A stretch of 64,000 nucleotides of DNA. Origin: an uncultured Spirochaetia bacterium. Its GTDB lineage: Bacteria; Oederibacteriota; PGYV01; Palsa-1178. A model generated the notes under the pieces. It ran no database searches, was not told the origin of the DNA, and saw only the letters and a program-made list of their open reading frames with translations. How positions within the stretch are numbered: position 1 is the first letter of the stretch; the number at the start of each line of letters is the position of its first letter. The stretch covers positions 34,823 through 98,822 of the forward strand of contig CAYUDX010000011.1 of NCBI GenBank assembly GCA_964443355.1, read 5' to 3'. Shown piece after piece: positions 1 through 64,000 of the stretch. Made by a program: the position numbers and the translations under genes.

Positions 1-1779
1 AAACGTTTTGTTACAATTGAGGCAAAAAATCCGGGCGCGGCCTCCTATGAATTGTTCAATATACCAACGATCGACATGTATTTTTTTGAGGCGGAGGCGC
101 CATTAAAAGAAGGCGACACCTCCGGATTTGACGGTATTGTATCCGCGGTATCGGCGGCATATTCCAATGTAAATAAACCCATTATTCTGGACCTGAAATA
201 TTCCGGTTCTCCGGCCGGTATTGGAAGGGCCGTTCCGGAAGCGGCGAAAATATTTTTTGGGTCCAGGGGATCCGTCATAATATACGACATCGCAGGCGGC
301 ACGATTGACGCGGCAGCGGCGGGCCCGGATGTTATTTCGGCCCTAAAGGAGTCGGCGGATTACGCTTCTTCAATGAAAGAGAGGATAATAGCGGCCTCAA
401 TAAAAAATATCAAGCCGAAGGCGGGCGTCGATTCCGTGGAAATTTCAATGGATACTGACGGCGATTACGACATTAAGGTGATGTACGGTGAAAAAATGCC
501 GCTTACGGATTTTACCGGACTAAAAGGCGCAAAAAAGGGTTTTAACATGCTGAAAGTCGCCGGCTTGAAACCGGAAACGAAATATATGTTCTCCGTAGCA
601 GTTTCGGGAAAGACGGCAGGAGGAATATCAAAGGCGGCGGAATTTACCACACTGAAAACACCGCAGCTTGCGGCCGTAAAATTCACAATGTCAAAGAATT
701 TTATAAGGGCCGTCGGGACCGACTTTTACGACGGCAGGAATGTTTACAAATATGTCGGCACGAATAATTACATAATGCGCAAATATTACATGGATAAGAC
801 GGATAAGGACAAGTACAGGCATATAATAGACGAGATATTTGAAGCTGCGGAAAAAGCCGGATTCAAGGTTATAAGGGTGGGTTCAAACGGAGAGGCGTAT
901 GATGAAGCTTCGTCGAACAAGGATGACGTCACCCACGATTTCAGGATAGGGCCGGAAAAATTCAACGAGATGGCGTACAGGTCCATAGATTACGTCCTTG
1001 ATTCCGCAAGAAGACATAATATCAGGGTAATCCTGCATTTTACCGATAACTGGGAATATTACGGAGGGGTGACCGTTTATGCCAAATGGGCCGGCGTCGC
1101 CAAGAACGACTTCTGGACAAATGAAACCTGCAAGAAATATTACAAACAAACAGTCGATGCTTTCGTAAAAAGGAAAAACACCGTTAACGGCGTTTTATAC
1201 AGGGACGATCCAGCGATATTCTGCTACGACCTCATGAACGAACCCAGGAACGAAGCGGATACATCCTCAAAGGTCATGAACGCCTGGGTCGCGGAAATGT
1301 CGGATTATATAAAGTCGCAGGACCCCAACCACATGGTCACCACAGGCATGGAAGGCTTCTTTTTGCAGGCCGACGGGACGCATTATTCCGGCACCGATTT
1401 TGTATTATCGCACCGGCCGGCATCGATAGATTTTTGCACTTTTCATATTTACCCGGCGGGCCAGTACACGCATTTTTCCCCTGGGACCACAAAATGGACC
1501 ATTGAGAATTTTATAAAGCAGGCGCATGAGACGGTAAAAAAACCGGTGGTAATGGAGGAATTCGGCATTCCCAACGGAGTTCCCGAATACCCGAAAGCGC
1601 AGTGGCTAGACGAAATGACGGGCGAGTTTTTTGCCGCAGGCGGAAACGGGGTCAACTACTGGATGCTTCTCGACCCGTCGTATACGCACGGCGACGGCAA
1701 CGAGGTTTATTACAACCAGACGCAATACATGAATATATTCGCCAAATACGCCAACGAAGTGAACAAAGACGGATATTAG
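1..1779 (+). CDS. Glycoside hydrolase family 5 (endo-β-1,4-mannanase/cellulase-like) with an N-terminal Fn3-like region. The 5' end is truncated by the window edge: the reading frame is open from position 1, and the first in-frame TTG/ATG lies at 52.
   Basis: GH5 catalytic acid motif LMNEPRNEAD and nucleophile region VVMEEFG; the overall (β/α)8 aromatic pattern (HFTDNWEYYGG, WMLLDP); no stop codon upstream in frame to position 1. Confidence 0.75.
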   Translation, partial: KRFVTIEAKNPGAASYELFNIPTIDMYFFEAEAPLKEGDTSGFDGIVSAVSAAYSNVNKPIILDLKYSGSPAGIGRAVPEAAKIFFGSRGSVIIYDIAGGTIDAAAAGPDVISALKESADYASSMKERIIAASIKNIKPKAGVDSVEISMDTDGDYDIKVMYGEKMPLTDFTGLKGAKKGFNMLKVAGLKPETKYMFSVAVSGKTAGGISKAAEFTTLKTPQLAAVKFTMSKNFIRAVGTDFYDGRNVYKYVGTNNYIMRKYYMDKTDKDKYRHIIDEIFEAAEKAGFKVIRVGSNGEAYDEASSNKDDVTHDFRIGPEKFNEMAYRSIDYVLDSARRHNIRVILHFTDNWEYYGGVTVYAKWAGVAKNDFWTNETCKKYYKQTVDAFVKRKNTVNGVLYRDDPAIFCYDLMNEPRNEADTSSKVMNAWVAEMSDYIKSQDPNHMVTTGMEGFFLQADGTHYSGTDFVLSHRPASIDFCTFHIYPAGQYTHFSPGTTKWTIENFIKQAHETVKKPVVMEEFGIPNGVPEYPKAQWLDEMTGEFFAAGGNGVNYWMLLDPSYTHGDGNEVYYNQTQYMNIFAKYANEVNKDGY

Positions 1780-1818
1780 GAATGCAAGATAAATGAAATA
1801 AACATTGTGGAGGTTCAT

Positions 1819-2460
1819 ATGAAAAGGATATTTACGCTGTTGATGATAATAGTTACGGTTATTGCCATTGTTTCGTGCGGCAAACTGAAGCAATACCCGG
1901 CAGGCCCGATTGAATCCGCCGCAGGCGGGCCTGACAATTCGACCTATCCGTTCGAATCGCAGGCTGATGTCAACATGTTTTCCCTTAGCGGCACCGGTTT
2001 TACAGCCCTTTCATATTCAACGGATGTGGCTTACGAAGGGACCGGATGCGTTAAACTTGATTGTAATTTTAACGCGCCTAATACGGCGCAGGGCAGGCTC
2101 GCAATCGGCAACGTCGTACTATCGACGCTTGTTGGCAAAACAATCACAGCCGCCATCTGGGTGCCGCTGGGTATGGATTCATACGGCGGCTTTTTCTATT
2201 TTCAGCTCGGCGCATCCGGAAATTACGCGTGGTATCAATCCCCGTGGATAAATATCAACCCGTCAAATGGAGCCGTTCCGGGAATATGGAACGTAATATC
2301 AGCCGATGTAAACAGCATGACACCGGCCAGCGGAAGCGGAACTGCTGGAACCATTGCCGATACAACGCAGACAATTACATGGGGCGTGGTAGTTGGACAG
2401 GGCTCAACGGCGCCGAATTACAAAGGTCCGATGTATATTGATTCCATTAATATTAAATAA
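1819..2460 (+). CDS. Secreted lipoprotein, β-sandwich / CBM-like (hypothetical)
   Basis: Signal peptide plus lipobox (MKRIFTLLMIIVTVIAIVSC); GGAGG ribosome-binding site 7 nt upstream; Gly/aromatic-rich β pattern; immediately downstream of the GH5 gene. Confidence 0.55.
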   Translation: MKRIFTLLMIIVTVIAIVSCGKLKQYPAGPIESAAGGPDNSTYPFESQADVNMFSLSGTGFTALSYSTDVAYEGTGCVKLDCNFNAPNTAQGRLAIGNVVLSTLVGKTITAAIWVPLGMDSYGGFFYFQLGASGNYAWYQSPWININPSNGAVPGIWNVISADVNSMTPASGSGTAGTIADTTQTITWGVVVGQGSTAPNYKGPMYIDSINIK

Positions 2461-2461
2461 A

Positions 2462-3061
2462 TTGGAGATTCTTTCCGCCGCAGACGAAAATTTTGGGGAA
2501 AATTCCTATCTTTTGCGCGAATACGGCAATATTTATATAATAGATCCGGGCTTTAATTCCGCCGAACTTAAAAGGATGATTTCCGGCTTTGACGGAAGGG
2601 TAAAGGCCATATTTTTGACCCACGGCCATTACGACCATATAGCTTCCATTGCTGATTTTCCGGATATTATCATATATGCACATTCGGAAGAAAAAAAATT
2701 GCTCGCGGATCCCGACCTGAACCTATCGTCATTTACAGGAGAAAAAATACGCGCCACAAATGTGACGTTTTATTCCGGCGATAGAAACGAGTTGGAGGGA
2801 TTCGGGATATATCATACTCCCGGACATACGCAGGGAAGCGTTGTCATAACACGCGAAAATTGTATTTTTTCCGGCGATACTCTGTTCGAGGATTCGGTCG
2901 GAAGGTCCGACCTGCCTACGGGAGACGGAGTAAAACTGAAGGAAACACTTAAGATATTTAAGTCATTTCATCCTGATTCGATGGTTTATCCGGGTCATGG
3001 CATGCCATTTTCATTAAAAGAAGCATTTCAATATAATTTTTTCTTAAGAAATATAAAATAA
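2462..3061 (+). CDS. Metallo-β-lactamase (MBL)-fold metallohydrolase (glyoxalase II-like)
   Basis: HxHxDH motif FLTHGHYDH, downstream HTPGHT and a C-terminal PGHG; start assigned to the in-frame TTG at 2462 so as not to overlap the upstream gene (the ORF track extends to 2393). Confidence 0.7.
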   Translation: MEILSAADENFGENSYLLREYGNIYIIDPGFNSAELKRMISGFDGRVKAIFLTHGHYDHIASIADFPDIIIYAHSEEKKLLADPDLNLSSFTGEKIRATNVTFYSGDRNELEGFGIYHTPGHTQGSVVITRENCIFSGDTLFEDSVGRSDLPTGDGVKLKETLKIFKSFHPDSMVYPGHGMPFSLKEAFQYNFFLRNIK

Positions 3062-3243
3062 GATCCTGTTTCCCGATAAAAACAAATCCGATTTAACCAT
3101 AACCATATAACACAAAAAATTAGACACTTATTTTGTAACATAAACAAAAACATACATTTATTTATAATCCGATAAACACCCATATTTATAAGGCGAATAA
3201 TTGTTTTTTGATGTGGTATATACAAGATGATATACTATAGCAC

Positions 3244-3272
3244 TTGACATATATATATAGTTGGAATATAAT
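3244..3272 (+). promoter_or_regulatory. Consensus σ70 promoter (TTGACA-N17-TATAAT) upstream of the 3304 ORF
   Basis: ttgaca at 3244-3249, a 17-nt spacer, tataat at 3267-3272, within an AT-rich intergenic region. Confidence 0.6.
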
Positions 3273-3303
3273 TTCTTGTATAGAACCATTAAGGAGCGTA
3301 AAA

Positions 3304-3612
3304 ATGGAGTGTGCAATTTTGAACAGGAATGATTTTCTGGAGGTAATCAGTACATGGAATTCCATTTATGTATCCAACTATATGCATTATGATATACAGC
3401 GCAGGGACGATTCTTCCAATGATTGGAAAAAAGGGCTCCTGAAGGTTGTTTCCGTTCTTGACGTGATCGATGACGTAAAAGGCACTCCGGTAGAGCTTCT
3501 GCTCAATAAAGCCATAAAAAATGCGAAACAAATGGATGATTCACGCATCCAATCCGTACACGAACTTCTTCATACGGTCGAAAAATATATGAATGAGGAA
3601 GCAAGCGTCTGA
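3304..3612 (+). CDS. Hypothetical protein (102 aa)
   Basis: AGGAG ribosome-binding site then ATG at 3304; no recognisable domain. Confidence 0.45.
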   Translation: MECAILNRNDFLEVISTWNSIYVSNYMHYDIQRRDDSSNDWKKGLLKVVSVLDVIDDVKGTPVELLLNKAIKNAKQMDDSRIQSVHELLHTVEKYMNEEASV

Positions 3613-3752
3613 CGGCCGGCCGGGGTTTTACGCATGATTCAGGATACTCTCCCATATAAAATCCCTTGATTTTAGCCCCATAAATGTTAAAATCCAATAA
3701 ATATAAATATTTTACAATCTATTTAATGTGAAAAAGTCACATGGGAGGATTT

Positions 3753-4652
3753 ATGCCGGTAGTTATCGTCGGCTCAATGGCTTTTGATACCATACATACG
3801 CCGGCCGCGAGCCGTGAAAGGGTCCTTGGAGGCGCGTGCGTGTATGCGTCCATAGCGTCGTCTTATTTCGACAGGACACATATAGTTGGGGTTGTGGGCG
3901 ATGATTTTACCGAAGATAATTTGAAGCTGTTAAAGGACCATAAAATAGACATCAAAGGGGTAAAAAAGACAGCCGGAAAGTCGTTTTTTTGGGAAGGCAG
4001 GTACAATGCCGACATGAAAACAAGGGATACGATAAAGACGGAGCTGAACGTTTTTGAGACCTTTAATCCGGAGTTGCCGGAATCTTTCAAATATGTCCCA
4101 TATCTTTTTCTTGCCAACATAGACCCCGAACTGCAGCTCAAGGTGCTCAATTCAATGCAAAAGCTGAAATTTTCAATGGTCGACACCATGAACCTCTGGA
4201 TATCCATCAAAAAAGAGAAGTTGACGGAGGTGTTCTCCAAGGTCGACTGCGTGGTAATGAACGACGAGGAAATAAGGCTTTTTACCGGAAAAGACAACAT
4301 ACTGCAGGGGGCCAAGGACATACAGGCCATAGGCCCAAGGTACGTGATAATAAAAAAGGGCGAACACGGGGCGGCGCTCGCGGCTGCCAACACATACTTC
4401 TCTCTGCCGTCATACCCGGTGGATAATGTGGTGGACCCCACTGGTGCAGGAGACTCTTTCGGCGGGGCTTTTATCGGTTACCTCTCAAAGGTCAACAAGA
4501 CGGACGTATCCGCGCTTAAAAAAGCCATAGCTTACGGCAACACGGTGGCTTCGTTCACGGTTGAGGATTTCTCGGTTGACAGGCTGAAGACCCTGTCGCG
4601 CAGGGACATCGACAGGAGAATGAAAAAGATAAAAAAAATGGTAAGGTTCTAG
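3753..4652 (+). CDS. PfkB-family carbohydrate/nucleoside kinase (ribokinase superfamily)
   Basis: PfkB signature 2 DPTGAGDSFGGAFIGYL; N-terminal Gly-rich MPVVIVGSMAFD; GGGAGG ribosome-binding site. Confidence 0.8.
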   Translation: MPVVIVGSMAFDTIHTPAASRERVLGGACVYASIASSYFDRTHIVGVVGDDFTEDNLKLLKDHKIDIKGVKKTAGKSFFWEGRYNADMKTRDTIKTELNVFETFNPELPESFKYVPYLFLANIDPELQLKVLNSMQKLKFSMVDTMNLWISIKKEKLTEVFSKVDCVVMNDEEIRLFTGKDNILQGAKDIQAIGPRYVIIKKGEHGAALAAANTYFSLPSYPVDNVVDPTGAGDSFGGAFIGYLSKVNKTDVSALKKAIAYGNTVASFTVEDFSVDRLKTLSRRDIDRRMKKIKKMVRF

Positions 4653-4667
4653 ACGGGGAGATAATAT

Positions 4668-5885
4668 ATGGAACTTGAAAAGCTTGAAGGCGATCTTTTG
4701 AGGACATTGCGGGACCTTGAAGGCGAGAAACTGAAAAATATTCCGCCATATGTTTTCGGCGTTGTGAAAAAGGAATGCGCGGCTTTAAGAAAAGCCGGAA
4801 GGGATATAATAGATTTTTCCATGGGGAATCCCGACGGCCCCACGCCGAGGCACATAGTCGACAAGCTTATCGAGGCGGCGCAGAACCCCAGGAACCACAG
4901 ATATTCCGCTTCAAGGGGGATATATAAGCTCAACCTCGCCGCAACGGATTATTATAAAAGGCGTTTCGGGGTCGAGCTTGACCCGGCAACGGAATGCATA
5001 ACAACAATCGGATCAAAAGAGGGGATATCGCACCTGATGTACGCCGTGATCAACAGGGGCGACAACGTCCTGGTGCCGACGCCGTGCTATCCGATACATT
5101 CGGTTGCCGTGACGCTGGCGGGAGGCAACGTAATATCGGTGCCCATAGTGAAAGGCGGGGATTTTTTTGAGGACATGGTAAAGGTTGTCGAAAACACATG
5201 GCCAAAACCGAAGATACTTATTCTCAATTACCCGCATAATCCGACGGCCGAGGTCGTGGCGCCGGGATTTTTTGAAAAGATCGTTGCGTTCGCGAAAAAG
5301 AACAATATAATAGTGCTTCACGACAACGCATACGCGGAATTATATTTCGACGGATACCTGCCGCCGAGCTTTTTGCAGGCTCCGGGGGCCAAGGACATCG
5401 GGGCCGAGTTTTATACGCTTTCAAAGACATACAACATGCCCGGCTGGAGGGTGGGTTTTCTTGTCGGCAACAAATATATCGTAAAGGCACTTGAAAAAAT
5501 AAAAAGTTACCTTGATTACGGCATGTTCCAGCCGATCCAGATAGCCGCGATACACGCCCTTAATTCAAGGGACGACTGCGTCGGGGACATACGTGAAATA
5601 TACAGGACAAGACGGGACCAGCTCGTCGACGGGCTCAACAAGATCGGATGGCCCGTGGACAGGCCCCTGGCCACGATGTTCGTCTGGGCGAAGATACCGG
5701 AAAAATTCAGCCACATGTCCTCGGCGGATTTTTCCATGAAACTTCTCAAGGAAGCGGACGTCGCGGTTTCCACCGGATCGGGTTTCGGGGTTGGCGGGGA
5801 AGGTTTTGTGCGTTTCTCGCTCATAGAGAACGAGCAAAGGACAAAACAGGCGCTCAGGAACATAAAGGAAATGATCGCAAAATAA
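4668..5885 (+). CDS. Class I/II PLP-dependent aminotransferase (alanine/aspartate aminotransferase family)
   Basis: PLP-lysine motif LSKTYNMPGWRVGF; NxAYxEL region HDNAYAELYF; fold-type I length. Confidence 0.8.
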   Translation: MELEKLEGDLLRTLRDLEGEKLKNIPPYVFGVVKKECAALRKAGRDIIDFSMGNPDGPTPRHIVDKLIEAAQNPRNHRYSASRGIYKLNLAATDYYKRRFGVELDPATECITTIGSKEGISHLMYAVINRGDNVLVPTPCYPIHSVAVTLAGGNVISVPIVKGGDFFEDMVKVVENTWPKPKILILNYPHNPTAEVVAPGFFEKIVAFAKKNNIIVLHDNAYAELYFDGYLPPSFLQAPGAKDIGAEFYTLSKTYNMPGWRVGFLVGNKYIVKALEKIKSYLDYGMFQPIQIAAIHALNSRDDCVGDIREIYRTRRDQLVDGLNKIGWPVDRPLATMFVWAKIPEKFSHMSSADFSMKLLKEADVAVSTGSGFGVGGEGFVRFSLIENEQRTKQALRNIKEMIAK

Positions 5886-5906
5886 CAAATTTTAACGGAG
5901 GATGAG

Positions 5907-7091
5907 ATGATAGCCGACAGACTAAAGAAAGTTTCGCCGTCTTTGACGCTTGCCATAGACGCGAAAGCCAAACAGATGATAAAAGACGGCGTGGATCTTG
6001 TCGGATTCGGGGCTGGCGAACCGGATTTTAACACCCCCGACAACATAAAAGAAGCCGGAATAAACGCTATAAAAGCCAACAAGACAAGATACACGCCGGC
6101 ATCAGGAATGGTGGAGCTAAAGACAGCGGTTTCCGAGAAATTCAGGAGGGACAACGGCCTTGAATACAGGCCATCCGACATCATCATTTCATGCGGCGCG
6201 AAACATTCACTTTACAATGTTTTTACTGCTATCATAAATCCGGGCGATGAGGTCATAATCTTTTCGCCTTACTGGGTTTCATACGAGGAACAGGTCAAGA
6301 TAGCGGACGGCATACCGGTATTCGTGGAACTTGACGAAGCGAGGAATTTTGAGATAGATTTCGACCTTTTAAGGTCAAAGATAAACAAAAAGACAAAAGC
6401 AATGCTCATTAATTCGCCGTCAAATCCAACCGGGGCGGTTTTATCCGAATCATCGCTGAAAAAACTTGCGGAGATAGCCCTGCAAAACAATATAATCATT
6501 GTTTCGGATGAAATATACGAGAAACTCATTTATAACGGAAAGAAACACATATCCATCGCCTCCTTTTCAAAAGAGGTGAAGGCGCGCACAATAACGGTCA
6601 ACGGGGTTTCAAAGGCCTACGCAATGACAGGCTGGAGGATAGGCTACCTGGCCGCGGATGACAGGGAAATAATTTCCGCTATAGACAACCTTCAATCGCA
6701 TTCGACGTCAAACCCGGCCACAATGACCCAGTTGGCTGCGATAGAGGCTTTAAAGACCCCTGAGAGCGTAATTGGGGGCATGGTAACGGAGTTTGACAGG
6801 AGAAGGAAGCACATTCTGGAAAGGGTCCGGGCCATAGCCGGGCTTACCGCGGTGGAACCCGAGGGCGCTTTTTATGTCTTCCCGAATTTCAGCGCATTAA
6901 AGGGAAAAACGATAAAAGGAAAGGCGATAAACGGCTCGCTGGACCTGGCCGACATGCTGCTAAACGAGGCGAAAGTAGCCGTGGTACCGGGCATAGCGTT
7001 CGGTTCCGACTCGCATTTCAGGATGTCATACGCAACGTCAATGCAGAACATAGACAAAGGACTCGACAGGATAGCGGAAGCTTTGAAATGA
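5907..7091 (+). CDS. Aspartate aminotransferase (class Ib, AspB-like)
   Basis: N-terminus MIADRLKKVSPSLTLAIDAKA..., FGAGEPDFNTP, PLP lysine VSKAYAMTGWRIGY. Confidence 0.8.
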   Translation: MIADRLKKVSPSLTLAIDAKAKQMIKDGVDLVGFGAGEPDFNTPDNIKEAGINAIKANKTRYTPASGMVELKTAVSEKFRRDNGLEYRPSDIIISCGAKHSLYNVFTAIINPGDEVIIFSPYWVSYEEQVKIADGIPVFVELDEARNFEIDFDLLRSKINKKTKAMLINSPSNPTGAVLSESSLKKLAEIALQNNIIIVSDEIYEKLIYNGKKHISIASFSKEVKARTITVNGVSKAYAMTGWRIGYLAADDREIISAIDNLQSHSTSNPATMTQLAAIEALKTPESVIGGMVTEFDRRRKHILERVRAIAGLTAVEPEGAFYVFPNFSALKGKTIKGKAINGSLDLADMLLNEAKVAVVPGIAFGSDSHFRMSYATSMQNIDKGLDRIAEALK

Positions 7092-7129
7092 TGCTTTTTA
7101 CCGGAAAATAAAATTTTCAAGGAGTTGAC

Positions 7130-7831
7130 ATGACAGAACCGATCTGGCTCAAGGAAGTAAAATGCCCGGCGTGCGACTCCACGTTCAAGACGCCCAGGGT
7201 AAAGCCTTCGGCTTTAAAAGTGAAATCAAGCGACCCTGATTTTCACAAGGTTTATGAGAATATAAATCCGCTGCTTTACGCGGTCACCACGTGCTCGCAG
7301 TGCAATTACAGCGCGCGCAACGACGAGTTCGACGAAAAAACGCTGGAATATCATCCCGAGATACTGAAGATCGCAAGGGCTATAAAGGAGACGGGCAAGA
7401 ACGTCAAATTCCCTGAAGGCAGGGAGATCGACGTTGAAACGGCTGTAAAAAAACACCTTCTCGCGGTTTTTTTTGCGAAACATTTCAAGCCCGAGGACCC
7501 TCTTACGATAGCCGGGCTTTATATGCATGTGGCCTGGATATACAGGGAACAGGGGGACGCGGCAAAGGACATCGAGCACCAGAAACTCGCCCTTGAATAT
7601 TACATCAAGACATTTGAAAAAGGCAGCCACATACCCGAAAAGATCGGCGAACCCGGCATAATCTATCTTATAGGCGAACTCAACAGGGTACTCGGAAATT
7701 ATAACGAAGCCGTGAACTGGTTCTCAAGGGTGGTAAAGCACGATCAAATAGGGAATTTTCCCAACATTGAGAACCTCGCGCGCGACGCGTGGGAAAAGAT
7801 CACCGAGGAAAAGCACAAAAGCAAGCAGTGA
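7130..7831 (+). CDS. DUF2225-like protein (zinc-ribbon plus helical domain)
   Basis: CPACDS...CSQCNYS Cys pairs at the N-terminus, as in DUF2225. Confidence 0.5.
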   Translation: MTEPIWLKEVKCPACDSTFKTPRVKPSALKVKSSDPDFHKVYENINPLLYAVTTCSQCNYSARNDEFDEKTLEYHPEILKIARAIKETGKNVKFPEGREIDVETAVKKHLLAVFFAKHFKPEDPLTIAGLYMHVAWIYREQGDAAKDIEHQKLALEYYIKTFEKGSHIPEKIGEPGIIYLIGELNRVLGNYNEAVNWFSRVVKHDQIGNFPNIENLARDAWEKITEEKHKSKQ

Positions 7832-7879
7832 TGATATTTTTTTAAGGTTTTGGACAGACTAAACTTCAGGGAGGTTGGA

Positions 7880-9091
7880 ATGAAAATAGCAATTGTAACG
7901 GACACATACAGGCCCAGGGTAAACGGAGTGGTCGCTTCGATAGACACTTTCGCGCATGAATACAGAAAGCTCGGGCATGAGGTGAAAATAATAGCCCCGG
8001 AATTTCCCGCGGACCAGAAGGATTTCAAGGACGCGGATAACGAGAAATACGTGATAAGGATAAAATCCCATTACCTGTTCTTCGACCCCGAGGACAGGCT
8101 GCCCGCGCCGTGGGAAGCCGCGGCCAAAAAAGTCATCAAAGAGGAGATAATCAACCATAAATTCGACATCATCCACACACAGACGCCGTTTACGCTCGGT
8201 ATTGAAGCAGTAAAATGGGCAAAACAGATGGACTGTCCGATCGTGCACACATACCATACGATGTTTGAGTCCTACGTGACCCATTACATTAAATTCCTGC
8301 CAAAGTCGTTCGCGTTATGGTTCTCCAAGGCTTTTTCCAAATGGTACTGCGATAAAATGAACCTGAACATAACGCCGTCGTCACAGATGCACGACCTGCT
8401 CGTGTCCTACAAGGTAAAGCCCCCGGTCGAGGTAAACCCCACCGGGATAAAGATAGAAAAATTCAAGACTTTCAACGGCAACGACTTCAGGAAAAAGAAC
8501 AACATACCGCTGGACACGGTCCTGTTCCTTTTTATGGGAAGGATAGGCCATGAGAAGAACATACCGTTCCTTTTTGACGTATTGAAAAAAGTAAAGGCCC
8601 TCATGCCCGGCAGGCAGGTCAAGCTCATGGTTGCGGGCAAAGGCCCGGCCGAGGATGCGGTAAAAGCCGCGGCAAAGGAAAAGGGCGTTGAGAACGACAT
8701 ACTCTGGTTCGGCTACTTTGAACCCCAGGACTGGGTCAATTGCTACGCGGCGGCAAATCTTTTTACATTCGCTTCCGTGACCGAGACGCAGGGTCTTGTC
8801 GTGACCGAGGCCATGGCGGTCGGGACCCCGGTGGTGGCCGTCGGGGAAATGGGCGTTGCAGAGGTGATGAAAGGCGACAAAGGCGGGATACTCGTGGACC
8901 TGAACGTGGACCATTTTGTCGATGCGGTGATGAAAATGCTCACCGACAGTCCGTTCTATGAAATGAAAAAGAACGAGGCCTTTGAATACGCAAAAGAATG
9001 GTCGGCGGAATCCATGGCCAAAAAGCTGCTTACCAAGTTTGAGAAAGTTATAGCGGATAAAAAGGCCGGAGTGAAAAATAATGCGGAATAA
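7880..9091 (+). CDS. GT4-family glycosyltransferase (glycolipid/polysaccharide synthesis)
   Basis: GT-B N-terminus MKIAIVTDTYRPRVNGV; the C-terminal EX7E-like region FASVTETQGLVVTEAMAVGTPVV; GGAGG ribosome-binding site. Confidence 0.75.
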   Translation: MKIAIVTDTYRPRVNGVVASIDTFAHEYRKLGHEVKIIAPEFPADQKDFKDADNEKYVIRIKSHYLFFDPEDRLPAPWEAAAKKVIKEEIINHKFDIIHTQTPFTLGIEAVKWAKQMDCPIVHTYHTMFESYVTHYIKFLPKSFALWFSKAFSKWYCDKMNLNITPSSQMHDLLVSYKVKPPVEVNPTGIKIEKFKTFNGNDFRKKNNIPLDTVLFLFMGRIGHEKNIPFLFDVLKKVKALMPGRQVKLMVAGKGPAEDAVKAAAKEKGVENDILWFGYFEPQDWVNCYAAANLFTFASVTETQGLVVTEAMAVGTPVVAVGEMGVAEVMKGDKGGILVDLNVDHFVDAVMKMLTDSPFYEMKKNEAFEYAKEWSAESMAKKLLTKFEKVIADKKAGVKNNAE

Positions 9092-9521
9092 AATTTTTGC
9101 GGCGGCAATCGCCCTGATAGTCGCGGCAACCGCGGGATGCGCCTCTTACAATGCCAAGAAAGTGAGATACATGGAGATCAGCGGCCGCGGATGCTACGTC
9201 TGCGAGAGAATGAACGGCGTAGTTGACGAAATATCCAGGGAATACGGCAACGAGGTGGATATTTCGACGTATGCCGAAACATCGGACACGGGAGCGGACC
9301 TTATAAAAAAATACAATATCACCAAATTTCCGTCCAACATAATGACGGATAACAAGGACAACGTTATTTTCAGGTATGACGGACTGCTTGACGTGACCGC
9401 CTTAAAGGAAATTTTAAGGACAAAAGGCATCGGGATCAAACCGAAGGATGTCACTGTTACGGCATCGCCCCTGGCCGCTCCGTCGGCTGTGACCTTTACA
9501 CCGGGGGCCGTCACAAAATGA
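9081..9521 (+). CDS. Thioredoxin-like lipoprotein (CxxC)
   Basis: Signal/lipobox AATAGC and redox motif CYVC; overlaps the GT4 stop. Confidence 0.55.
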   Translation: MRNKIFAAAIALIVAATAGCASYNAKKVRYMEISGRGCYVCERMNGVVDEISREYGNEVDISTYAETSDTGADLIKKYNITKFPSNIMTDNKDNVIFRYDGLLDVTALKEILRTKGIGIKPKDVTVTASPLAAPSAVTFTPGAVTK

Positions 9522-9871
9522 AGCGATCCATAGGGGTAATAATTGCGGCAATTGCAACAGCTTTTGTTATCGGTTGTACGCCCCAAAAAGAGGCGGCAAA
9601 GGTGACCATAACCGAATATTACCATCCGTCGTGTGAAACATGCATTTCCATGATGCCGGTTGTCGATGCCGTGCAGGCCGAATTCAAGGGCAGTGTGCTG
9701 ATTGTCAGGGTGAGCCTTGACACAAAAGAAGGCGCAAAAAAAGCCTCGGCATTATCCATTGCCACCATACCGATGTTCGTTTTTTCCGACTTTCAGGGCG
9801 TTGATTATTACCGCCATGACGGCAAAATGACGAAAGAAGAAATCGAAAATATTATCAGGATAAAATTGTAA
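9518..9871 (+). CDS. Thioredoxin-like lipoprotein (CxxC), paralog of the preceding gene
   Basis: Signal/lipobox FVIGC, motif CETC; ATGA overlap with the upstream paralog. Confidence 0.55.
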   Translation: MKRSIGVIIAAIATAFVIGCTPQKEAAKVTITEYYHPSCETCISMMPVVDAVQAEFKGSVLIVRVSLDTKEGAKKASALSIATIPMFVFSDFQGVDYYRHDGKMTKEEIENIIRIKL

Positions 9872-9936
9872 TAAATATTTTATATCCGTGTTTCACTTCC
9901 GGGTTTTTAATTTTAACTTTTAAATTGAGGTTCTCA

Positions 9937-10236
9937 ATGGACACCCAGGATTTCCTCGACAACATAAACAGCTGGCTGGAATTTTACAGGGATGTGCGCG
10001 ATCCCGACCTTATATATCCGCCTGCGGTCAGGCCGGATGATATAAAATGGGAAGAGAGCATGCTAAGGATAGCCTCTTCATTTAAGATATGTGATTCTCT
10101 TTTTGGCACCCCCGCTCAAAAAAAGGTTGAACAGGCGATAAGGCTTGCTCAATCGGGCGACAAGTCGCGGGTAAAAGATATTTATGACATTTTTTTTGAG
10201 GTTGAAAGATTTTTGGGCGAAAACACAAATAAGTAA
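9937..10236 (+). CDS. Hypothetical protein
   Basis: ORF with a GAGG ribosome-binding site; no recognisable domain. Confidence 0.35.
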   Translation: MDTQDFLDNINSWLEFYRDVRDPDLIYPPAVRPDDIKWEESMLRIASSFKICDSLFGTPAQKKVEQAIRLAQSGDKSRVKDIYDIFFEVERFLGENTNK

Positions 10237-10364
10237 ATGAAATCATATTTTCACATCATGAAAACCAAACCCGCTTGTTAAAAATTTTGTAAGGTTTTTC
10301 CTTGAAAAAATATGGGCTTATGATATATTTATGTCATAAAGGGAGCAATTGTTAGAGGTGATAA

Positions 10365-13300
10365 GTGCGCAAATTTATACGTGCGGGAACAGCGGTAAAA
10401 TTAATATTTAACTCTTTGTTTATTGCTGTTTTTGTGTTTTTTGCATCCTCGCAACTTTACGCGGACACACCCACCGACACTCCGACAGACATGCAAACCG
10501 CCACTGAGACCCCCACCTTCACCCCGGTTACCGCTGCATATTTTGATATTGCCGCGCCGTCCCAGGCCGGGGCTTCCGCTCCTTTTTTGATAACAGTGAC
10601 CGCAAGGACCGCCCTTGGCGCGGTGGCGAATAATTATACCGGAGTTGTGACCTTCGGCACCGGAGCGTTCCTTTTTGTCATGCCTGACGATTATGGTTTC
10701 ACGGCTTCCGACAACGGTTCTCACGCGTTCCTGGTCCAGATAATGTCGGCCGGCGACGAGGTGGTGAACGTAAGCGACATAGACAACCCGTCGGTCTCAA
10801 GCTCGGCCATAGTAACCATCCTTCCGGCCGCCGCGTCGTATTATACTTTGAACGCGCCGTCATCGGTAAAGGCTGGAGTCCTTTTTTCATTGACTCTTAC
10901 CGCCAAGGATTCCTATAACAATGTAGTGACCAATTACAACGGCACGGCTTCATTCAATTCTTCGGATACATCGGCGGTCCTGCCTCCGGATACGACTTTT
11001 ATCAATGACGACGCGGGGAAAAAAGTCCTTGCCGTCACGCTTAAGACAAAAGGCACACAGACAATATCGGCCAAGGACCTCAATGGCTCGTCGATAAACG
11101 GTTCATCGAACGCGATTAACGTCACGTGCGGGACAATATCGTCCTTTAACGTTAGTGCGCCGGCCGTGGCAAACCCGAATACAAGCTTTAATTTCGCAAT
11201 AAGCGCGATGGACAGTTTTTCCAATGTCGCCGACAACTACACTGGCACAGTGCATTTCACTTCAAGCGATGTTGCCGCGGTCCTGCCGGCCAATTACACC
11301 TTCCAGGCGGGGGATTACGGCAACAGGGTGTTCTCCGCAACGCTCGTAAATTCAGGGACTCAGACAATAACCGTCGGCGACGCGACGGCCGCCACCATAA
11401 CCGGGATTTCATCCGGCATAAACGTCAACCAGGTTTTTAACCCTTATGCCCAGCCGCTTATGCTTACCTCTTACATTCCCGACGCGGCCATATATCAGTT
11501 TGTTTATTTAAAGGTAATGACCGCCGCCAATATCCAGATACCCGACAATGCGTATCTTGAATATGACGTCTTCATGCCTTCATATAACGCGGATTTTTAT
11601 ACCGGGACGGACATGGACGGGACCGTTTTCGGAGATATGAGGGACTATGGTCAGGCTACCCAGAGCTACATAATCGACCAGAACGGAATAAGGTGCCATC
11701 CGTCGATGGACCTTTCGCAATATGCGTCAGGCCAGTGGTATCACAGGAAATTCAACATAGCCGCTCTGGGCGGATCGACTTACAATGAGCTTGACCTGGC
11801 GCAGGATACCGGAAATTCCGGCGCGAACGGCGCGCCTTCAAACCAGGCGGGCACTTTTAATTCTTTTTTTAACAACATTGTATTTACCAATTCGGGCGGA
11901 ACGGTGCTCACAAATTTCTTTTCAAGCAACAACACCATACCTTACAGCGGCACCGTGAGCCTTAACGGAAGCGTGGCCGGAAACAGGGGACAGGGTGGGA
12001 TAAACGCGGGTCCGACGCCTCCGGCCCCCGTAAATAATTATCTTTACATAATAAAGGACATGTCGCTTTCTTCGGCTCCGGCAGGGTCTGTCATAGCAGA
12101 TGGAGCTCATTCGCTGACGGTCACGGCCTTTTTATTCGGTCCTACCAACGCGGCAGTTCCGTGGACACTGGCCGATTTCAGTTCGGACAGGGCGGCTGAT
12201 TCCATATATCCCGTGGTCGTAAGCGCGAACGCCAGGGCGGTCACCGGGACTGACGGCCTTGCAGGCGCTCGTATAACTTCGACGCAGTCGGGTCAGGCCA
12301 ATATAACGGTGAAATGCGCTCACCTCACAAAAATAATACCGGTAAATTTCATCGCCGGACCCGCCTCAAAAGTGAACATATCACCGGCCCAGGTAAATAC
12401 CGAAACCGGGGTTCAGGGGACAATGAGCGTGAGCCTTGAGGACTCGTTCGGGAATTTTTCCTCGACCTCAAAAAATATCACGTTAAGTTCGACTTCGTCA
12501 TCGATGAAATTTTCTTCCGACAATGGAAACACATGGCAGTCCGGCCTTGTAGTCGGAGGCACCGTGATAAACAACGTATTAATTGTGGACACTTCAGCCG
12601 GGACTTCAACCATTTCCGCCGTATCCGCGGGGCTCACTTCCGCGTCATGCACGGCCTATATAAACAACGCTCCCGCCTCGGCCATATCTATAACCCCGTC
12701 AAATCCGTCATCCAGAGCCGGTGTGCCGGTCACAATGACGGCGTGGGCCGTCGATTCGTCGGGTAACAACTCTTACTATACAAATACGGTCGCGTTTTTC
12801 TCGGCTTCGCCCACCATGATGTTCTCACAGGACGGGGTGAATTACTTTCAAAGCCTGATGATGAACATGAGCGACGGAAGGGCGGATTTTTACTGTTATG
12901 ACACAAAAGTGGGGTCAAATGTAACCGTTACCGCGCAGTCCTCGGGGCTTGCCGCAGGGACCGCGTATTTTACGACCATAGCCGGGAACGCGGTTATGCT
13001 GAACGGATATGCCAGTAATTATTCGGTACTGGCGGGGCAGTCGGTCACGATCACGGCTGTAGTTACAGACAGTTACGGAAATCCCGTCATGAATACTTTT
13101 GTGATTTTTACCGCGCAGGTGGAAGGCGGGTTGGGCGATTCGCTTTTGACGCCGGCAGGGAACTCCACCAACGCCTCGGGACAGGCGGCTGTCATATTCA
13201 GGACAAAGTCCACGTCGCCGGATATTAATTACGTGATAATGAATTCAAATCTTCTTCTGGGAAAAACAATAGCCATAAGCGGATCGGGCGCTGCGGCTTC

Positions 13301-15125
13301 CTACGCCTTTTCTCCGAGCCCGCTGGCCGCCGGCGCGGATCAGCCGACATCGTTGTTCGTAAACGCCAGGGATTCCGGGGGATTTAACGCGCCAGCGCCG
13401 GGCCACGGCGGTGTTTATGTTTCAGTTACTTATCCGGCGGGTTCGACAAATGTCTTCTTTTCGTCCGACTCCGGCAACAACTGGTACAACAACGTTACGG
13501 CGACACTGGACGCGTCCGGTTCGGCACAGTTGTTCGTAAAATCCCACATACCCGGGGCATATTCCGTTGTAGGCGCGGACATCAATTCCACAGGATCGCT
13601 CCTGCCTGCATCCACGACATTGACGGTTTCCACGGCTTATTATATATCCGTTTCCCCGGCTACGGCAGCTTCGGCCAATGCCGGCTCTACGATGCCGATA
13701 ACAGCCCAGATCGTGGACCAGAACGGGACTCCCGCGGCAATCGCCAATGTCCAGGTGAATTTTTCCACGAGCAACGGGTCTATCTCTCCGGTCACGGTAT
13801 ATACGGACGCCACAGGAAAGGCGGCCTCGACCCTTTCGCTCGCCATTGCCGCGTATGCCGCACAATCCGTAACGGTAAAATCCGTAAACCCGAATTCAAC
13901 CGCGGTTTCGGGGATAATAACATCGCAGCCGGTGCTTTCGTTCAGCATTGCAATACCGGCTTCGGCTTATATAAACACGCCGCTCCAGGCCGTGGTGAGG
14001 GTCAAGGACGCTTACGGCCAGACAATATCAAATTACACCGGGAAAATTCATTTCTCATCGCCTTCGCCCGCAACGCTTCCGTCAGACTATACGTTTGTCC
14101 CGGCTGACGGCGGAGTAAAATATTTTACATTTTCGTTATCGACGGCGGCTCCAATGTCGCAGTCAATAACGGCCGCCGACACGGCCAGCCCGTCGATAAA
14201 CGGGACAAGCAACATAATCCTGATGTATCTTAATCCCACTCCTTCGCCGAGCATTTCCCCGACCAAGACAATGACATTCACCAAAACGCCGACTCCCACA
14301 TTCACCAATACGCCTACCGTTACCCCGACGTCGACAAAAACAGCCACCCCGACAATCACAAGGACATGGTCGGCATCGCCCACGGGCACCCCTTCGTACA
14401 CTCCTACCATAACGCCGACATTTACGGGTACTCTTACATTTACCATAACCCCGACGGTCACGGAGTCTTTCACCATAACCCCGACCTCGACCATATCAAA
14501 GACGTTCACTGTTTCGCCGACTTACACGGTCACGCCGACGATAACGGAAACATGGACCGATTCGCCGACCTTTACGGTGACGCCAACCTCGACGGAAACT
14601 GAGACAGGCAGCCCGACATACACGGCGACCGATACTTTTACTTACTCGCCCACATCCACAATAACTCAGACCGTCACCGAAACGCTTACAGTGACCGACA
14701 CATACACATTTACGGCGACCGGGACTTGCACCACGACTTACACCGTGACACCATCGTTGACCGTCACACAGACGGCCAGCGCCACGCCTACCCTGACAAT
14801 GACGCTGACGCCTTCGGCGACCCCCACTCCATATTTCAACAGGGCGGTTGAAGGAGACTGCTATGTTTTCCCGCAGCCGGCATCGACGGCGCTTACCATA
14901 GTATATTCCTCCGATTCCCAGGCTGATATGACCGTTAAAATATACAACTCGGCGGGAATGCTTGCGGCATCGCTTGAGGCGAAAGCAGCGGTCAATGACT
15001 ATAATTATATCCAGGTAAATCTGTCGAGGTTCGCTCCGGGTGTGTATTTCTATGTTTTGACCGGTAAAAAGAGCTCCGGTGGAACCATGGATTTCGGCAT
15101 AAAGAAATTTATGGTGGCAAAATGA
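10365..15125 (+). CDS. Large secreted adhesin-like protein: signal peptide, repeated Ig-like domains, Thr/Pro-rich linker, C-terminal T9SS-type sorting domain (Por secretion tail-like)
   Basis: GTG start with an AGAGGTG ribosome-binding site; signal peptide; at least four ~90-aa repeats of the pattern NYTGTVHFTSSD..LP..YTF..D.G...F...L...GTQTI...D; a TP-rich linker; a C-terminal ~95 aa (YVFPQPAS...MTVKIYNSAGML...APGVYFYVL...KKFMVAK) resembling the T9SS CTD / FlgD-Ig fold. Confidence 0.75.
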   Translation: MRKFIRAGTAVKLIFNSLFIAVFVFFASSQLYADTPTDTPTDMQTATETPTFTPVTAAYFDIAAPSQAGASAPFLITVTARTALGAVANNYTGVVTFGTGAFLFVMPDDYGFTASDNGSHAFLVQIMSAGDEVVNVSDIDNPSVSSSAIVTILPAAASYYTLNAPSSVKAGVLFSLTLTAKDSYNNVVTNYNGTASFNSSDTSAVLPPDTTFINDDAGKKVLAVTLKTKGTQTISAKDLNGSSINGSSNAINVTCGTISSFNVSAPAVANPNTSFNFAISAMDSFSNVADNYTGTVHFTSSDVAAVLPANYTFQAGDYGNRVFSATLVNSGTQTITVGDATAATITGISSGINVNQVFNPYAQPLMLTSYIPDAAIYQFVYLKVMTAANIQIPDNAYLEYDVFMPSYNADFYTGTDMDGTVFGDMRDYGQATQSYIIDQNGIRCHPSMDLSQYASGQWYHRKFNIAALGGSTYNELDLAQDTGNSGANGAPSNQAGTFNSFFNNIVFTNSGGTVLTNFFSSNNTIPYSGTVSLNGSVAGNRGQGGINAGPTPPAPVNNYLYIIKDMSLSSAPAGSVIADGAHSLTVTAFLFGPTNAAVPWTLADFSSDRAADSIYPVVVSANARAVTGTDGLAGARITSTQSGQANITVKCAHLTKIIPVNFIAGPASKVNISPAQVNTETGVQGTMSVSLEDSFGNFSSTSKNITLSSTSSSMKFSSDNGNTWQSGLVVGGTVINNVLIVDTSAGTSTISAVSAGLTSASCTAYINNAPASAISITPSNPSSRAGVPVTMTAWAVDSSGNNSYYTNTVAFFSASPTMMFSQDGVNYFQSLMMNMSDGRADFYCYDTKVGSNVTVTAQSSGLAAGTAYFTTIAGNAVMLNGYASNYSVLAGQSVTITAVVTDSYGNPVMNTFVIFTAQVEGGLGDSLLTPAGNSTNASGQAAVIFRTKSTSPDINYVIMNSNLLLGKTIAISGSGAAASYAFSPSPLAAGADQPTSLFVNARDSGGFNAPAPGHGGVYVSVTYPAGSTNVFFSSDSGNNWYNNVTATLDASGSAQLFVKSHIPGAYSVVGADINSTGSLLPASTTLTVSTAYYISVSPATAASANAGSTMPITAQIVDQNGTPAAIANVQVNFSTSNGSISPVTVYTDATGKAASTLSLAIAAYAAQSVTVKSVNPNSTAVSGIITSQPVLSFSIAIPASAYINTPLQAVVRVKDAYGQTISNYTGKIHFSSPSPATLPSDYTFVPADGGVKYFTFSLSTAAPMSQSITAADTASPSINGTSNIILMYLNPTPSPSISPTKTMTFTKTPTPTFTNTPTVTPTSTKTATPTITRTWSASPTGTPSYTPTITPTFTGTLTFTITPTVTESFTITPTSTISKTFTVSPTYTVTPTITETWTDSPTFTVTPTSTETETGSPTYTATDTFTYSPTSTITQTVTETLTVTDTYTFTATGTCTTTYTVTPSLTVTQTASATPTLTMTLTPSATPTPYFNRAVEGDCYVFPQPASTALTIVYSSDSQADMTVKIYNSAGMLAASLEAKAAVNDYNYIQVNLSRFAPGVYFYVLTGKKSSGGTMDFGIKKFMVAK
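14231..14835 (+). repeat. Low-complexity Thr/Pro/Ser-rich linker (degenerate PT(x)T repeats) inside the large secreted protein
   Basis: Translation is ~200 aa of TPTxT-type repeats; the DNA is a degenerate ACNCCGAC-type repeat. Confidence 0.8.
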
Positions 15126-16366
15126 ACGCAACCGGCAAAAAGGCGTTATACCCCGGCGTCAGAGGCATCTTTTTTATCTTAATGCTTTTATATGCGTTTT
15201 TCTTGCCGGTGCCGGAGAGTCTTGCGGATATCAACGGGAGCGCCGGCATAATTTTTCCCGAGCTTGATTCCGGGGCCGGCGCCAGGGCGGCCGGCATGGG
15301 AGGCGCCTTTACGGCCGTGGCGGACGACGCGAGCGCGGCTTACTGGAATCCCGCGGGTTTGAGCCTTATAAAAAAGCCTGAAGTCATGATAACTTTCGAC
15401 AAGTGGTACCTGGATTCATTTTATCAGCATTTTATCGGGGCTTTTCCCGTTGGGACGGGGACGATAGGTGCAGACATATTTTACATGAATTACGGAGCGT
15501 TCGATATCAGGGATAATACCGGAATGCTTCTCGGCGGCACATTGAATCCTTACAACGCCGCTGGCACGCTCTCTTACGGTATTGGATTTGGAGGCAACTT
15601 GAGCCTTGGGCTTGGTCTTACATACGCCATACAGTCCATAGGTTCGTCCTCGGACAACGGGTTCGGATTTAACCTCGGTGCGCTGTTCAAATCGGATATC
15701 TTTTCGGCAGGCATATCGCTGAAAAACATGGGAGCAGGGGGTGGGTTTTCACTTCCGGCAGACCTCAGGGTGGGAGCGGCCGTGAATGTTTTCAGGAACA
15801 GGTCGAATTCGGTGCTTGTTTCCGCCGACGCCGCATTAATAGTCAACGACGCGCCCCAGGCCAGTCTCGGTGTGGAATATTCCCTGCTTAAGATATTTTC
15901 ATTGCGCGCGGGTTATACTTTTAAGTTCGACGATGCCAATGGCGGCATATTGGGCGGGCTCTCAGCCGGGGCGGGATTCTCAGCCGGGGATATCTTCTTT
16001 GATTATGCCGTGGTCCCTTTCGGGCAGCTTGGCCTGACGCAAAAAGCCGGGATGAATTTCGAGTTTGACCCGGTTAAATTCAACGCTGAAAAAGAAGCCG
16101 CAAAGGCCCCTTCGGCAAAAGTGGAACTGAAAGACATAATGGCGGAGGCCGGAACCCTTGAAAATAGCGGAAAACTTGAACAGGCAAAGGAAAAGTACCT
16201 GGAGATCATAGACTTTGATATCAATTACGCCGACGCATGGAAACGCCTCGGCGCCGTATATGTTAAGCAGGGCAAAAAGGTTGATGCCATAAATGCTTTT
16301 GAACGTTATCTTCTGATACGGCCCAACGATACGGCGGTCCGGAAATGGCTGGACAAAAACCAATAG
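15122..16366 (+). CDS. Outer-membrane β-barrel protein of the PorV/FadL-like family with a C-terminal TPR extension
   Basis: Signal peptide; motif GAGARAAGMGGAFTAVADDASAAYWNPAGL typical of PorV/UPF0164-type barrels; barrel ends in ...GMNFEF, followed by a ~95-aa TPR-like tail; ATGA overlap with the upstream T9SS-type cargo gene. Confidence 0.55.
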   Translation: MNATGKKALYPGVRGIFFILMLLYAFFLPVPESLADINGSAGIIFPELDSGAGARAAGMGGAFTAVADDASAAYWNPAGLSLIKKPEVMITFDKWYLDSFYQHFIGAFPVGTGTIGADIFYMNYGAFDIRDNTGMLLGGTLNPYNAAGTLSYGIGFGGNLSLGLGLTYAIQSIGSSSDNGFGFNLGALFKSDIFSAGISLKNMGAGGGFSLPADLRVGAAVNVFRNRSNSVLVSADAALIVNDAPQASLGVEYSLLKIFSLRAGYTFKFDDANGGILGGLSAGAGFSAGDIFFDYAVVPFGQLGLTQKAGMNFEFDPVKFNAEKEAAKAPSAKVELKDIMAEAGTLENSGKLEQAKEKYLEIIDFDINYADAWKRLGAVYVKQGKKVDAINAFERYLLIRPNDTAVRKWLDKNQ

Positions 16367-16576
16367 AAACCACGGATTAAATTTTATTGACTAACCCGCT
16401 TATTTTTTGTATATTTATTAGCAATCGTCGGCGATGAAGCCTACATTATTTAACCGTTTTTACGCGTTAAATCCCTTGGAAATCCCGGGATTATATAATC
16501 ATGTTTTAGGGAATGGAAAAATCAGGAAAGCATCACTTAATAAAGGCAAATATTACAAACTTGAAGGAGCGAAAAA

Positions 16577-19500
16577 ATGGCTGGCACAATTTATAACAAT
16601 AACTTTCCACCCAGAGCGCAGGGGCTTTACGACCCATCATTTGAAAAGGATTCATGTGGAGTCGGTTTTATAGTAAACGTTAAAGGTGAAAAGTCCCATA
16701 AAATAGTCAAGGACGGCATGCACATTCTTGAAAGGCTTGCGCACAGAGGCGCGACTGCCGCCGACCCGAAAACCAGCGACGGCGCCGGGCTCATCATCCA
16801 ATTGCCGCATGAATTCCTTGTAAAAGCAGCCGGAGAATCCGGCATAACACTGCCGGACGAGGGGCAATACGGCGCCGGGCTTATTTTTCTTCCCAAGGAA
16901 GAATCCGATTACAAGTTCATAAAGGAAGCATTCGACAGGGCCATAAGCGAAAAGGGACAGGCGCTTCTGGGCTGGCGGAAAGTACCGGTCGACAACAGCG
17001 CCATAGGATACATAGCGAAAGGCAAGGAACCGAATTTTGAGATGATATTCATAAAGAAGGGGGCGAATACCCCGGACCAGGCGGCGTTCGAGCGTAAACT
17101 TTACGTAATAAGGAAAAAAGTCGAGAATTCGGTGCGTCTCGCCGACCTAAAACAGAAATCATATTTTTATGTAACGAACATATCGTCCAGGACACTGAAT
17201 TACAAGGGGTTAATGATGCCCGAGGAGATCGATAATTTTTTTCTCGACCTGAAGGATCCCGCTGTAAAATCGGCTTTATGCTTCGTGCACAGCCGCTATT
17301 CCACAAACACATTCCCCACATGGGACCTGGCCCAGCCGTTCAGGTATCTTGCCCATAACGGGGAAATAAACACGCTCCGGGGAAATATAAACTGGATGCG
17401 CGCCAAAGAGGGGCTTTTTAAGAACGACCTTTTCGGGGATGATATGGCAGATTTAAAACCGGTAATACGCGACGAAGCTCAGTCGGATTCGGCCACGACC
17501 GACAATGCGTTTGAAATATTGACTCTCGGCGGGCGTTCGCTGCCTCACGCGATCCTGATGCTTGTCCCGGGTGCCTGGGAAGATAACAATCAGCTGCCGC
17601 AGGAAACAAAGGATTTCTACAACTATCACGCCTGCTTCATGGAACCATGGGACGGGCCCGCCGCGCTTTGTTTCACCGACGGCGAGTCCATAGGCGCGGT
17701 CCTTGACAGGAACGGCTTAAGGCCCGCAAAATATCTCATTCGCAGGGACGGATGCGTGGTAATGTCGTCCGAAGTCGGGGTCCTGGACGACAAACCGGAG
17801 GATATTGAACACTCCGGGAGGCTTGAGCCGGGCAAGATATTCTATATTGACACAAAAGAGGGCAGGATAGTAAATGACGAAGAGATAAAACACAAAATGG
17901 CAACCAGGAAACCTTACGGGACATGGCTGAAGGAACAGATACTTACACTTGATATGATACCCGAGAAAAAAATTGAAAAGAAATATTCGCCCGAGGCTGC
18001 GCTGACCATGATGAAGTCCTTCGGTTACACCAGGGAGGACCTAAAGGAAATAATAACGCCTCTTGCAGCCACGGCATACGATCCCACAGGTTCCATGGGC
18101 AACGACATGCCCCATGCGGTGCTTTCAAAGAACAGCCAGCCGTTATTCACCTATTTTAAACAGCTTTTCGCGCAGGTTACGAACCCGCCGATAGACTCGA
18201 CGCGCGAAAAATGCGTGATGAGCCTTAACATGTACCTGGGGAAATCGCTTAACATGTTCGCGGAAACTCCCGAGCATGCCCACAAGCTGATGCTAAAGAC
18301 GCCATTGCTTTCCGACGAGGACCTGCTGCGCATAAAAAATATAAATCTGGGCGGTTTTAGGTCAAAAGTCATCTCAATACTTTTTGACGCCGGTGAAAAA
18401 GGGTCGCTAAAGAAAAACCTGGACAGGATATGCGAGGAAGCCGTCGCGGCCGTCAAAGAAGGGTATTCGATAGTTGTTTTAAGCGACAGGGGCGTTAACA
18501 GGGAAAAAGCCGCGATACCGTCGCTCATGGCCGTCGGGGCGGTGCATCATGAGCTGGTGAGGAGGTCGCTAAGGACCCAGATATCAATAGTAATCGAGAC
18601 GGCGGAGCCGCGGGAAGTGCACCATTTTTGCGCGCTCTCGGGTTACGGTGCGGATGCCTACAATCCATACGGCGCTTTTGAGGCCATAAACCACCTTATA
18701 AACACCGGCGAGATAGCAAAGACGTTCGAGGAGTGTCTTAAAAATTTCAAGAAAGGCGTCCATGACGGAATGCTCAAGGTAATAGCCAAGATGGGAATAT
18801 CCACGATACAGAGCTATTGCGGGGCGCAGATATTCGAGGCCATAGGCATACACAGCGAAGTCATAGATAAATGTTTTGCCGGGACGGTTTCCAGGATAGG
18901 CGGAGCCGGATTTGATGAGTTAGAATTGGAAACAATAATGCGCCATAAGGATGCTTATCCAGACAACGGTTCGGCATCGCCCATACTGAAAACAGGCGGC
19001 GTCTATCAGTGGAAAAAAGACGGCGAGTTCCACCTGTGGAACCCGGACACAATAGCCGCGGTGCAGGACGCGTCAAAAAATAACGACCTGAAAAGATACA
19101 GGGATTTTGCGGGGCTCATAAACGACCAGTCGGCCCAGCCGACAACACTGAGGTCCCTGTTTAAATTCAGAAACGCCGCGCCGATACCGGTCGACGAGGT
19201 CGAGCCGGTAAGCGAAATAGTGAAAAGGTTCGTCACCGGCGCCATGAGTTTCGGTTCCATATCCAGGGGTGCCCATGAGGCCATGGCAATCGCCATGAAC
19301 CGCCTTGGCGGCAAATCCAACACGGGTGAGGGAGGAGAGGACCCGATACGCTTTAAACCTTTCCCGGACGGGGATTCCGCCAGAAGCGCAGTCAAACAGG
19401 TTGCCTCAGGCAGGTTCGGGGTCACCACAAATTACCTTACCAACGGTGATGAACTTCAGATAAAGATGGCGCAGGGTGCAAAACCCGGCGAAGGCGGACA

Positions 19501-21124
19501 GCTGCCCGGCCACAAGGTCAGCGAAACAATAGCGAAGACGCGTTATACGACGCCCGGTGTTACTCTCATATCGCCGCCGCCGCATCACGATATTTATTCA
19601 ATTGAAGACCTGAAGCAGTTGATTTTTGACCTTAAAAACACCAATCCGAGGGCCAGGATATCGGTAAAACTCGTATCCGAGGTGGGGGTCGGAACTATTG
19701 CGGCCGGCGTCGCCAAAGGGTTCGCGGACATGATTCTCATATCTGGTTTTGACGGCGGCACGGGCGCCTCGCCGAAAGGATCCATAATCAATGCCGGGCT
19801 CCCGTGGGAACTCGGCGTCTCGGAGACGCACCAGACCCTTGTCCTGAACGACCTGCGCAGCCGCGTAAGGCTGCAGACGGACGGCCAGATGAGGACGGGT
19901 CGCGACGTGGTTATCGCAGCGATGCTTGGAGCGGAGGAATACGGTTTTGCCACTGGCGCACTGATAGTCCTTGGGTGCGTGATGCTCAGGCACTGCCATC
20001 TGAACAATTGCGCGCTCGGGGTCGCAACACAGGACGATTTATTACAGAAACGTTTCCGCGGCAATGCGGACTATCTGGTGAATTATTTCAGGTTCGTGGC
20101 GCAGGACGTCCGGGAAATAATGGCTCAGCTCGGCGTGCGCACGATGAACGAGCTTATCGGAAGGTGTGACATGCTCGAGGTCAATTCCGAGATCCTGCCC
20201 TGGAAGGCCAAAAGGCTCGACCTTTCAAAGATACTTTACAGGCCGCAGGTGGCCCCGGAAGTGGGGACATATTTTAACAGGCCGCAGAAACATGAGATAA
20301 CAGGCGTCCTGGACAGGAAACTTATCGAGAAGTCGATGCCGGCGCTTGAAAGGAAAGAAGCAGTAAGGATAGAGACGGACATAAACAACACCAACCGCAC
20401 CGCAGGCGCCATGCTTTCCGGAGAAATATGTTACCGTCACGGCGAGATGGCCCTGAACGAGGATACGATCCGCATAAAGTTCAACGGTTATGCCGGTCAG
20501 TCGTTCGGCGCGTGGCTCACCGACGGGGTTACCCTGGAGCTTGAGGGAATGGCAAACGACTACGTGGGCAAGGGCATTTCCGGCGGCAAGATAATAGTAT
20601 ATCCATCCAAGAAATCCAGATACAAGCCCGAAGACAACATGATAATCGGCAACACAACATTTTACGGCGCCATCAGGGGCGAGGCTTATATACGCGGAAG
20701 GGCAGGAGAAAGGTTCTGCATCAGGAATTCCGGGCTTTACGGGGTGGTGGAAGGCACGGGCGATCACGGATGCGAATACATGACCGGAGGCAAAGTGGTC
20801 ATCCTCGGCACGACCGGGCGCAATTTTGCCGCGGGAATGTCTGGCGGAGAGGCGTATGTCTACAATGAGGACGGCAAGTTCGTAGAACGCTGCAATAGGG
20901 ACATGGTGGATCTGGACCCAATAGGCGAGGATGACGCGAAAATAATAAAGCAGCTGCTGGCAAACCACATAAAGTACACGGGTTCGGAAAAAGCAGTAAA
21001 AGTTCTAGATAACATAGGTGAAGAGATAAAGAAGTTCATAAAGGTTTATCCAAAAGAATACAAAGCCATAATCGAGGCGCGCAAATCGCAGGAAAAAAAC
21101 CTCGGGCTGGCGGAGGAGAAATAA
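16577..21124 (+). CDS. gltB: Glutamate synthase large subunit
   Basis: N-terminal Ntn amidotransferase Cys (KDSCGVGFIV), FMN and GXGXG domains; 1515 aa. Confidence 0.95.
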   Translation: MAGTIYNNNFPPRAQGLYDPSFEKDSCGVGFIVNVKGEKSHKIVKDGMHILERLAHRGATAADPKTSDGAGLIIQLPHEFLVKAAGESGITLPDEGQYGAGLIFLPKEESDYKFIKEAFDRAISEKGQALLGWRKVPVDNSAIGYIAKGKEPNFEMIFIKKGANTPDQAAFERKLYVIRKKVENSVRLADLKQKSYFYVTNISSRTLNYKGLMMPEEIDNFFLDLKDPAVKSALCFVHSRYSTNTFPTWDLAQPFRYLAHNGEINTLRGNINWMRAKEGLFKNDLFGDDMADLKPVIRDEAQSDSATTDNAFEILTLGGRSLPHAILMLVPGAWEDNNQLPQETKDFYNYHACFMEPWDGPAALCFTDGESIGAVLDRNGLRPAKYLIRRDGCVVMSSEVGVLDDKPEDIEHSGRLEPGKIFYIDTKEGRIVNDEEIKHKMATRKPYGTWLKEQILTLDMIPEKKIEKKYSPEAALTMMKSFGYTREDLKEIITPLAATAYDPTGSMGNDMPHAVLSKNSQPLFTYFKQLFAQVTNPPIDSTREKCVMSLNMYLGKSLNMFAETPEHAHKLMLKTPLLSDEDLLRIKNINLGGFRSKVISILFDAGEKGSLKKNLDRICEEAVAAVKEGYSIVVLSDRGVNREKAAIPSLMAVGAVHHELVRRSLRTQISIVIETAEPREVHHFCALSGYGADAYNPYGAFEAINHLINTGEIAKTFEECLKNFKKGVHDGMLKVIAKMGISTIQSYCGAQIFEAIGIHSEVIDKCFAGTVSRIGGAGFDELELETIMRHKDAYPDNGSASPILKTGGVYQWKKDGEFHLWNPDTIAAVQDASKNNDLKRYRDFAGLINDQSAQPTTLRSLFKFRNAAPIPVDEVEPVSEIVKRFVTGAMSFGSISRGAHEAMAIAMNRLGGKSNTGEGGEDPIRFKPFPDGDSARSAVKQVASGRFGVTTNYLTNGDELQIKMAQGAKPGEGGQLPGHKVSETIAKTRYTTPGVTLISPPPHHDIYSIEDLKQLIFDLKNTNPRARISVKLVSEVGVGTIAAGVAKGFADMILISGFDGGTGASPKGSIINAGLPWELGVSETHQTLVLNDLRSRVRLQTDGQMRTGRDVVIAAMLGAEEYGFATGALIVLGCVMLRHCHLNNCALGVATQDDLLQKRFRGNADYLVNYFRFVAQDVREIMAQLGVRTMNELIGRCDMLEVNSEILPWKAKRLDLSKILYRPQVAPEVGTYFNRPQKHEITGVLDRKLIEKSMPALERKEAVRIETDINNTNRTAGAMLSGEICYRHGEMALNEDTIRIKFNGYAGQSFGAWLTDGVTLELEGMANDYVGKGISGGKIIVYPSKKSRYKPEDNMIIGNTTFYGAIRGEAYIRGRAGERFCIRNSGLYGVVEGTGDHGCEYMTGGKVVILGTTGRNFAAGMSGGEAYVYNEDGKFVERCNRDMVDLDPIGEDDAKIIKQLLANHIKYTGSEKAVKVLDNIGEEIKKFIKVYPKEYKAIIEARKSQEKNLGLAEEK

Positions 21125-21126
21125 TC

Positions 21127-22548
21127 ATGGGAGACCCCAGGGGATTTATCAAGGTTAAAAGGGAAGGTTTTGGATACAGGCCGGTTTCCGAAAGGGTGAA
21201 AGATTATAACGAAGTGGCCGTAATGCACAGCGAAGCGCAGCAAAAAGAGCAGGCGTCGCGCTGCATGGACTGCGGAACGGCTTTTTGCAACTGGGGTTGC
21301 CCGCTGGGAAATTATATCCCGGAATGGAACGACAGCGCATTCAAGGGCCGCTGGCAGGACGCTTTCAGGCTTTTAAATGAAACCGCGACAATGCCCGAAG
21401 TCACGGGACGTGTTTGCCCGTCGCCGTGCGAATATTCGTGCGTCCTGGGGATCGGCGACTCTCCGGTGACCATAAGGGACAATGAGCTCGCCATAATAGA
21501 AAAAGCATGGAAGGAAGGATATATCAAGGCCAACCCTCCGGCAAGACGTACGGGCAAAAAAGTGGCCGTCGTTGGCGCGGGCCCGGCAGGACTTGCGGCC
21601 GCGGCTGTCTTGAACAGGACCGGACATGCGGTCACCGTTTTTGAGAAGAACGACCGCATCGGAGGCTTTATGCGATACGGCATACCTGATTTCAAGCTTC
21701 CAAAGGGCGTCCTGGACCGCAGGATAAGGCTGTGGCAGGATGAGGGGATTGTATTCAAGACCGGCGTTAATGTCGGCATTGATTATGACGTTGAAAAACT
21801 CAGGAAGGAATATGACGCGGTCGTGGTAACAACAGGCTGCAGGGTGGCCCGCGACATGAAAATAAAAGGGCGCGAGCAAAAGGGAATATACCAGGCGGTC
21901 GATTATCTCGAGCAATCAAACAGAAAAGTGGCAGGGGATAAGATCGAAGGGGAGTTAATCGACGCCAGGGGCAAGAACGTGCTGGTCATAGGCGGAGGGG
22001 ATACGGGTTCGGATTGCGTCGGCACAGCCAACAGGCAGGGTGCAAAAAGCGTTGTCCAGATCGAGATACTGCCCCAGCCATCGAAAGAAAGGCCGTTCGA
22101 CCAGCCATGGCCCAATTATCCATTTGTTTTCAAGACATCTTCCAGCCACGAAGAGGGTGTGGAAAGAAAATGGTGTGTTACAACAAAAGAATTCATGGGC
22201 TCCGGCGGATCGGTCAATAAGGTAAAAGCGGCAAGGGTTGAATGGTGCGCAAAACCCGGCGAAAGGGCCTCAATGACCGAATGCCAGGGTTCCGAATTTT
22301 TGATAGACGCGGACCTCGTTTTTCTTTCAATGGGATTTACGAACCCCGTAAAGGAAGGATTGCTTGAAAAGCTCGGGGTTAAACTCAACGAGCGGGGAAA
22401 CGTTTCAAGGGACAAGAACACTTTCGCCACGGACGTACCGGGTGTTTTCGCCGCCGGGGATGTCTCGCGCGGACCTTCACTAATAGTATGGGCGTTTACC
22501 GAAGGCAGGAAGGCTGCCGAAGGGGTAAACGCGTACTTGCTGAAATAA
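21127..22548 (+). CDS. gltD: Glutamate synthase small subunit (NADPH)
   Basis: RCMDCGTAFC...GCPLGNYIPEWN Fe-S motifs; VAVVGAGPAGLAAA and GGGDTGSDC dinucleotide folds; 2 nt after gltB. Confidence 0.9.
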   Translation: MGDPRGFIKVKREGFGYRPVSERVKDYNEVAVMHSEAQQKEQASRCMDCGTAFCNWGCPLGNYIPEWNDSAFKGRWQDAFRLLNETATMPEVTGRVCPSPCEYSCVLGIGDSPVTIRDNELAIIEKAWKEGYIKANPPARRTGKKVAVVGAGPAGLAAAAVLNRTGHAVTVFEKNDRIGGFMRYGIPDFKLPKGVLDRRIRLWQDEGIVFKTGVNVGIDYDVEKLRKEYDAVVVTTGCRVARDMKIKGREQKGIYQAVDYLEQSNRKVAGDKIEGELIDARGKNVLVIGGGDTGSDCVGTANRQGAKSVVQIEILPQPSKERPFDQPWPNYPFVFKTSSSHEEGVERKWCVTTKEFMGSGGSVNKVKAARVEWCAKPGERASMTECQGSEFLIDADLVFLSMGFTNPVKEGLLEKLGVKLNERGNVSRDKNTFATDVPGVFAAGDVSRGPSLIVWAFTEGRKAAEGVNAYLLK

Positions 22549-22585
22549 AAAACAGAGGGCCTGCGATCAAGCGTAAAAACAGCAA

Positions 22586-22612
22586 CCCCGCGGCTTTTTA
22601 AGGACCGCGGGG
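22586..22612 (-). terminator. Hairpin terminator downstream of glnK1 (also sits after the gltD stop)
   Basis: ccccgcgg / ccgcgggg 8-bp stem; a U-run follows on the minus strand. Confidence 0.45.
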
Positions 22613-22649
22613 CGCACGTCTCACAAACCTTTTCGGGGAGGAAGTGAGC

Positions 22650-22991
22650 TTATCCTATGGCTGTTTTTCCTTTTTCGCCGGTCCTTATCCTCAAGCACTC
22701 TTCCATGGGCAGGACAAATATCTTTCCGTCTCCGGTCTCTCCGGAGCGAGCCCCCTGCATTATGGCGTTTATTGTTGGCTCCACGTAATTATCGTTCACT
22801 CCGATCTCGAGCCTTATCTTTCGCAGAAGATTGCCTGATTCCCTGACACCCCTGTAAACCTCGGTGATGCCTTTCTGCCTTCCGTGGCCGAGAACTTCGT
22901 TGACCGTAAGCAGGTTAACGTCCACTTTATAAAGTTCCTGTTTCACTTCCTCGAGCTTTTGCGGCTGAATTATGGCTATTATCAGTTTCAT
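22650..22991 (-). CDS. glnK: Nitrogen regulatory protein P-II (GlnK type, paired with Amt)
   Basis: Canonical PII of 112 aa, T-loop [15 protein letters not shown]-terminal GDGKIFV...RIRTGE; 10 nt downstream of amt. Confidence 0.9.
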   Translation of the reverse strand: MKLIIAIIQPQKLEEVKQELYKVDVNLLTVNEVLGHGRQKGITEVYRGVRESGNLLRKIRLEIGVNDNYVEPTINAIMQGARSGETGDGKIFVLPMEECLRIRTGEKGKTAIG

Positions 22992-23001
22992 GTTTTCCCC
23001 C

Positions 23002-24384
23002 TTACTCTATGAGAGTGTAGGCGCTCTCGTGGTGCTGGGAAAGATCGAGGCCTATCACTTCGTCTTTTTCTTTGGCCCTTAAGCCGAATACCAAGTCCAC
23101 AAGCTTAAAGAGAACAAAACTTCCGACCAGCGTGTAGGCCAATGTGCAACCCACTGCTATGGCCTGTATCAACAGCTGTTTCGGATTACCGTAAAAAAGG
23201 CCGTTGGCCCCGGTTGAATTCACCGCGGTCGTGGCAAAAAGCCCGGTGGCTATGGCGCCAACTATCCCTCCGATTCCATGTACTCCGAACGCGTCAAGCG
23301 AATCGTCATAACCGAGCTTCGATTTTACGAATGCAACCATGAAATAACACACCAGCGACACCAGGATGCCGATGCCGAGCGCTCCGAACACGTCGACGAA
23401 ACCGGCTGCGGGAGTTATGGCAACAAGCCCCGCTACCGCGCCTGTAATAACCCCGAGCATGGTGGGTTTGCCGACCGTCATCCAGTCAAGGACGGCCCAT
23501 GTCAGGGCCGCCATTGCGGCGGCGGTATTCGTGGCAACGAACGCGCTGACCGCAAGACCGTTGGCCGCAAGCGCGCTACCGGCGTTAAAGCCGAACCAGC
23601 CGAACCACAGCAGGGCCGCGCCAAGAACCGCAAAGGGAAGATTGTGCGGCGGGATCGGGCTCGAGAGCCCTTTTCTTTTTCCGAGCACAAGAGCTGAAAC
23701 GAGCGCCGCTATTCCGGCATTGATGTGGACGACGGTGCCTCCGGCAAAATCAAGGGCTCCCATATTTTTAAGAAATCCGCCGACGCCCCAGACCCAGTGC
23801 GCGATAGGGTCGTATATGAACGTGGACCATAGCACCAAAAATATCAGATATGACGAAAATTTCATTCTTTCCGCGAACGCGCCGATTATAAGCGCTGGTG
23901 TAATTATCGCAAACATGGCCTGGAATATCATGAAGGCCTGGTGCGGTATTGTTCCGGCATAATCCGCATACGGTTCGAAACCGACGCCTTTCAGGCCGAA
24001 CCACCCGAAGCCTCCCCAGAAACCGTTTCCAGGATGGAAGGCGAGTGAATAACCGAACAAAACCCATTGCACTGAAACTACGGCAAGCGCAGCCATGCAC
24101 TGCATGAGAATCGACAGCATGTTCTTCTTTCTGACAAGCCCGCCGTAAAAGAATGCCAGCCCGGGTGTCATTAACATTACCAGGGCGGCGGAGACAAGCA
24201 CCCAGGCTGTATCTCCGGCATTAATGGGGACCGGGGGTACTGCAGGTTGAGCCGTGGCTGTGACGGATGCGGTCTGGGTGGTTGCTGCAATTAAAGGCGC
24301 CTTTGCGGCATCGTCAGCCATGGTAAAAGCTGAAAAGGAGAGTAGCAGTAGCGTAGTTGCAAGGATCAAAGATTTTCGGTACAT
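23002..24384 (-). CDS. amt: Ammonium transporter (Amt family), copy 1
   Basis: Signal peptide, 11 TM segments, Amt signatures (DFAGGTVVHI, GAxxERxKF). Confidence 0.9.
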   Translation of the reverse strand: MYRKSLILATTLLLLSFSAFTMADDAAKAPLIAATTQTASVTATAQPAVPPVPINAGDTAWVLVSAALVMLMTPGLAFFYGGLVRKKNMLSILMQCMAALAVVSVQWVLFGYSLAFHPGNGFWGGFGWFGLKGVGFEPYADYAGTIPHQAFMIFQAMFAIITPALIIGAFAERMKFSSYLIFLVLWSTFIYDPIAHWVWGVGGFLKNMGALDFAGGTVVHINAGIAALVSALVLGKRKGLSSPIPPHNLPFAVLGAALLWFGWFGFNAGSALAANGLAVSAFVATNTAAAMAALTWAVLDWMTVGKPTMLGVITGAVAGLVAITPAAGFVDVFGALGIGILVSLVCYFMVAFVKSKLGYDDSLDAFGVHGIGGIVGAIATGLFATTAVNSTGANGLFYGNPKQLLIQAIAVGCTLAYTLVGSFVLFKLVDLVFGLRAKEKDEVIGLDLSQHHESAYTLIE

Positions 24385-24433
24385 TTCATTTTCCTCCCCG
24401 AAAAAAATTTAACAACAATGTGACTTAAAGAAA

Positions 24434-24449
24434 AGCAAAAGGTGTGCCA
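24434..24449 (-). promoter_or_regulatory. σ54 (-24/-12) promoter TGGCAC-N5-TTGCT upstream of amt1
   Basis: Minus-strand sequence tggcacaccttttgct; perfect GG-N10-GC spacing, ~50 nt upstream of the amt1 ATG. Confidence 0.6.
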
Positions 24450-24551
24450 CGATTCAAAAGCCATATAAATAATGGTTATTATTGTTACCAAAAGTCAGTA
24501 TGGTGGTTAAAAAAGCAACAAACATAAAAATCATGATTAAAATATAACCAC

Positions 24552-24594
24552 ATAGCCCCGGTTTTGCTGAACGAAGCCGCAAAACCGGGGCTAT
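24552..24594 (-). terminator. Rho-independent-type hairpin after the divergent PII gene
   Basis: 16-bp perfect stem (atagccccggttttgc / gcaaaaccggggctat), 11-nt loop. Confidence 0.6.
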
Positions 24595-24621
24595 TTATGG
24601 GATTCTTTAGGTTAACGAGTT

Positions 24622-24963
24622 TTAGTAGATGGCCTCGTCTCCTTTTTCGCCAGTCCTTAACCTTATCGCATCGTCAACAGGATGAATGAATATCTTGCCG
24701 TCTCCGATCTCTCCGGTAACCGCGGCTTCCTTGATGGCCGCAACTATCCTTTTTACATCACCGTCCTTGAGCACTATCTCGATACGGGTCTTGGTGATTA
24801 GGTCTATACGATATTTCTTTCCGCGAACTTTTTCTTCCTTGCCGTGCTGTTTGCCGTAACCTTCGATCTCGCTTATCATCATTCCCGGATGACCGACCGC
24901 GTCCAGAGCTTTTACAACGTCCCCGGCCTTATCCGGCCGGACAATCGCTTCTATTCTTTTCAT
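24622..24963 (-). CDS. Divergent PII-family protein (T-loop lacks the canonical Tyr51)
   Basis: PII fold motifs (MKRIEAIVRP..., GDGKIFIHPV..IRLRTGE) but T-loop EGYGKQHGKEEKVRGKKY; strong AGGAGG ribosome-binding site; 12 nt after the permease–PII fusion. Confidence 0.8.
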   Translation of the reverse strand: MKRIEAIVRPDKAGDVVKALDAVGHPGMMISEIEGYGKQHGKEEKVRGKKYRIDLITKTRIEIVLKDGDVKRIVAAIKEAAVTGEIGDGKIFIHPVDDAIRLRTGEKGDEAIY

Positions 24964-24975
24964 GGCATGCCTCCT

Positions 24976-26874
24976 TTAGATTGCTTCGACGCCGGTTTCA
25001 CCGGTGGAAACCCTGAGGGCTTCCCTTGCGTCGAGTACGAATATTTTCCCGTCACCAACCTTGCCGGTCCTTAAGACGTCTTTCATTATGGCAAGCACGG
25101 GGGGGACATCCCAGTCATTTACTACGAGCTCTATCTTTGTCTTTGGAAGGAATGTGATTTTTGTGTCAACATCCTCGTCAGGGTCGATCTTGCCGTAGGT
25201 GCGGCCAAAACCCTTTACTTTTGTGATGGTCATGCCCTGGACAAGGGCTTCTTCCTTTAACACCGCCACAAGCACTCCGACCCTGTCCGGCCTGATCATG
25301 GCCGTTATCATCTTCATTGAATAATTCTTTTTTACTGTCGTTACCATTACATAGAGGAAGCTGATGAGCGCAAATCCTCCGGCAATGTAAAAGCATATCG
25401 CGGCTTCGGCTTTATTGTCGCTTGTGCCTGTGAGGTTAAGGTAAATAATCCCAACAAGCATAAGTATGTTCAGGAGAAGCCCGAGGCCCGGGACAATTCC
25501 GTGCTTCAAAATGTTGAAATCCTTGCGGTCCTTGAATGCAATTATCGTCCATACACAGACAAGGCCGTAAAGAACAAAAGTGCCGAAGTTTGAAGCGAGG
25601 GTAATCCCCGTCAATCCGACAACTGACTGGACTCCTATCGCGGCTATAATGCTGGAAATTACAACCAGCACCCAGATAGTAGTATGCGGAGTCTTGTTCT
25701 TTGCGTGCAGAAAGCTTAAAAAATCGGGAAGCTCACGGTCGGCAGCCATGCCGTTGGTAACGCGGACAGCGGTGTTCATGCAGCTTAAAGTCGTGCCGAT
25801 GACGGCGATTGCCACGGTTATGGCCATTGTTATCATCAAACCGAAACCGATGCCGCCAAGAAGATGGTCGCCGATTAGCCTGCTCATGTCGCCGATAGGG
25901 GCGGCGGATGCCACCATCGCGTCCATTCCCGTAACGGTCTTGGTTATGGCGGCGGTTGTAGCCGTTGCCGCGGTTGTTACGGTGCCGGTCAGTTTTTCGC
26001 TGACCATAAGGTTTGCCGCGAAATACTCGAACAGGTAAGCCAGGACGCCCTGCACGAAAAGGGCGATGATTATGGCTTTTGGTATGTTCTTTTCCGGCTC
26101 TTTTGTCTCCGCCGACATTGCAGTGGCGCTTTCAAAACCAACCAGTATCAATATGGCGATCGTGGACTGAACAAGAACAGCCTTTATGTTGTGAAACTTG
26201 ACTATGTCGAAACTCCCCGAAAACGCCCAGCTTGTCGCGTGTTCGGGATTGGCTATCCTGTACCAGATAGCGAGTCCGCTGAAAATCGCGAGAGCGACCC
26301 ACTGGATTATGTTTATCCAGACGTTTGTTACAGTGGAACCCTGAACGCCTTTGTACGCCACATAACCGACCGCAAAGGCGAAGACCACGCCGATTATGGT
26401 AAGCTCGGGAACAGAGAGCGTCTTTCCCGTTATCGAATTATAGATGTACCCTATAAGCGTGGCCATCATGGCGACCATGACGCCGGGATAAACCCAGTAG
26501 AACAGGTGTGCGGCCCATCCTGTCACAAGCTTTGAAAGCCTTGCCAACGATGTCGGGCCGGCGCGCTTTTCCTTTCTCGAATCAAGAAAAGCTTTTTCCG
26601 CGAAGTAAGCGCAGCTTGCGAATCCCGCTTCCGGATATATCCTGGCAAGTTCAGCGTAGGAAAAAGCCGTTAAAAAGGCAAGAACAAGGGCCACGAGTAT
26701 GCCCGCCCACATATCGGCCGCAGCCGTTGCTCCGCTGGGATCTGTAGCGGCGGCCTGGAGCTGGTACGTTATCCAGAGAAAGGCTCCTGGGGCGATCAGG
26801 GCCATAGCGTTCATGGCGGCGCCCATCAGGCCGAGCGTAGGGACTATCTTTACCGAAGAATCATTGTTAGCCAT
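24976..26874 (-). CDS. APC-superfamily permease (amino acid/polyamine/organocation type) with a C-terminal PII-like domain (fusion)
   Basis: About 12 TM helices; APC signatures AELARIYPEAG and GFESATAMSAETKEPEKNIPKAI; last ~110 aa are PII-like (MITAMIRPDRVG...GFGRTYG...[22 protein letters not shown]); no stop codon or ribosome-binding site between the domains. Confidence 0.7.
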   Translation of the reverse strand: MANNDSSVKIVPTLGLMGAAMNAMALIAPGAFLWITYQLQAAATDPSGATAAADMWAGILVALVLAFLTAFSYAELARIYPEAGFASCAYFAEKAFLDSRKEKRAGPTSLARLSKLVTGWAAHLFYWVYPGVMVAMMATLIGYIYNSITGKTLSVPELTIIGVVFAFAVGYVAYKGVQGSTVTNVWINIIQWVALAIFSGLAIWYRIANPEHATSWAFSGSFDIVKFHNIKAVLVQSTIAILILVGFESATAMSAETKEPEKNIPKAIIIALFVQGVLAYLFEYFAANLMVSEKLTGTVTTAATATTAAITKTVTGMDAMVASAAPIGDMSRLIGDHLLGGIGFGLMITMAITVAIAVIGTTLSCMNTAVRVTNGMAADRELPDFLSFLHAKNKTPHTTIWVLVVISSIIAAIGVQSVVGLTGITLASNFGTFVLYGLVCVWTIIAFKDRKDFNILKHGIVPGLGLLLNILMLVGIIYLNLTGTSDNKAEAAICFYIAGGFALISFLYVMVTTVKKNYSMKMITAMIRPDRVGVLVAVLKEEALVQGMTITKVKGFGRTYGKIDPDEDVDTKITFLPKTKIELVVNDWDVPPVLAIMKDVLRTGKVGDGKIFVLDAREALRVSTGETGVEAI

Positions 26875-26970
26875 TTTTGCACCTCCCGAATTATTTTATA
26901 TCTGTTTCTTTATCCTGTTTCTGCCGACGATATTTTATGCCGAAATTGCTTCGTTTTCCTTACTGTTGCT

Positions 26971-27747
26971 TTATGACTTCGCCGCCGGCGGAGGTGGAAC
27001 CATGTCGAAATCAACATCAAGCTGGAGAGACCACATCATCTTCGAGCTTCCGGCAAACTGCTTTGAAAGGGGGAATACCGGCCCTGTCAAAAGATCCGCG
27101 TTGTCCGCGAAATAGTAGTACAAACCGGCGCCCCATGCAGAAAGGGCGTTGTTGCCGCCCATATAATCCGCGCAAACCTGGAACTTTCCGACCTGCGGCG
27201 ATACGTAGCTGGCCATCAGGCCGCTGGTATCGACTTTTCCGTTATCGTCGATAAGAAGCTTGTCGTTGCCTGAATAAGCGCCGACGCATACCGTCCCGAT
27301 GTTGTCAAATGTCTTTCCTATGGCCGCGTAATAAACGTCGTAATTGGTAACGTTGTTGTCGATGCCAACGTTAAAAACACCCAGTGAAAAGCCGACAGGG
27401 AGCAGGGCGCCTTCGTTCCAGCCGATCTTCGCGTTGAAATAGTTTGCGTCCTTAAATGTTGCCGGTGATGCCACGGGAAGAAGGGCGTCATAACCGACTT
27501 CCGCCTGAATTTCCTTGAACGGCAGCACTCCGACCGTGAAACCGTAATCATTCGAGAGCATGCTGTTGTCGCGCACATAGGAGTCGTAACCGATGTGGCC
27601 CTTCATGAACGGTTGAAAATAGACCGTGCATGGCGTCCAGAAAACCGTGGACGGTGTGGCATTTAGAACAAAAACCGGAACAACCGAGAGAAGAACCGTT
27701 AAAAGAACCGTTGCGATGCTGATCGTTTTGCTTTTTGCTTTTTCCAT
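26971..27747 (-). CDS. Small outer-membrane β-rich protein (putative porin), hypothetical
   Basis: AGGAGG ribosome-binding site, signal peptide (MEKAKSKTISIATVLLTVLLSVVPVFVLNA), alternating β pattern, C-terminal ...LQLDVDF; first gene of the operon with the APC–PII fusion. Confidence 0.5.
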   Translation of the reverse strand: MEKAKSKTISIATVLLTVLLSVVPVFVLNATPSTVFWTPCTVYFQPFMKGHIGYDSYVRDNSMLSNDYGFTVGVLPFKEIQAEVGYDALLPVASPATFKDANYFNAKIGWNEGALLPVGFSLGVFNVGIDNNVTNYDVYYAAIGKTFDNIGTVCVGAYSGNDKLLIDDNGKVDTSGLMASYVSPQVGKFQVCADYMGGNNALSAWGAGLYYYFADNADLLTGPVFPLSKQFAGSSKMMWSLQLDVDFDMVPPPPAAKS

Positions 27748-27809
27748 TTTTCTTCCTCCTTTAGTGTTTTGGTAAATTTTAGTATGCCATTTAATGCTGT
27801 GTTTATATA

Positions 27810-27825
27810 AGCACATGTCGTGCCA
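27810..27825 (-). promoter_or_regulatory. σ54 (-24/-12) promoter TGGCACGACATGTGCT upstream of the outer-membrane-protein/APC–PII/PII operon
   Basis: GG-N10-GC spacing with a TGGCAC -24 box, ~60 nt upstream of the ATG at 27747. Confidence 0.5.
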
Positions 27826-27983
27826 CTGGCATAAACACCTGTGAAATATTGATTATATTTTAAACAATTAATCAATTAATGGTCAATATTTAATCATAGA
27901 AACGCATTGTGATTAAATATTATACACGAATTCAATGTTTTGTTTGAAGGTTTGAAGGTTGTTCGGCCGGCTTAAAAATGACA

Positions 27984-28010
27984 AAAGGCGGGCTTTACGC
28001 CCGCCTTTTG
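27984..28010 (-). terminator. Bidirectional hairpin terminator after glnK2
   Basis: aaaaggcgggc-tttac-gcccgcctttt, flanked by A- and T-runs. Confidence 0.65.
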
Positions 28011-28036
28011 TCTTGCTGATCATGTTAAAATTACAT

Positions 28037-28378
28037 TTATCCTATGGCTTCTTTTCCTTTTTCACCGGTTCTTATCCTGATGCATTCATCCATTGGCAGG
28101 ACAAAAATCTTGCCGTCGCCGGTCTCTCCGGTCTGTGCGCCCGCCATAATTGCTTTTATAGTAGGCTCAAGGAAATCATCGTTTACGCATATTTCAAGCC
28201 TTATTTTGCGCAGCAGGTTGCCCGACTCCCTGACGCCCCTGTAAACTTCAGTAATTCCTTTCTGCCTGCCGTGCCCCAAAACCTCATTAACGGTCAAAAG
28301 ATTTACATTAGCCTTGTACAGCTCCTGTTTAACCTCTTCCAGCTTGTGCGGCTGGATGATAGCGATTATCATTTTCAT
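28037..28378 (-). CDS. glnK: Nitrogen regulatory protein P-II (GlnK type), copy 2
   Basis: ~88% identical to the copy at 22650-22991. Confidence 0.9.
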
Positions 28379-28435
28379 TTAGATCCTCCTGAAAATATTT
28401 TTATTCATTATAGTGCTAAAAATCATCTGAGTAAA

Positions 28436-29773
28436 TCACTCAATTAATGTATAGGCACGCTCGTTATGCTCGCTGACATCGAGCCCCAGAACCTCTTTTT
28501 TATCCGGAACCCTTACGCCAAGTATGACATCCACGAGTTTATAGAGAACGGCCGTTGCGACGACAGTATAGGCCACGGCGGCAAAAGCGCCTATGCACTG
28601 GACTCCGAACTGTCCCGGGTTGCCGAAAAACAAACCATTGGCACCGGCCGGATTTATAAGTTTTGAGGCGAAAAGACCGGTCATGAGAGTTCCCCATAAT
28701 CCGCCTATGCCGTGAACGCCGAACGCGTCAAGCGTATCATCGTAATTGAACTTGGGCTTGATCAAACCTACCGCAATATAACAAATAATGGAAGTGGATA
28801 TTCCGATGGCTATCGCCCCCCATATGCCTATAAAACCCGATGCAGGCGTGACCGTGGCGAGTCCCGCAATGGCCCCGGTGGCTGTCCCGAGCATGGTGGG
28901 CCTTCCTACGGTAAGCCACTCAATGGTGGCCCACGTTAGGGCCGCGGCTGCGGCGGCTATATTTGTTGACAGGAAAGCGCTGATTGCTATATTATTTGCG
29001 GCAAGGGAGCTTCCGGCGTTAAAGCCGAACCATCCGAACCAGAGCAATCCGGCCCCGAGGACCGTAAAGGGCAGGTTGTGCGGCGTCGGCGCCGCGGTAT
29101 GGTTGCGTCGTTTGCCTATTATTATCGCCGTGACAAGCGCTGCGAAACCCGCACTTATATGGACAACTATACCTCCGGCAAAATCCATCACACCCAGTTT
29201 TGCAAGCCAGCCTCCGCCCCAGACCCAGTGGCAGAGCGGATTATAAACAAATGTGGCCCAGAGAAGGGAAAAAATGATGTAGGCGGAGAATTTCATCCTT
29301 TCCGCGAACGCTCCAATGATGAGCGCCGGGGTGATAATGGCGAACATCATCTGGAATATGACGAAAAGCTGGTGGGGGATGTTGGGGGCCCAGGGGCACG
29401 GTTCCATTCCGACGTTGTTTAGGCCTATGTATTTAAGCCCGCCTATAAAACCGTTGCCCGGAGCAAAAGAAAGGGAATATCCGAAAAGCACCCATTGCAG
29501 GCTTATCACGGCCATGGCCATGAAGCATTGCATTAAGACGCCCAGGATGTTCTTTCTCCTGACAAGGCCGCCGTAGAAAAAGGCCAGTCCCGGAGTCATC
29601 AGAAGAACGAGAGCGGAAGAAATAAGCATCCAGGAAATATCCCCGGAGTTTGAAGCTGCTGCCGGAGCAGCGGCAATAGCCGTTGAAACGGCGGGCACGG
29701 ACTGGGCCGCATCCGCGGCGAACATTAAGAATGGACATGACAATACAAACAATAAAATAATAAATCTTTTCAT
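28436..29773 (-). CDS. amt: Ammonium transporter (Amt family), copy 2
   Basis: Paralog of the 23002-24384 protein with the same signatures. Confidence 0.9.
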   Translation of the reverse strand: MKRFIILLFVLSCPFLMFAADAAQSVPAVSTAIAAAPAAASNSGDISWMLISSALVLLMTPGLAFFYGGLVRRKNILGVLMQCFMAMAVISLQWVLFGYSLSFAPGNGFIGGLKYIGLNNVGMEPCPWAPNIPHQLFVIFQMMFAIITPALIIGAFAERMKFSAYIIFSLLWATFVYNPLCHWVWGGGWLAKLGVMDFAGGIVVHISAGFAALVTAIIIGKRRNHTAAPTPHNLPFTVLGAGLLWFGWFGFNAGSSLAANNIAISAFLSTNIAAAAAALTWATIEWLTVGRPTMLGTATGAIAGLATVTPASGFIGIWGAIAIGISTSIICYIAVGLIKPKFNYDDTLDAFGVHGIGGLWGTLMTGLFASKLINPAGANGLFFGNPGQFGVQCIGAFAAVAYTVVATAVLYKLVDVILGVRVPDKKEVLGLDVSEHNERAYTLIE

Positions 29774-29946
29774 TGTGTTCCTCCCCGAATTTGTTATCCC
29801 TTTACTTCAAAGCTTATCTTAGAATCTACAATGAAATATTTTCAAAGCCCTTCCGACAGGGCACTGTGGACCTTCTGCTTTTGACGGCTTTTTAGCGGCC
29901 CCGGGGCGTCGGCACCCCGGGGCCAAGTCGGCGTCGAAGTAGAAGG

Positions 29947-29995
29947 GATCAAAGATGGATAATGGATATGAAATATCCATTATCCATCTTTGATC
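29947..29995. promoter_or_regulatory. 22-bp perfect inverted repeat with a 5-nt spacer, between glnN and amt2
   Basis: gatcaaagatggataatggata-tgaaa-tatccattatccatctttgatc; a GC-rich ggccccgggg hairpin lies ~40 nt away. Confidence 0.5.
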
Positions 29996-30105
29996 TTTGC
30001 TTTTGTAGGGGCGGCCTTATATGGCCGCCCGTTAAGCCCTATGCTTTAAAGAGCGAAAAAATCCCGGAGCGGTTCTTCACCGCCCCGGGAAACATTGGTA
30101 TAGGT

Positions 30106-32217
30106 TTACAGCTTAAAAAGAAGGTCCGCGTAAGTCGGGACTGGCCAGAGATCAGCCGGGACAAGTCCTTCTAGGGCATCGATATCGTCCCTTAATGAAG
30201 TGTAAGCGGTAAATACGCCGTCCCTGTATGCTTCGGCTTTCTTGACCGCATCCGATATATCGGCGGCTTTTGCCCTTGCGTCAACAGCTGCCATGAGCTT
30301 TGCCGATGCGGAATCAAGCAGGGTAGATACCATCTTCAATACCGCTTCCTGCGTCTTTGAAGTGCCGCCGGCGGATTTTACCTTGGAGATTGAATCCGCA
30401 AGTTTTGTCGCATACTTGATGGCGGCCGGTATGAACTGCGTGCTTGCCATGTTAATGGCCGTATTGGCTTCTATATTTATGACCTTGGAATATGTCTCTA
30501 TATAAATTTCATAGCGGCTGTGAAGCTCTTCTTTTGAAAGAACGCCGTATTTTGTGAGGATAGCTTCCGCTTTTGGGGTGATCAGCGCCTTGTGCGCGTC
30601 GACGGAATTTTTTACGTTCGGAAGGCCGCGTTTTGCCGCTTCTTTTTCCCATTCGGCGGAATAGTTGTTGCCGTTGAAAACTATCTTTGAATTTTCCCTG
30701 AAAACGTCCTTGAGTATCGCGGCAACTTCGGCTTTTATATCCTTTGATTTCTCAAGCCTGCCAGCGATCTCGTCGAGCGATTCGGCAACGGCGGTATTGA
30801 GGATCAGCATGGGGCCGGCGCATGACATTGCCGAACCAACCATCCTGAACTCGAATTTATTGCCGGTAAAGGCGAAAGGCGACGTCCTGTTCCTGTCAGA
30901 GTTGTCCTTGGGGAAGGAAGGAAGCGAATCAACGCCGACATTTGTGAATTCCTTGCCTTTGGAGGAGTATTTCTCGCCTTTGCCGAGCTTCTCAAATATC
31001 TCGCCGAGCATGTCGCCGAGATAAACGGAGATGATCGCGGGAGGAGCCTCGTTTGCGCCGAGCCTGTGGTCCTGTCCGGCTGTCGCGCATCCGCCGCGGA
31101 GCATATCGGCGTGGCGGTCAACGGCCCTGATTACGCCCGCAAGGAAAGCCAGGAACTGCATGTTGTCGTGTGGGTTATCGCCAGGCTCGAGAAGGTTCAG
31201 CCCGTCATCCGTTCCAAGCGACCAGTTGTTGTGTTTTCCAGAACCGTTGATGCCCCTGTAAGGTTTCTCATGGAGCAGGCATACAAGGTCGTGCCTCAGG
31301 GCTATCTTCTGCATAAGCTCCATTGTGAGCTGGTTATGGTCGACCGCGGTGTTTAGCATCGAGAATACCGGAGCGTTCTCGAACTGCGCCGGCGCAACTT
31401 CGTTGTGCCTTGTTTTTGAGAAAATGCCGAGCTTCCACATTTCGGTGTCAAGGTCGGCCATGAATGCCGATACATTGTCCTTGATGGTCCCGAAATATTG
31501 GTCCTCAAGCTCCTGCCCCTTGGGGGATGGGGCGCCGAAAAGCGTCCTGCCCGTGAGCTGGAGGTCGAGCCTCTGCATGAAAAGTTTCTTGTCCACAAGG
31601 AAATATTCCTGCTCCGGCCCGAGCGTGGCGACAACTTTTCTTGTCGTTGTGTTTCCGAGGGCTTTCAACACCCTTAAAGCCTGCTTTGAAACCGCGTCGA
31701 TGGAACGCAGAAGCGGTATCTTTTTATCGAGCGCCACACCGGTGTAGGAATAAAATGCAGTGGGAATGAAAAGTGTCACATCGCCGACGGCGTTCTCCTT
31801 GACGAATGCCGGGACGGTTGGATCCCAGGCCGTATATCCGCGGGCTTCAAATGTTGCGCGCAATCCGCCGGACGGAAAAGACGATGCGTCGGGTTCTCCC
31901 TGTATAAGCTGTTTGCCTGAAAATTCGAGCACGATCTCTCCGTCTCCGACAGGCGAAATGAACGCGTCGTGTTTCTCTGCTGTAATGCCGGTCAGCGGCT
32001 GGAACCAGTGGGTGTAGTGCGTTGCGCCCTTTTCAATGGCCCAGTCCTTCATAGCGTTGGCGATTACATTGGCTGTATCCATTGTCATCTGCTTGCTCTC
32101 ATCGACGGATTTTTTAAACGCCTTGTAAACCGCCTTGGGAAGCCTTTCTTTCATTACTTTGTCGCTGAAAACATTGGAACCGAAGATTTCTGCCACATTA
32201 ATAACCGGATTAGACAT
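30106..32217 (-). CDS. glnN: Glutamine synthetase type III
   Basis: 703 aa; GSIII-type N-terminus (MSNPVINVAEIFGSNVF...ATHYTHWFQPLTG) and catalytic core. Confidence 0.9.
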   Translation of the reverse strand: MSNPVINVAEIFGSNVFSDKVMKERLPKAVYKAFKKSVDESKQMTMDTANVIANAMKDWAIEKGATHYTHWFQPLTGITAEKHDAFISPVGDGEIVLEFSGKQLIQGEPDASSFPSGGLRATFEARGYTAWDPTVPAFVKENAVGDVTLFIPTAFYSYTGVALDKKIPLLRSIDAVSKQALRVLKALGNTTTRKVVATLGPEQEYFLVDKKLFMQRLDLQLTGRTLFGAPSPKGQELEDQYFGTIKDNVSAFMADLDTEMWKLGIFSKTRHNEVAPAQFENAPVFSMLNTAVDHNQLTMELMQKIALRHDLVCLLHEKPYRGINGSGKHNNWSLGTDDGLNLLEPGDNPHDNMQFLAFLAGVIRAVDRHADMLRGGCATAGQDHRLGANEAPPAIISVYLGDMLGEIFEKLGKGEKYSSKGKEFTNVGVDSLPSFPKDNSDRNRTSPFAFTGNKFEFRMVGSAMSCAGPMLILNTAVAESLDEIAGRLEKSKDIKAEVAAILKDVFRENSKIVFNGNNYSAEWEKEAAKRGLPNVKNSVDAHKALITPKAEAILTKYGVLSKEELHSRYEIYIETYSKVINIEANTAINMASTQFIPAAIKYATKLADSISKVKSAGGTSKTQEAVLKMVSTLLDSASAKLMAAVDARAKAADISDAVKKAEAYRDGVFTAYTSLRDDIDALEGLVPADLWPVPTYADLLFKL

Positions 32218-32341
32218 AAATTTTACACTCCTTTCGGAATTTTAGGGGATATGAGTATAGATTACCGCAGTCCCTTCAACTTCGCTAACCGACTCAAACC
32301 CTCTGTTTGCCTGTAAACAGGCTTCTAGATGCTATCTAATA

Positions 32342-32357
32342 AGCAAAAAACATGCCA
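32342..32357 (-). promoter_or_regulatory. σ54 (-24/-12) promoter TGGCAT-N5-TTGCT upstream of glnN
   Basis: Minus-strand tggcatgttttttgct, GG-N10-GC spacing, ~115 nt before the glnN ATG. Confidence 0.55.
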
Positions 32358-32553
32358 GATAAAACGCTTGTGAAATATAGTGAAATCTATCTTTTGGTGG
32401 TCAAATTTGGCACAAAAAAAAGTTAGAAATGGTCAAAAGTTATACAAATTTTCAGTTTAATATTGACTTAAAGAAAGAGTATTATATAATAACCAGATGA
32501 TTAAATAATGACCAATTACGGCATGTTATATGCTTATAAATATGGAGGACAAG

Positions 32554-34653
32554 ATGAAAAAGAAAGAGGAAATATCTGCCGTTGCAGCCGCTTCACGGGG
32601 CGGTGATTACGAGAACAAGCTTAAAAAACTGAAACTTGTCCATTATATATCAATAGAAATGAATAAACCGCATTCCACAAAAGCGCTGCTAACATTGATA
32701 CTTGAACGTTGCCTTGAGCTCACAGGAGCAAAGACCGGCAGTGTCATGCTCATAAATGAGGCTGATAATCTCCTCGATATAGTCGCGTATAAGAATCTCC
32801 CGGCAAAAACAGCCGAAGCGACCAGGCTAAAGATCGGCGAAGGAATTACGGGATGGGTGGCAATGACCGGCAGCCCAAAGCTGGTCAACAACACAAGGCA
32901 GGACCCGATCTATATCAAGGTCAGGGAGGACCTATTATCCGAGCTTGCGGTCCCGATAAGGACTGAAAACAAGGTAATAGGCGTAATAAGCGTGGATTCG
33001 AACCGGGAAAACGCCTTTACAGAGGACGATCTGGACCTGTTGCTGATGGTGGCGGAACTTTCCGCTCAGATAATAACAAAGGACAAGATACAGGAAAAGT
33101 TGGGGTCCAAGATAAGCTCGCAGGAGATACTTATCGACACCTTCCATATAATAGAGGAAGAAGAGTCGCTCAACGACGTGTTTAACAAGGTAATGGAAGT
33201 ATTGAAGGACAAAATGAACATTTCCAGGGGCATGCTGGTGCTTTTTGACAAGGAGAGCCCTGATTCTCTGAAGGTTTACAGCGGCTATAAGATAAGCGAG
33301 GACTCCATTAAGAACGGGGTATATAAGATAGGCGAAGGCATAATTGGAAATGCGGTGCTAAAGGGGCAGACCATAGCCGTAGAGGACCTAACAAAAGAGC
33401 CGTTATTCCTAAACAGGCTGAAGATCCAGCGGCCGGAAAAAAACTCCATGATAGCCGCGCCCATCAAGGCGGGGCCGCGTGTCCTGGGCGTACTGTCCAT
33501 CGAAAAAATTTTTGAGGAAAAGGAATACTTTCAGGACGGTGTCCATACTATAACTATACTCGCGTCGCTGATCGCATACAGGGTAAGGAGCTTCCAGCGC
33601 CAGCAGGCCGAGACGCAGAAACTTATAACAGAAAACATCGAATTGCGCAAAGAACTGAAAAAGGACTACAGTTTCAGGAATATCGTCGGCAAGAACGAAC
33701 AGGTGCGGCGCATCATAGAGCAGATCAAAACGGTTTCCAATACCACCGCATCCGTGCTTATCACCGGGGAGACCGGCACCGGCAAGGAATTGATAGCCAA
33801 GATCGTCCATTTTTTGAGCGACAGGAGGGAAAATAAGTTCATTTCCGTCAACTGCGCGGCAATTCCTGAAAATCTCCTCGAATCAGAGTTGTTCGGATTC
33901 GAAAAAGGTGCATTTACCGGAGCGGTCGGCAACAAAAAGGGAAAATTCGAGCTGGCGGACAGGGGAACGCTGTTCCTCGACGAAATAGGAGAGATGCCTC
34001 TCCAGCTCCAGTCAAAGATACTCAGGGCCCTGCAGGAAAAAGAAATTGAGCCGCTGGGCTCCGAAAAATCCACGAAGATCGACATAAGGATAATCGCCGC
34101 CACCAATAAGGACCTGAAAAAGATGGTGGACGAGAAAAAATTCAGGGCGGACCTCTATTTCAGGCTTAATGTGATAACCGTGCACATGCCGGCTCTGCGT
34201 GAAAGGAAAGACGACCTGCCTTTGCTTGTGGATTTTTTCATAAAAAGGTATAATGAAGTATATGGTAAACAGGTGGCGGGCATTGACAGCTCCGTCGAGG
34301 ACATTTTTATGAATTATGAATGGCCGGGAAACATCAGGGAGCTTGAAAACGTCATTGAACGGGCCGTAATAATGGCCAAGGGCAGCCTTATAGACATATC
34401 GCTAATCCCGGACGCAATAAATCCGGCTAAAAACAAGGATGAAGGGTTTAATATCAAGAATTATATAAAGATTGAGTCCAGAAAGAAGGCCAGCGGCAGT
34501 ATATATAAGGAAGTGATAGGTGAGCTTGAAAAATGGCTTATCGAGGAAATGCTGGTGGATACCGGAAATAATAAGTTGAAAACCGCCCAAAAGCTTGGTA
34601 TTAATAGGAATACGCTGAAATCAAAGATGAAAGAGTACGGGATAATCCAATAA
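32554..34653 (+). CDS. σ54-dependent transcriptional activator (GAF–GAF–AAA+–HTH; NifA-like, no receiver domain)
   Basis: Two N-terminal GAF-like regions; AAA+ motifs GETGTGKELIAKIVH and ESELFGFEKGAFTGA (GAFTGA σ54-contact motif); C-terminal Fis-type HTH; GGAGG ribosome-binding site before the ATG at 32554. Confidence 0.85.
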   Translation: MKKKEEISAVAAASRGGDYENKLKKLKLVHYISIEMNKPHSTKALLTLILERCLELTGAKTGSVMLINEADNLLDIVAYKNLPAKTAEATRLKIGEGITGWVAMTGSPKLVNNTRQDPIYIKVREDLLSELAVPIRTENKVIGVISVDSNRENAFTEDDLDLLLMVAELSAQIITKDKIQEKLGSKISSQEILIDTFHIIEEEESLNDVFNKVMEVLKDKMNISRGMLVLFDKESPDSLKVYSGYKISEDSIKNGVYKIGEGIIGNAVLKGQTIAVEDLTKEPLFLNRLKIQRPEKNSMIAAPIKAGPRVLGVLSIEKIFEEKEYFQDGVHTITILASLIAYRVRSFQRQQAETQKLITENIELRKELKKDYSFRNIVGKNEQVRRIIEQIKTVSNTTASVLITGETGTGKELIAKIVHFLSDRRENKFISVNCAAIPENLLESELFGFEKGAFTGAVGNKKGKFELADRGTLFLDEIGEMPLQLQSKILRALQEKEIEPLGSEKSTKIDIRIIAATNKDLKKMVDEKKFRADLYFRLNVITVHMPALRERKDDLPLLVDFFIKRYNEVYGKQVAGIDSSVEDIFMNYEWPGNIRELENVIERAVIMAKGSLIDISLIPDAINPAKNKDEGFNIKNYIKIESRKKASGSIYKEVIGELEKWLIEEMLVDTGNNKLKTAQKLGINRNTLKSKMKEYGIIQ

Positions 34654-34695
34654 GCGCCATATAACGAAAAAAAAGGGAAAATGCGTGGAGGAAAA

Positions 34696-35586
34696 ATGAA
34701 GAAGTATAAATTTGTTTCCGTCTTATTTATTTTGATGTTATTATTTGCCGCGGCAGTATACCCGGCAAAGTCTCCGAAAGCTAAGAAAACCCCAAAACCC
34801 ACCGTTTCAAGCCTCACAAGGCAGTTAAACGAGGCAAAAGACACCATAGAAACATTATCGGCGCAAAAGGTGTCGCTTACGGCAAAAGTCAGCCAGATGG
34901 ACATTGACATGAAAAAGCTCAGGAAGGATTCGGACGCAAAATTTTACCTTGCTCTTGGCTGCGGCCTGGGGACGACAATAATATGCCTTGCCATAATAAT
35001 AATTTTGACCGGAGCAAAAAATGCGGCGGCCGGAACGACGCAAAAAAAGAAAAAATTCGCCGGGCCCGACAGGGAAAGCCATTTTGAGGAGCTTGAATAC
35101 AACGTACTGGACGACTGGCACAACATATGGTTCCATCCTGAAAAGGTGAACAACGAGCTTTATATGGACCTTGCCAACCATTTTCCTGAACTTCATGAGA
35201 AAATTGAAAAATGGAAATATGACATGGCCAAAAGGAACGACCTTGTGGACGGAATGAACAGGAACATATCGGTTAAATTCAAGGAAATAGAGGCAACCCC
35301 CTCAATATATCTGCTTGCGCTCGGGGAGAGCGAGTTTTTTATCGACGAGAACGAAATACACGTCGGGACTTTTGTATGCGCGCATGCGAAGCCGGGATAT
35401 ACGACGACAAGGGACATGATGCAGGCTTTTTATAATGAAGTGATCAAGATGATGGAGATAGATTATTCCGAGATAAAGGCCATTTCAGTGGAGATAGCGG
35501 ATTTAAAAACCGCGGTTGACATAGAGATACGGAAAATAAAGCATCACAGGAAACTGCCGGGTGATTGCAAATTTATCAGGGCATAA
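34696..35586 (+). CDS. Hypothetical membrane protein (signal/TM segments, coiled coil, unknown C-terminal domain)
   Basis: GGAGG ribosome-binding site; two hydrophobic segments; 42 nt after the σ54 activator gene. Confidence 0.5.
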   Translation: MKKYKFVSVLFILMLLFAAAVYPAKSPKAKKTPKPTVSSLTRQLNEAKDTIETLSAQKVSLTAKVSQMDIDMKKLRKDSDAKFYLALGCGLGTTIICLAIIIILTGAKNAAAGTTQKKKKFAGPDRESHFEELEYNVLDDWHNIWFHPEKVNNELYMDLANHFPELHEKIEKWKYDMAKRNDLVDGMNRNISVKFKEIEATPSIYLLALGESEFFIDENEIHVGTFVCAHAKPGYTTTRDMMQAFYNEVIKMMEIDYSEIKAISVEIADLKTAVDIEIRKIKHHRKLPGDCKFIRA

Positions 35587-35652
35587 TTATATTTACAGCC
35601 GTATGAACGCACGGCGTACGCGTCAAATTTCGCTATGGGGTTAAAAGTTGAT

Positions 35653-35841
35653 TTAAAGCGCCATATAAAGCTTTAAAAGCAGGGAATCAACGGCGCCTGC
35701 GGTCTTTTTGTTCTCGGCTTTTTCGAATGAAGCGAAAGCTTTTGATTTTGAGAGCAGTTCGAGATGTTCGCTTCCGGGCCTGTAACCTTCCCAATTTTCC
35801 GTGTCCGTGATCTTAGTGCGTGCGTCCAGTGTCTTTGTCAT
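35653..35841 (-). CDS. Small hypothetical protein (62 aa) downstream of, and overlapping, the XRE regulator gene
   Basis: AGGAGG ribosome-binding site 9 nt upstream of the ATG; overlaps the 3' end of the HTH gene by 29 nt. Confidence 0.3.
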   Translation of the reverse strand: MTKTLDARTKITDTENWEGYRPGSEHLELLSKSKAFASFEKAENKKTAGAVDSLLLKLYMAL

Positions 35842-36031
35842 TTCTTGTTTTCCTCCTTTTTATGCCCAACAGTTTGTTGATGTGATATTCCTGAATCTGA
35901 TTGGGGTCGTTCCTGCTTTTAAACCACCTGTTTACCGTGCAGAAAGCCACGTCAAGTTCACACGCCAGCTTCTGTTGCGATATCCTGTTTTCCAGCCTGT
36001 ATTTTTCCAATTCTTTCACTATGTTCTTCAT
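35813..36031 (-). CDS. XRE-family helix-turn-helix transcriptional regulator (72 aa)
   Basis: HTH_3 pattern ISQQKLACELDVAFCTVNRWFKSRNDP; a TTGACA...TATAAT promoter abuts the ATG, suggesting a leaderless mRNA. Confidence 0.6.
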   Translation of the reverse strand: MKNIVKELEKYRLENRISQQKLACELDVAFCTVNRWFKSRNDPNQIQEYHINKLLGIKRRKTRNDKDTGRTH

Positions 36032-36177
36032 ATAGCATATTATAGCAAATTATAGCATTTTGTCAAGCTTAAAAATTATTTATTTTTTTTGCATCCGGAT
36101 CAGATTGGCCGCGGAGTTTTTGAGTTTTTCTTTAGAAATTCTGTTATAATCATAAAAATGAAAAAGGAGGGCAGTTT

Positions 36178-37092
36178 ATGAAAAAAATATTGATGATCGT
36201 TTTGCTGTGCGCACCGTCGGTCTTATTCGGGGTTTCTTCGGCACCGTTTTTAAGGTTTAATTACAATGCGGCGTCCCAGGGATCGGGAGGGGCGGGGTGC
36301 GCGCGATTCGGGGATATTTCGGGGATAAGCATAAACCCGGCTTCCACCAACGGCGCAATGAACGCGTCCGCGGCGTTTTCATACGGCGACATAGGCGAGT
36401 TCGATATAAGCGCCACGCAAACGAACGTGCTTGTGCCCGTGACCGACTACGGGAATTTTGGAGCGTCATTCATATATTCGAAGCAGGGAATCGACGACCC
36501 GGCGGATCCCGGTTCAAAAATCGACCGGAACGACAGGCTTGCCCTGTTGAATTATTCTTTCATGACCGATGATTCCATCGGGTTTGGCGCAAATTTAAAA
36601 TATGCGTGGTCCGATGTGGCGGGAACAACGGCTTCTTTCCTGGCGGCGGATATCGGCGCATTGTATTTATTCGACAAGGACCTTTCTTTTGGGCTGGCGG
36701 CAAGGGATATCGGGGCATTGGTCTCGTCGGGCGGGAACGGATACGGGTTAAAAGAGGAAGGACTTGATTCTTCGGTCATGGCAGGGGTAAATTACTACAT
36801 GCTATATGATAACGAGAACAAGTTATCGTTATCCATGGACCTTGGTTTTGCGATTCCTTTCGAGCGGGCCGTAATTTCAGAGGGGATGGAATACGGTTAT
36901 AACTCATTATTCATTATAAGGGCAGGGGACTACGAGAGCGTGAGCGGCGAGAATTATTTGAGCGTGGGGCTCGGGATGGACCACGATATCGCCGGAATTA
37001 ATTTTAAATTCGATTATACTTACAGCCCAAGGATTTCCGGTTCGTCCAATTTTAGCGACGATCAATTTATTACAATAACATCAATTTTTTAA
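36178..37092 (+). CDS. Outer-membrane β-barrel protein (distant PorV/FadL-like superfamily), hypothetical
   Basis: AGGAGG ribosome-binding site, signal peptide, G-rich N-terminal ...INPAST motif, β-rich, C-terminal ...ITSIF. Confidence 0.5.
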   Translation: MKKILMIVLLCAPSVLFGVSSAPFLRFNYNAASQGSGGAGCARFGDISGISINPASTNGAMNASAAFSYGDIGEFDISATQTNVLVPVTDYGNFGASFIYSKQGIDDPADPGSKIDRNDRLALLNYSFMTDDSIGFGANLKYAWSDVAGTTASFLAADIGALYLFDKDLSFGLAARDIGALVSSGGNGYGLKEEGLDSSVMAGVNYYMLYDNENKLSLSMDLGFAIPFERAVISEGMEYGYNSLFIIRAGDYESVSGENYLSVGLGMDHDIAGINFKFDYTYSPRISGSSNFSDDQFITITSIF

Positions 37093-37211
37093 TTAATAAA
37101 AAATCTCGATGGTTTCATAGCCCTATGTTATAATCCGACCCGGGGTTCCATTTTTGCAACGTACCGCCGGACCAAACTTCGACCTCGGGTCGCTTGTGAA
37201 AATAATCTTTA

Positions 37212-37240
37212 TTGACAATTTGTTTGTTTCTGATTATAAT
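37212..37240 (+). promoter_or_regulatory. Perfect consensus σ70 promoter (TTGACA-N17-TATAAT), ~290 nt upstream of the hydrogenase–Nfn operon
   Basis: ttgaca 37212-37217, 17-nt spacer, tataat 37235-37240. Confidence 0.6.
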
Positions 37241-37529
37241 AAATTCACTAACATGAATGTTTTCAGGGATCTTTAAAATTTGACAATCAGAGAGTATTTT
37301 TAGAAGATAATTTAGAAGTATATAATGCCATATAAACCTAACCTTTTTCAATTAATAAAAAATTTTACAGTTTTCTTTTATCATCTTTCTTGTGAAAAAT
37401 TACACTAACTTTTGCGGAAAAGGAGGCAAATAACAGCATATTGGTAGCATTTGAAAAAAGCATTTATCCTGAATATGGCGAAGTTGCATATTACGGAAAA
37501 AATACAAATCATCAAAAGGGAGAAAAAGC

Positions 37530-38045
37530 ATGCCCACAGTAAAAGTGTTGCCGGCGGACGTGAAAAAGTTGGACGAGATCATCAAAGCTTATGAAAACAA
37601 GCAGGGACGGGTTCTTGGCGTCCTGGAAGAGGCGCAGAAGATAAATAAGCACAATTTTTTGCCCGAGGATACCATCAATTATATCTCCTCGAAGCTCAAT
37701 GTGCCGTTGTCGCGGCTTTATAGCATAGTTACATTTTATTCTTTTTTTAACCTCAAACCGCAGGGGGATCACACCATAATCGTATGCAGGGGAACAGCCT
37801 GTCACACAAAAGGGTCAAAATCCCTTCTGGACGATGTCGGCGGCCAGATGGGCGGCACAAAGGAACTGGAAGGCGGCGAGCCGTCTTTCACAACGCCGGA
37901 CAACAAGTTTACAATAAGGACCGTGGCCTGTTTCGGGCAATGCGCGCTGGCGCCTGTTGTGTCAATAGACGGGGTCATCCATTCTAATGTAACATCGTCG
38001 CAGCTTCGCAGGCTCGTTCAAAAAACGCAGAAGGGGAGGAAATAG
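37530..38045 (+). CDS. NuoE/HndA-like [2Fe-2S] thioredoxin-like subunit (diaphorase/bifurcating hydrogenase gamma-type)
   Basis: CRGTACHTKG...CFGQCALAPV motif; AGGGAG ribosome-binding site. Confidence 0.85.
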   Translation: MPTVKVLPADVKKLDEIIKAYENKQGRVLGVLEEAQKINKHNFLPEDTINYISSKLNVPLSRLYSIVTFYSFFNLKPQGDHTIIVCRGTACHTKGSKSLLDDVGGQMGGTKELEGGEPSFTTPDNKFTIRTVACFGQCALAPVVSIDGVIHSNVTSSQLRRLVQKTQKGRK

Positions 38046-38047
38046 AA

Positions 38048-41000
38048 ATGAAAATAAACGATATAACCGCCCTGAACAATCTCCAGAAAAAATCGCTCAA
38101 GAAACTTCTGCCCGATAAACCGATGATAGCGGTCGGAATGGGCACCTGCGGAATCGGCAACGGCGCGGACGAATTATTTATGGCCATAGGCAAGGCCATC
38201 AAGACGAAAAAAGCCGATATTATTCTCAATACCGTCGGTTGTTTCGGCTTTTGCGCCAATGAGCCCCTTGTCAATGTTTACATTCCCGGGCAGCCGCTGG
38301 TAATACTCAATAAAGTCGCAGCAAAGGACGCAACATCCATAGTAGAAGCAGTTTCAAAGGGGAATATGCCTCTGAAAAAGGCCATGTGTAAAATAGAGCA
38401 ATGGGACTTTTTGACCTCTAAGATAGAATACGGCAAAGGCCTGCCGCAGGTCCCGGTATGGGACGAGATCCCGTTCTTTAAGGGGCAGAAAAAAATGGTC
38501 CTTCGCGACGCCGGGCTAATCAATCCCGAGGATATCGAGGAATACATCGCGGTCGGAGGTTATCAGGCGCTCCTGAAATCATTGACGACAATGAAGCCGG
38601 ACGGGGTGCTCGAGGAAATGAAAAAATCAAAGCTCCGCGGACGCGGGGGCGCGGGTTTCCCGGTCGGAAGGAAATGGGAGCTCATGAAGAACGTGAAAGG
38701 CGACCAGAAATACGTTGTCTGCAACGCCGACGAGGGCGATCCGGGCGCTTACATGAACAGGAATGAGATAGAAAGCGACCCGCACGCCCTTATAGAAGGC
38801 ATGATAATAGGCGCATATGTAATGGGCGCGTCAAAGGGGATAGTTTACATAAGGGCCGAATATCCGCTTGCAGTGGAACGACTGAAAAAAGCCATCAATC
38901 AGGCCAAAGACAACGGATTTTTGGGCGAGAATATCTTCGGTTCGGGTTTTAATTTCGACCTTGATTATGTGGAAGGAGCCGGGGCGTTCGTTTGCGGAGA
39001 GGAAACCGCTCTGATGGCCTCAATAGAAGGCAAGGCCGGCAGGTCGATGCCCAGGCCGCCTTTTCCGGCCCAGAAAGGCATCGATGGTAAGCCCACCAAC
39101 ATCAATAACGTCGAAACGTGGGAAAACGTTCCCCTTATTCTCAACCGTGGCGGTGATTTTTTCGCGCAGACGGGTACGGAAAATTCATCGGGCACAAAGG
39201 TTTTTTCGCTGGTCGGGAAGATAAGGAACACCGGCCTTGTGGAACTGCCGCTCGGCACCCCGCTTGAAAAGATAATATATGAGATGGGCGAAGGCGCCGG
39301 CAAAAACAAGAAGATACGCGCCGTCCAGACCGGAGGCCCTTCCGGCGGATGCATACCGGTGGAGAGTTTCAACACTCCGGTCGATTACGAGTCATTGAAC
39401 GCGCTGGGCGCTATAATGGGTTCCGGTGGAATGGTCGTCATGGACCAGGATAACTGCATGGTGGACGTCGCCAGGTATTTCGTGGAATTCACATCCTCCG
39501 AGTCGTGCGGCAAATGCACCTCGTGCAGGGAAGGGCTTTCACAGTCCATGGAAATATTGAACAGGATAACCAAAGGCAAGGGAACGCTCGAGGATATTGA
39601 AACCCTTGAGAAACTCGCGATGGTGATAAAGGATTCTTCGCTGTGCGGGCTCGGACAGACCAGTGCGAACCCGGTTCTTACTACACTGCGTTACTTCAGG
39701 GACGAATACAAGGCGCACATCATAGAAAAAAGATGCAAAGCAGGCGTCTGCGAAAACCTCTTCATGGCGCTTTGCGAGAATTCATGCCCCATGCATATGA
39801 ACATACCCGCATACCTGCAGATGCTCAAGGAAGGCAGGATAGAGGACGCCTTTGAATCAACCCTGCGGGACAATCCGCTTCCCGGGACGCTCGGCCGCAT
39901 ATGCCACTTTCACTGCAAAATGCGCTGCAGAAGGGATACGGTCGATGAATCTGTGGCGCAGGGCGAGATACACCGTTACCTCGCGGATACCATTTATAAG
40001 ATGGGAAAGGAAAAACAGCTTTATACAAGGCTGATAAAGGAAAAACTCCCGGCGACCGGAAAGAAGATCGCCATAATAGGCGCAGGCCCGGCAGGATTGA
40101 CCGCCGCGTATTACCTGGTGCGGCTCGGACACACGGTTACGGTCTATGATTCGCATCCCCTGGCAGGCGGCATTCTTTATTACGGTATCCCGGCCTACAG
40201 GTTGCCAAAAGACGTGCTGGCCAAGGAAATCGAGCTCATAAAAAAGCTGGGCGTAAAATTCGTCATGAACACGATGGTTGGGACGGACATTTCGTTCAAG
40301 ACCATAGCAAAGGAAAACGATTCGGTTATAATTTCCGTGGGGGCGCAGAAAGACGCGTCGCTTGACATACCTGGAGCGGAGCTGAAAGGAGTCCATCCTG
40401 GATATGAATTCCTTGAGGACCACGCGAAAGGCAAGAAACTAAGGATAGGAAAAAAGGTGGCCATAATCGGCGCGGGCAATGTATCGATAGACGCGGCAAG
40501 GACCGCGCTGAGGCTCGGCTCTGAGGTCACAATAGTTTACCGCAGGGACCGCAATGAAATGCCGGCAAACCTTCATGAGATAGAGGATGCCGAGGCTGAA
40601 AAGATAAATTTCCGCCTGATGTGCGGCCCGACCAGGATACTCGGGGACGCTAAAGGGAACGTCAAAGGCCTCGAGGTTGAAAAGATGAAATTCGGCTCCA
40701 TTGACAGGTCGGGAAGGCGCAAACCCGTGGGAACGGGGGCGTGCGAAATAATCGACTGCGACACTGTCATACTCGCGGTCGGCGAGAAAGTGGATTCAAG
40801 TTTTGCCAAAGACCTGGGTATAGAGACGAACAAGGATGCGACTATCAAGACCAATCCTTTCACATACAGGACTTCAAACAGTTCTTTTTACGCGATAGGC
40901 GACGCCGTGACCGGACCGGCGACCGCGGCAGAGGCCATGGGAATAGCGAAAACAACGGCCGAAGCTGTCGACTTTGACCTTATGAAGGAACACAGGTTCT

Positions 41001-41203
41001 CCAGACTTTACAGGAAATTCGAATACAAGAACGAGGTGCCGTTGAAACCCGAAGGCGGCAGGAACACGAGGCCGAAAAAACTTGCCGTAAAGGAAAGGGT
41101 AACGAATTTTCAGGAAATACTTTCCGGCTACACGGGCGAACAGGCTCTTCGCGAATCAGTCAGGTGCCTGAGGTGCGACGTGCGCCCGGGCAACGAAGAA
41201 TAG
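38048..41203 (+). CDS. Triple-fusion flavoprotein: N-terminal HndB-like thioredoxin-like [2Fe-2S] domain, NuoF/HydB-like NADH-binding FMN 51-kDa core, and a C-terminal GltD/NfnB-like NAD(P)H:FAD oxidoreductase domain
   Basis: GMGTCGIGNG...CFGFC; GRGGAGFPVG, CNADEGDPGA, SCGKCTSCREG (NuoF); then CxxxC Fe-S motifs plus IAIIGAGPAGLTAAYYL and VAIIGAGNVSIDAA (GltD-like); 1051 aa. Confidence 0.85.
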   Translation: MKINDITALNNLQKKSLKKLLPDKPMIAVGMGTCGIGNGADELFMAIGKAIKTKKADIILNTVGCFGFCANEPLVNVYIPGQPLVILNKVAAKDATSIVEAVSKGNMPLKKAMCKIEQWDFLTSKIEYGKGLPQVPVWDEIPFFKGQKKMVLRDAGLINPEDIEEYIAVGGYQALLKSLTTMKPDGVLEEMKKSKLRGRGGAGFPVGRKWELMKNVKGDQKYVVCNADEGDPGAYMNRNEIESDPHALIEGMIIGAYVMGASKGIVYIRAEYPLAVERLKKAINQAKDNGFLGENIFGSGFNFDLDYVEGAGAFVCGEETALMASIEGKAGRSMPRPPFPAQKGIDGKPTNINNVETWENVPLILNRGGDFFAQTGTENSSGTKVFSLVGKIRNTGLVELPLGTPLEKIIYEMGEGAGKNKKIRAVQTGGPSGGCIPVESFNTPVDYESLNALGAIMGSGGMVVMDQDNCMVDVARYFVEFTSSESCGKCTSCREGLSQSMEILNRITKGKGTLEDIETLEKLAMVIKDSSLCGLGQTSANPVLTTLRYFRDEYKAHIIEKRCKAGVCENLFMALCENSCPMHMNIPAYLQMLKEGRIEDAFESTLRDNPLPGTLGRICHFHCKMRCRRDTVDESVAQGEIHRYLADTIYKMGKEKQLYTRLIKEKLPATGKKIAIIGAGPAGLTAAYYLVRLGHTVTVYDSHPLAGGILYYGIPAYRLPKDVLAKEIELIKKLGVKFVMNTMVGTDISFKTIAKENDSVIISVGAQKDASLDIPGAELKGVHPGYEFLEDHAKGKKLRIGKKVAIIGAGNVSIDAARTALRLGSEVTIVYRRDRNEMPANLHEIEDAEAEKINFRLMCGPTRILGDAKGNVKGLEVEKMKFGSIDRSGRRKPVGTGACEIIDCDTVILAVGEKVDSSFAKDLGIETNKDATIKTNPFTYRTSNSSFYAIGDAVTGPATAAEAMGIAKTTAEAVDFDLMKEHRFSRLYRKFEYKNEVPLKPEGGRNTRPKKLAVKERVTNFQEILSGYTGEQALRESVRCLRCDVRPGNEE

Positions 41204-41221
41204 TGAAAAGGAGAAAACCAA

Positions 41222-43000
41222 ATGGAGATAAAAAATCCGGTAAACGTAAAGATCAATAAAAATTCATACCAGGTCGAAAAAGGCTCCACGATACTGAAGG
41301 CATGCAGGGCGGCGGGAATAGAGATACCGACATTGTGTTTCCTCGAGGATGTTTCAAGCAACGCCTCATGCGGCATCTGCGTGGTAGAGGTAAAGAACGG
41401 CAAGTCGCTGATACGCTCGTGCATAACGGAAGTTTTTGAAAACATGGAAATATCAACGAATTCGGCAAGGGTAAGGGAAGCAAGGAAGATGAACCTCGAG
41501 CTTATCCTGGCAAACCACCCGAACGACTGCCTGAACTGCCTGCGCAACCAGAATTGCGAGCTGCAGAAGATGGCTTTTGAGCTCGGCATCAAGGAAACGC
41601 GTTTTGGAAGGACAAAAAAGCTCTCCGAGCTCGATGAAACATCGCCTTCCGTGGTAAGGGACCCGAACAAATGCATACTCTGCAAAAGATGCGTCAATGT
41701 GTGCGCGGATGTACAGACGGTTTACGCCATAGATATAACTCACAGGGGCATCAAAAGCAAAGTGACCCCGTATATGGACAAAGGGCTCGGCAACGTCGCG
41801 TGCACCAATTGCGGGCAGTGCGCCCTGGTGTGTCCGACCGGCGCCATCGTCGAAAAAGACAATACCGAAGAGGTCTGGAAAGAGCTCCAGGACCCGGAAA
41901 GAATAGTGCTTGTCCAGACGGCCCCGGCAATCAGGGTCGGCATAGGTGAAGCGATGGGCATGGAGCAGGGGGCCCTGGTAACCGGAAAAATGGTCTCAGC
42001 CCTGAGGAAACTCGGGTTTAACAAGGTATTCGACACGAATTTTACGGCCGACCTTACGATACTAGAGGAAGGGCACGAGCTTTTAAAAAGGCTCACAAAG
42101 GGCGGGACATTGCCCATGATAACATCCTGTTCGCCGGGCTGGATAAAATTTATCGAGCACTTTTTTCCGGAAGAAGTGGACCATCTCTCCACATGCAAAT
42201 CGCCGCAGCAGATGTTCGGCGCGGTAGCCAAGACCTATTACGCCGAAAAAATGCACATAGACCCGAGGAAAATATCGGTTGTATCCATAATGCCTTGCAC
42301 GGCGAAAAAGTATGAGGCAAAAAGGGGCGAGATGAAAGGCGCCTACGATTACTGGAAAGGCAGGATGAACCTTACCGAGGACGAAAAATTTTACGACGTT
42401 GATTACGTTCTCACAACAAGGGAACTTGCAAGGATGTTCACCGAGGCGGGAATACAGTTCGAATCCCTTCCCAAGGAAGAATTCGACAGCCCACTCGGGG
42501 CGTCCACCGGCGCGGCGGTGATATTCGGCGCCACAGGCGGAGTCATGGAAGCGGCGGTCAGGACGGTCTACGAAGTAGTTGTAGGCAAGCCCCTTGAAAA
42601 CCTTAATTTGATGCCGGTGAGGGGTTTTGAGGGAATAAGGGATGCCGAACTTGATCTGAACGGGACAAAGGTAAAAGTAGCTGTCGCGCACACCCTTAAA
42701 AACGCACGTAAACTTCTTGAGCAGATAGAAAAAGGCGAATCGCCCTATCATTTTATTGAGGTCATGACATGCCCCGGAGGATGCCTTGGCGGCGGCGGAC
42801 AGCCGATACCCACGACCTGGGACATCAGGAAGAAACGCGCGGAATCCATTTACGCCGAAGACAGCATGAAGGGGCTGCGCAAATCGCATGAGAACCCCGA
42901 GGTAAAGGCGCTTTATTCCGAGTTCCTGAAGGAGCCGCTCGGCCATCTTTCGCATGAGCTGCTCCATACGGAATACACAAAAAGAGGATATTTTATTTAA
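41222..43000 (+). CDS. hydA: [FeFe] hydrogenase large subunit, M3-type, with a non-canonical H-cluster L1 motif (TSCSPGW)
   Basis: N-terminal 2Fe-2S and HPNDC His-ligated 4Fe-4S domains, two ferredoxin-like CxxCxxCxxxCP motifs; L2 MPCTAKKYE; L3 EVMTCPGGCLGGGGQP; L1 reads ITSCSPGW (codons TCC TGT TCG CCG). Confidence 0.85.
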   Translation: MEIKNPVNVKINKNSYQVEKGSTILKACRAAGIEIPTLCFLEDVSSNASCGICVVEVKNGKSLIRSCITEVFENMEISTNSARVREARKMNLELILANHPNDCLNCLRNQNCELQKMAFELGIKETRFGRTKKLSELDETSPSVVRDPNKCILCKRCVNVCADVQTVYAIDITHRGIKSKVTPYMDKGLGNVACTNCGQCALVCPTGAIVEKDNTEEVWKELQDPERIVLVQTAPAIRVGIGEAMGMEQGALVTGKMVSALRKLGFNKVFDTNFTADLTILEEGHELLKRLTKGGTLPMITSCSPGWIKFIEHFFPEEVDHLSTCKSPQQMFGAVAKTYYAEKMHIDPRKISVVSIMPCTAKKYEAKRGEMKGAYDYWKGRMNLTEDEKFYDVDYVLTTRELARMFTEAGIQFESLPKEEFDSPLGASTGAAVIFGATGGVMEAAVRTVYEVVVGKPLENLNLMPVRGFEGIRDAELDLNGTKVKVAVAHTLKNARKLLEQIEKGESPYHFIEVMTCPGGCLGGGGQPIPTTWDIRKKRAESIYAEDSMKGLRKSHENPEVKALYSEFLKEPLGHLSHELLHTEYTKRGYFI

Positions 43001-43076
43001 AATGGTTTATAATAAAGACCGCCGGGATATCTGAAAAGCCCGGCGGGTTTTTAATAAACGCTGATGCGGAGAATAT

Positions 43077-43913
43077 ATGTATAAAATCACACTGAAGAAA
43101 CAGCTGACGAAGGACATCAAGCTCATGGGCGTACTCGCCCCGCATGTCGTGAAAAACGCGAAGGCCGGGAATTTTGTTATCGTGATACCAGGAGAGACCG
43201 GCGAAAGGGTCCCGCTTACCATTTATGATTGGGACTCAAAGAGCGGCGTTGTATATATCATCTTCCAGGAAGTGGGGGTTTCCACGGTAAAGCTGGGCAT
43301 GATGAACGAGGGCGATTCCGTGTATTCCATTGCGGGCCCGCTTGGCCGCCATTTCCACACCGAGAAATACGGCAATACGGTTGTCGTCGGCGGCGGCGTA
43401 GGAGTGCCGGCGATATTTCCGATAGCGAGGGCGCTTCGTTCCGAAGGCAACCGCGTGACATCCATCACGGGTTTCAGGAGCAGCGACCTTATCATCCTCG
43501 AAAAAGAAATGGGAACCGTTTCCGATAAGGTTATAACCGCCACGAACGACGGGTCAAGCGGCACAAAAGGGCTTGTGACCGATGCTCTGAAATCACTGCA
43601 TGATACCGGTGAAAAGATAGACCTGGTAGTGGCTGTGGGCCCCGTGGTCATGATGAAAGCCGTGTCCGAGCTTACAAAGCAGCTGGGGATAAAGACCATA
43701 GTTAGCCTGAACGCCCTCATGCTCGACGGGACAGGTATGTGCGGAGGCTGCAGGGTCACAATAGGCGGCAAGGTAAAATTCTCGTGCGTTGACGGCCCGG
43801 ATTTTGACGGACATCTTGTTAATTTCAACGAACTTACAAGCAGGCTCGCGACATTCAAGGCGGAAGAAAAAATATCGCTTGAGCACTGCAAAATACATCT
43901 GGCTGGCAGGTAA
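43077..43913 (+). CDS. nfnA: NfnA/SudB-like (PyrK-type) FAD/NAD-binding [2Fe-2S] subunit
   Basis: PyrK-like fold with a C-terminal CGGCRV...C motif; high similarity in pattern to NfnA (ferredoxin-NADP+ reductase α subunit). Confidence 0.8.
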   Translation: MYKITLKKQLTKDIKLMGVLAPHVVKNAKAGNFVIVIPGETGERVPLTIYDWDSKSGVVYIIFQEVGVSTVKLGMMNEGDSVYSIAGPLGRHFHTEKYGNTVVVGGGVGVPAIFPIARALRSEGNRVTSITGFRSSDLIILEKEMGTVSDKVITATNDGSSGTKGLVTDALKSLHDTGEKIDLVVAVGPVVMMKAVSELTKQLGIKTIVSLNALMLDGTGMCGGCRVTIGGKVKFSCVDGPDFDGHLVNFNELTSRLATFKAEEKISLEHCKIHLAGR

Positions 43914-43919
43914 ACAAAC

Positions 43920-45326
43920 ATGGCAAAAAAAGAACGCCTAAAAGTACGGCAGCAGGCGGCAAACGAAAGGATACGTAATTTCGAAGAAGTACCCTTCGGT
44001 TATGACGACAACGAGGCAAAACTCGAGGCGTCCCGCTGCCTTCAATGCAAGAACCCGACATGCATTCAGGGCTGTCCCGTCAATATAAACATAAAGGAAT
44101 TCATCAGTCAGATAGCCTCAGGGGACGTTGCCGGCGCTATCAAGACGATAAAAGAATCGAACAGCCTTCCGGCGGTCTGCGGAAGGGTATGCCCGCAGGA
44201 AACACAGTGCGAAGAAAAATGCGTCCTGTTAAAAACAGGGCAGGCGATCAATATCGGCGCTCTTGAGAGGTACGCAGCCGATTGGGAAGCCGCGAACATG
44301 GAAACAAAGGCACAGGTCATCACTCCGGTATTGGGCCGCGACGGCAAACAGATAAAAGTCGCGATAGCCGGCTCCGGACCGGCAGGACTGACCGTTGCCG
44401 GAGAACTTGCAAAGCTCGGTTATAAGGCGGTTATTTTTGAGGCCCTTCATCTGCCTGGAGGCGTGCTTGTATACGGCATTCCTGAATTCAGGCTGCCGAA
44501 GGCGATAGTGAAAAGGGAAGTCGATTACCTGAAAACACTCGGTGTGGAGATACAGACTGACGTACTTGTCGGGAAATCCTATACTATAGACGACCTGGTA
44601 CAGGATGGTTTTCAGGCTGTCTTTATAGGCGTAGGGGCCGGTACGCCGTCTTTTATGAACGTCCCGGGGGAAAATTTCAAAGGGGTTTATTCATCCAACG
44701 AGTTCCTTACGAGGATGAACCTTCTTAAAGCATATAAATTTCCGGAATACGACACGCCGGTCAAGCTTGGGAAAAAAGTCGCCGTGGTCGGGGCGGGAAA
44801 CGTGGCCATGGATTCGGCGCGTGTTTCCAGAAGGCTAAAGGGCGTGGAGGAGGTCCATATAATATACAGGCGTTCCGAGAAAGAAATGCCCGCCAGGCAC
44901 GAGGAGATCGAGCACGCTAAGGAAGAGGGGATAATACTGGACCTGCTTACCAATCCGGTTGAAATAATTTCCGATGAGAACGGTTTCGTATCAAAGATCA
45001 AATGCGTAAGGATGGAACTTTGCGAGCCCGACGCCTCGGGAAGATGCGGTACAAAGGCAATTCCGGGATCGGAATTCATCATGGAAGTCGACAATGTCAT
45101 CCCGGCGCTTGGGACAAAGGCCAATGAATTACTCACTACAAACGTCAAAGGCTTGAAATTAAACAAATGGGGTTACATAGAGGCAAACCCGGAGACCGGG
45201 GCTACTTCAATACCGGGAATATTCGCGGGCGGAGATATTTCAACGGGTTCGGCGACGGTTATAGCGGCAATGGGAGCCGGCAAAAAAGCCGCCGCAGCGA
45301 TCGACATTTATCTTAAGGCAAAGTAA
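43920..45326 (+). CDS. nfnB: NfnB/SudA/GltD-like NADPH-dependent oxidoreductase subunit (2×[4Fe-4S] plus FAD)
   Basis: CLQCKNPTCIQGCP...CGRVCPQETQCEEKC, IAGSGPAGLTVAGEL, VVGAGNVAMDSA; 7 nt after nfnA. Confidence 0.8.
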   Translation: MAKKERLKVRQQAANERIRNFEEVPFGYDDNEAKLEASRCLQCKNPTCIQGCPVNINIKEFISQIASGDVAGAIKTIKESNSLPAVCGRVCPQETQCEEKCVLLKTGQAINIGALERYAADWEAANMETKAQVITPVLGRDGKQIKVAIAGSGPAGLTVAGELAKLGYKAVIFEALHLPGGVLVYGIPEFRLPKAIVKREVDYLKTLGVEIQTDVLVGKSYTIDDLVQDGFQAVFIGVGAGTPSFMNVPGENFKGVYSSNEFLTRMNLLKAYKFPEYDTPVKLGKKVAVVGAGNVAMDSARVSRRLKGVEEVHIIYRRSEKEMPARHEEIEHAKEEGIILDLLTNPVEIISDENGFVSKIKCVRMELCEPDASGRCGTKAIPGSEFIMEVDNVIPALGTKANELLTTNVKGLKLNKWGYIEANPETGATSIPGIFAGGDISTGSATVIAAMGAGKKAAAAIDIYLKAK

Positions 45327-45647
45327 TTAATTAATATAGTTTGGGACAGGGACAAATCGCACTTTAACGTGTATCATATTGAAAAAGTTCAATAGATACC
45401 GACTATATCTTTATGCCCGGTATTGTCTAAAATCTTTTTTTCACAAGCAAATTGACAAATTGCTACCATTATGATATCATTTAAATGTTACCCGGTATTT
45501 TTCATTTTACTTTTAAAGAATATTATGGCGTTTTTTTTATCTTGACATAATTTGGGCTTCGCTGTATATTCTCACCAATTAAAGACTAACTTTTTACATA
45601 GTCACAGGAGAGTTCAGAGCCGCTCTCTGCCTTTAATATAAAAACAT

Positions 45648-45663
45648 GTGAAAATAATCACAT
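45648..45663. promoter_or_regulatory. TGTGA-N6-TCACA palindrome (CRP/FNR-type or Rex-type operator) ~30 nt upstream of the hnd-type operon
   Basis: aTGTGAaaataaTCACAt, centred ~35 nt upstream of the 45690 ATG. Confidence 0.45.
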
Positions 45664-45689
45664 ACTAAAATATACGGAGGTAAATGCAC

Positions 45690-46187
45690 ATGATGTTAGA
45701 AAAGCAAGAGATACAGCTTGAAAAACCGCTGCTTGATTTCATGGACCAATGGAAAGACAAGCCGGGCAATGAGATCATGGTACTGCACAAGATCCAGGAA
45801 ATATACGGGTATGTGCCGAGAAAAGTGGCAATGGAAGTGTCCAGGTTGATGGGCATACCGCTTGCGAAGATTTACGGCATTATTACATTTTATCATTTAT
45901 TCAAGCTTTCCAAACCCGGCAAGAACCAGATCCAGGTGTGCCTGGGTACGGCCTGCTATCTTAAAGGCAGCAATGACATTATACAGGAGATAGAGAATAT
46001 CCTGGGAGTCGCGGTAAATTCCACAAGCGACGATGGAATGTTTTCCCTCGAAATAGTCCGTTGCGTCGGTTGCTGCGGACTGGCTCCGGTGATGCTAGTC
46101 AACGGAAAAACCCACGGCAACGTGCTGAAAACAGACCTGCCGAAGATCCTTGGCGAATACAGCAAAAAAGAGGAGGCGCTTAAATAA
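45690..46187 (+). CDS. HndA/HydC/NuoE-like [2Fe-2S] subunit of a bifurcating [FeFe] hydrogenase
   Basis: CLGTACYLKG...CVGCCGLAPV; GGAGG ribosome-binding site. Confidence 0.85.
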   Translation: MMLEKQEIQLEKPLLDFMDQWKDKPGNEIMVLHKIQEIYGYVPRKVAMEVSRLMGIPLAKIYGIITFYHLFKLSKPGKNQIQVCLGTACYLKGSNDIIQEIENILGVAVNSTSDDGMFSLEIVRCVGCCGLAPVMLVNGKTHGNVLKTDLPKILGEYSKKEEALK

Positions 46188-46570
46188 TGGAAAAGATGAA
46201 AAAGGGCGACCTTGAAAAATTCAGGAAAAATTACAAGACAGAGCAAAAGGGAGAAGTAATGATCTCCATGGGCACCTGCGGGATAGCCGCCGGCGGCGAC
46301 GCTGTATATAAGATATTCGAGGACGAACTGAAAAGCAACGGGCTTGAGGGAAGCGTAAAGCTCAAGAAAACAGGCTGCCTGGGGATGTGCTTTTGCGAGC
46401 CCAATATGGTTGTAAAGATAAACGGCATGCCCGAGATACTTTACGGCAACGTCGACGAAAAAGCCGCCCACGCGATCGTGTCGGAACACATTATCAAGAA
46501 AAACATACTGAACAATTATGTTATATTCATGCCTTCGACGGATACCGGCAAGAATATATTCAAAGACTAG
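46187..46570 (+). CDS. HndB-like small thioredoxin-like [2Fe-2S] ferredoxin subunit
   Basis: MGTCGIAAGG...GCLGMCFCEP; homologous to the N-terminal domain of the 38048 fusion protein. Confidence 0.75.
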   Translation: MEKMKKGDLEKFRKNYKTEQKGEVMISMGTCGIAAGGDAVYKIFEDELKSNGLEGSVKLKKTGCLGMCFCEPNMVVKINGMPEILYGNVDEKAAHAIVSEHIIKKNILNNYVIFMPSTDTGKNIFKD

Positions 46571-46580
46571 GAGGCCTGCG

Positions 46581-48347
46581 ATGAATAAACAATATATTTT
46601 TGTCTGGGAGCCCGCCGCATCAAAGGACAAGCCCGTTTACAATACTTTCGTAAAGCTTGTCAATGAAAAGGGGCTGACGGATTCTTTTGAGGTTATAAGG
46701 AGCCCGTTCATAGGATTTACGACGGACGGGCCCATAGCCAGGGTTATGCCGGATGGCGTCATCTACACCAAATTCAAGGCTGAGGATGCGGACGACATTA
46801 TCAGCGCCCATATGAAGGGCGCAAGGCTAGATAAGTTCGTCCTTTCCTATGACAATAAGTTCCTGCCGATCAAGGAAAAGGATGCGACAAGCAAGCAATT
46901 TAAAATTGTCCTGAGGAACATTGGATACCTCGATCCGGAATCCATCGACGAGTACATAATGAGGGGCGGATACAAGGCCCTTGAAAAGGCGCTTTTTGAC
47001 CTCAATGAGGACAAGGTCATAGTGGAGATGAAGGCATCCGGGCTGCGCGGCAGGGGCGGCGCGGGATTCCCGACCGGCCTGAAATGGGAACTTACAAAAA
47101 AAGAAAAGAACGCGGAAAAATATGTGATATGCAATGCCGATGAAGGAGATCCGGGAGCTTATATGGACAGGAGCGTCCTTGAAGGCGACCCGCATTCCGT
47201 GATCGAGGGCATGATAATCGGCGGTTACGCGGTAGGTTGCACTCGCGGTTTTATTTACATAAGGGCGGAATATCCGCTGGCAATTGAAAGGCTTGAAAAA
47301 GCGCTGAAATCCGCAAGGGAATACGGGCTTCTCGGGAACAACATACTGGGTTCCAGTTTTTCCTTTGACATCGAGCTGCGCTGGGGCGCGGGCGCGTTCG
47401 TGTGCGGCGAAGAAACCGCCCTTATCGCGTCGATCGAGGGAAAAAGGGGAAATCCGAGGCCGCGGCCCCCATTCCCGTCGGTTTCCGGACTCTGGGGAAA
47501 ACCCACTTTTATCAATAATGTAGAGACATGGGCAAACGTTCCCGCAATAGTCGAAAGGGGCGGCGCCTGGTTCGCCTCTATCGGAACTGAAAAATCAAAG
47601 GGGACAAAAGTTTTTGCCGTGACCGGAAAGGTCACGAACCCCGGCCTCGTGGAAGTGCCCATGGGCACGACCATCAGGGAAATAGTTTATGACATTTGCG
47701 GAGGCATCCAGAACGGCAAGAAATTCAAGGCCGTGCAGACAGGCGGGCCGTCCGGAGGCGTCATACCGGAAAAATACCTGGATATGCCCATAGATTACGA
47801 ATCGCTACAATCGATAGGATCCATCATGGGATCAGGCGGCCTCATTGTAATGGATGAGGACGACTGCATGGTCGACGTCAACAAGTTCTACCTGCAGTTC
47901 TCGGTCGACGAATCGTGCGGAAAATGCTCGCCGTGCAGGATAGGCGGCAAGCAGATACTCGAATTGCTCGAAAAAATATCAAAAGGCAACGGCGACCCGG
48001 AGGACATAACGAAGATCAGGTCCATATCGATCGCAATGCAGAAGGCATCGCTTTGCGCCCTCGGCCAGACGACGCCAAACCCGGTCATTTCCGCCCTCAC
48101 TTATTTTGAGGACGAGTATATGGAGCACATTACGGACAAGAAATGCCTGACCGGGAAATGCCGCGACCTCGTTGAATACACGATAATCACGGAAAAATGC
48201 ATCGGCTGCGGGCTTTGCGCGATAAGGTGCCCCGTGAAATGCATCAGCGGAGAGAAACGCAAGCCCTATGTTATAGACAAAAAGCAGTGCATAAAATGCG
48301 GTGAATGCTACAACGTCTGCAAGTTCGACGCCGTAAAGAGAGGATGA
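46581..48347 (+). CDS. HndC/HydB/NuoF-like NAD(P)H-binding FMN flavoprotein subunit with a C-terminal 2×[4Fe-4S] ferredoxin domain
   Basis: GRGGAGFPTG, CNADEGDPGA, SCGKCSPCRIG; C-terminal CIGCGLCAIRCP...CIKCGECYNVC; AGGAGG ribosome-binding site. Confidence 0.9.
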   Translation: MNKQYIFVWEPAASKDKPVYNTFVKLVNEKGLTDSFEVIRSPFIGFTTDGPIARVMPDGVIYTKFKAEDADDIISAHMKGARLDKFVLSYDNKFLPIKEKDATSKQFKIVLRNIGYLDPESIDEYIMRGGYKALEKALFDLNEDKVIVEMKASGLRGRGGAGFPTGLKWELTKKEKNAEKYVICNADEGDPGAYMDRSVLEGDPHSVIEGMIIGGYAVGCTRGFIYIRAEYPLAIERLEKALKSAREYGLLGNNILGSSFSFDIELRWGAGAFVCGEETALIASIEGKRGNPRPRPPFPSVSGLWGKPTFINNVETWANVPAIVERGGAWFASIGTEKSKGTKVFAVTGKVTNPGLVEVPMGTTIREIVYDICGGIQNGKKFKAVQTGGPSGGVIPEKYLDMPIDYESLQSIGSIMGSGGLIVMDEDDCMVDVNKFYLQFSVDESCGKCSPCRIGGKQILELLEKISKGNGDPEDITKIRSISIAMQKASLCALGQTTPNPVISALTYFEDEYMEHITDKKCLTGKCRDLVEYTIITEKCIGCGLCAIRCPVKCISGEKRKPYVIDKKQCIKCGECYNVCKFDAVKRG

Positions 48348-48353
48348 CAAAAC

Positions 48354-50126
48354 ATGTATACAACAAAAACAACCGGTAAAATGATAAACATGAAGATAAA
48401 CGGAAAGGATTATTCGGTCGATTCAGGCATGACCATACTGGAGGCGGCAAGGCTTGCGCACGTCAAGATACCGACGCTCTGCAAGCACGACGACCTGCCC
48501 GCAACCGCGTCATGCGGCATTTGCGTCGTAAAGGCGAAAGGCAACAGAAAACTTCTGCGCGCCTGCTGCACCTACGTGGAACCCAACATGGAGATCACTA
48601 CGCACGACGGCGAGCTTTACCAGGTAAGGAAGAACGTCCTTGACCTGATCCTCTCGTCCCATCCTTTCGTATGCCTGACATGCCTCAGGAACGGGGATTG
48701 CGAACTGCAGACCCTGGCAGAGGAATTCGGCATAAGGTCCAGGCCATACAAGGAAATGCTCCAGGACATCAAAAAAGACACATCCACAAAAGCCGTTGTG
48801 CTTGACCCGATAAAATGCATCCATTGCGGGCGCTGCGTGGAAGTGTGCCAGAACATACAGAAGGTTTACGCCCTTGAATTTTTGGACAGGGGATTTGAAT
48901 CCAGGATAGCCCCGGCAGGAGACATTTCGCTATCCGATTCGCCGTGCATTAAATGCGGACAGTGCTCGGCGCATTGCCCGGTGGGCGCGCTTGTCGAGTT
49001 CAGCGAGATTCCGAAGGTCTGGGACGCGCTAGGAAATCCCGACGTTTACCCCATAGTTCAGATAGCGCCGGCTGTAAGGGTGGCAATAGGAGAGGCTTTC
49101 GGATTGCCTTCCGGCACGATCCTTACCAAGAAACTTTACGCCCTTTTCAGAAGACTCGGTTTTAAGGCTGTTTTTGACACAAATTTCGGGGCCGACCTGA
49201 CGATCATGGAAGAAGGCTCGGAACTGATTGAAAGGATCAAGACCGGCAACGGCGCAATGCCCCTTATCACAAGCTGCTGCCCGGCATGGGTTGATTTCCT
49301 TGAAAAATATTATCCGGACCTCATCGAACATTTTTCCACGGCCAAGTCGCCGCATGAAATGGTCGGAGCGCTGGCGAAAACATACTATGCGCAAAAGGCC
49401 GGGATAGACCCTTCAAAAATGTTCGTTGTCTCGGTAATGCCCTGCACTGCAAAGAAATACGAGGTATCAAGGACCGCGGACATGAGTTCGTCGGGTTTCC
49501 AGGATGTCGACGTATCCATCACGACGAGGGAACTTGTCAGGATGATAAAATCAAGCGGCATCAAGATGCTTGAACTCGATGATGAAGAGGCTGATTCCAT
49601 TCTGGGGACATACACCGGCGCCGGCACCATATTCGGCGCCACCGGAGGCGTCATGGAAGCCGCCATAAGGACCGCATACTTTTTGCTCACCAATAAGAAC
49701 CTTGACAACATCAATGTCGAAGTCGTCAGGGGCTTGACAGGGGTAAAAAGCGGCGTCATAGACGCCGGCGGGACAAAGATACGAGTGGCGGTCGCCCACG
49801 GCACGGGGAATGTGCGCGCCGTCATGGATGAATTGCGCGCCGCGAAAAAGGCGGGAGCGCCTATGCCGTACGACTTTATAGAAGTCATGGCATGCGAAGG
49901 CGGATGCATAGCAGGCGGAGGACAGCCATACCGTGTCACCAATGCCGTGAGAAAAACAAGGACCGAAGGCATATACAAGGACGACGTGCAGTCAAAACTC
50001 AGGCAGTCTCATGAAAATCCGGACGTACAGAAACTTTACAAGGATTTCCTCGAGAAACCGCTTTCACACAAGGCGCATAAGCTGCTCCATAACCATTACT
50101 CGGCAAGGCCGATCTATTACAAATAG
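48354..50126 (+). CDS. hydA: [FeFe] hydrogenase catalytic subunit HydA/HndD, M3-type, canonical H-cluster motifs
   Basis: L1 TSCCPAW, L2 MPCTAKKYE, L3 EVMACEGGCIAGGGQP; N-terminal 2Fe-2S/4Fe-4S accessory domains. Confidence 0.95.
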   Translation: MYTTKTTGKMINMKINGKDYSVDSGMTILEAARLAHVKIPTLCKHDDLPATASCGICVVKAKGNRKLLRACCTYVEPNMEITTHDGELYQVRKNVLDLILSSHPFVCLTCLRNGDCELQTLAEEFGIRSRPYKEMLQDIKKDTSTKAVVLDPIKCIHCGRCVEVCQNIQKVYALEFLDRGFESRIAPAGDISLSDSPCIKCGQCSAHCPVGALVEFSEIPKVWDALGNPDVYPIVQIAPAVRVAIGEAFGLPSGTILTKKLYALFRRLGFKAVFDTNFGADLTIMEEGSELIERIKTGNGAMPLITSCCPAWVDFLEKYYPDLIEHFSTAKSPHEMVGALAKTYYAQKAGIDPSKMFVVSVMPCTAKKYEVSRTADMSSSGFQDVDVSITTRELVRMIKSSGIKMLELDDEEADSILGTYTGAGTIFGATGGVMEAAIRTAYFLLTNKNLDNINVEVVRGLTGVKSGVIDAGGTKIRVAVAHGTGNVRAVMDELRAAKKAGAPMPYDFIEVMACEGGCIAGGGQPYRVTNAVRKTRTEGIYKDDVQSKLRQSHENPDVQKLYKDFLEKPLSHKAHKLLHNHYSARPIYYK

Positions 50127-50159
50127 GTCAAAGATAAACTAAATTTCTTTCGTTTTAAC

Positions 50160-50198
50160 GGCGGCCGGGCGGATAAAACCACCCGGCCGTTTTTTTTT
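50160..50198 (+). terminator. Rho-independent terminator after hydA
   Basis: cggccggg...cccggccg stem followed by T9. Confidence 0.8.
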
Positions 50199-50304
50199 AA
50201 AAACCTTTTAAATCCTACTAAAATGGTAATATTTAATTTGAAATTTCCTTGAAAATCGGGTATAATTTGATGTATAATATATCAATTAATAAAACAAAAA
50301 GGTC

Positions 50305-51783
50305 GTGAAGAGCATGCTTACACAAAAACAGTTATCCTGGAAACAGGACAGGATACGTCAGGTCATGAAGTATCTTGATGAGGAAAAAAGGCCGGATTTT
50401 ATCGACGACGGCCTCATAGAAGGGCTGATCGCGGCGCCTTCGGCCATTGACAGGGTGAAAATATCCGAACTTTTGACGAAAGCAAAGGCGTTAAAAGGGC
50501 TTACGCCCGGGGAAGCCGCATACCTTATGAACATAAACGACAATGACATCTGGAATGAAATATTTGCCACAGCAATGGAAGTAAAATTGTCGGTTTACGG
50601 CAACAGGATAGTTCTTTTCGCTCCGTTATACATTTCGGATGAATGCGTCAACGACTGCGTTTATTGCGGCTACAGGAGCTCGAACAAGGAAATAAACCAC
50701 CAGGGGCTCACCGACGATGAATTAAGGGCGGAAATCAGGGCTATGACCGACATGGGGCAGAAAAGGATAGTGGCGGTTTACGGCGAAGGGCCGGAAAACG
50801 ACGCCGATTATATCGCGCACAGCATGGAAGTCATATATTCGGTGAAAAACGGAAGAGGCGAGATCAGGCGTGTGAACATCAACGCGGCCCCGCTTTTCGT
50901 GGACGAATACAAGAAAATAAAAGCCGCCGGCATCGGGACGTTCCAGGTATTTCAGGAAACCTATAATAAGGCCAGGTATAAGCAGCTTCACGGGACCGAC
51001 AACGTAAAAAGCATCTATAAATGGCGGCTTTTGTCGCAGCACCGGGCTCAGGAGGCGGGGATATCCGACGTTGCAATAGGGGCCCTTTTCGGGATATATG
51101 ACTGGAGATTTGAGGTCATGGGACTGCTTTATCATGCCGCAGACATGGACAGGGAATTCGGCGTAGGGTCGCATACAATATCGTTTCCGCGGCTGAATCC
51201 GGCGTTGAACACCCCTTTTTACACAAAGAACCAATATAAAGTTACGGACGAGGACATGAAAAAGATAATAGCCATACTCAGGCTTTCCGTGCCTTATACC
51301 GGGTTGATACTTACTGCAAGGGAGAATCCGCAGCTTAGGCATGACCTTATAAAGCTCGGTGTCTCGCAGATCGACGCCGGTTCAAATATAGCAATCGGCG
51401 GTTACCAGAAGGGCAGGGATGCTTCAAAGGAACAGTTCCAACTTTCCGACAACCGCTCGCTGGATGATTGCATTTCAGAGCTGGTGGACGAAGGCTACAT
51501 ACCCTCGTTTTGCACGGCGGATTACAGGTGCGGCAGGGTCGGATGCGAGTTCATGGAGCTGGCAAAATCGGGGAAAATCAAGAATTTATGCATACCCAAC
51601 GCGGTGTTGACATTCGAGGAATACCTGCTCGATTACGCTTCGCCGGCTGTAAAGGATAAGGGCGAGAAGCTCCTGGCGGGTTATGTGAAATTTGTCAGGG
51701 AAAGCTACTCCGCGGTAATGGCAAAAAACGTTGAAGATTATCTTGTCAGGATAAAGAACGGAGAGAGAGATCTGTACTTTTAA
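50305..51783 (+). CDS. hydG: [FeFe] hydrogenase maturase HydG (radical SAM tyrosine lyase)
   Basis: CVNDCVYCGY radical-SAM motif, ThiH-like core, C-terminal Cys-rich (CTADYRCGRVGCEF) auxiliary cluster region; start ambiguous (GTG 50305 or ATG 50314). Confidence 0.85.
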   Translation: MKSMLTQKQLSWKQDRIRQVMKYLDEEKRPDFIDDGLIEGLIAAPSAIDRVKISELLTKAKALKGLTPGEAAYLMNINDNDIWNEIFATAMEVKLSVYGNRIVLFAPLYISDECVNDCVYCGYRSSNKEINHQGLTDDELRAEIRAMTDMGQKRIVAVYGEGPENDADYIAHSMEVIYSVKNGRGEIRRVNINAAPLFVDEYKKIKAAGIGTFQVFQETYNKARYKQLHGTDNVKSIYKWRLLSQHRAQEAGISDVAIGALFGIYDWRFEVMGLLYHAADMDREFGVGSHTISFPRLNPALNTPFYTKNQYKVTDEDMKKIIAILRLSVPYTGLILTARENPQLRHDLIKLGVSQIDAGSNIAIGGYQKGRDASKEQFQLSDNRSLDDCISELVDEGYIPSFCTADYRCGRVGCEFMELAKSGKIKNLCIPNAVLTFEEYLLDYASPAVKDKGEKLLAGYVKFVRESYSAVMAKNVEDYLVRIKNGERDLYF

Positions 51784-51814
51784 CCGTAATCCATCAACAT
51801 GAATGGGGCCAATA

Positions 51815-53227
51815 ATGAGGATTGAGAAGGATATGCTGGGGGAAAAAGAAATTCCCGACGACAAATATTACGGGATACACACGCTGCGTGCAATGGAAAA
51901 TTTCGGCCCCGCAATCGAGGCCATAGACCCCGTATTTATCAAAGGTTATTTGTTCGTAAAAAAAGCCGCCTGCCTGACCAATATCGAGATAAAAACCCTT
52001 GACGAAAGACGCGGCAGGGCCATTATAGGGGCCATAGACGCCCTGCTTGCTTCCCGAGATCATTCGCAGATATGCGTGAATCCGCTATCCGGAGGGGCAG
52101 GCACGTCGATAAACATGAACGTGAACGAAGTCATAGCCAACATGGCGCTTGAACTTGCAGGAAGAAAAAAAGGGGACTACGCTTTTATAAGCCCGCTTGA
52201 CCACGTCAATATGCACCAGTCCACCAACGACACCTTCCCGACGGCCCTGCGCGTGGCAATGATGCTGCGTCTGAAAACCCTTGAGAATGCCCTTATTTCG
52301 CTCCAGGAGTCCCTGCAGGCGCGTGAAAAGGAGTTCTCCGACGTTGTACGGCTGGCAAGGACAGAGCTCATGGATGCCCTGCCGACGACCGTAGGAATGC
52401 AATTCTCCGCATACGCCGAGGCAATAGGCCGCGACAGGTGGAGGATCTTCAAGTCGGAAGAACGCATCAAGACGGTGAACCTCGGAGGAACGGCAATAGG
52501 AACCGGTTTTGGAGCTCCGCAGGAATATATTTTCAGGGCATGGCAGCATTTGAAGGCCCTTTCAGGGCTCTCCCTTACAAGGGCGGAGAATCTGGTCGAC
52601 TCAACCCAGAATTTCGACCAGATAATCGAGGTAATGGCCATGGTAAAAGCGCTGGCCGTCAACATTATGAAGATATCAGGGGATATAAGGCTTTCCGCAT
52701 CCGGGCCGGAAGGCGGGCTGGGAGAATTTATTTTACCGTCCCTTCAGGAGGGTTCCTCAATAATGGCCGGCAAAGTAAACCCTGTAATCGCGGAATTCTG
52801 CGCTCAGTCATCACTGCAGGTCATAGCAAACGATTCTGCAATTGCCACGGCAGCCGGGCTCGGAAATCTTGACCTTAACCAGTACGCGCCACTTATAGCG
52901 CATATGTCACTTAAGAACCTTAACCTTATGGAAATGTCGGTAAGTTTGTTGGACCAGAAGCTTGTTAGAGGAATCAAACTAAGCATGGACAGGATCAATA
53001 ATAACCTTCACGGCTCCCTGGCCATATTGACATATTTAAGCCTGACAATAGGCCATGACAGGGCTTCCGAGACCGCCTTTAAGATGAAAGAGACCGGAAA
53101 AAGCGCCCGCGAGATCCTTGATGAAAGCGGCATCTTAAGCGTCCAGAAATATGACGAACTTGTCCGGCCCGAAAATATCAGGATGCTTGGGATAAAGACC
53201 GGTTCCAAGGGAGACTTATCCACATGA
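51815..53227 (+). CDS. Aspartate ammonia-lyase / class II fumarase-family lyase
   Basis: Fumarate-lyase signature GSSIMAGKVNP; ~470 aa; embedded between hydG and hydF. Confidence 0.8.
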   Translation: MRIEKDMLGEKEIPDDKYYGIHTLRAMENFGPAIEAIDPVFIKGYLFVKKAACLTNIEIKTLDERRGRAIIGAIDALLASRDHSQICVNPLSGGAGTSINMNVNEVIANMALELAGRKKGDYAFISPLDHVNMHQSTNDTFPTALRVAMMLRLKTLENALISLQESLQAREKEFSDVVRLARTELMDALPTTVGMQFSAYAEAIGRDRWRIFKSEERIKTVNLGGTAIGTGFGAPQEYIFRAWQHLKALSGLSLTRAENLVDSTQNFDQIIEVMAMVKALAVNIMKISGDIRLSASGPEGGLGEFILPSLQEGSSIMAGKVNPVIAEFCAQSSLQVIANDSAIATAAGLGNLDLNQYAPLIAHMSLKNLNLMEMSVSLLDQKLVRGIKLSMDRINNNLHGSLAILTYLSLTIGHDRASETAFKMKETGKSAREILDESGILSVQKYDELVRPENIRMLGIKTGSKGDLST

Positions 53228-54438
53228 CGCAGACCCCGTCGGCCAACAGGTTGCAGATAGGTATCTTTGGAAGGCGCAATGCCGGAAAATCTTCCTTCAT
53301 AAACGCCCTTACGGGACAAAATTTGGCCATTGTTTCGGATACTCCGGGCACCACAACAGACCCTGTAGCCAAGGCTGTGGAGATACGCGGATTGGGGTCG
53401 GTTATGCTCTATGATACGGCAGGTTTGGACGATACAGGAGAGCTTGGTGACAAGAGGGTGGCCAGGTCAAGAGAGGTCATGAAGAAGGTTAACTTCGGGG
53501 TCATTATTACCACCTATTCCTCGTGTGGCAAGCTCGAAGAAGAGCTCATAAATGAGTTCAAAAATACGGGTAAAACATGCATTGTTTTGTTCAACAAAAT
53601 AGACATTGAACAAAAGGATGAAGAAAAAGAAAAAATCTTTAAAAACAATAAAACAAACTATTTTTCTTTAAGCGCCACCACAGGACAAAACATTGACGAA
53701 ATTAGGAGCCTGATAGTCCGACTTTGTTCAGAACTTCAGGCTGAAGATTCCACGATATTGGGGGATCTTATAAGCCAGGGAAGTTTGGTCGTTCTTGTCG
53801 TACCAATTGACCTTGGCGCGCCAAAGGGCAGGCTTATTTTACCCCAGGTCCAGGTCATCAGGGACATCCTGGACAATGACGCCATTGCCGTAACTGTGAA
53901 GGAACGGGAACTGCAATATACGCTAAAAACTTTGGGTCAAAAACCGGCATTGGTGGTATGCGATTCTCAGGTGGTTTTAAAGGCTGCAGGAGACGTACCG
54001 GACGGCATAAAACTCACCACTTTTTCCATTCTTTTTTCCCGACTCAAGGGCGACCTGGCTGAACTTGTCAGGGGAGTCAAGACTGTGGATAACTTAAAGG
54101 ACGGTGACAGGGTTCTTATCATGGAGGCCTGCACTCATCACGCTCAGGCTGATGATATCGGCCGGGTAAAAATCCCCCGTTGGTTAAGGCAATACACGGG
54201 CAAGAACCTTGAATTTGAATCGAACGCCGGCCCCTATGTGAGCAAGGATTTGAGCCGCTATAAACTCATAATTGCCTGCGGCGGCTGCATGATAAACCGG
54301 CAGGAAATGCTCTCCAGGATGAAGGACTCGGCAGCCTTAAACGTGCCCATGACCAATTACGGTGTCCTGATTTCATACGTCCAGGGAGTGGCTAAAAGGG
54401 TACTTGAACCTTTCCCGGAAACGCGGGGGATATTATAA
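53224..54438 (+). CDS. hydF: [FeFe] hydrogenase maturase HydF (GTPase scaffold)
   Basis: G1 GRRNAGKSS, G3 DTAG; C-terminal CxH...HCxxC-type cluster motif (EACTHHAQ...ACGGCM); ATGA overlap with the upstream gene. Confidence 0.9.
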   Translation: MTQTPSANRLQIGIFGRRNAGKSSFINALTGQNLAIVSDTPGTTTDPVAKAVEIRGLGSVMLYDTAGLDDTGELGDKRVARSREVMKKVNFGVIITTYSSCGKLEEELINEFKNTGKTCIVLFNKIDIEQKDEEKEKIFKNNKTNYFSLSATTGQNIDEIRSLIVRLCSELQAEDSTILGDLISQGSLVVLVVPIDLGAPKGRLILPQVQVIRDILDNDAIAVTVKERELQYTLKTLGQKPALVVCDSQVVLKAAGDVPDGIKLTTFSILFSRLKGDLAELVRGVKTVDNLKDGDRVLIMEACTHHAQADDIGRVKIPRWLRQYTGKNLEFESNAGPYVSKDLSRYKLIIACGGCMINRQEMLSRMKDSAALNVPMTNYGVLISYVQGVAKRVLEPFPETRGIL

Positions 54439-54714
54439 ACAGGCATTCTGTATGGGCCGCCCTATGTGGCGGCCCGGCATTGGTTTTGCTGTGTCGGTAT
54501 TGTGGCCTTGAAACTGTTGTTGCGGGACAGGCGGAATTTTTTTACGGCACTGCCGTCCGAAGCTTTGCTTGAGGCAGATCGGAACAAAGACCTGGAAATT
54601 AAAGTTTTACCTTTGCTTAATTTACAAAGTAGTTTTTGTTGGACGTTTGGCCGAAAAAAGTTCCGCCTGTCCCGCGCAGGTTTCCTGATGATAAAAGGAT
54701 CATGGTGAATTACA

Positions 54715-55752
54715 ATGGACAAAACAACAGAATATATTAAACAAATAACCGCCGGCAACGCCACGGCTGAAAATATTACATACCTGCTTTCAATACCCAC
54801 GCGCGAGGAATTCAGGCCTGTTTTTGACGAATCGGCCCGCATATGCAAAAGGTATTTTGGCGACCGGGTTTTCATGCGCGGTATAATTGAATTTTCCAAT
54901 TATTGCCGAAAGGGGTGTTATTATTGCGGCATAAATCGGGCAAATAAAAATATAGGACGCTACAGGATCCCGCTTGAGGAAATTATCGAAGCCGCTGTTT
55001 TCATGAAAAAGAACAGGGCCATGACCGTTGTCCTGCAGTCCGGCGAGGACCCGGGGTACGACAGGATTCTCATGGAAGCCATACGGACAATAAAAAACAA
55101 GCTTAATATGGCCGTGACCATATCTGTCGGCGAAAGGGAGCCTGATGTCTACAGGCAATTCCTTAAGGCCGGGGCGGACAGGTATCTGCTGCGAATAGAG
55201 ACCACAGACAGGGTCTTATTCAAGAAACTCCATCCGGACGATGACCTGCAATACCGTAAAAAGTGCCTTTATGCCCTCAAGAAGCTCGGTTTTGAGGTAG
55301 GGACGGGAATTATGGTGGGTTTACCCGGGCAGAGCCTGGAATCGATAGCTGACGATCTTTTGTTCTTTAGGGAACTTAACCCCGCAATGGTTGGCATCGG
55401 GCCGTTTTTGGCCCATAAGGAGACAAAGCTTAAGGATTTTAAGAACACGGACATATTTCCCACGCTTAAGACACTGGCCTTAATACGGCTGATACTCCCG
55501 AAATCAAACCTTCCTGCCACCACTGCAATGGGAACAATATCTCCTACGGGAAGGCAACAGGCCCTGAAGATCGGCGCCAATGTCATAATGCCTAATTTTA
55601 CCCCGTCCAAATACCGCGAAAGATACAAGCTTTACGACAACAAGATATGCGTCTCCGAGGAATACGGAAAATGCGCTTCCTGCACATCGGCCATAGCAAT
55701 GGCAGCCGGTAAGCGCATAGTCAAGAGCAAAGGCTATTCCAGGAACAAATGA
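54715..55752 (+). CDS. hydE: [FeFe] hydrogenase maturase HydE (radical SAM, BioB-like)
   Basis: CRKGCYYCG radical-SAM motif; ~345 aa biotin-synthase-like. Confidence 0.85.
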   Translation: MDKTTEYIKQITAGNATAENITYLLSIPTREEFRPVFDESARICKRYFGDRVFMRGIIEFSNYCRKGCYYCGINRANKNIGRYRIPLEEIIEAAVFMKKNRAMTVVLQSGEDPGYDRILMEAIRTIKNKLNMAVTISVGEREPDVYRQFLKAGADRYLLRIETTDRVLFKKLHPDDDLQYRKKCLYALKKLGFEVGTGIMVGLPGQSLESIADDLLFFRELNPAMVGIGPFLAHKETKLKDFKNTDIFPTLKTLALIRLILPKSNLPATTAMGTISPTGRQQALKIGANVIMPNFTPSKYRERYKLYDNKICVSEEYGKCASCTSAIAMAAGKRIVKSKGYSRNK

Positions 55753-56684
55753 ATACGACGCCAAAGATCACTGCCCTTGATTTTGAGACCGCAAATTATT
55801 TCAGGGGAAGCATCTGCGCGGCCGGAGTTGCCGTGATCGAGGACGGCCGCATCGGCGCGACAAAACGCTGGCTGATAAAACCCGGCAATAAATGTTCCGC
55901 TTTCATCCCGGAATTCATAAAAATACATTCCATTACCCCGGACACGGTAAAAAATGCCCCTTCGTTCGTTGAAATATTCCCGGAACTCAGGCAATACCTT
56001 GAAGGGGCCGTCGTAATAGCGCATAACTCATCGTTTGACATGACTGCATTAAGGGATGTGCTGACACTTTATTCCGTGGAATTCCCGGAATTTCAATATG
56101 GATGCACCCTTAAATTATCGAAAAAAGTGTGGAAAAACATGGCGGGTTACAGCCTTGATAAGGTGTGCTCGGCTTTGAACCATTCGTTCAACCACCATGA
56201 CGCCTTGGAAGACGCGGTGGCGTGCGCGCAAATATTTCTCGGAGCGGTAAAGGAACTCGGGGACGTGCGGAAGGCATTGCACATCATGGATATGAATAAA
56301 ATATTTCCCGGACAGCCTCACGCAATGGGCCGTATTTATGCGGCCAACGGTTTCGGGGAGCGGGTGGACATCAGGTCGATCAAGCCCGGAGTTGAAAAAT
56401 TCGACGAGACAAACCCCCTTTTCGGGAAAAAAGTCGTATTCACCGGCACCCTGTCGATGCCGCGCCAGGAGGCAATGCAGGAGGCGGTCGACCTCGGGGC
56501 CAGATTGGGGAATTCAGTGACCCGCGACACGGATTTTCTTGTCACGGGAGAGCGCGACGCCAGGTTCATGGCAAAAGGAATCATTGAAAGCGCAAAGACA
56601 AAAAAGGCAGGAGAATACGCTGCAGGAGGTTCGGCTATAAAGGTGATAAACGAGGCGCAGTTCATGGCTTTGATAGGGAGGTAG
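55749..56684 (+). CDS. DnaQ-like DEDDh 3'-5' exonuclease fused to a C-terminal BRCT domain
   Basis: Exo motifs ALDFETAN (I), HNSSFDMTAL (II), HHDALEDAVA (III); C-terminal KKVVFTGTLSMPRQEA...FLVTGE BRCT pattern; ATGA overlap with hydE. Confidence 0.75.
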   Translation: MNTTPKITALDFETANYFRGSICAAGVAVIEDGRIGATKRWLIKPGNKCSAFIPEFIKIHSITPDTVKNAPSFVEIFPELRQYLEGAVVIAHNSSFDMTALRDVLTLYSVEFPEFQYGCTLKLSKKVWKNMAGYSLDKVCSALNHSFNHHDALEDAVACAQIFLGAVKELGDVRKALHIMDMNKIFPGQPHAMGRIYAANGFGERVDIRSIKPGVEKFDETNPLFGKKVVFTGTLSMPRQEAMQEAVDLGARLGNSVTRDTDFLVTGERDARFMAKGIIESAKTKKAGEYAAGGSAIKVINEAQFMALIGR

Positions 56685-56777
56685 CGCCGCTGCTTTTTTT
56701 GTTGTTGAAATTACACTCCCGAAAGCTTAATATAGTCAATGTTTAATATACCCCATGATCCGGGCTTTGAGGTGAGA

Positions 56778-58598
56778 ATGCGTTCCTTTTTTGATCTTGT
56801 GAAAAGACATGTCCTTCTTGATTTGCTCCTTATAACGATAACGGCCCCTGCTTTGTTCGCCGATAACGTGGCGTTTTGTTACCATAAGTTCAGTTACGCA
56901 ATGGAAGATATCTATTCCACCCTGCCGGAAGTATTTGAATGGCAGATCGAATATATCAAGTCGCAGAATATCCCCATAATAAATGTCGATTCCCTGGCCG
57001 CTTCATATACGGCAAAAAAAGAGATAGGGGAAAGCATACTGCTTACCGTCGACGATGGATGGAAAAGCGACGTAAACGCCATCCCGATACTTGAAAGGCA
57101 GCAGGTGCCCGTAACTTTATATCTTTATCCTCTTGTGCTTCATCAGGGAGTTAAACAATACATGAACCCGGACGACCTACAGAAGGTCATTGCGTGCAAA
57201 TGGTTCAATTACGGCTGCCACAGCTATACCCATCCGTTGCTGACAAAATTGAACGATAAAAAACTTTATCACGAGATCGTGGAATCCAAATTAAAACTTG
57301 AACAGATGCTCGGGACCACGGTCACGACGTTCGCATACCCTTATGGCATGCTCAACAAACGGGTTGAAAAATACACAAAAAAATATTATCCGATAGTGCT
57401 CGGGGTGAACGACGGGTTCAACAACCTGAAAACAAACCCTTACAACCTCAACAGGTTCGTTTTTTACCGAAATACGACTTTCGGGGAATTCATGGACATG
57501 GTGGGCTGGGTTAAGGGAAAGGGCCGGGACAGGCCGTTTACAATCAATAAAATAGGGACCAGCGATGATTACGGGAAGAACATCCTTTTCCCGAAAAACA
57601 AGTATTATAAGTTCAGGCAGTCCGGCGGCAAAAAAGGCAACGTGATATTCATTTCCGGGTCGGAAATAGGGGCCGGATGGAATTATAAGTCCATGAAAAA
57701 GCTTTTGGCATTGGGCTATCAGTGCGGGGTTATCGTCAACAGGAACAACAACATACCTTTTTACAGGCCGGAAAAAAGGACGATGAAAGTGATCCAGGGC
57801 TGGGGGCTGAAGGAATACATGGGCGACATGACAAAGGCGCTGGATTTTATCTTTTTAAAGGAAGATAAAAGCGTTATATTCACCTGGGGCGACGGTTTTG
57901 ACACGCTCATGGCCGTGCTTTCGTCGACGGACAAGTATAACAAATACATAAAAGGCATTGTGGCCGTAAATCCGTCATTTCCGGAGGTCGACGGGACCAA
58001 AGAGGTTTATAAAAAGAACCTGGATTATTACAATATCCAGCTGGCCTCGGGCGAGTTTGAGGCGCAAAACCTGGGATATTTTTTAAAAGTGAAGACGCTT
58101 TCGGACATGGTGGTGTTAAAGCCGGATGACATCTCGATATTCACAAAAAAAATGGGATACGACGGCAGCATGACCAACAAACAGCTGCTGGCGCGCGTCC
58201 TCAACGACGAGGACCATCCCGACCTGGGCATCGATTACAAACACAGCGAGTACACGCTTGAGGATTTCAGGCAGGCTTTCATGCAGCCCCTCCCGCTTTT
58301 TTCAATGGTGGTGCCGATAGCGTTTTTAAGGGATATAAACGAGCTCTGGTACAATGATTTTGTATCGGAGGAACTCGGGGCTGTCGACGCAAAGAGCGTC
58401 TCCATTCCGATTTCGTTCATTTACAGCGGCAGTTACGCCCAGGCCGTGGCCAAGGTAAAGGACACTTTTCCATCCATGAAAGTTTTATCCGAACTGCCCC
58501 TCGACGGCATATCAACGGTGGAAATGATGCTCTCGAACAATGTGGCGGATTTTGTAACAGACGAAACGCAAAAAATCTTCGACATGAAGGACAAATAA
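56778..58598 (+). CDS. Polysaccharide deacetylase (NodB-domain) family protein with a C-terminal extension
   Basis: NodB motifs LLTVDDGW, HSYTHP; signal-peptide-like N-terminus; GAGGTGA ribosome-binding site. Confidence 0.7.
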   Translation: MRSFFDLVKRHVLLDLLLITITAPALFADNVAFCYHKFSYAMEDIYSTLPEVFEWQIEYIKSQNIPIINVDSLAASYTAKKEIGESILLTVDDGWKSDVNAIPILERQQVPVTLYLYPLVLHQGVKQYMNPDDLQKVIACKWFNYGCHSYTHPLLTKLNDKKLYHEIVESKLKLEQMLGTTVTTFAYPYGMLNKRVEKYTKKYYPIVLGVNDGFNNLKTNPYNLNRFVFYRNTTFGEFMDMVGWVKGKGRDRPFTINKIGTSDDYGKNILFPKNKYYKFRQSGGKKGNVIFISGSEIGAGWNYKSMKKLLALGYQCGVIVNRNNNIPFYRPEKRTMKVIQGWGLKEYMGDMTKALDFIFLKEDKSVIFTWGDGFDTLMAVLSSTDKYNKYIKGIVAVNPSFPEVDGTKEVYKKNLDYYNIQLASGEFEAQNLGYFLKVKTLSDMVVLKPDDISIFTKKMGYDGSMTNKQLLARVLNDEDHPDLGIDYKHSEYTLEDFRQAFMQPLPLFSMVVPIAFLRDINELWYNDFVSEELGAVDAKSVSIPISFIYSGSYAQAVAKVKDTFPSMKVLSELPLDGISTVEMMLSNNVADFVTDETQKIFDMKDK

Positions 58599-58599
58599 C

Positions 58600-59358
58600 A
58601 TGCCATATTTTGATTACGGCGGCAAAAAAGTTTATTTCAACACTTACGGGAAGAAGGGGGATTTTTTGCTCCTGCTGCACGCAGGGGCGGTCTCTTCGCG
58701 CATCTTTACACGCGAAATAAAAAGGTTCTATGAAAAATATTACAGGGTCTATACTTTTGATTACCTTGGCCTTGGGAAATCGTCAAAGGCGGGTTCCGTT
58801 CCTGATAATTACTGGATCGAGAACGCGCGTGTGGCCGTGGCGCTTTCAAGGCGGTTGGGAGTCGATTCCACATTCATTATAGGGACCGATGCGGGAGCGT
58901 CCGTGGCGCTAAATACCGCGATATTCGCCCCCGAACTTGTAAGAAAAGTAATATGCGACGGATTTTTGGGGACGAACATCGAAAAACCCCTTGCCGAAAT
59001 GATAAAAGACTCGAGAGAATCTTCAAAAAAGGGTTTGATGGCGCTGGCCTGGTTTTTTACCCACGGCTTTAACTGGAAAAAAACAGTCGATCTTGACACG
59101 GAAAAGGTGATGAATGCCGCGGGAACCGGCATGGTTATCTCGGGTGAAATGGCAAAAATTCAATGTCCGGTGGTTTTCACCGCCGGAAACCCGGACCCGG
59201 CCATACCCGACACGGAAAATAAACTTGCCGGATACGTCTCGCAAAACCCGCTTTTTTCCATGAAATTAATGACTAAGCCGGGCCATATGTCCATGCTTTA
59301 CGACAATTACAATTTCTCAAGGTTTGCCAGGGATTTTTTCGGCAGGTCATCTGTTTGA
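58600..59358 (+). CDS. α/β-hydrolase fold protein
   Basis: LLLLHAGAVSS, nucleophile elbow GTDAGA(S), C-terminal PGHMSM His motif. Confidence 0.65.
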   Translation: MPYFDYGGKKVYFNTYGKKGDFLLLLHAGAVSSRIFTREIKRFYEKYYRVYTFDYLGLGKSSKAGSVPDNYWIENARVAVALSRRLGVDSTFIIGTDAGASVALNTAIFAPELVRKVICDGFLGTNIEKPLAEMIKDSRESSKKGLMALAWFFTHGFNWKKTVDLDTEKVMNAAGTGMVISGEMAKIQCPVVFTAGNPDPAIPDTENKLAGYVSQNPLFSMKLMTKPGHMSMLYDNYNFSRFARDFFGRSSV

Positions 59359-59499
59359 TCTTTTAAGTTCCTCGAGTATCGATTTAAGGGTGGCGTCTAT
59401 GGACCAGAGTTTTATGGGCGCCAGAAGTATCATAGCCGCAAGCATCAGTCCAAGGATAACGAGAGCAACGTACAAAAAAGTCATTAATGAAAAGACCAT
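59347..59499 (-). CDS. Possible small membrane protein (50 aa, single TM)
   Basis: GAGGTGA ribosome-binding site then ATG; hydrophobic MVFSLMTFLYVALVILGLMLAAMILLAP; below the ORF-track length cutoff. Confidence 0.25.
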   Translation of the reverse strand: MVFSLMTFLYVALVILGLMLAAMILLAPIKLWSIDATLKSILEELKRSNR

Positions 59500-59627
59500 T
59501 CTTTCACCTCGCGATTTTTTTTAATAATAACACAAATTATCGAATAGAAACAATTTTTTATTTATGATAATATTCATTACGCGGACGGAAAAGAAAAACC
59601 GCCAAAAGGACGGGCTTAAACTTAAAT

Positions 59628-60242
59628 ATGGACAATACCGTGTATTTCGAGAACATACAGGCCAGGCCGGACAGGCAAAAGGTAATGTTCAGGCTCGGCT
59701 ACAAAAATGGGATGACGCAGATATCCGCCGCACAGTCAAGGCTGATTGAAGTAACTATCGATGATGGATTTTTTCTTTGCGAATTAAAGGGGGCATACTC
59801 GTTTTACGATGTTTTGAAAATATCGAAGGGCTCGGTCGCGCTCGCCTGCGGCATAACGCTGGAAAGCACGGATATTGCATCGGTCTTTGCCGGCTGCTCA
59901 AGGGCGCTGATAATGGCATCGACCGCCGGAAATGCCGTCATTGAGAAAAGGGACCTTGAAGTCAAGAACGGGAACGGGTCAACGGCGCTTGTCCTGGATG
60001 CGGCCGCATCGGAAACCGCGGATTACGGACTTGACTGGATGCAGGAATATCTGTCCGGGCAGCTTATAAAAAAATCCATGTCAATAACCCGCAGGTTCAG
60101 CCCGGGATACGGCGACCTTGGGCTTTCATACCAGAAACAGATATATGACATGCTGAAACTTGAAAAGATCGGCATCAGCATCACCGAAAGGTTCATACTG
60201 GTGCCGGAAAAATCCGTAATAGGGATATGTGGGATAAGATAA
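59628..60242 (+). CDS. Stand-alone methionine synthase B12-reactivation (AdoMet-binding) domain protein
   Basis: Pattern RFSPGYGDLGLSYQKQIYDML...IGISITE...LVPEKSVIGICG typical of the Met_synt_B12 activation domain; metH lacking this domain lies downstream. Confidence 0.65.
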   Translation: MDNTVYFENIQARPDRQKVMFRLGYKNGMTQISAAQSRLIEVTIDDGFFLCELKGAYSFYDVLKISKGSVALACGITLESTDIASVFAGCSRALIMASTAGNAVIEKRDLEVKNGNGSTALVLDAAASETADYGLDWMQEYLSGQLIKKSMSITRRFSPGYGDLGLSYQKQIYDMLKLEKIGISITERFILVPEKSVIGICGIR

Positions 60243-60337
60243 TAAATTAAAAAGTTAAAAGTCAAAACCAAGAAGTTAGGCAGGCGATAAAAAAGCCAAA
60301 GTTGTAACGATGGGAACGACAAGTAAAGGAGATTGCC

Positions 60338-61495
60338 TTGGAAAATAAAATATTTATGAAAAAATTACGAATGTGGGCCCTCGGTATGATCATTCCCGCC
60401 ATGCCGCTGTTAAACAGGGCGATACCGGTTTTTACCAACGGACCCGATGGCTCAATAATATCGGCCGACTCTGCAAATTCCGCGGATTTCTCAAAAAAAT
60501 TCAGGTCGGATTTTTCGCCGACGGAGCAAAATCCGGTATGGTTGGCTTACGACATATCTTCCATAGCAGACAAGCAGCGCAGGAACATCCTGCTTGTCTG
60601 GGGCAATGACGAGACTTCGCCTTACGATCATACCCTGATAACCGATATATCCAATCCGGGTTACAATAATCCGGGCAGTTATTTTCTGGAGGCAAACAAG
60701 GCCCCGGGCGGCAAGGTTCCCGGGCAGGGCTGGGAAAAGGTATTAAGCGTGACCGGCAATACTTTGCATTCTCGCCAGCATCTGATGGACCTGACCGGTT
60801 ATAACTGGGTAAGGCTGGTATTTACCGGGACCGACGGCACAAAAGACAACATGGATATTTCCGCGCATACAGACATTTTCGGGCCGGTCGGGGGGGCAAA
60901 AGATATGGATGACTGGATATTTTACGGGGATTCCATCACACAGATGGCGATGAACAGGGACCCGTTAAAGTGCGCGGCCGGGGTGGGGAGTTTTTCTTCG
61001 CTGATAAATTCCATGGCTCCTTCTTATTATCCCGCTCAGGAGAACGGCGGGACAGGGTACATGAAATCCGCGGACGGCGCAAAGCACATCGGTGAGTGGC
61101 TGAAAATTTTCCCCGGAAAATTCGTCGCCATAAGCTATGGTACAAACGATGCGTGGAACATGCTAGACCCCGCGGAATTTTACGATAATTATGAAAAAAT
61201 GGTGAAAGCGGTCATTGGTTCAGGCAAGATACCGCTTGTACCTGTTTCGATACCGTGGTCAAGCTCGCAAAAGAACATACAGGAACACGCGCCCAAGCTG
61301 AATGCTTCTCTGGCGGAACTTTTCAAAAAATACCCACAGATAATCAAGGGTCCTGATTTTTTTAAATTATTCATTGATCATCCGGAACTTTTATCGCCGG
61401 ACGGCGTGCATCCATCATTGCCGTCAGGGCTGTTCGCATACAGAAAAGCCTGGGCCAAAGCGGCCTATGACGCGGTTTACGCGGGAAACAAATAA
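60338..61495 (+). CDS. Secreted SGNH/GDSL-family hydrolase with an N-terminal β domain
   Basis: SGNH blocks FYGDSITQ (block I), SYGTNDAWN (block III); C-terminal DGVHPS (DxxH); signal peptide; AAGGAG ribosome-binding site with a TTG start. Confidence 0.65.
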   Translation: MENKIFMKKLRMWALGMIIPAMPLLNRAIPVFTNGPDGSIISADSANSADFSKKFRSDFSPTEQNPVWLAYDISSIADKQRRNILLVWGNDETSPYDHTLITDISNPGYNNPGSYFLEANKAPGGKVPGQGWEKVLSVTGNTLHSRQHLMDLTGYNWVRLVFTGTDGTKDNMDISAHTDIFGPVGGAKDMDDWIFYGDSITQMAMNRDPLKCAAGVGSFSSLINSMAPSYYPAQENGGTGYMKSADGAKHIGEWLKIFPGKFVAISYGTNDAWNMLDPAEFYDNYEKMVKAVIGSGKIPLVPVSIPWSSSQKNIQEHAPKLNASLAELFKKYPQIIKGPDFFKLFIDHPELLSPDGVHPSLPSGLFAYRKAWAKAAYDAVYAGNK

Positions 61496-61513
61496 AAATC
61501 ACAGGGGTTTGAC

Positions 61514-63940
61514 ATGGCTGAAAATAAGTTCAAAAAACTTTTAGACGAAAAAAAAATCATCATACTCGACGGCTCGTCCGGCGTTGCCATGCAAAAACGC
61601 GGCATGCCGAACGGCGTCTGCCCGGAGAAATGGGCGGTCGAAAATCCGTCCCATCTGATAGAGCTCCAGCGTGAATATGTCGGATCCGGGTCTCAGGTGA
61701 TATACACTTTCACATTCGGCGGGAACCCAATGAAGCTCGACGAATACGGGCTGAAAGACAGGACCTATGAAATAAACAAAAAATTGGGGGAAATATCAAG
61801 GGAGGCTGCCGGGGATTCGGCGCTTGTGGCCGGCGACATCGGGCCTTCAGGCCATTTTCCGGAACCTTTCGGGGACATTCCTTTCGAGGAAATGGTCTCG
61901 GCTTTCAAGGAACAGGCGCGGGGATTACTCGACGGCGGCGTTGACCTTTTCATCGTAGAAACATTTATAGACATCCAGGAGGCCAGAGCTGCCGTGCTGG
62001 CAATAAAGGAAATATGCGACCTGCCGGTAATCGTCTCGATGACATTTGACGAGGCGGGCAAGACGATCACCGGAACCGACCCGGTAAGCGCCGCAGTAAC
62101 TTTGCAGGCGCTGGGCGTGGATTGTGTCGGTGTCAACTGTTCCACGGGTCCCGCTGAAATGGTCAAAGTGATAAAGCAGATAAGGTCATACGTCAATATC
62201 CCGATAATAGCAAAACCAAACGCCGGATTGCCGCAGTTGATAAACGGCGAGACGGTCTTTGGAATGGGGGCAAAGGAATTCAGCTCCTATGCTCTGCCTC
62301 TAGCCAGGGCCGGGGCCGGCCTTATCGGCGGCTGCTGCGGCACCTCGCCGGAATTCATAAAACTCACCGAGGGCAGGCTTAAGGGTAAAAAACGCCGGTC
62401 GCCGGAGGAAAAATTAAAAAGCGCGCTTTCTTCAGCGCGCAAAAGCGTGTTCCCGGGCGGGAAAAATTTTGTAATAGTCGGCGAGCGGATAAATCCCACG
62501 GGCAAGAAACAGCTGCAGGCGGAGCTCAAAGAGGGTAAAGAGAGCGAGATAAGGAGATTTGCCGCGGAGCAGGCCAAAAACGGTGCGTCAGTGCTTGACG
62601 TAAACGTCGGGATGCCCGGAATAAGCGAGAAGGATGCGATGGTAAAGACCGTAAAATTTTTGTCCGGCATATCGGAGCTGCCGCTTTGCATAGACTCGTC
62701 AACTCCGGAGGTCATTGAAGCCGCGCTCAGGATATATCCCGGTAAGGCCGTCATTAATTCGATATCGGGCGAAAGGTCGAAATATGAAAAACTTCTTCCG
62801 CTGGCCGCGAAATACGGCGCCATGTTCATACTTCTCCCGCTGACCGACAGGGGCATTCCAAAAAGCGTTGACGAAAGGATGACCGTAATAAAAGAAGTTG
62901 TGTCTGCGGCAAAAAAACTCGGCATCGGCCCCGAAGACATAGCGGTTGACGGCCTTGTAATGACGGTTTCATCGGACCAGGCTGCCGCGCTTGTAACATT
63001 AAAGGTCATTGAAAAGTGCCGCAAAGAACTCAAATTAAACACCATTGTCGGGCTTTCCAACGTTTCTTTCGGGCTCCCCGAAAGGGCCCTGATAAATTCG
63101 ACATTTTTTAACCTGGCCCGCGCGAAAGGATTGACCATGGCGATAGCCAATCCCGCGCCGGACCTTTCCGTGACCGATAAATACGCCCGCAATCTGCTGC
63201 TTGGCAGGGATAAAAATGCCGCGGCATTCATAGCCAGATACGGCTCGGACGGCGGCAAAGGGCCGGCCCAGAAGGCTGCGGTGAAACAGTCCGCGCAGGC
63301 CGCCGGGGACCCTAAAAAAATATACGAATGCGTCATTACGGGGGACAGGGAAAATATCACACGGCACATCGAGGCCGCGTTAAAGGCCGGTGAAAAACCA
63401 TCGGAAATAGTGGACCTGAAACTTATACCAGCCATCGCGGAAGTGGGAAACTATTTTGACCAGAAAAAATATTTTTTACCGCAGTTGATCCAGAGCGCGG
63501 AAGCCATGAAGGCCGGTTTTGCGCTATTGGAGCCCCTGCTTGCGGCGGCGCCCGGCGCGACGGAGAAGAAAAAGACGGGGATAGTGCTTGCCACGGTAAA
63601 AGGCGACATCCACGACATAGGAAAAAACATAGTCGCACTGATGCTTAAAAATTACGGTTTTGAGGTCTATGACCTGGGAAAAGACGTGGCTGCGGAGATT
63701 ATAGTCGCCGAGGCCAAAGAAAAAGGCGCGCAGCTAATCGGCCTCTCGGCGTTAATGACCACAACAATGACCGAGATGCCTGAAGTGATCAGGCTTTCAA
63801 AAAAAGAAGGATTGAACGTAAAAATCATGATAGGCGGGGCCGTGGTAACCCAGGCATACGCGGACGAGATCGGGGCGAACGGGTATTCGAAGGATGCCTA
63901 TGAAGCCGTGAAGACCGCAAAAAGGCTCGGCAACACATGA
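61514..63940 (+). CDS. metH: Cobalamin-dependent methionine synthase (Hcy-binding, pterin-binding and B12-binding domains; no activation domain)
   Basis: Hcy-methyltransferase N-terminus, pterin-binding middle, B12-binding DIHDIGKNIV (DxHxxG) plus S..L..T motif; 808 aa. Confidence 0.9.
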   Translation: MAENKFKKLLDEKKIIILDGSSGVAMQKRGMPNGVCPEKWAVENPSHLIELQREYVGSGSQVIYTFTFGGNPMKLDEYGLKDRTYEINKKLGEISREAAGDSALVAGDIGPSGHFPEPFGDIPFEEMVSAFKEQARGLLDGGVDLFIVETFIDIQEARAAVLAIKEICDLPVIVSMTFDEAGKTITGTDPVSAAVTLQALGVDCVGVNCSTGPAEMVKVIKQIRSYVNIPIIAKPNAGLPQLINGETVFGMGAKEFSSYALPLARAGAGLIGGCCGTSPEFIKLTEGRLKGKKRRSPEEKLKSALSSARKSVFPGGKNFVIVGERINPTGKKQLQAELKEGKESEIRRFAAEQAKNGASVLDVNVGMPGISEKDAMVKTVKFLSGISELPLCIDSSTPEVIEAALRIYPGKAVINSISGERSKYEKLLPLAAKYGAMFILLPLTDRGIPKSVDERMTVIKEVVSAAKKLGIGPEDIAVDGLVMTVSSDQAAALVTLKVIEKCRKELKLNTIVGLSNVSFGLPERALINSTFFNLARAKGLTMAIANPAPDLSVTDKYARNLLLGRDKNAAAFIARYGSDGGKGPAQKAAVKQSAQAAGDPKKIYECVITGDRENITRHIEAALKAGEKPSEIVDLKLIPAIAEVGNYFDQKKYFLPQLIQSAEAMKAGFALLEPLLAAAPGATEKKKTGIVLATVKGDIHDIGKNIVALMLKNYGFEVYDLGKDVAAEIIVAEAKEKGAQLIGLSALMTTTMTEMPEVIRLSKKEGLNVKIMIGGAVVTQAYADEIGANGYSKDAYEAVKTAKRLGNT

Positions 63941-64000
63941 AATACAGACCCGACAACCGCTTAAGGAAACAGTTTGATTTTATAATTGAGATCGACGCGG

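Follow-up and report, generated by a model that had tools for sequence, protein, structure and literature searches.

Among the closest described systems, the A. woodii HydABC(D) complex (PDB 7q4v, 7q4w, 8a5e) contains a HydA1 subunit for which the cryo-EM report, based on a map of limited resolution, names Ser301 as the serine ligand of cluster A1; this Ser-type subunit is reported to have typical H-cluster infrared signatures and an activity similar to that of a Cys-type enzyme, and, in this one published comparison, Ser was without effect on the vibrational signature (PMC10021017). An L1 motif of the same form, TSCSPGW, was noted by a genome survey in two trimeric [FeFe] hydrogenases of Melainabacteria ACD20, which are also reported to have an isoleucine in place of an L3 Cys (PMC3787301). 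The HydABC enzymes of T. kivui and T. maritima (PDB 8a6t, 7p5h) are Cys-type group A3/Bfu enzymes with L1 TSCCPxW and four Cys ligands, and comprise HydA, a NuoF-like HydB, the C-terminal 2x[4Fe-4S] domain of which has been linked to the reduction of ferredoxin, and a NuoE-like HydC. Engineered Cys-to-Ser variants of the [4Fe-4S]H ligands have reportedly been made by mutagenesis of C. reinhardtii HydA1. In Stn (Sporomusa ovata StnABC, 8oh5) and NfnABC (9n5u, 9bov), a bifurcating core of the NuoE/NuoF type is joined to an NADPH-FAD module that resembles GltD/NfnB.

Here we analyse a window of 64,000 nucleotides from an uncultured Spirochaetia bacterium that contains a Ser-type hydrogenase operon (hydC1, hydB::gltD, hydA1) and a second, canonical hydrogenase operon. 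Judged from sequence comparisons, Ser at the position of CpI Cys300 is a conserved trait, inherited within a large lineage of HydA proteins that includes A. woodii HydA1. The Ser-ligand feature itself is already known (PMC10021017; PMC3787301), and HydA1 of the window is a new member.

HydA1 has serine at a [4Fe-4S]H ligand position

The hydA1 gene (41222..43000, + strand) encodes a Ser-type, M3-type [FeFe] hydrogenase catalytic subunit of 592 aa. In the frame of ORF 41222-43000, the codons ACA TCC TGT TCG CCG GGC TGG at 42122..42142 (+ strand) read directly as TSCSPGW, which bears out the claim of the initial annotation that Ser replaces the second Cys of L1. The Ser304 codon is TCG at 42131-42133 (the range 42115-42125 named in that annotation lies slightly upstream), and conversion of TCG to TGY does require two base changes, as had been stated. 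Alignment to CpI, which has no gaps over 144 residues (fragment 3-146 vs. CpI 225-368), places Ser304 at the position of the [4Fe-4S]H ligand CpI Cys300, in agreement with the assignment made at the outset, and places the retained Cys303 at the position of the proton-relay residue CpI Cys299. The accompanying claim of a gapless alignment holds for CpI; in the alignment to HydA2, the HydA of the second operon, L1 itself is free of gaps, but a gap of one residue lies 8 residues before it. In an ungapped alignment Ser304 corresponds to A. woodii Ser301 (PDB 7q4v_A match, 6e-188), and L1 lies in an identical context in the two proteins (LPMITSCSPGWIKFIE).

The remainder of the catalytic site and family assignment

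The proton-relay Cys, L2 and L3 had been described as intact, and they are: in addition to Cys303, HydA1 contains L2 (MPCTAKKYE; 42290..42316, + strand), in which Met357, Cys359, and Lys362 correspond to CpI M353, C355, and K358, and L3 (EVMTCPGGCLGGGGQP; 42758..42805, + strand), in which Cys517 and Cys521 correspond to CpI C499 and C503. Among the CpI catalytic residues checked, all are kept except C300 and S232 (Ala236 here), with HydA1 E283, E286, R290, C303, S323, Q329, M357, and K362 corresponding to CpI E279, E282, R286, C299, S319, Q325, M353, and K358. The intact L3 distinguishes HydA1 from the two Melainabacteria ACD20 proteins with Ile for Cys.

HydA1 exhibits the L2 pattern (MPCxxKxxE), the L3 pattern (ExMxCxxGCxxGGGQP), and the proton-transfer residues of the group A M3 type. 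Its architecture is likewise that of group A M3, i.e., an H-domain, a small-subunit-like C-terminus, and an F-domain with [2Fe-2S], His-ligated [4Fe-4S], and 2x[4Fe-4S] clusters (Pfam: Fe_hyd_lg_C PF02906, 6e-100; Fe_hyd_SSU PF02256; PF13510; PF10588; Fer4 domains), and the F-domain clusters and H-domain fold are the same in T. kivui, T. maritima, and HydA2. Profile scores are 531 bits for TIGR02512 (cutoff 406) and 883.2 bits for NF040763, 'NADH-dependent [FeFe] hydrogenase, group A6' (cutoff 765), above which HydA2 also scores (798.4 bits). HydA1 does not have the canonical L1 (TSCCPxW, with both Cys), which does not bar membership of the functional family because the same deviation is present in the active A. 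woodii enzyme. A. woodii HydA1 likewise has the M3 architecture with L2, L3, and the proton pathway intact; it differs from HydA1 here in that the latter has a 14-residue insertion after L2. Assignment as a sensory HydS (groups C/D), a type marked by signalling domains such as PAS, a degenerate proton pathway, and altered L motifs, was considered and rejected: Pfam finds no PAS, other sensory, or signalling domain in HydA1, and the proton pathway is intact.

Conservation and phylogenetic distribution of the serine

The hydA1 gene is present with 0 nucleotide differences over 1779 nt, and with TCG at the Ser304 codon, in four independent assemblies from four different samples. TSCSPGW, together with intact L2 and L3, is found in the best 120/120 database homologues (72-100% identity), and Ser occupies the ligand site in 84/92 HydA genes from 80 related genome loci, which come from Spirochaetota, Bacillota, Bacteroidota, Fibrobacterota, Omnitrophota, Syntrophales, and other groups. 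Relatives of the biochemically studied Syntrophomonas wolfei Hyd1A and Syntrophus aciditrophicus HydA in loci L042, L075, L018, L019, and L027 are among the Ser-type genes. Six different Ser codons are used in the 84 genes (AGY in 52, TCN in 32). A sequencing or assembly error that conceals a true TGY (Cys) codon, already thought improbable in the initial annotation, is contradicted by these assemblies and homologues, and we regard it as virtually excluded. The use of both codon families, with 64/84 codons a single mutation from Cys, argues that selection keeps Ser; on these sequences, Ser at the ligand site appears to be maintained by selection in the HydA lineage.

In a simple NJ tree (96 sequences, 571 columns, without support values), all Ser forms and A. 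woodii 7q4v form one clade, in which a lone nested Cys (L037) represents a single reversion. At this sampling density TSCSP thus defines a clade, as the initial annotation had proposed to check, and HydA1 and A. woodii HydA1 fall together in it, yet are only 50% identical. A sparser NJ tree of 50%-identity representatives is star-like, with Ser and Cys forms interleaved and 12 Fitch changes; we took this tree to lack resolution and based the clade assignment on the more densely sampled tree of genome loci. Given the interleaving, the Ser forms may not be strictly monophyletic at depth, and recurrent Cys/Ser switching at greater depth is possible.

Aligned sequences define what accompanies the Ser. 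Cys303, Cys359, Cys517, Cys521, Lys362, Met357, Met515, and the proton pathway are invariant in 101/101 Ser-type sequences. Cys325 (STCKSP) is present in 96/101 Ser-type vs. 51/91 Cys-type sequences, and an extra Cys at position 516 is present in seven Ser-type sequences, with Thr516 in HydA1 of the window. Positions 300, 306, 308, and 516 co-vary with the Ser ligand between Ser-type and Cys-type sequences. The C. reinhardtii mutants share with HydA1 the exchange of a cubane ligand from Cys to Ser, but are artificial and have a Cys-adapted background, whereas the Ser here is natural and conserved and has co-varying neighbours.

The HydB::GltD fusion adjoining HydA1

Upstream of hydA1 are hydC1 (37530..38045, + strand), which encodes a NuoE/HydC-like thioredoxin-like [2Fe-2S] protein of 171 aa with Cys86/91/134/138 (PF01257, 1.7e-39), and an hydB::gltD fusion (38048..41203, + strand), which encodes 1051 aa comprising a NuoF/HydB core and, directly after it, a GltD/NfnB-like module. 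The two correspond to the NuoE-like HydC and NuoF-like HydB of HydABC (group A3/Bfu), so that the subunit plan is that of T. kivui, T. maritima, and the HydA2 operon. The HydB core (Complex1_51K and NADH_4Fe-4S domains) has the FMN/NADH site and a [4Fe-4S] site at Cys487/490/493/533, and residues 26-573 match HydB/NfnB/HoxF chains with E-values of 1e-160 to 1e-203. The N-terminal region, where HydB of bifurcating HydABC has a thioredoxin-like [2Fe-2S] domain, gives no Pfam match here; it contains Cys34, Cys65, Cys69, and Cys114, but Gly39 apparently stands where the C-x4-C pair would have its second Cys. From residue 561 the protein matches Fer4_20 and Pyr_redox_2, and this GltD/NfnB-like module has two [4Fe-4S] sites, FAD, and NADPH motifs (GAGNVS and YRRDR). 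HydB::GltD does not have the ferredoxin-like 2x[4Fe-4S] domain (Fer4 dicluster), the proposed ferredoxin branch, that T. kivui, T. maritima, and HydB2 carry at the C-terminus, after NADH_4Fe-4S, and A. woodii HydB, a normal protein of 599 aa, also has a C-terminal ferredoxin-like domain rather than a fused NADPH module.

In 55 related loci the two parts are likewise fused in frame, and the best 119 further homologues are mostly ~1050 aa, two being truncated (945-988 aa). The HydA adjoining HydB::GltD is Ser-type in 55/55 sampled cases, and Cys-type HydA paralogues in those loci pair with unfused HydB; Ser-type HydA is also found beside ordinary and short HydB, in 20 cases.

Both halves of HydB::GltD have chains of Stn and NfnABC among their top structural-sequence matches, and the GltD-like modules of Stn and NfnABC carry two [4Fe-4S] clusters, as here. 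However, the module of Stn and NfnABC sits within the large NuoG/HydA-like subunit, the catalytic domain of which is inactive, whereas here it takes the place of the C-terminus in the NuoF-like subunit, and HydA1 keeps the complete H-cluster motif set apart from the Cys-to-Ser change; moreover, StnB keeps the C-terminal ferredoxin-like domain that HydB::GltD is without. We therefore rejected identity with the Stn/NfnABC transhydrogenases. With an NADPH-FAD module in place of the ferredoxin-like C-terminus of HydB, the complex most likely, by motifs and homology, connects H2 with both NAD(H), reacting at FMN, and NADP(H), reacting at FAD. A published NuoF/HydB-GltD fusion with a true HydA was not found by keyword, which is weak evidence, subscription journals being mostly outside the search. 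The search turned up a single trace of such a fusion, the criterion by which HydDB defines subgroup A2, 'GltD but not NuoF'.

Genomic neighbourhood

A candidate sigma-70-like promoter (TTGACA-17-TATAAT; 12/12, a consensus match only) precedes hydC1 at 37212..37240 (+ strand). Several related operons are flanked by sigma-54 activators, which prompted a search for a sigma-54 promoter ahead of hydC1; none is there, and good sigma-54 matches stand before the amt and glutamine synthetase genes. An nfnA-like gene (43077..43913, + strand; DHOD-B electron-transfer-subunit-like FAD/NAD protein, 278 aa; NF004862, 1.4e-112) starts 76 nt after hydA1 and is followed by an nfnB/gltD-like gene (43920..45326, + strand; 468 aa; TIGR01316, 554 bits vs. 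cutoff 472). No + strand terminator-like site was called in the hydA1-nfnA gap, and + strand matches inside genes were taken as chance. The nfnAB-like pair was rejected as a conserved part of the system, being present at only one other locus and missing from 84%-identical relatives.

The second, canonical operon (45684..50126, + strand), identified by domain and family profile matches, contains hydC2 (45684-46187), a gene for a small [2Fe-2S] protein (46187-46570), hydB2 (46518-48347), with the normal C-terminal 2x[4Fe-4S] domain, and hydA2 (48354-50126), with L1 TSCCPAW, all on the + strand. It is followed, 7 kb downstream of hydA1, by the H-cluster maturation genes (50305..55752, + strand), i.e., hydG (50305-51783), a gene for aspartate ammonia-lyase (51803-53227), hydF (53224-54438), and hydE (54715-55752), all four above curated cutoffs (TIGR03955, NF008909, TIGR03918, TIGR03956). 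The maturases could serve only the canonical HydA2.

Discussion

The reading that best accounts for the results, and that we consider very probable, is that HydA1 is a working catalytic subunit, with a cubane held by Ser304 and three Cys as an inherited lineage trait, in an NAD(H)/NADP(H)-linked complex. We infer the catalytic activity and nucleotide specificity of this complex; what the present analysis contributes is sequence, conservation, clade membership, and domain architecture, and Ser ligation and activity in A. woodii come from the literature. According to the proposed mechanism, the [4Fe-4S]H cluster would be held by Ser304, Cys359, Cys517, and the bridging Cys521 rather than by four Cys, the [2Fe]H site would cleave or produce H2, protons would pass through Cys303, Ser323, Glu283, Glu286, and Arg290, and the F-domain clusters would carry electrons onward from the Ser-ligated cubane to the flavin module of HydB/HydC.

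Of the two outcomes envisaged in the initial annotation, a Ser-ligated H-cluster gains from the description of just such a ligand in the homologous A. woodii Ser301 (PMC10021017), and a non-catalytic redox or sensory partner finds no support, given the retention of the other catalytic residues (save CpI S232, Ala236 here), the presence of hydG, hydF, and hydE downstream, and the reported activity of the A. woodii clade member. That HydA1 is dead or sensory is, on the sequence evidence, unlikely. More specifically, HydA1 might be an electron-transfer or sensory scaffold for the NADPH module, like the HydA/NuoG-like subunit of Stn/NfnABC: the GltD/NfnB-like module has Stn (8oh5) and NfnABC (9n5u) among its best structural matches, and the canonical HydABC operon next door could supply all hydrogenase activity. 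However, the Stn large subunit is described as having a catalytically inactive domain, with no H-cluster mentioned (PMC10482914), whereas HydA1 keeps the residues invariant in Ser-type sequences, has no sensory domain, and belongs with a Ser-type enzyme that is active (PMC10021017); we consider the scaffold highly improbable. We assign hardly better prospects to the proposal that Ser304 is not a ligand and that another residue or water completes the cubane, e.g., Cys325, which is enriched in Ser-type sequences, as Cys516 is added in seven of them. Cys325 is missing from five Ser-type sequences and is frequent in canonical Cys-type enzymes, including those of D. desulfuricans and HDCR HydA2, and is thus not a specific compensation for Ser; position 516 of HydA1 is Thr, not Cys; and the A. 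woodii structural paper assigns Ser301 as the ligand (PMC10021017).

A separate question is whether Ser is an adaptive tuning rather than a near-neutral variant, O-ligation shifting the potential or proton-coupled reduction of [4Fe-4S]H to suit NAD(P)H-linked partners. In general, the potential of an Fe-S cluster is usually shifted by tens of millivolts when serinate is a ligand. Consistent with tuning, Ser is kept across a deep clade though a single mutation would give Cys at most of the codons, neighbouring positions co-vary, and HydA beside HydB::GltD is Ser-type throughout, with same-locus Cys-type paralogues beside unfused HydB. But co-variation and association may reflect shared ancestry alone, Ser-type HydA pairs with ordinary and short HydB as well, and in A. 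woodii no effect of Ser on infrared signature or activity was seen (PMC10021017). We hold adaptive tuning to be possible but doubtful. The stronger proposal, that Ser is an adaptive retuning of [4Fe-4S]H obligatory in a widespread [FeFe] class having an NfnB-like NADPH-FAD module in place of the ferredoxin-binding domain of HydB, we put forward as speculative and rather unlikely. If it were true, the HydB::GltD enzyme could couple H2 to NADH and NADPH without ferredoxin, making possible, for example, confurcation of NADH and NADPH to H2 at low H2 partial pressure, and the adjacent NfnAB-like pair could supply NADPH from reduced ferredoxin.

The 55/55 pairing with HydB::GltD suggests a type of multimeric hydrogenase that is linked to NADP(H), a biochemical characterisation of which was not found in the searchable literature. 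The Ser-type lineage offers a test case, provided by nature, for an O-ligated H-cluster cubane, in which the Ser site is apparently held by selection, yet, in one published comparison, has no spectroscopic consequence (PMC10021017). For annotation, TSCSPxW should not be taken as a sign of a broken or pseudo-hydrogenase, and screens that require TSCCP would wrongly drop a large group of hydrogenases that are probably active and have a broad phylogenetic spread.

A cubane ligand of the H-cluster is replaced by serine in HydA1

The gene hydA1 (41222-43000, + strand) encodes an M3-type [FeFe] hydrogenase large subunit of 592 residues, the L1 motif of which reads TSCSPGW (42122-42142, + strand; Ser codon TCG at 42131-42133); the corresponding motif of the paralogue encoded by hydA2 (48354-50126, + strand) is TSCCPAW. 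A phmmer alignment with CpI of Clostridium pasteurianum proceeds without gaps through 144 residues around L1 and matches Ser304 of HydA1 to CpI Cys300, which ligates the cubane, and Cys303 to CpI Cys299, the proton relay. By the offset of this alignment, CpI E279, E282, R286, S319, Q325, M353, C355 and K358 are conserved, and L3 (EVMTCPGGCLGGGGQP) keeps CpI C499 and C503; L2 (MPCTAKKYE), like L3, is canonical. Sequence and alignment thus bear out the substitution, and the intact relay Cys, L2 and L3, reported in the initial annotation. The gapless alignment that it described holds for CpI, but the alignment with HydA2 contains a single one-residue gap, 8 residues upstream of the motif. Compared with the proteins of A. 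woodii and T. kivui and with HydA2, HydA1 carries 14 additional residues, GAYDYWKGRMNLTE, after L2 (residues ~372-385; 42335-42376). The subclade to which the window belongs (related genome loci L005-L012 and L016) shares this insertion, and Smithella paralogues of the Cys type separately have a similar one.

Serine at the ligand position is conserved and shared by a clade

HydA1 is recorded identically on four contigs, each assembled from a different sample, and the 1779 nt of hydA1 show zero differences between the window and these contigs, with TCG in each, in agreement with the earlier view that a sequencing error is unlikely. In a collection of 5.8 billion proteins, TSCSPGW together with intact L2 and L3 is found in 120 of the 120 best matches, from 100% down to 72% identity; in a search of 50%-identity representatives, xSCSPxW is found in the seven closest full-length sequences (61-48% identity), after which Cys forms start. 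A genome scan that sampled each species once yielded 80 loci with 51-84% identity, spanning Spirochaetota, many Bacillota, Bacteroidota, Fibrobacterota, Omnitrophota, KSB1, Sumerlaeota, Syntrophales and one Hadarchaeota bin, and the ligand position in their 92 HydA genes is Ser in 84 and Cys in 8. In a neighbour-joining tree, without support values, of these HydA sequences together with the paralogues from the window and two sequences from the PDB, all Ser forms, including A. woodii HydA1, fall in a single clade, which answers the earlier question whether TSCSP marks a clade; the sister of this clade is T. kivui HydA (TSCCPSW), and one Cys form (locus L037) is nested inside it. A sparser tree of deep representatives is star-like, with Ser and Cys states interleaved.

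The 84 Ser codons are AGC (34), AGT (18), TCG (13), TCC (7), TCA (7) and TCT (5), with at least 11 changes of codon class on the tree. Because Cys is one mutation away for 64 of the 84 codons, yet is nearly absent within the clade, codon usage indicates that Ser at this position is kept by purifying selection.

The best solved-structure match of HydA1 is A. woodii HydA1 (7q4v; E = 6e-188; 50% identity), the local sequence of which, LPMITSCSPGWIKFIE, is identical. The A. woodii protein has Ser301 in place of the cubane Cys ligand (Cys299 in T. kivui), and the infrared signatures and catalytic activities of the A. woodii complex and the T. kivui enzyme are similar (PMC10021017). TSCSPGW was also noted in two Melainabacteria hydrogenases in a 2013 genome study (PMC3787301), and HydA1 scores 883 bits (cutoff 765) against NF040763, the NCBI curated model for 'NADH-dependent [FeFe] hydrogenase, group A6'. 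In view of these two studies and this match, the Ser-ligand feature itself is already documented, and HydA1 adds a new, uncharacterised protein to a Ser-type lineage that is already known.

The H-cluster of HydA1 is most likely competent

The initial annotation proposed either a Ser-ligated H-cluster with altered potential or a non-catalytic redox or sensory partner. Ser ligation is likely; an inactive or sensory HydA1 is improbable, because the catalytic positions are all invariant among 101 aligned Ser-type sequences, because HydA1 has no sensory domain, and because Stn-type scaffolds, which are true losers of hydrogenase function, look different from HydA1. By sequence and by analogy, the H-cluster of HydA1 is most likely catalytically competent and Ser-ligated: the cubane would be held by Ser304-O, Cys359, Cys517 and bridging Cys521, and the proton pathway and F-domain relay would be normal.

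Residues flanking the cubane ligands (300-308 and 516; 42119-42145 and 42767-42769) co-vary with the Ser/Cys state. Ser-type sequences have Ile at position 300, Gly (95%) at 306, Ile at 308 and a residue other than Ala at 516, whereas Cys-type sequences have Phe, Ala (60%), Val and Ala (86%), respectively; in seven of the Ser-type sequences, position 516 is an additional Cys. The Ser ligand may tune the cluster, and the co-variation may reflect second-shell adaptation or shared ancestry (phylogenetic inertia).

Operon organization and neighbouring genes

The gene hydA1 lies third in a tight set, hydC1, hydB::gltD, hydA1, nfnA-like and nfnB-like, with intergenic gaps of 2, 18, 76 and 6 nt. A candidate sigma-70 promoter of perfect consensus (TTGACA, 17-nt spacer, TATAAT; 37212-37240) is located ~290 nt upstream of hydC1, where no sigma-54 -24/-12 match is present; near-perfect sigma-70 matches precede hydG (50238-50278) and the second hyd operon (45452-45570). 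In the hydA1-nfnA gap, the + strand yielded no terminator-like site, and the nfnAB-like pair (43077-45326) apparently belongs to one transcription unit with hydA1. Its adjacency to hydA1 is not conserved, being absent in the 84%-identical loci L005 and L006 and present in only one other related locus, L030. Sigma-54-dependent activator genes just upstream of hydC-hydB-hydA in several distant relatives, with fused HydB::GltD (L009, L026, L036, L076) or unfused HydB (L052, L068), suggest that this hydrogenase type is under regulated expression in some lineages.

A full maturation set, hydG, aspartate ammonia-lyase (51803-53227), hydF and hydE, lies downstream of hydA1; the order hydG, ammonia-lyase, hydF recurs in L005 and L006. 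Ammonia-lyases are reported in a 2024 paper (PMC11736057) to be connected with formation of the dithiomethylamine bridge of the H-cluster. Between hydC2 and hydB2, a gene overlapping the longest hydB2 reading frame encodes a thioredoxin-like [2Fe-2S] protein of 127 aa (46187-46570); by comparison with HndB or HydD, it is a candidate fourth subunit.

A nitrogen-assimilation island (16577-34653) precedes the hydrogenase genes and encodes both glutamate synthase subunits (large and small), a type III glutamine synthetase, two ammonium transporters and a sigma-54 activator with a GAF domain, with minus-strand sigma-54 -24/-12 matches ahead of nitrogen-assimilation genes at 24434-24449 (exact), 27810-27825 and 32342-32357. 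Two PorV/PorQ-family outer-membrane protein genes (15122-16366 and 36178-37092) and a 1586-aa ORF without an NCBIfam match (10365-15125) hint at a host with type IX secretion (FCB-like).

HydA downstream of the sampled in-frame HydB::GltD fusions is always Ser-type

The HydB of the first operon is an in-frame fusion of 1051 residues (38048-41203, + strand), in which residues 26-573 constitute a NuoF/HydB core and a GltD/NfnB-like module extends from residue 561. This module carries an FAD motif, an NADPH-type motif (GAGNVS ... YRRDR) and two sites for [4Fe-4S] clusters, and it takes the place of the ferredoxin-like 2x[4Fe-4S] domain found at the C-terminus of canonical HydB proteins, HydB2 of the next operon among them. 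The fusion is widespread: the best 120 matches (its own entry and 119 homologues) are mostly ~1050 residues long, and two are truncated (945 and 988). Across the 80 related loci, the HydA directly downstream of an in-frame fusion is Ser-type in 55 of 55 cases; unfused HydB precedes 20 further Ser-type HydA genes and is the partner of the Cys-type paralogues. We infer that the complex would couple H2 with NAD(H) at FMN and NADP(H) at FAD, possibly without ferredoxin.

In the literature searched, we found no published characterisation of the fused NuoF/HydB-GltD plus HydA architecture; the HydDB classification rule implies only that NuoF plus GltD neighbours had been encountered and were assigned to subgroup A3. 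The under-studied NADPH-module architecture is a more interesting lead than the Ser feature.

Follow-up and report, generated by a model that had tools for sequence, protein, structure and literature searches.

The plus strand of the analysed window, a 64-kb stretch of DNA, carries an intact four-gene operon at 45690–50126, recognised from the list of open reading frames and a Pfam search as hndA-hndB-hndC-hndD (bfuC-D-B-A). hndA (45690–46187) encodes a NuoE-like subunit with the C1 [2Fe–2S] site (Pfam 2Fe-2S_thioredx, PF01257, E 2e-44), and hndB (46187–46570) a free-standing thioredoxin-like module of 127 aa with a weak match to the same family (E 7e-7). hndC (46581–48347) encodes the NuoF-like FMN/NAD(H) subunit (588 aa), and hndD (48354–50126) an M3-type [FeFe] hydrogenase catalytic subunit, HydA (590 aa). 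This gene order is common to about 70 related loci and confirms the layout that the original prediction had given, namely a NuoE-like subunit, a small HndB, a NuoF-like subunit with two [4Fe–4S] clusters and HydA. The genes are translationally coupled, with overlapping or close spacing and with ribosome binding sites (RBSs). The hndA reading frame is open from 45684, and a start at 45690 is favoured because ATGATG is conserved and the spacing from the RBS (45676–45681) fits. The hndB start overlaps the hndA stop (TAATG), while that of hndC is fixed by an AGGAGG RBS and by its orthologues.

Upstream, a plus-strand promoter at 45542–45570 combines a −35 element TTGACA (45542–45547), a 17-nt spacer and an extended −10 element TGTATATT (45563–45570), and matches the consensus at 11 of 12 positions in a consensus scan. 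Both hexamers, TTGACA and TGTATA, stand unchanged in six orthologous upstream regions although the sequence around them has diverged. The leader contains a stem–loop (45607–45629, plus strand; GGAGAG...CTCTC) followed by a T-rich tract, and a scan for terminator-like elements marked 45615–45629. Relatives keep this stem despite changed sequence and also retain the T-run; the element matched no Rfam family and might act as an attenuator or stabilise the RNA. The operon ends in an intrinsic terminator at 50162–50198 (plus strand), where the hairpin GGCCGGG..CCCGGCC (50162–50189) precedes T9. Its folding energy of −22 to −25 kcal/mol (z = −3.0), together with hairpin and T-run terminators at the equivalent position in related loci L001, L003 and L083, bears out the strong terminator that had been predicted 3′ of the operon.

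Between the leader hairpin and hndA lies a Rex-like palindromic operator, ATGTGAAAATAATCACAT (45646–45663), whose TGTGA-N6-TCACA core is perfect and was found at this one site in the window with one mismatch allowed; measured against the full 18-bp Rex consensus, TTGTGAA-N4-TTCACAA, the site has three mismatches. In L001, L003, L004, L005 and L084, GTGAA...TCACA stands unchanged at about position −38 relative to hndA; L008, L010, L081 and, with two copies, L083 have a Rex-like site as well. The operator sits some 70–90 nt downstream of the conserved promoter, past the leader hairpin. This is not the commonest geometry for Rex, and the core can also be recognised by a CRP/FNR-type regulator. 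The 64-kb window holds no rex gene, a weak test that covers the window only.

Cofactor sites of the four subunits

The C1 [2Fe–2S] ligands of HndA are C86-x4-C91 and C127-x3-C131 (numbered from the 45684 reading frame), and its best solved relatives are 7t2r_C (top), 7q4v_C, 8a6t_C and 2auv_A. HndD comprises Fer2_4, NADH-G_4Fe-4S_3, two Fer4, Fe_hyd_lg_C (E 4e-91) and Fe_hyd_SSU domains. Its H-cluster motifs, tested as TSCCPxW (L1), MPCxxKxxE (L2) and ExMxCxxGCxxGxGQP (L3), are intact, with TSCCPAW at 306, MPCTAKKYE at 362 and EVMACEGGCIAGGGQP at 510. The F-domain is complete (C43/C54/C57/C71-72, H103-C107-C110-C116, and CxxCxxCxxxC at 155 and 198), giving the M3 architecture of one [2Fe–2S], one His-ligated [4Fe–4S] and two ferredoxin-type [4Fe–4S] sites. 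HndD scores 798 bits against NCBIfam NF040763 (FeFe_hydrog_A6, curated whole-protein cutoff 765 bits), and the HydA of the neighbouring upstream operon scores 883. Among solved HydA1 structures, HndD aligns to that of A. woodii (7q4v_A) with 577 bits and 48.5% identity and to that of T. kivui with 561 bits and 46% identity; the upstream HydA scores higher against both (629 and 610 bits, respectively) and shares its TSCSP motif with A. woodii HydA1.

HndC shows Complex1_51K (E 4e-48), SLBB, NADH_4Fe-4S (E 2e-29) and C-terminal Fer4 domains. The motifs GRGGAGFPTG (at 157), ADEGDPG (at 186) and CGKCSPC (at 446), the last with C492 forming the N3-type B1 [4Fe–4S] site, are all present. The C-terminal B3/B4 domain (CIGCGLCAIRC at 540–550, CIKCGECYNVC at 570–580) gives a gap-free alignment with 7t2r_B, 7q4v_B and 9n5u_B. 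A predicted Cys3His site, C429/H516/C522/C527, aligns with its equivalents in 7t2r_B and 9n5u_B; this site holds Zn2+ in most solved Bfu members and is 'B2' in the nomenclature of Schut et al. (PMC9304861). The closest solved BfuB is that of A. mobile (7t2r_B, 765 bits), with A. woodii 7q4v_B at 734 bits.

The exception is the N-terminal [2Fe–2S] site, named B5 by Schut et al. (2022) and 'B2' by Katsyv et al. (2023). Its Cys ligands are missing from HndC, in which residues 1–183 are free of Cys and the first Cys is residue 184; the thioredoxin-like domain itself is present and alignable despite the loss. HndC orthologues from FCPU426, Lentisphaerota, L009 and L010 likewise lack N-terminal Cys, while Treponema-type orthologues keep CGGTGC...CFGFC, and separate losses of the B5 ligands mark three further hnd lineages with B3/B4 intact (L068, L076 and L079). 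Thus the original description of the operon as canonical fits its gene order and the intact HydA motifs; it does not fit HndC, and it is the upstream HydA that stands closer to the characterised A. woodii and T. kivui enzymes.

This loss bears on a published family definition and on one mechanistic model, so that bifurcation is not to be taken for granted. Schut et al. define Bfu enzymes as conserving B5 in all members (PMC9304861), and Katsyv et al. propose that the N-terminal cluster gates NAD(P)+ affinity, its deletion from T. kivui HydABC having abolished the redox-dependent change in that affinity (PMC10021017). With the gating cluster gone, NADH could be coupled directly to H2, as in the non-bifurcating S. 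wolfei Hyd1ABC and S. aciditrophicus HydAB. The Cys-free N terminus and the T. kivui deletion both speak for such an enzyme, yet we consider it unlikely. Its characterised examples lack B3/B4 and B2 (PMC9304861, PMC11406978), both of which are intact in HndC; B3/B4 is absent from non-bifurcating homologues (PMC9304861), and its deletion in T. kivui left only low bifurcation activity (PMC10021017). Moreover, the B5 position of Caldicellulosiruptor saccharolyticus (Csac) NfnABC, a bifurcating enzyme, is occupied by Zn in place of an Fe–S cluster (PMC11829005). HndC also retains the thioredoxin-like fold, a conserved metal site is supplied by HndB, and L068, L076 and L079 each lost B5 independently with B3/B4 kept. 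Apart from this one missing Fe–S site, the hnd operon is an ordinary member of the Bfu family, and a bifurcating enzyme remains the preferred reading.

HndB had been taken for a small ferredoxin. Its site, however, is C31/C64/C68/E71, a 3Cys+Glu type that binds Zn2+ in Csac NfnB (PMC11829005). These four residues are invariant in 68 homologues, some of which carry the JGI name 'HndB', and 57 of the 68 have a further Cys at C70. In solved structures, HndB finds its matches in the B5 domains at the N termini of BfuB (9bov_B, 8oh5_B, 9n5u_B and 7t2r_B). The pattern GxCGxAAG...CxGxCxxEP (3Cys+Glu) is common to Csac NfnABC (9N5U), HndB and the N terminus of the upstream NuoF fusion. Csac NfnABC is a transhydrogenase rather than a hydrogenase, and its Zn-binding domain is fused to BfuB (PMC11829005), whereas HndB is a separate polypeptide with the extra C70.

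The fourth Cys of HndB (C70, signature CCCCE) is found at seven of the nine loci in which all four HndC ligands are lost and at none of the 52 with the HndC site intact. It is conceivable, though rather unlikely on these sequence patterns, that the N-terminal [2Fe–2S] site of HndC was handed over to the free-standing HndB in this clade. The association with C70 is a lead rather than a result, because it amounts to essentially one evolutionary event and because HndB lacks C70 in the independent losses L068, L076 and L079. If HndB binds a [2Fe–2S] cluster and docks at the position of the HndC domain, this would be the first defined function of HndB/BfuD, and its cluster would be a naturally occurring 'in trans' form of the proposed NAD(P)+-affinity gate. 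If it binds only Zn, the clade would prove, in a natural [FeFe] hydrogenase, that bifurcation can do without the cluster.

Relation to the upstream operon and the surrounding gene island

Pfam and NCBIfam matches define a variant operon at 37530–45326 on the same strand, comprising genes for a NuoE-like subunit (37530–38045), a NuoF–DPD_II–FAD (GltD-like) fusion (38048–41203), HydA (41222–43000), and NfnA-like (43077–43913) and NfnB-like (43920–45326) proteins. A Rex-like box that is conserved in L084 lies before it (37390–37407). Each hnd subunit was said to have a counterpart here, and all four do: HndA is 31% identical to the NuoE-like subunit, HndB 33% to the N-terminal domain of the fusion (E 8e-11), HndC 51% to the fusion and HndD 48% to the upstream HydA. 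The correspondence stops at the C-terminal B3/B4 domain of HndC, which has no homologous counterpart upstream, where a DPD_II/Fer4_20 domain and an FAD/NAD(P) module stand instead.

The pair had been explained by an ancient duplication followed by domain fusion. In its local form, the two operons would descend from a tandem duplication at this locus in the FCPU426 lineage, after which the upstream copy fused GltD and recruited Nfn; their adjacency, shared orientation and matching subunit order suit this account. The paralogs are, however, only 31–51% identical, and each is 60–78% identical to orthologues in other phyla, those of hnd in Spirochaetota and Lentisphaerota, and those of the variant operon in Bacteroidota, Ignavibacteriales and Acidobacteriota-like lineages. 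The two HydA clades are each monophyletic in 100 of 100 bootstraps and span several phyla, and in none do the two paralogs of the window pair as sisters. The hnd operon also occurs without the variant operon in L003 and L006–L012, and the NuoF–DPD_II–FAD architecture is a widespread published subtype, 'sub-type I BfuB' (PMC11406978). A tandem duplication is therefore refuted, and we regard its probability as very small. The pair is a case of deep paralogy between known Bfu subtypes, as sequence comparison indicates, with no local duplication, so that the earlier account holds only loosely.

Hydrogenedentota offer a published parallel. There too, single genomes carry several deeply diverged BfuABC(D) subtypes, BfuD (HndB) has been gained and lost, and in sub-type I BfuB a DPD_II and FAD/NAD(P) module replaces B3/B4, as in the window's upstream fusion (Zheng and Huang 2024, PMC11406978). 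A further shared trait is Ser, frequent as the fifth residue of the P1 motif, and the spread of Bfu subtypes is attributed largely to horizontal transfer (PMC11406978). Multi-subtype genomes and the NuoF–GltD fusion are thus already published. The present locus belongs to another phylum and differs in that its subtypes are adjacent, together with NfnAB-like and maturase genes, an adjacency conserved across its phylum.

Directly downstream, Pfam matches identify genes for H-cluster maturation at 50305–55752, again on the plus strand: hydG (50305–51783), an ammonia-lyase gene (51803–53227), hydF (53224–54438) and hydE (54715–55752). The succession of variant operon, hnd and hydG/lyase/hydF/hydE is repeated in numerous independent assemblies of FCPU426/Goldbacteria, and hnd stays syntenic with the maturation genes across loci of FCPU426/Goldbacteria, Spirochaetota and others. 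The hydrogenase pair and the maturation genes form a gene island conserved in the phylum. FCPU426 corresponds to Goldbacteria by 16S (PMC7031533), and the host is an uncultured, likely fermentative peat bacterium of this candidate division.

A chimeric contig joining two organisms at about 45.4 kb would have made the pairing an artefact, and nothing was found in its support at that junction. Tetranucleotide correlation is 0.91–0.93 in 4.4-kb windows from 44 to 49 kb, where the window mean is 0.895 (sd 0.039), and GC3 is 0.56–0.64 in every gene of both operons. The same junction and flanks recur in L001, L004, L081, L083 and L084–L086, the last three of which represent 24 contigs from different samples. 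We regard a chimera as refuted, its probability being close to nil; with no compositional break and identical synteny in many independent assemblies, the tandem placement proposed at the outset is real.

Proposed function and control

The closest solved structures of HndA, HndC and HndD are all electron-bifurcating Bfu complexes. In our judgement the hndABCD product is probably a multimeric cytoplasmic member of the HydABC/Hnd (Bfu, group A3/'A6') family of [FeFe] hydrogenases, reversible, plausibly confurcating and putatively Rex-controlled. By analogy with solved complexes, H2 would be made or split at the H-cluster of HndD, and its four accessory clusters would carry electrons to the HndC–HndA core. 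There, a 'flavobicluster' of FMN, B1 [4Fe–4S] and the HndA [2Fe–2S] would couple NAD(H) to ferredoxin, with the B3/B4 clusters at the HndC C terminus presumably serving the ferredoxin. We infer bifurcation, nucleotide specificity, physiological direction and the HndB metal alike.

The HydABC(D) complexes of A. woodii and T. kivui (7Q4V, 8A5E, 8A6T) are the best solved matches for HndD and among the best for HndC and HndA; they share its HydA cofactor motifs and the B1, Zn, B3/B4 and C1 sites, but their HydB has an N-terminal 4-Cys [2Fe–2S] cluster that HndC lacks. FMN, B1, B3/B4 and C1 of Acetomicrobium mobile NiFe-HydABCSL (7T2R) are likewise conserved in HndC and HndA, although its catalytic module is [NiFe] and that of the window [FeFe].

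Solidesulfovibrio (Desulfovibrio) fructosivorans HndABCD, a tetrameric bifurcating enzyme of group A3, has the same four subunits in the same order. The sequence comparison covered HndA (2auv_A, C-terminal domain, E 5e-19), and the link of name for HndB and HndD comes from JGI names of the window's homologues. Differences are the lack of N-terminal [2Fe–2S] Cys ligands in the window's HndC and the conserved Cys3Glu+Cys site of its HndB, the model HndB being thought free of a redox centre (PMC10084766). S. fructosivorans is a sulfate reducer, whereas the window's FCPU426/Goldbacteria host is probably a fermenter.

A division of labour in which hnd serves NAD and ferredoxin and the variant operon NADP is plausible as a putative reading of the two gene sets. 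If hnd were itself NADP(H)-linked, no such split between neighbours would exist. Hnd was first named as an NADP-linked enzyme, and C. autoethanogenum Hyt behaves as NADP(H)-linked. Homologues bear JGI/KEGG-style names such as 'NADP-reducing hydrogenase HndB/HndD', and T. kivui HydB binds NADP+ (PMC10021017). Nevertheless, we think an NADP(H)-linked hnd rather improbable: later work found NAD+ to be the substrate of the model Hnd enzyme (PMC10084766), NF040763, the NCBIfam family that takes in HndD, is 'NADH-dependent [FeFe] hydrogenase, group A6', and a candidate operator of the NADH-sensing Rex type fits an enzyme that consumes NADH.

A Rex site has been predicted for S. fructosivorans hnd as well (PMC10084766). 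Under the Rex control that the operator sequence suggests, a high NADH/NAD+ ratio would lift repression of hnd transcription. The enzyme can probably run both ways, and in a fermentative host its most plausible direction would be from NADH and reduced ferredoxin to H2. The conserved operator before hndA favours such NADH-responsive, confurcating production, for which it speaks no less than for H2 uptake.

A complete hnd operon and its hydrogenase

Real, complete and well conserved, the hnd operon (hndABCD, or bfuC-D-B-A within the Bfu family) belongs to a known family and comes from a phylum that has been little studied. The four tightly packed genes and strong terminator lie on the + strand between 45.3 and 50.2 kb (genes 45690–50126), bearing out the original prediction in every particular of position and layout. 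The first gene, hndA (ORF 45684–46187), encodes a NuoE-type thioredoxin-like [2Fe-2S] protein (PF01257, E 2e-44), in which a motif scan finds C86-x4-C91 and C127-x3-C131; we favor the start at 45690, as originally predicted, because of a conserved ATGATG and a ribosome-binding site (GGAGGT, 45676–45681). The ATG of hndB (46187–46570; 127 aa, weak PF01257 match) overlaps the hndA stop codon. HndC combines a NuoF FMN/NAD(H) core with an SLBB domain, an N3-type cluster and a C-terminal CxxCxxCxxxC pair. An ORF start for hndC at 46518 (609 aa) was dropped for 46581, given the AGGAGG six nucleotides before the latter and the orthologue N-termini, which show the same MNKQY. The last gene, hndD (48354–50126), encodes a HydA of M3 type whose F-domain is complete and whose H-cluster motifs read TSCCPAW, MPCTAKKYE and EVMACEGGCIAGGGQP; it scores 798 bits (cutoff 765) against the NCBIfam model 'NADH-dependent [FeFe] hydrogenase, group A6'. 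The operon is closed by a GC-rich hairpin (50162–50189) followed by nine T, which a consensus terminator scan missed owing to the 12-nt loop region and which folding recovered. Analogous terminators occupy the same position in three related loci (L001, L003 and L083).

The nearest solved structures to HndC are BfuB subunits of bifurcating complexes, namely A. mobile NiFe-HydABCSL (7t2r_B, 765 bits), A. woodii HydB (7q4v_B, 734 bits) and Csac NfnB (9n5u_B, 717 bits). HndC keeps the FMN and NAD(H) sites, the B1 cluster, the Cys3His site (C429/H516/C522/C527) and clusters B3/B4. The latter are missing from non-bifurcating homologues (PMC9304861), and their deletion in the T. kivui enzyme left low bifurcation activity only (PMC10021017). 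The most likely product of the operon is an [FeFe] hydrogenase of Bfu/Hnd type, linking H2 to both NAD(H) and ferredoxin. While the original wording stressed H2 uptake, confurcating H2 evolution is the more likely physiological direction: a putative operator would respond to NADH, and the lifestyle proposed for the phylum is fermentative and polymer-degrading (PMC7031533). Such an enzyme is a standard outlet of NADH and reduced ferredoxin as H2, so feeding methanogens. A Hnd/HydABC-type hydrogenase, with its promoter, candidate operator, terminator and maturation genes, is thus added to the metabolism of FCPU426/Goldbacteria, an uncultured phylum of peat and wetlands whose members are believed to break down plant polymers.

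Cysteine content of HndC and HndB

The enzyme's description as canonical holds for the FMN, NAD(H), B1, Cys3His and B3/B4 sites but not for the N-terminal thioredoxin-like domain of HndC, which contains no cysteine, the first being residue 184. Judged from its sequence, this apparently ligand-less domain (residues 1 to ~105; 46581–46900), together with a Cys-rich HndB, is the operon's only departure from the textbook and a modest lead. The Cys-less domain is found throughout the clade with at least 66% HndD identity (FCPU426, Lentisphaerota, L009 and L010), whereas Treponema-type orthologues keep CGGTGC...CFGFC. Independent degenerations of the same site occur in L068, L076 and L079.

The literature is split on the role of the N-terminal BfuB cluster. 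Schut et al. name it B5 and describe it as common to every Bfu enzyme (PMC9304861), Katsyv et al. name it B2 and report that without it the redox-dependent shift in NAD(P)+ affinity is lost (PMC10021017), and in Csac NfnABC the B5 site holds Zn (3Cys+Glu), with a minimal B1-FMN-C1 'flavobicluster' proposed (PMC11829005). A Cys-less HndC with a Cys3Glu(+Cys) HndB bears on this dispute, in which the cluster figures as a gate, as a dead end or as dispensable.

The best matches of HndB are themselves N-terminal BfuB domains (9bov_B, 8oh5_B and 9n5u_B). Residues C31, C64, C68 and E71, a 3Cys+Glu pattern, are invariant across 68 HndB homologues, and C70 is present in 57 of them. In the model enzyme, HndB is believed to contain no redox center (PMC10084766). 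Among the fetched loci, the HndB signature CCCCE occurs in seven of nine with a Cys-less HndC versus none of 52 with an intact site, and the fourth cysteine (C70) is confined to lineages with HndC Cys loss. This association is a lead only, because the loci form essentially one clade; the independent losses in L068, L076 and L079 come without C70.

Two hydrogenase subtypes in tandem

Upstream, at 37530–45326 (+), lies the variant operon, with NuoE-like, NuoF-fusion, second HydA, NfnA-like and NfnB-like genes. The 1051-aa fusion joins a NuoF core to a DPD_II (Fer4_20) domain and a FAD/NAD(P) (GltD/NfnB-like) module, which is exactly the architecture of 'sub-type I' BfuB, where DPD_II and the FAD/NAD(P) module replace B3/B4 (PMC11406978). 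The tandem pairing of the two operons is real and phylum-conserved. A chimeric contig, which the original prediction held would betray itself by a composition shift at ~45.4 kb, is ruled out, since tetranucleotide profiles and GC3 show no discontinuity there and independent assemblies carry the same synteny.

The nearest genomic matches of HndD come from candidate division FCPU426 MAGs of bog and palsa peat (95–88% identity), and one 'Spirochaetia' MAG matches at 96%; FCPU426 equates to Goldbacteria by 16S evidence (PMC7031533). The full layout, from variant operon through hnd to maturases, recurs in L001, L004 and L081 (77% HndD identity). It is kept in the Goldbacteria contig L083 (75%), where the Nfn genes are missing and the operons are separated by a TetR gene and a gene for a CxxCxxCC protein. 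A further 24 contigs from different samples (represented by L084–L086) are syntenic from glnA through the lyase gene. In MAG MFD05705 (L003 and P0132), both operons lie on one 1.7-Mb contig and are not adjacent.

The original prediction gave every hnd subunit an upstream counterpart and attributed the pair to an ancient duplication. Matching parts are indeed 31–51% identical in pairwise comparison (NuoE-like subunits 31%; HndB and the fusion N-terminal domain 33%, E 8e-11; NuoF cores 51%; HydA subunits 48%), but the upstream operon contains no homologue of HndC's ferredoxin-like B3/B4 domain. HndD orthologues (60–75% identity) come from Lentisphaerota, Spirochaetota/Treponema and further phyla; all sit in an hndABCD context, many together with hydG/hydF. 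Orthologues of the upstream HydA (72–78%) occur in Goldbacteria, Bacteroidota, Ignavibacteriales and others. A bootstrapped neighbor-joining tree of 111 HydA sequences, with CpI as the root, recovers both sets as monophyletic in 100/100 replicates and never places the window's two HydA as sisters. The paralogy is therefore old, as predicted, but family-wide rather than a duplication at the hnd locus, and the pairwise identities and the tree together rule out a recent tandem duplication. Only 69/100 replicates unite the two clades to the exclusion of A. woodii and T. kivui, and the tree says little on their deeper relationship because only the top matches of each paralog were sampled. Zheng & Huang describe genomes with up to five BfuABC subtypes, pervasive horizontal transfer, and gain and loss of BfuD (= HndB) (PMC11406978). 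Multi-subtype complements being already described, the two-subtype island is incremental.

Calling one operon canonical and the other a variant is justified by the NuoF-like subunit; HydA does not bear the contrast out. The upstream HydA (41222–43000) has the L1 motif TSCSPGW, with Ser for the proton-relay Cys (residue 301), and the L3 motif EVMTCPGGC. A defective or sensory enzyme was considered on account of this substitution and dropped, since the characterized A. woodii HydA1 (7q4v_A) has the identical L1 and most Bfu subtypes carry Ser at the fifth position of P1 (PMC11406978). The upstream HydA also has higher scores (629/610 bits) to the A. woodii and T. kivui enzymes than HndD has (577/561 bits). 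The neighboring subtype, which has Nfn-like genes and a flavoprotein module of NADP type, may link H2 to NADP(H), as far as gene content allows inference, and the conserved adjacency of two Bfu subtypes and Nfn-like genes suggests a co-regulated redox-balancing island.

Leader, candidate operator and neighboring genes

Within the 357 nt preceding hndA lies a promoter whose elements TTGACA and TGTATA(TT) do not vary among six orthologous regions. Between this promoter and a downstream palindrome, a leader stem-loop (45607–45629) is followed by a T-rich tract to ~45640; its stem sequence varies among relatives while pairing and T-tract are kept, and it may act as an attenuator. A riboswitch or other known RNA was dropped after the leader gave no Rfam match, either in the whole window at gathering thresholds or in 45300–45700 at E ≤ 1.

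The palindrome, ATGTGAAAATAATCACAT (45646–45663), is the sole TGTGA-N6-TCACA in the window, and across FCPU426 loci neither its GTGAA nor its TCACA half varies. Related palindromes precede hndA in L081, L083 (two copies), L008 and L010. The variant operon is preceded by TTGTGAAAAATTACACTA (37390–37407), conserved in L084 amid diverged sequence. Over 1.3 Mb of fetched loci, the frequency of sites with at most two mismatches is 0.013 per kb. The Rex consensus is TTGTGAA-N4-TTCACAA, which the hnd palindrome fits as a putative operator; a CRP/FNR-type regulator acting at this site is the alternative. A Rex site has also been predicted for S. fructosivorans hnd (PMC10084766). A tblastn search of the window with a B. 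subtilis Rex query, a weak test, matched no rex gene. With Rex as the candidate regulator, similar palindromes upstream of both operons suggest common NADH/NAD+-responsive control.

Directly downstream of hnd, a complete H-cluster maturation set (50305–55752) comprises hydG, an aspartate-ammonia-lyase-like gene, hydF and hydE. Ammonia-lyases have a published role in synthesis of the dithiomethylamine (DTMA) bridge (PMC11736057); the gene is present in FCPU426/Goldbacteria and L008 and absent from L009, L010 and L081. Farther downstream, a MetH-type cobalamin-dependent methionine synthase (61514–63940) also neighbors the island in L081, and the synteny is therefore extended. Conserved upstream neighbors are a type III glutamine synthetase (30106–32217, − strand), a sigma-54 activator with two GAF domains (32530–34653) and two ORFs without Pfam match (34681–35586 and 36178–37092). 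Gene order across 30106–37092 is common to the window and L084–L086, and in L003 the 304-aa ORF is likewise found just before hndA. What separates the two operons differs among relatives: in place of NfnAB, L083 (5934–7037) has a CxxCxxCC protein and a TetR regulator that is divergent, NfnAB-like genes lie directly upstream of hnd in L008 (2777–5045), which has no variant hydrogenase, and ~2.5 kb of other sequence forms the spacer in L005 (4840–7345).

Follow-up and report, generated by a model that had tools for sequence, protein, structure and literature searches.

A predicted aspartate ammonia-lyase of a hydrogenase-linked subfamily, encoded between hydG and hydF in an uncultured bacterial lineage

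In [FeFe]-hydrogenase maturation, HydG produces the Fe(CO)2(CN)(Cys) synthon and HydF, a scaffold GTPase, is where the dithiomethylamine bridge is put in place. Where the bridgehead nitrogen comes from had long been a missing piece in the biosynthesis of these enzymes. Pagnier et al. (JBC 2024) reported that aspA clusters with hydF and that, in a defined in vitro maturation system, E. coli AspA and 15N-aspartate label the bridgehead nitrogen, which arrives from aspartate through the glycine cleavage proteins (PMC11736057). NH4Cl substitutes for the lyase in vitro (PMC11736057), and the ammonium-from-aspartase model has been restated since (PNAS 2025; PMC12501116). The aspA gene lies within the maturase clusters of Pelobacter carbinolicus, in the order hydG-aspA-hydF, of Sulfurospirillum cavolei, in the order hydG-aspA-hydE-hydF, and of Desulfovibrio vulgaris, for which a literature search with the locus tags found nothing. 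The serine and threonine ammonia-lyases SdaA and IlvA, proposed for the same ammonium-donor role, are usually not encoded adjacent to hydF (PMC11736057).

We analysed a 64-kb stretch of DNA from an uncultured lineage (the window), in which four plus-strand reading frames, located where the first-pass annotation had placed them, encode HydG, an aspartase-type lyase, HydF and HydE. Two [FeFe]-hydrogenase operons precede them, and the features that concern us are as follows.

48354..50126, plus strand: [FeFe]-hydrogenase catalytic subunit of the HydA/HndD type (NF040763, 798 bits; Fe_hyd_lg_C and Fe_hyd_SSU domains)
50161..50198, plus strand: intrinsic terminator downstream of hydA (GC-rich hairpin, then a U run)
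50238..50278, plus strand: two overlapping sigma-70-like promoter matches before hydG, by consensus match only
50305..51783, plus strand: hydG, radical SAM tyrosine lyase (TIGR03955, 473 bits, cut-off 312)
51803..53227, plus strand: predicted aspartate ammonia-lyase of the hyd-associated Trp213 (RDRWR) subfamily, from family scores, domains, alignment and clade
53224..54438, plus strand: hydF, scaffold GTPase (TIGR03918, 546 bits, cut-off 326; HydF_dimer and HydF_tetramer domains)
54453..54476, plus strand: terminator-like GC-rich hairpin with a poor T tail, 15 nt past the hydF stop codon
54522..54675, plus strand: long hairpin in the hydF-hydE spacer, with 22-nt inverted-repeat arms and nested repeats
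54715..55752, plus strand: hydE, radical SAM maturase (TIGR03956, 373 bits, cut-off 255)

The three maturases all exceed curated NCBIfam equivalog-level cut-offs, and HydG matches PDB 4WCX at 462 bits. The hydG-lyase-hydF order matches that in P. carbinolicus exactly, and the same synteny is found in a relative at 83% identity. Like the published hyd-cluster aspA genes, the window lyase belongs to the aspartase family, adjoins hydF and lies near [FeFe]-hydrogenase genes. The lyase-hydF link is thus not new: it was explained in 2024 as an ammonium source for the cofactor nitrogen. The statement in the first-pass annotation that aspartase-like genes beside hyd maturases have no assigned role is outdated by that work, and its proposal that an ammonia-lyase supplies the amine of the azadithiolate bridgehead equals the published model (PMC11736057); its other suggestion, that the lyase processes a C4-dicarboxylate intermediate, found no support. 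The aspartase-hydF pairing can be regarded as the genomic footprint of the 2024 answer, to which the window adds a further instance from a lineage whose lyase is at most 50% identical to proteins of the sampled species genomes, among the matches listed.

The HydA/HndD-type gene, presumed to encode a client of the maturases, closes a NuoE/ferredoxin/NuoF/HydA operon (45684-50126); after it comes the terminator, whose fold has an energy of -25.2 kcal/mol (z = -3.0). The candidate promoters between this terminator and hydG match TTGAAA-17/18-TATAAT at 11/12 positions, so the maturase genes seem to be transcribed as a unit of their own. The lyase probably starts at ATG 51815 and not at 51803, since its homologues open with MR(I/V/T)E.D. 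At its other end the stop codon (TGA 53225-53227) overlaps the hydF start (ATG 53224-53226) in ccacATGAcg, the ATGA overlap seen earlier, and the hydF Shine-Dalgarno sequence, AAGGGAG, is located within the lyase gene. The lyase is probably translationally coupled to hydF, in which case both proteins would be made together. The overlap alone is nevertheless weak evidence for a functional link, because hydE is joined to an unrelated DnaQ-like exonuclease gene by an identical ATGA.

Members of the fumarase/aspartase superfamily are expected to combine Lyase_1 and FumaraseC_C domains in about 470 aa, and the lyase contains both (PF00206, 245 bits; PF10415, 41 bits). The GSSIMAGKVNP peptide by which it was first recognised between hydG and hydF spans residues 317-327 (nt 52751-52783) and fits the loop GSSxMPxKxNP except that Pro322 is replaced by Ala, a change limited to a few lineages and therefore rejected as a marker of the hyd-linked clade. 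Aspartase models score 556, 466 and 422 bits against the protein and fumarase models 371 and 300 bits. It exceeds the cut-off of NF008909, a subfamily model for aspartate ammonia-lyase (556 versus 510), and falls below that of the aspA equivalog TIGR00839 (466 versus 681), as do four other clade members that were scanned. Against PDB entries the best match is an aspartase, AspB, at 384 bits, versus at most 291 bits for fumarases. Class II fumarase FumC has the superfamily, the domains and the GSSxMxxKxNP loop in common with the lyase. Fumarase-type motifs are QSSND and GSGTQ, whereas the lyase has QSTND and GGAGTS, and its fumarase-model score of 371 bits compares with a cut-off of 665. The active-site residues and family scores thus favour an aspartase over a fumarase, and identity as a fumarase or adenylosuccinate lyase was rejected on these grounds.

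The alignment with AspB of Bacillus sp. YM55-1 (PDB 1J3U, 3R6V) is ungapped over residues 4-461 at 42% identity, and both proteins have the catalytic Ser318/Ser319 loop and both carboxylate pockets. Conserved residues are Thr101, Ser140, Thr141, Asn142, Thr187, Ser318, Ser319, Met321, Lys324 and Asn326; the roles of Asn142, Thr187, His188, Ser318, Ser319, Met321, Lys324 and Asn326 are those described in PMC11744663. The sole aspartate-binding residue of AspB that is changed is His188, which becomes Glu; the lyase also differs by Pro322 to Ala, RDIER to RDRWR and ten further clade-specific substitutions. Position 188 is variable in aspartases outside the clade (Gln, His or Glu, with Glu in Campylobacter loci L075 and L077) and is Glu or Gln inside it, so Glu188 was discarded as a clade marker. 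E. coli-type AspA (PDB 1JSW) has the same fold and signature loop, but scores about 760 bits with TIGR00839, and the E. coli-type aspartases at loci L056 and L072 have GSSIMPAKVNP and lack Trp213. The low TIGR00839 score of the window lyase and the clade-specific His138 and Glu188 near its active site count against the explanation favoured below.

RDRWR occupies residues 210-214 of the lyase and is present in 117 of 117 full-length close homologues. The Trp213 clade, which includes the window protein, is monophyletic in neighbour-joining trees (bootstrap 94/100, and 92/100 after the signature columns were removed). Of its eleven clade-specific residues, several line up as two helical stripes (Glu206-Trp213-Lys217-Arg221 and Glu161-Gln172-Glu175), and another, His138, sits two positions before the substrate-binding Ser140. 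The clade scores systematically lower with the aspA equivalog, and NCBIfam has no dedicated model for it. Judged from their sequences, the hyd-linked aspartases form a well-supported subfamily of their own with a simple signature and a complete set of aspartase active-site residues. Pagnier et al. defined aspA by its Pfam domain, did not separate the Trp213 clade, and tested the E. coli enzyme. RDRWR gives annotators a marker dividing maturation-linked from housekeeping aspartases, and an enzyme of the clade, taken together with the cognate HydF, offers experimenters a defined target.

The reading we favour is that an aspartase whose subfamily travels with hydF feeds ammonium to the [2Fe] bridge built on HydF. 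The gene would encode a catalytically competent L-aspartate ammonia-lyase, transcribed together with hydG and hydF from their own promoter-like site, and we consider these propositions, taken jointly, reasonably probable. The lyase would cleave aspartate to fumarate and ammonium; the glycine-cleavage T-protein would join the ammonium to methylene-tetrahydrofolate, with the one-carbon unit coming from serine, and load the resulting aminomethyl groups onto lipoyl-H-protein. HydF would draw on aminomethyl-lipoyl-H-protein to assemble CH2-NH-CH2 as the bridge of the [2Fe] subcluster, and the subcluster would then pass to the hydrogenases encoded just upstream. The GTPase activity of HydF, which depends on cations, may be stimulated by the ammonium as well. 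We infer that the Trp213 subfamily may supply the bridgehead nitrogen in vivo and that its production beside HydF may matter. As a counterpoint to ammonium supply, the published labelling used a housekeeping aspartase, that of E. coli. Ammonium should also not be in short supply in the cytosol, given that genes for two ammonium transporters, glutamine synthetase III and glutamate synthase lie in the window. Genes for glycine cleavage, serine hydroxymethyltransferase, fumarate reductase and a second aspartase are absent from the scanned reading frames of the window, and no SdaA or IlvA gene, whose products have folds unrelated to that of the lyase, was found in it.

We considered whether an ordinary housekeeping aspartase or fumarase might lie beside the hyd genes by coincidence. 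The annotation of the product says no more than aspartate ammonia-lyase, and since no second aspartase was seen in the window, the organism could have no other. Against this, in lyase-anchored genomes (39-50% identity to the window lyase, clade and non-clade members mixed, among the matches listed), hydE, hydF or hydG flanks the gene in 29 of 35 clade members versus 1 among the 45 aspartases outside it (Fisher p = 8e-15), and AspB-type genes in this sample are not hyd-linked, again among the matches listed. Among hydF-anchored metagenome contigs, a lyase lies directly upstream of hydF in 30 of 60 loci and is always of the Trp213 type wherever the alignment spans the motif. Synteny is identical in relatives, and the fumarase-type QSSND and GTQ are absent from the lyase. 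Chance adjacency is therefore very improbable, and the co-occurrence data effectively refute it. The lyase-hydF functional link is genuine. It had been argued from the tight coupling of the two genes, and it stands because of conservation across phyla (in 13 of 20 distinct loci, drawn from several phyla, the lyase stop codon overlaps the start of hydF or directly adjoins it, and the overlap recurs in many phyla), whereas the ATGA overlap does not serve as a diagnostic. No lyase occurs within 4 kb of about 40% of the hydF genes sampled, and 6 of the 35 clade members lack any neighbouring hyd gene, among the matches listed, so the enzyme is dispensable or replaceable.

A genuine link could still serve metabolism. 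The aspartase would then act in aspartate catabolism, with fumarate serving as an electron sink or a source of carbon and with H2 carrying off reducing equivalents, and this would be what co-expression with hydrogenase genes is for. Such coupling was proposed for P. carbinolicus (PMC3543383), fumarate was named as a useful by-product by Pagnier et al. (PMC11736057), the lyase often has hydrogenase structural genes no more than a few kb away, and its catalytic residues are intact. We nevertheless think it improbable: the conserved partner, often through overlapping codons, is hydF, which encodes a low-abundance maturase, and not hydA; the pairing covers phyla of very different metabolism; and scanning the window yielded neither a fumarate reductase nor a dicarboxylate transporter. 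Somewhat easier to entertain, though still unlikely, is that the lyase is a dedicated accessory factor that docks on HydF or T-protein for direct hand-over of ammonia, or uses a substrate other than free aspartate, so that the clade enzyme is not interchangeable with a housekeeping aspartase. The distinct, well-supported clade, the eleven residues with their two helical stripes and His138, the low equivalog scores with no NCBIfam model, and the codons overlapping hydF, which would favour co-production, are consistent with such a role. On the other side, every aspartate-contacting residue is conserved in the clade (position 188 being variable), some members stand alone, no lyase-HydF fusion occurs among the 120 closest homologues, and defined systems without such a protein give fully active hydrogenase (PMC12501116). 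In its strongest form, tentatively, the Trp213-clade aspartases might be a fourth maturation factor, co-translated with HydF and docking HydF or T-protein through a clade-specific helical surface. If true, docking would deliver ammonia locally, bypassing the cytosolic pool, and would account for the retention of the gene beside hydF in organisms otherwise well supplied with ammonium.

The hydG-lyase-hydF-hydE cluster was initially described as one operon. The gene order holds; the inclusion of hydE in the same unit is doubtful, since the 276-nt hydF-hydE spacer is strongly structured (-109.9 kcal/mol, z = -5.6) and includes the terminator-like hairpin, so that hydE may be a separately regulated unit. 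A known RNA or riboswitch was sought in the hydA-hydG and hydF-hydE spacers, with nothing at Rfam gathering thresholds; the sole relaxed match, to a plant microRNA-precursor model (E = 0.09), reflects hairpin shape only. Relatives at 70-90% HydF identity have different hairpins, and in one the spacer is just 3 nt, which argues against a conserved RNA element. The hairpin arms are found nowhere else in the window, and a dispersed repeat was likewise rejected.

Two of the maturases depart from canonical iron-sulfur motifs. The C-terminal auxiliary-cluster motif of HydG reads CTADYRC...C in place of CTACYR...C, so that relative to the canonical CX2CX22C the second Cys is replaced by Asp and a new Cys appears three residues on. 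In HydF, the canonical CxH...HCxxC becomes CxH...ACGGC, with His replaced by Ala. Both changes are common to relatives at 83-90% identity and are thus not sequencing errors.

The gene order hydG–lyase–hydF–hydE described in the first-pass annotation, on the plus strand between 50305 and 55752, is borne out by the located reading frames and by their NCBIfam and domain assignments:

50305–51783, plus strand: hydG, NCBIfam equivalog (473 bits, cut-off 312)
51803–53227, plus strand: lyase reading frame, Lyase_1 and FumaraseC_C domains
53224–54438, plus strand: hydF, NCBIfam equivalog (546 bits, cut-off 326)
54715–55752, plus strand: hydE, NCBIfam equivalog (373 bits, cut-off 255)
55749–56684: DnaQ-like DEDDh exonuclease with a BRCT domain, starting by ATGA overlap on the hydE stop

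Upstream of hydG lie the hydrogenase genes:

37530–50126: two paralogous NuoE/NuoF/HydA-type multimeric [FeFe]-hydrogenase operons and an NfnAB-like pair
38048–41203: 1051-aa NuoF fused to a GltD-like NAD(P)-binding module, in the first hydrogenase operon
43077–45326: the NfnAB-like pair, between the two operons

The probable start codon of the lyase is the ATG at 51815, since its homologues begin MR(I/V/T)E.D, and the peptide GSSIMAGKVNP noted earlier occupies residues 317–327. The ATGA overlap is likewise present in the window sequence, where the lyase TGA and the hydF ATG share bases; the hydF Shine-Dalgarno sequence AAGGGAG lies inside the lyase gene, 8 nt upstream of this junction. A clear intrinsic terminator stands 3' of hydA, with two sigma-70-like promoter matches downstream of it (11 of 12 positions each), and these signals suggest that the maturase genes are transcribed as a unit of their own.

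The choice between an aspartase and a fumarase, which the first-pass annotation had left to the active-site residues, falls in favor of the aspartase. At 556 bits, the lyase clears the cut-off of 510 set for NF008909, the subfamily model of aspartate ammonia-lyases; its score is under the cut-off of the aspA equivalog model (466 bits against 681) and further below that of class II fumarase (371 against 665). Aspartase structures scored 352–384 bits in a PDB comparison, versus 291 or less for fumarases, and the lyase carries the aspartase-type motifs QSTND and GGAGTS. The alignment with AspB of Bacillus sp. YM55-1 (PDB 1J3U) is gap-free over residues 4–461, at 42% identity. In AspB, catalysis depends on Ser318 with Ser319, the alpha-carboxylate pocket consists of Thr187, Met321, Lys324 and Asn326, and the amine is also contacted by Asn142 and His188 (PMC11744663). 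The window lyase keeps each of these residues except at position 188, where it has Glu. This substitution is no disqualifier, because position 188 varies among the sampled aspartases: most have Gln, Bacillus-type sequences have His, and Campylobacter-type and other sequences have Glu. Also conserved in this alignment are Thr101, Ser140 and Thr141, which have a role in the beta-carboxylate network of AspB. The reaction catalyzed is most likely the conversion of L-aspartate to fumarate and ammonium.

We considered how closely lyases of this kind are associated with hyd genes, using the lyase as the anchor in one sample and hydF in another. The lyase-anchored sample took one genome per species and comprised 80 listed aspartase loci (39–50% identity), whose flanks of up to 10 kb were searched with the window HydG, HydF, HydE and HydA and whose aligned residues were inspected. 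The motif RDRWR (positions 210–214, including Trp213) sorts the 80 loci cleanly, one locus reading RDWWR. A hydE, hydF or hydG gene was found in the flanks of 29 of the 35 listed Trp213 loci versus 1 of the 45 without the motif (Fisher's exact test, p = 8e-15). That sole non-Trp213 locus, L079 from Anaerostipes faecalis, has its lyase at 10001–11368 and hydF 2.7 kb downstream at 14109–15278, a proximity that could reflect chance or independent recruitment. The same-strand immediate neighbor of Trp213 lyases is usually hydF: it follows the lyase in about 20 listed loci and immediately precedes it in five, which come from Thermotoga, Treponema and Clostridia-type organisms. Among the 20 distinct listed loci in which hydF follows the lyase, 13 have a lyase stop codon that overlaps the hydF start codon or directly adjoins it; these belong to Planctomycetota, Victivallales, Calditrichota, Paenibacillus, Smithella, Kiritimatiellia, Acidobacteriota and others.

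The hydF-anchored sample consisted of metagenome contigs with 80 listed HydF loci (46–90% identity), and counts were made over the 60 that had at least 1.6 kb of upstream sequence. The lyase is immediately upstream of hydF in 30 of these and elsewhere in the 4-kb flank in five more, and every such lyase is of the Trp213 type wherever the alignment spans the motif. The co-occurrence with hydEFG genes that the first-pass annotation had proposed to look for is present from either anchor. That annotation also took the tight coupling at the hydF junction as an argument for a functional link and against chance adjacency. The link stands, and it is the cross-phylum conservation of the lyase–hydF pairing that makes the case against chance; the ATGA overlap by itself is unconvincing, because hydE overlaps the unrelated exonuclease gene in the same way and that neighbor is not conserved in a relative. 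In this relative, whose lyase is 83% identical and whose gene order from hydA through hydE is unchanged, a nucleotidyltransferase gene follows hydE in place of the exonuclease.

A neighbor-joining tree recovers the Trp213 lyases as a monophyletic group, with bootstrap support of 94/100, or 92/100 when 15 signature columns are removed, and RDRWR occurs in all 117 full-length proteins among the best 120 database homologues (50–93% identity). Cultured organisms that carry a clade member include Paenibacillus brasilensis, Propionivibrio dicarboxylicus and a Desulfovibrio. Eleven positions are clade-specific, each being conserved in at least 85% of clade members and shared by no more than 15% of the sequences outside the clade: His138, Glu161, Gln172, Glu175, Glu206, Trp213, Lys217, Arg221, Phe244, Arg260 and Leu364. 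Judging from their spacing, residues 206/213/217/221 and residues 161/172/175 would each lie on one helix face; His138 is two residues ahead of Ser140, which binds the substrate. Clade members score 426–527 bits against the aspA equivalog model, versus 621–780 for aspartases outside the clade. We found no clade-specific NCBIfam model, and the PDB comparison, in which AspB was the best match, returned no solved structure from within the clade. A subgroup of hydF-adjacent Trp213 lyases (sampled loci L125, L135, L139, L146, L151, L156 and L160) has Tyr or Phe in place of Arg186 of the GRT motif, which is otherwise invariant, and most of these lyases also have Glu instead of Asp at position 191 (YTQMQE/FTQLQE).

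Aspartase genes beside hyd maturase genes have been described before, and the earlier remark that they lack an assigned role is outdated. Such a gene had been noted inside the hyd clusters of Sulfurospirillum cavolei and Desulfovibrio vulgaris. An analysis of hydF neighborhoods placed aspA, ilvA or sdaA no more than 20 ORFs away from 79% of authentic hydF genes, the closest typically being aspA (Pagnier et al., JBC 2024, PMC11736057). The same study used a lysate-free system with H-protein, T-protein and SHMT and showed by 15N ENDOR that nitrogen from 15N-aspartate plus E. coli AspA enters the dithiomethylamine bridgehead; it also remarked on the stimulation of the HydF GTPase by ammonium (PMC11736057); the ammonium-donor model was restated in a 2025 PNAS paper (PMC12501116). 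The suggestion that an ammonia-lyase supplies the bridgehead amine, made for this locus in the first-pass annotation, matches that published model. The observation is confirmed and its interpretation supported, yet both are already in the literature. Pagnier et al., however, defined aspA by Pfam domain, did not separate hyd-linked from housekeeping aspartases in their text, and used the E. coli enzyme rather than a hyd-linked aspartase. The increment here is the delineation, by sequence comparison, of a Trp213 subfamily that is strongly linked to hydF and whose aspartase active site is intact.

The most likely scheme runs stepwise from aspartate deamination through the bridge to the hydrogenase. 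Aspartate would be deaminated by the lyase, made together with HydF, and the ammonium would combine with methylene-tetrahydrofolate, via T-protein, to give aminomethyl-lipoyl-H-protein. From this, HydF would add the bridge to the di-iron precursor provided by HydG and HydE, and the finished subcluster would pass to the hydrogenases encoded upstream. The scheme has weak points. NH4Cl replaces the lyase in vitro (PMC11736057), and bulk ammonium should be available, since the window encodes ammonium transporters, a P-II fusion, glutamine synthetase III and glutamate synthase. Moreover, some 40% of the hydF genes sampled have no such lyase nearby, and six of the 35 listed Trp213 clade members have no hyd neighbor. 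In view of these points, the ammonium-donor scheme could be refined in two ways, either by local delivery or channelling of ammonium by a dedicated partner or by a metabolic rationale in which the fumarate is useful.

The nitrogen-assimilation neighborhood spans 16577–34653, includes the large and small subunits of glutamate synthase, and lies less than 20 kb from the maturase operon, whose extra gene is the predicted ammonium producer:

23002–24384 and 28436–29773, minus strand: two ammonium transporters
24976–26874: amino-acid-transporter-like protein fused to a P-II domain
30106–32217: glutamine synthetase type III
32530–34653: sigma-54 activator

Further features of this operon may interest specialists, namely the altered cluster motifs of HydG and HydF and the structured spacer between hydF and hydE. 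At HydG residues 403–429 (51511–51591), the C-terminal auxiliary-cluster motif CX2CX22C reads CTADYRC...C, with Asp in place of the second Cys, a new Cys three residues later and another at +8. CTADYRC is common to relatives at 83–90% identity, and an independent lineage (sampled loci L030, L033 and L101–L103) has CTAGYRC; CTACYR without the extra Cys occurs in 30 of 40 other distinct sampled HydG proteins, the window's own lineage excluded. Across 48 distinct sampled HydG loci, loss of the second Cys is always accompanied by the new one, which suggests that the cluster ligand has shifted position. At HydF residues 351–356 (54274–54291), the HCxxC motif reads ACGGC, with Ala for His, as it does in relatives L081–L083; Gln takes the place of His in one other sampled locus, L008, and the remaining 27 keep His.

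The 276-nt spacer (54439–54714) holds a GC-rich hairpin ahead of a 154-nt long hairpin, in which a 22-nt inverted repeat flanks nested repeats, and its predicted fold is unusually strong (-109.9 kcal/mol, z = -5.6). An Rfam search of the spacer gave no credible match, and the hairpin arms have no further copies elsewhere in the window. Close relatives carry long hairpins of unrelated sequence at this position, and one has almost no spacer.

The window copy is a further member of the known hyd–aspA arrangement. It comes from an uncultured lineage that encodes markers of type IX secretion:

10365–15125: 1586-aa protein with a type IX secretion C-terminal sorting domain
36178–37092: PorV/PorQ-family protein

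These two genes point to an FCB-group-like organism. Further along the window are two genes that possibly represent a split methionine synthase:

59628–60242: 204-aa reading frame upstream of the MetH-like gene, weakly matching the MetH activation domain
61514–63940: MetH-like protein of 808 aa, whose match stops at profile position 855 of 1182, without the activation domain
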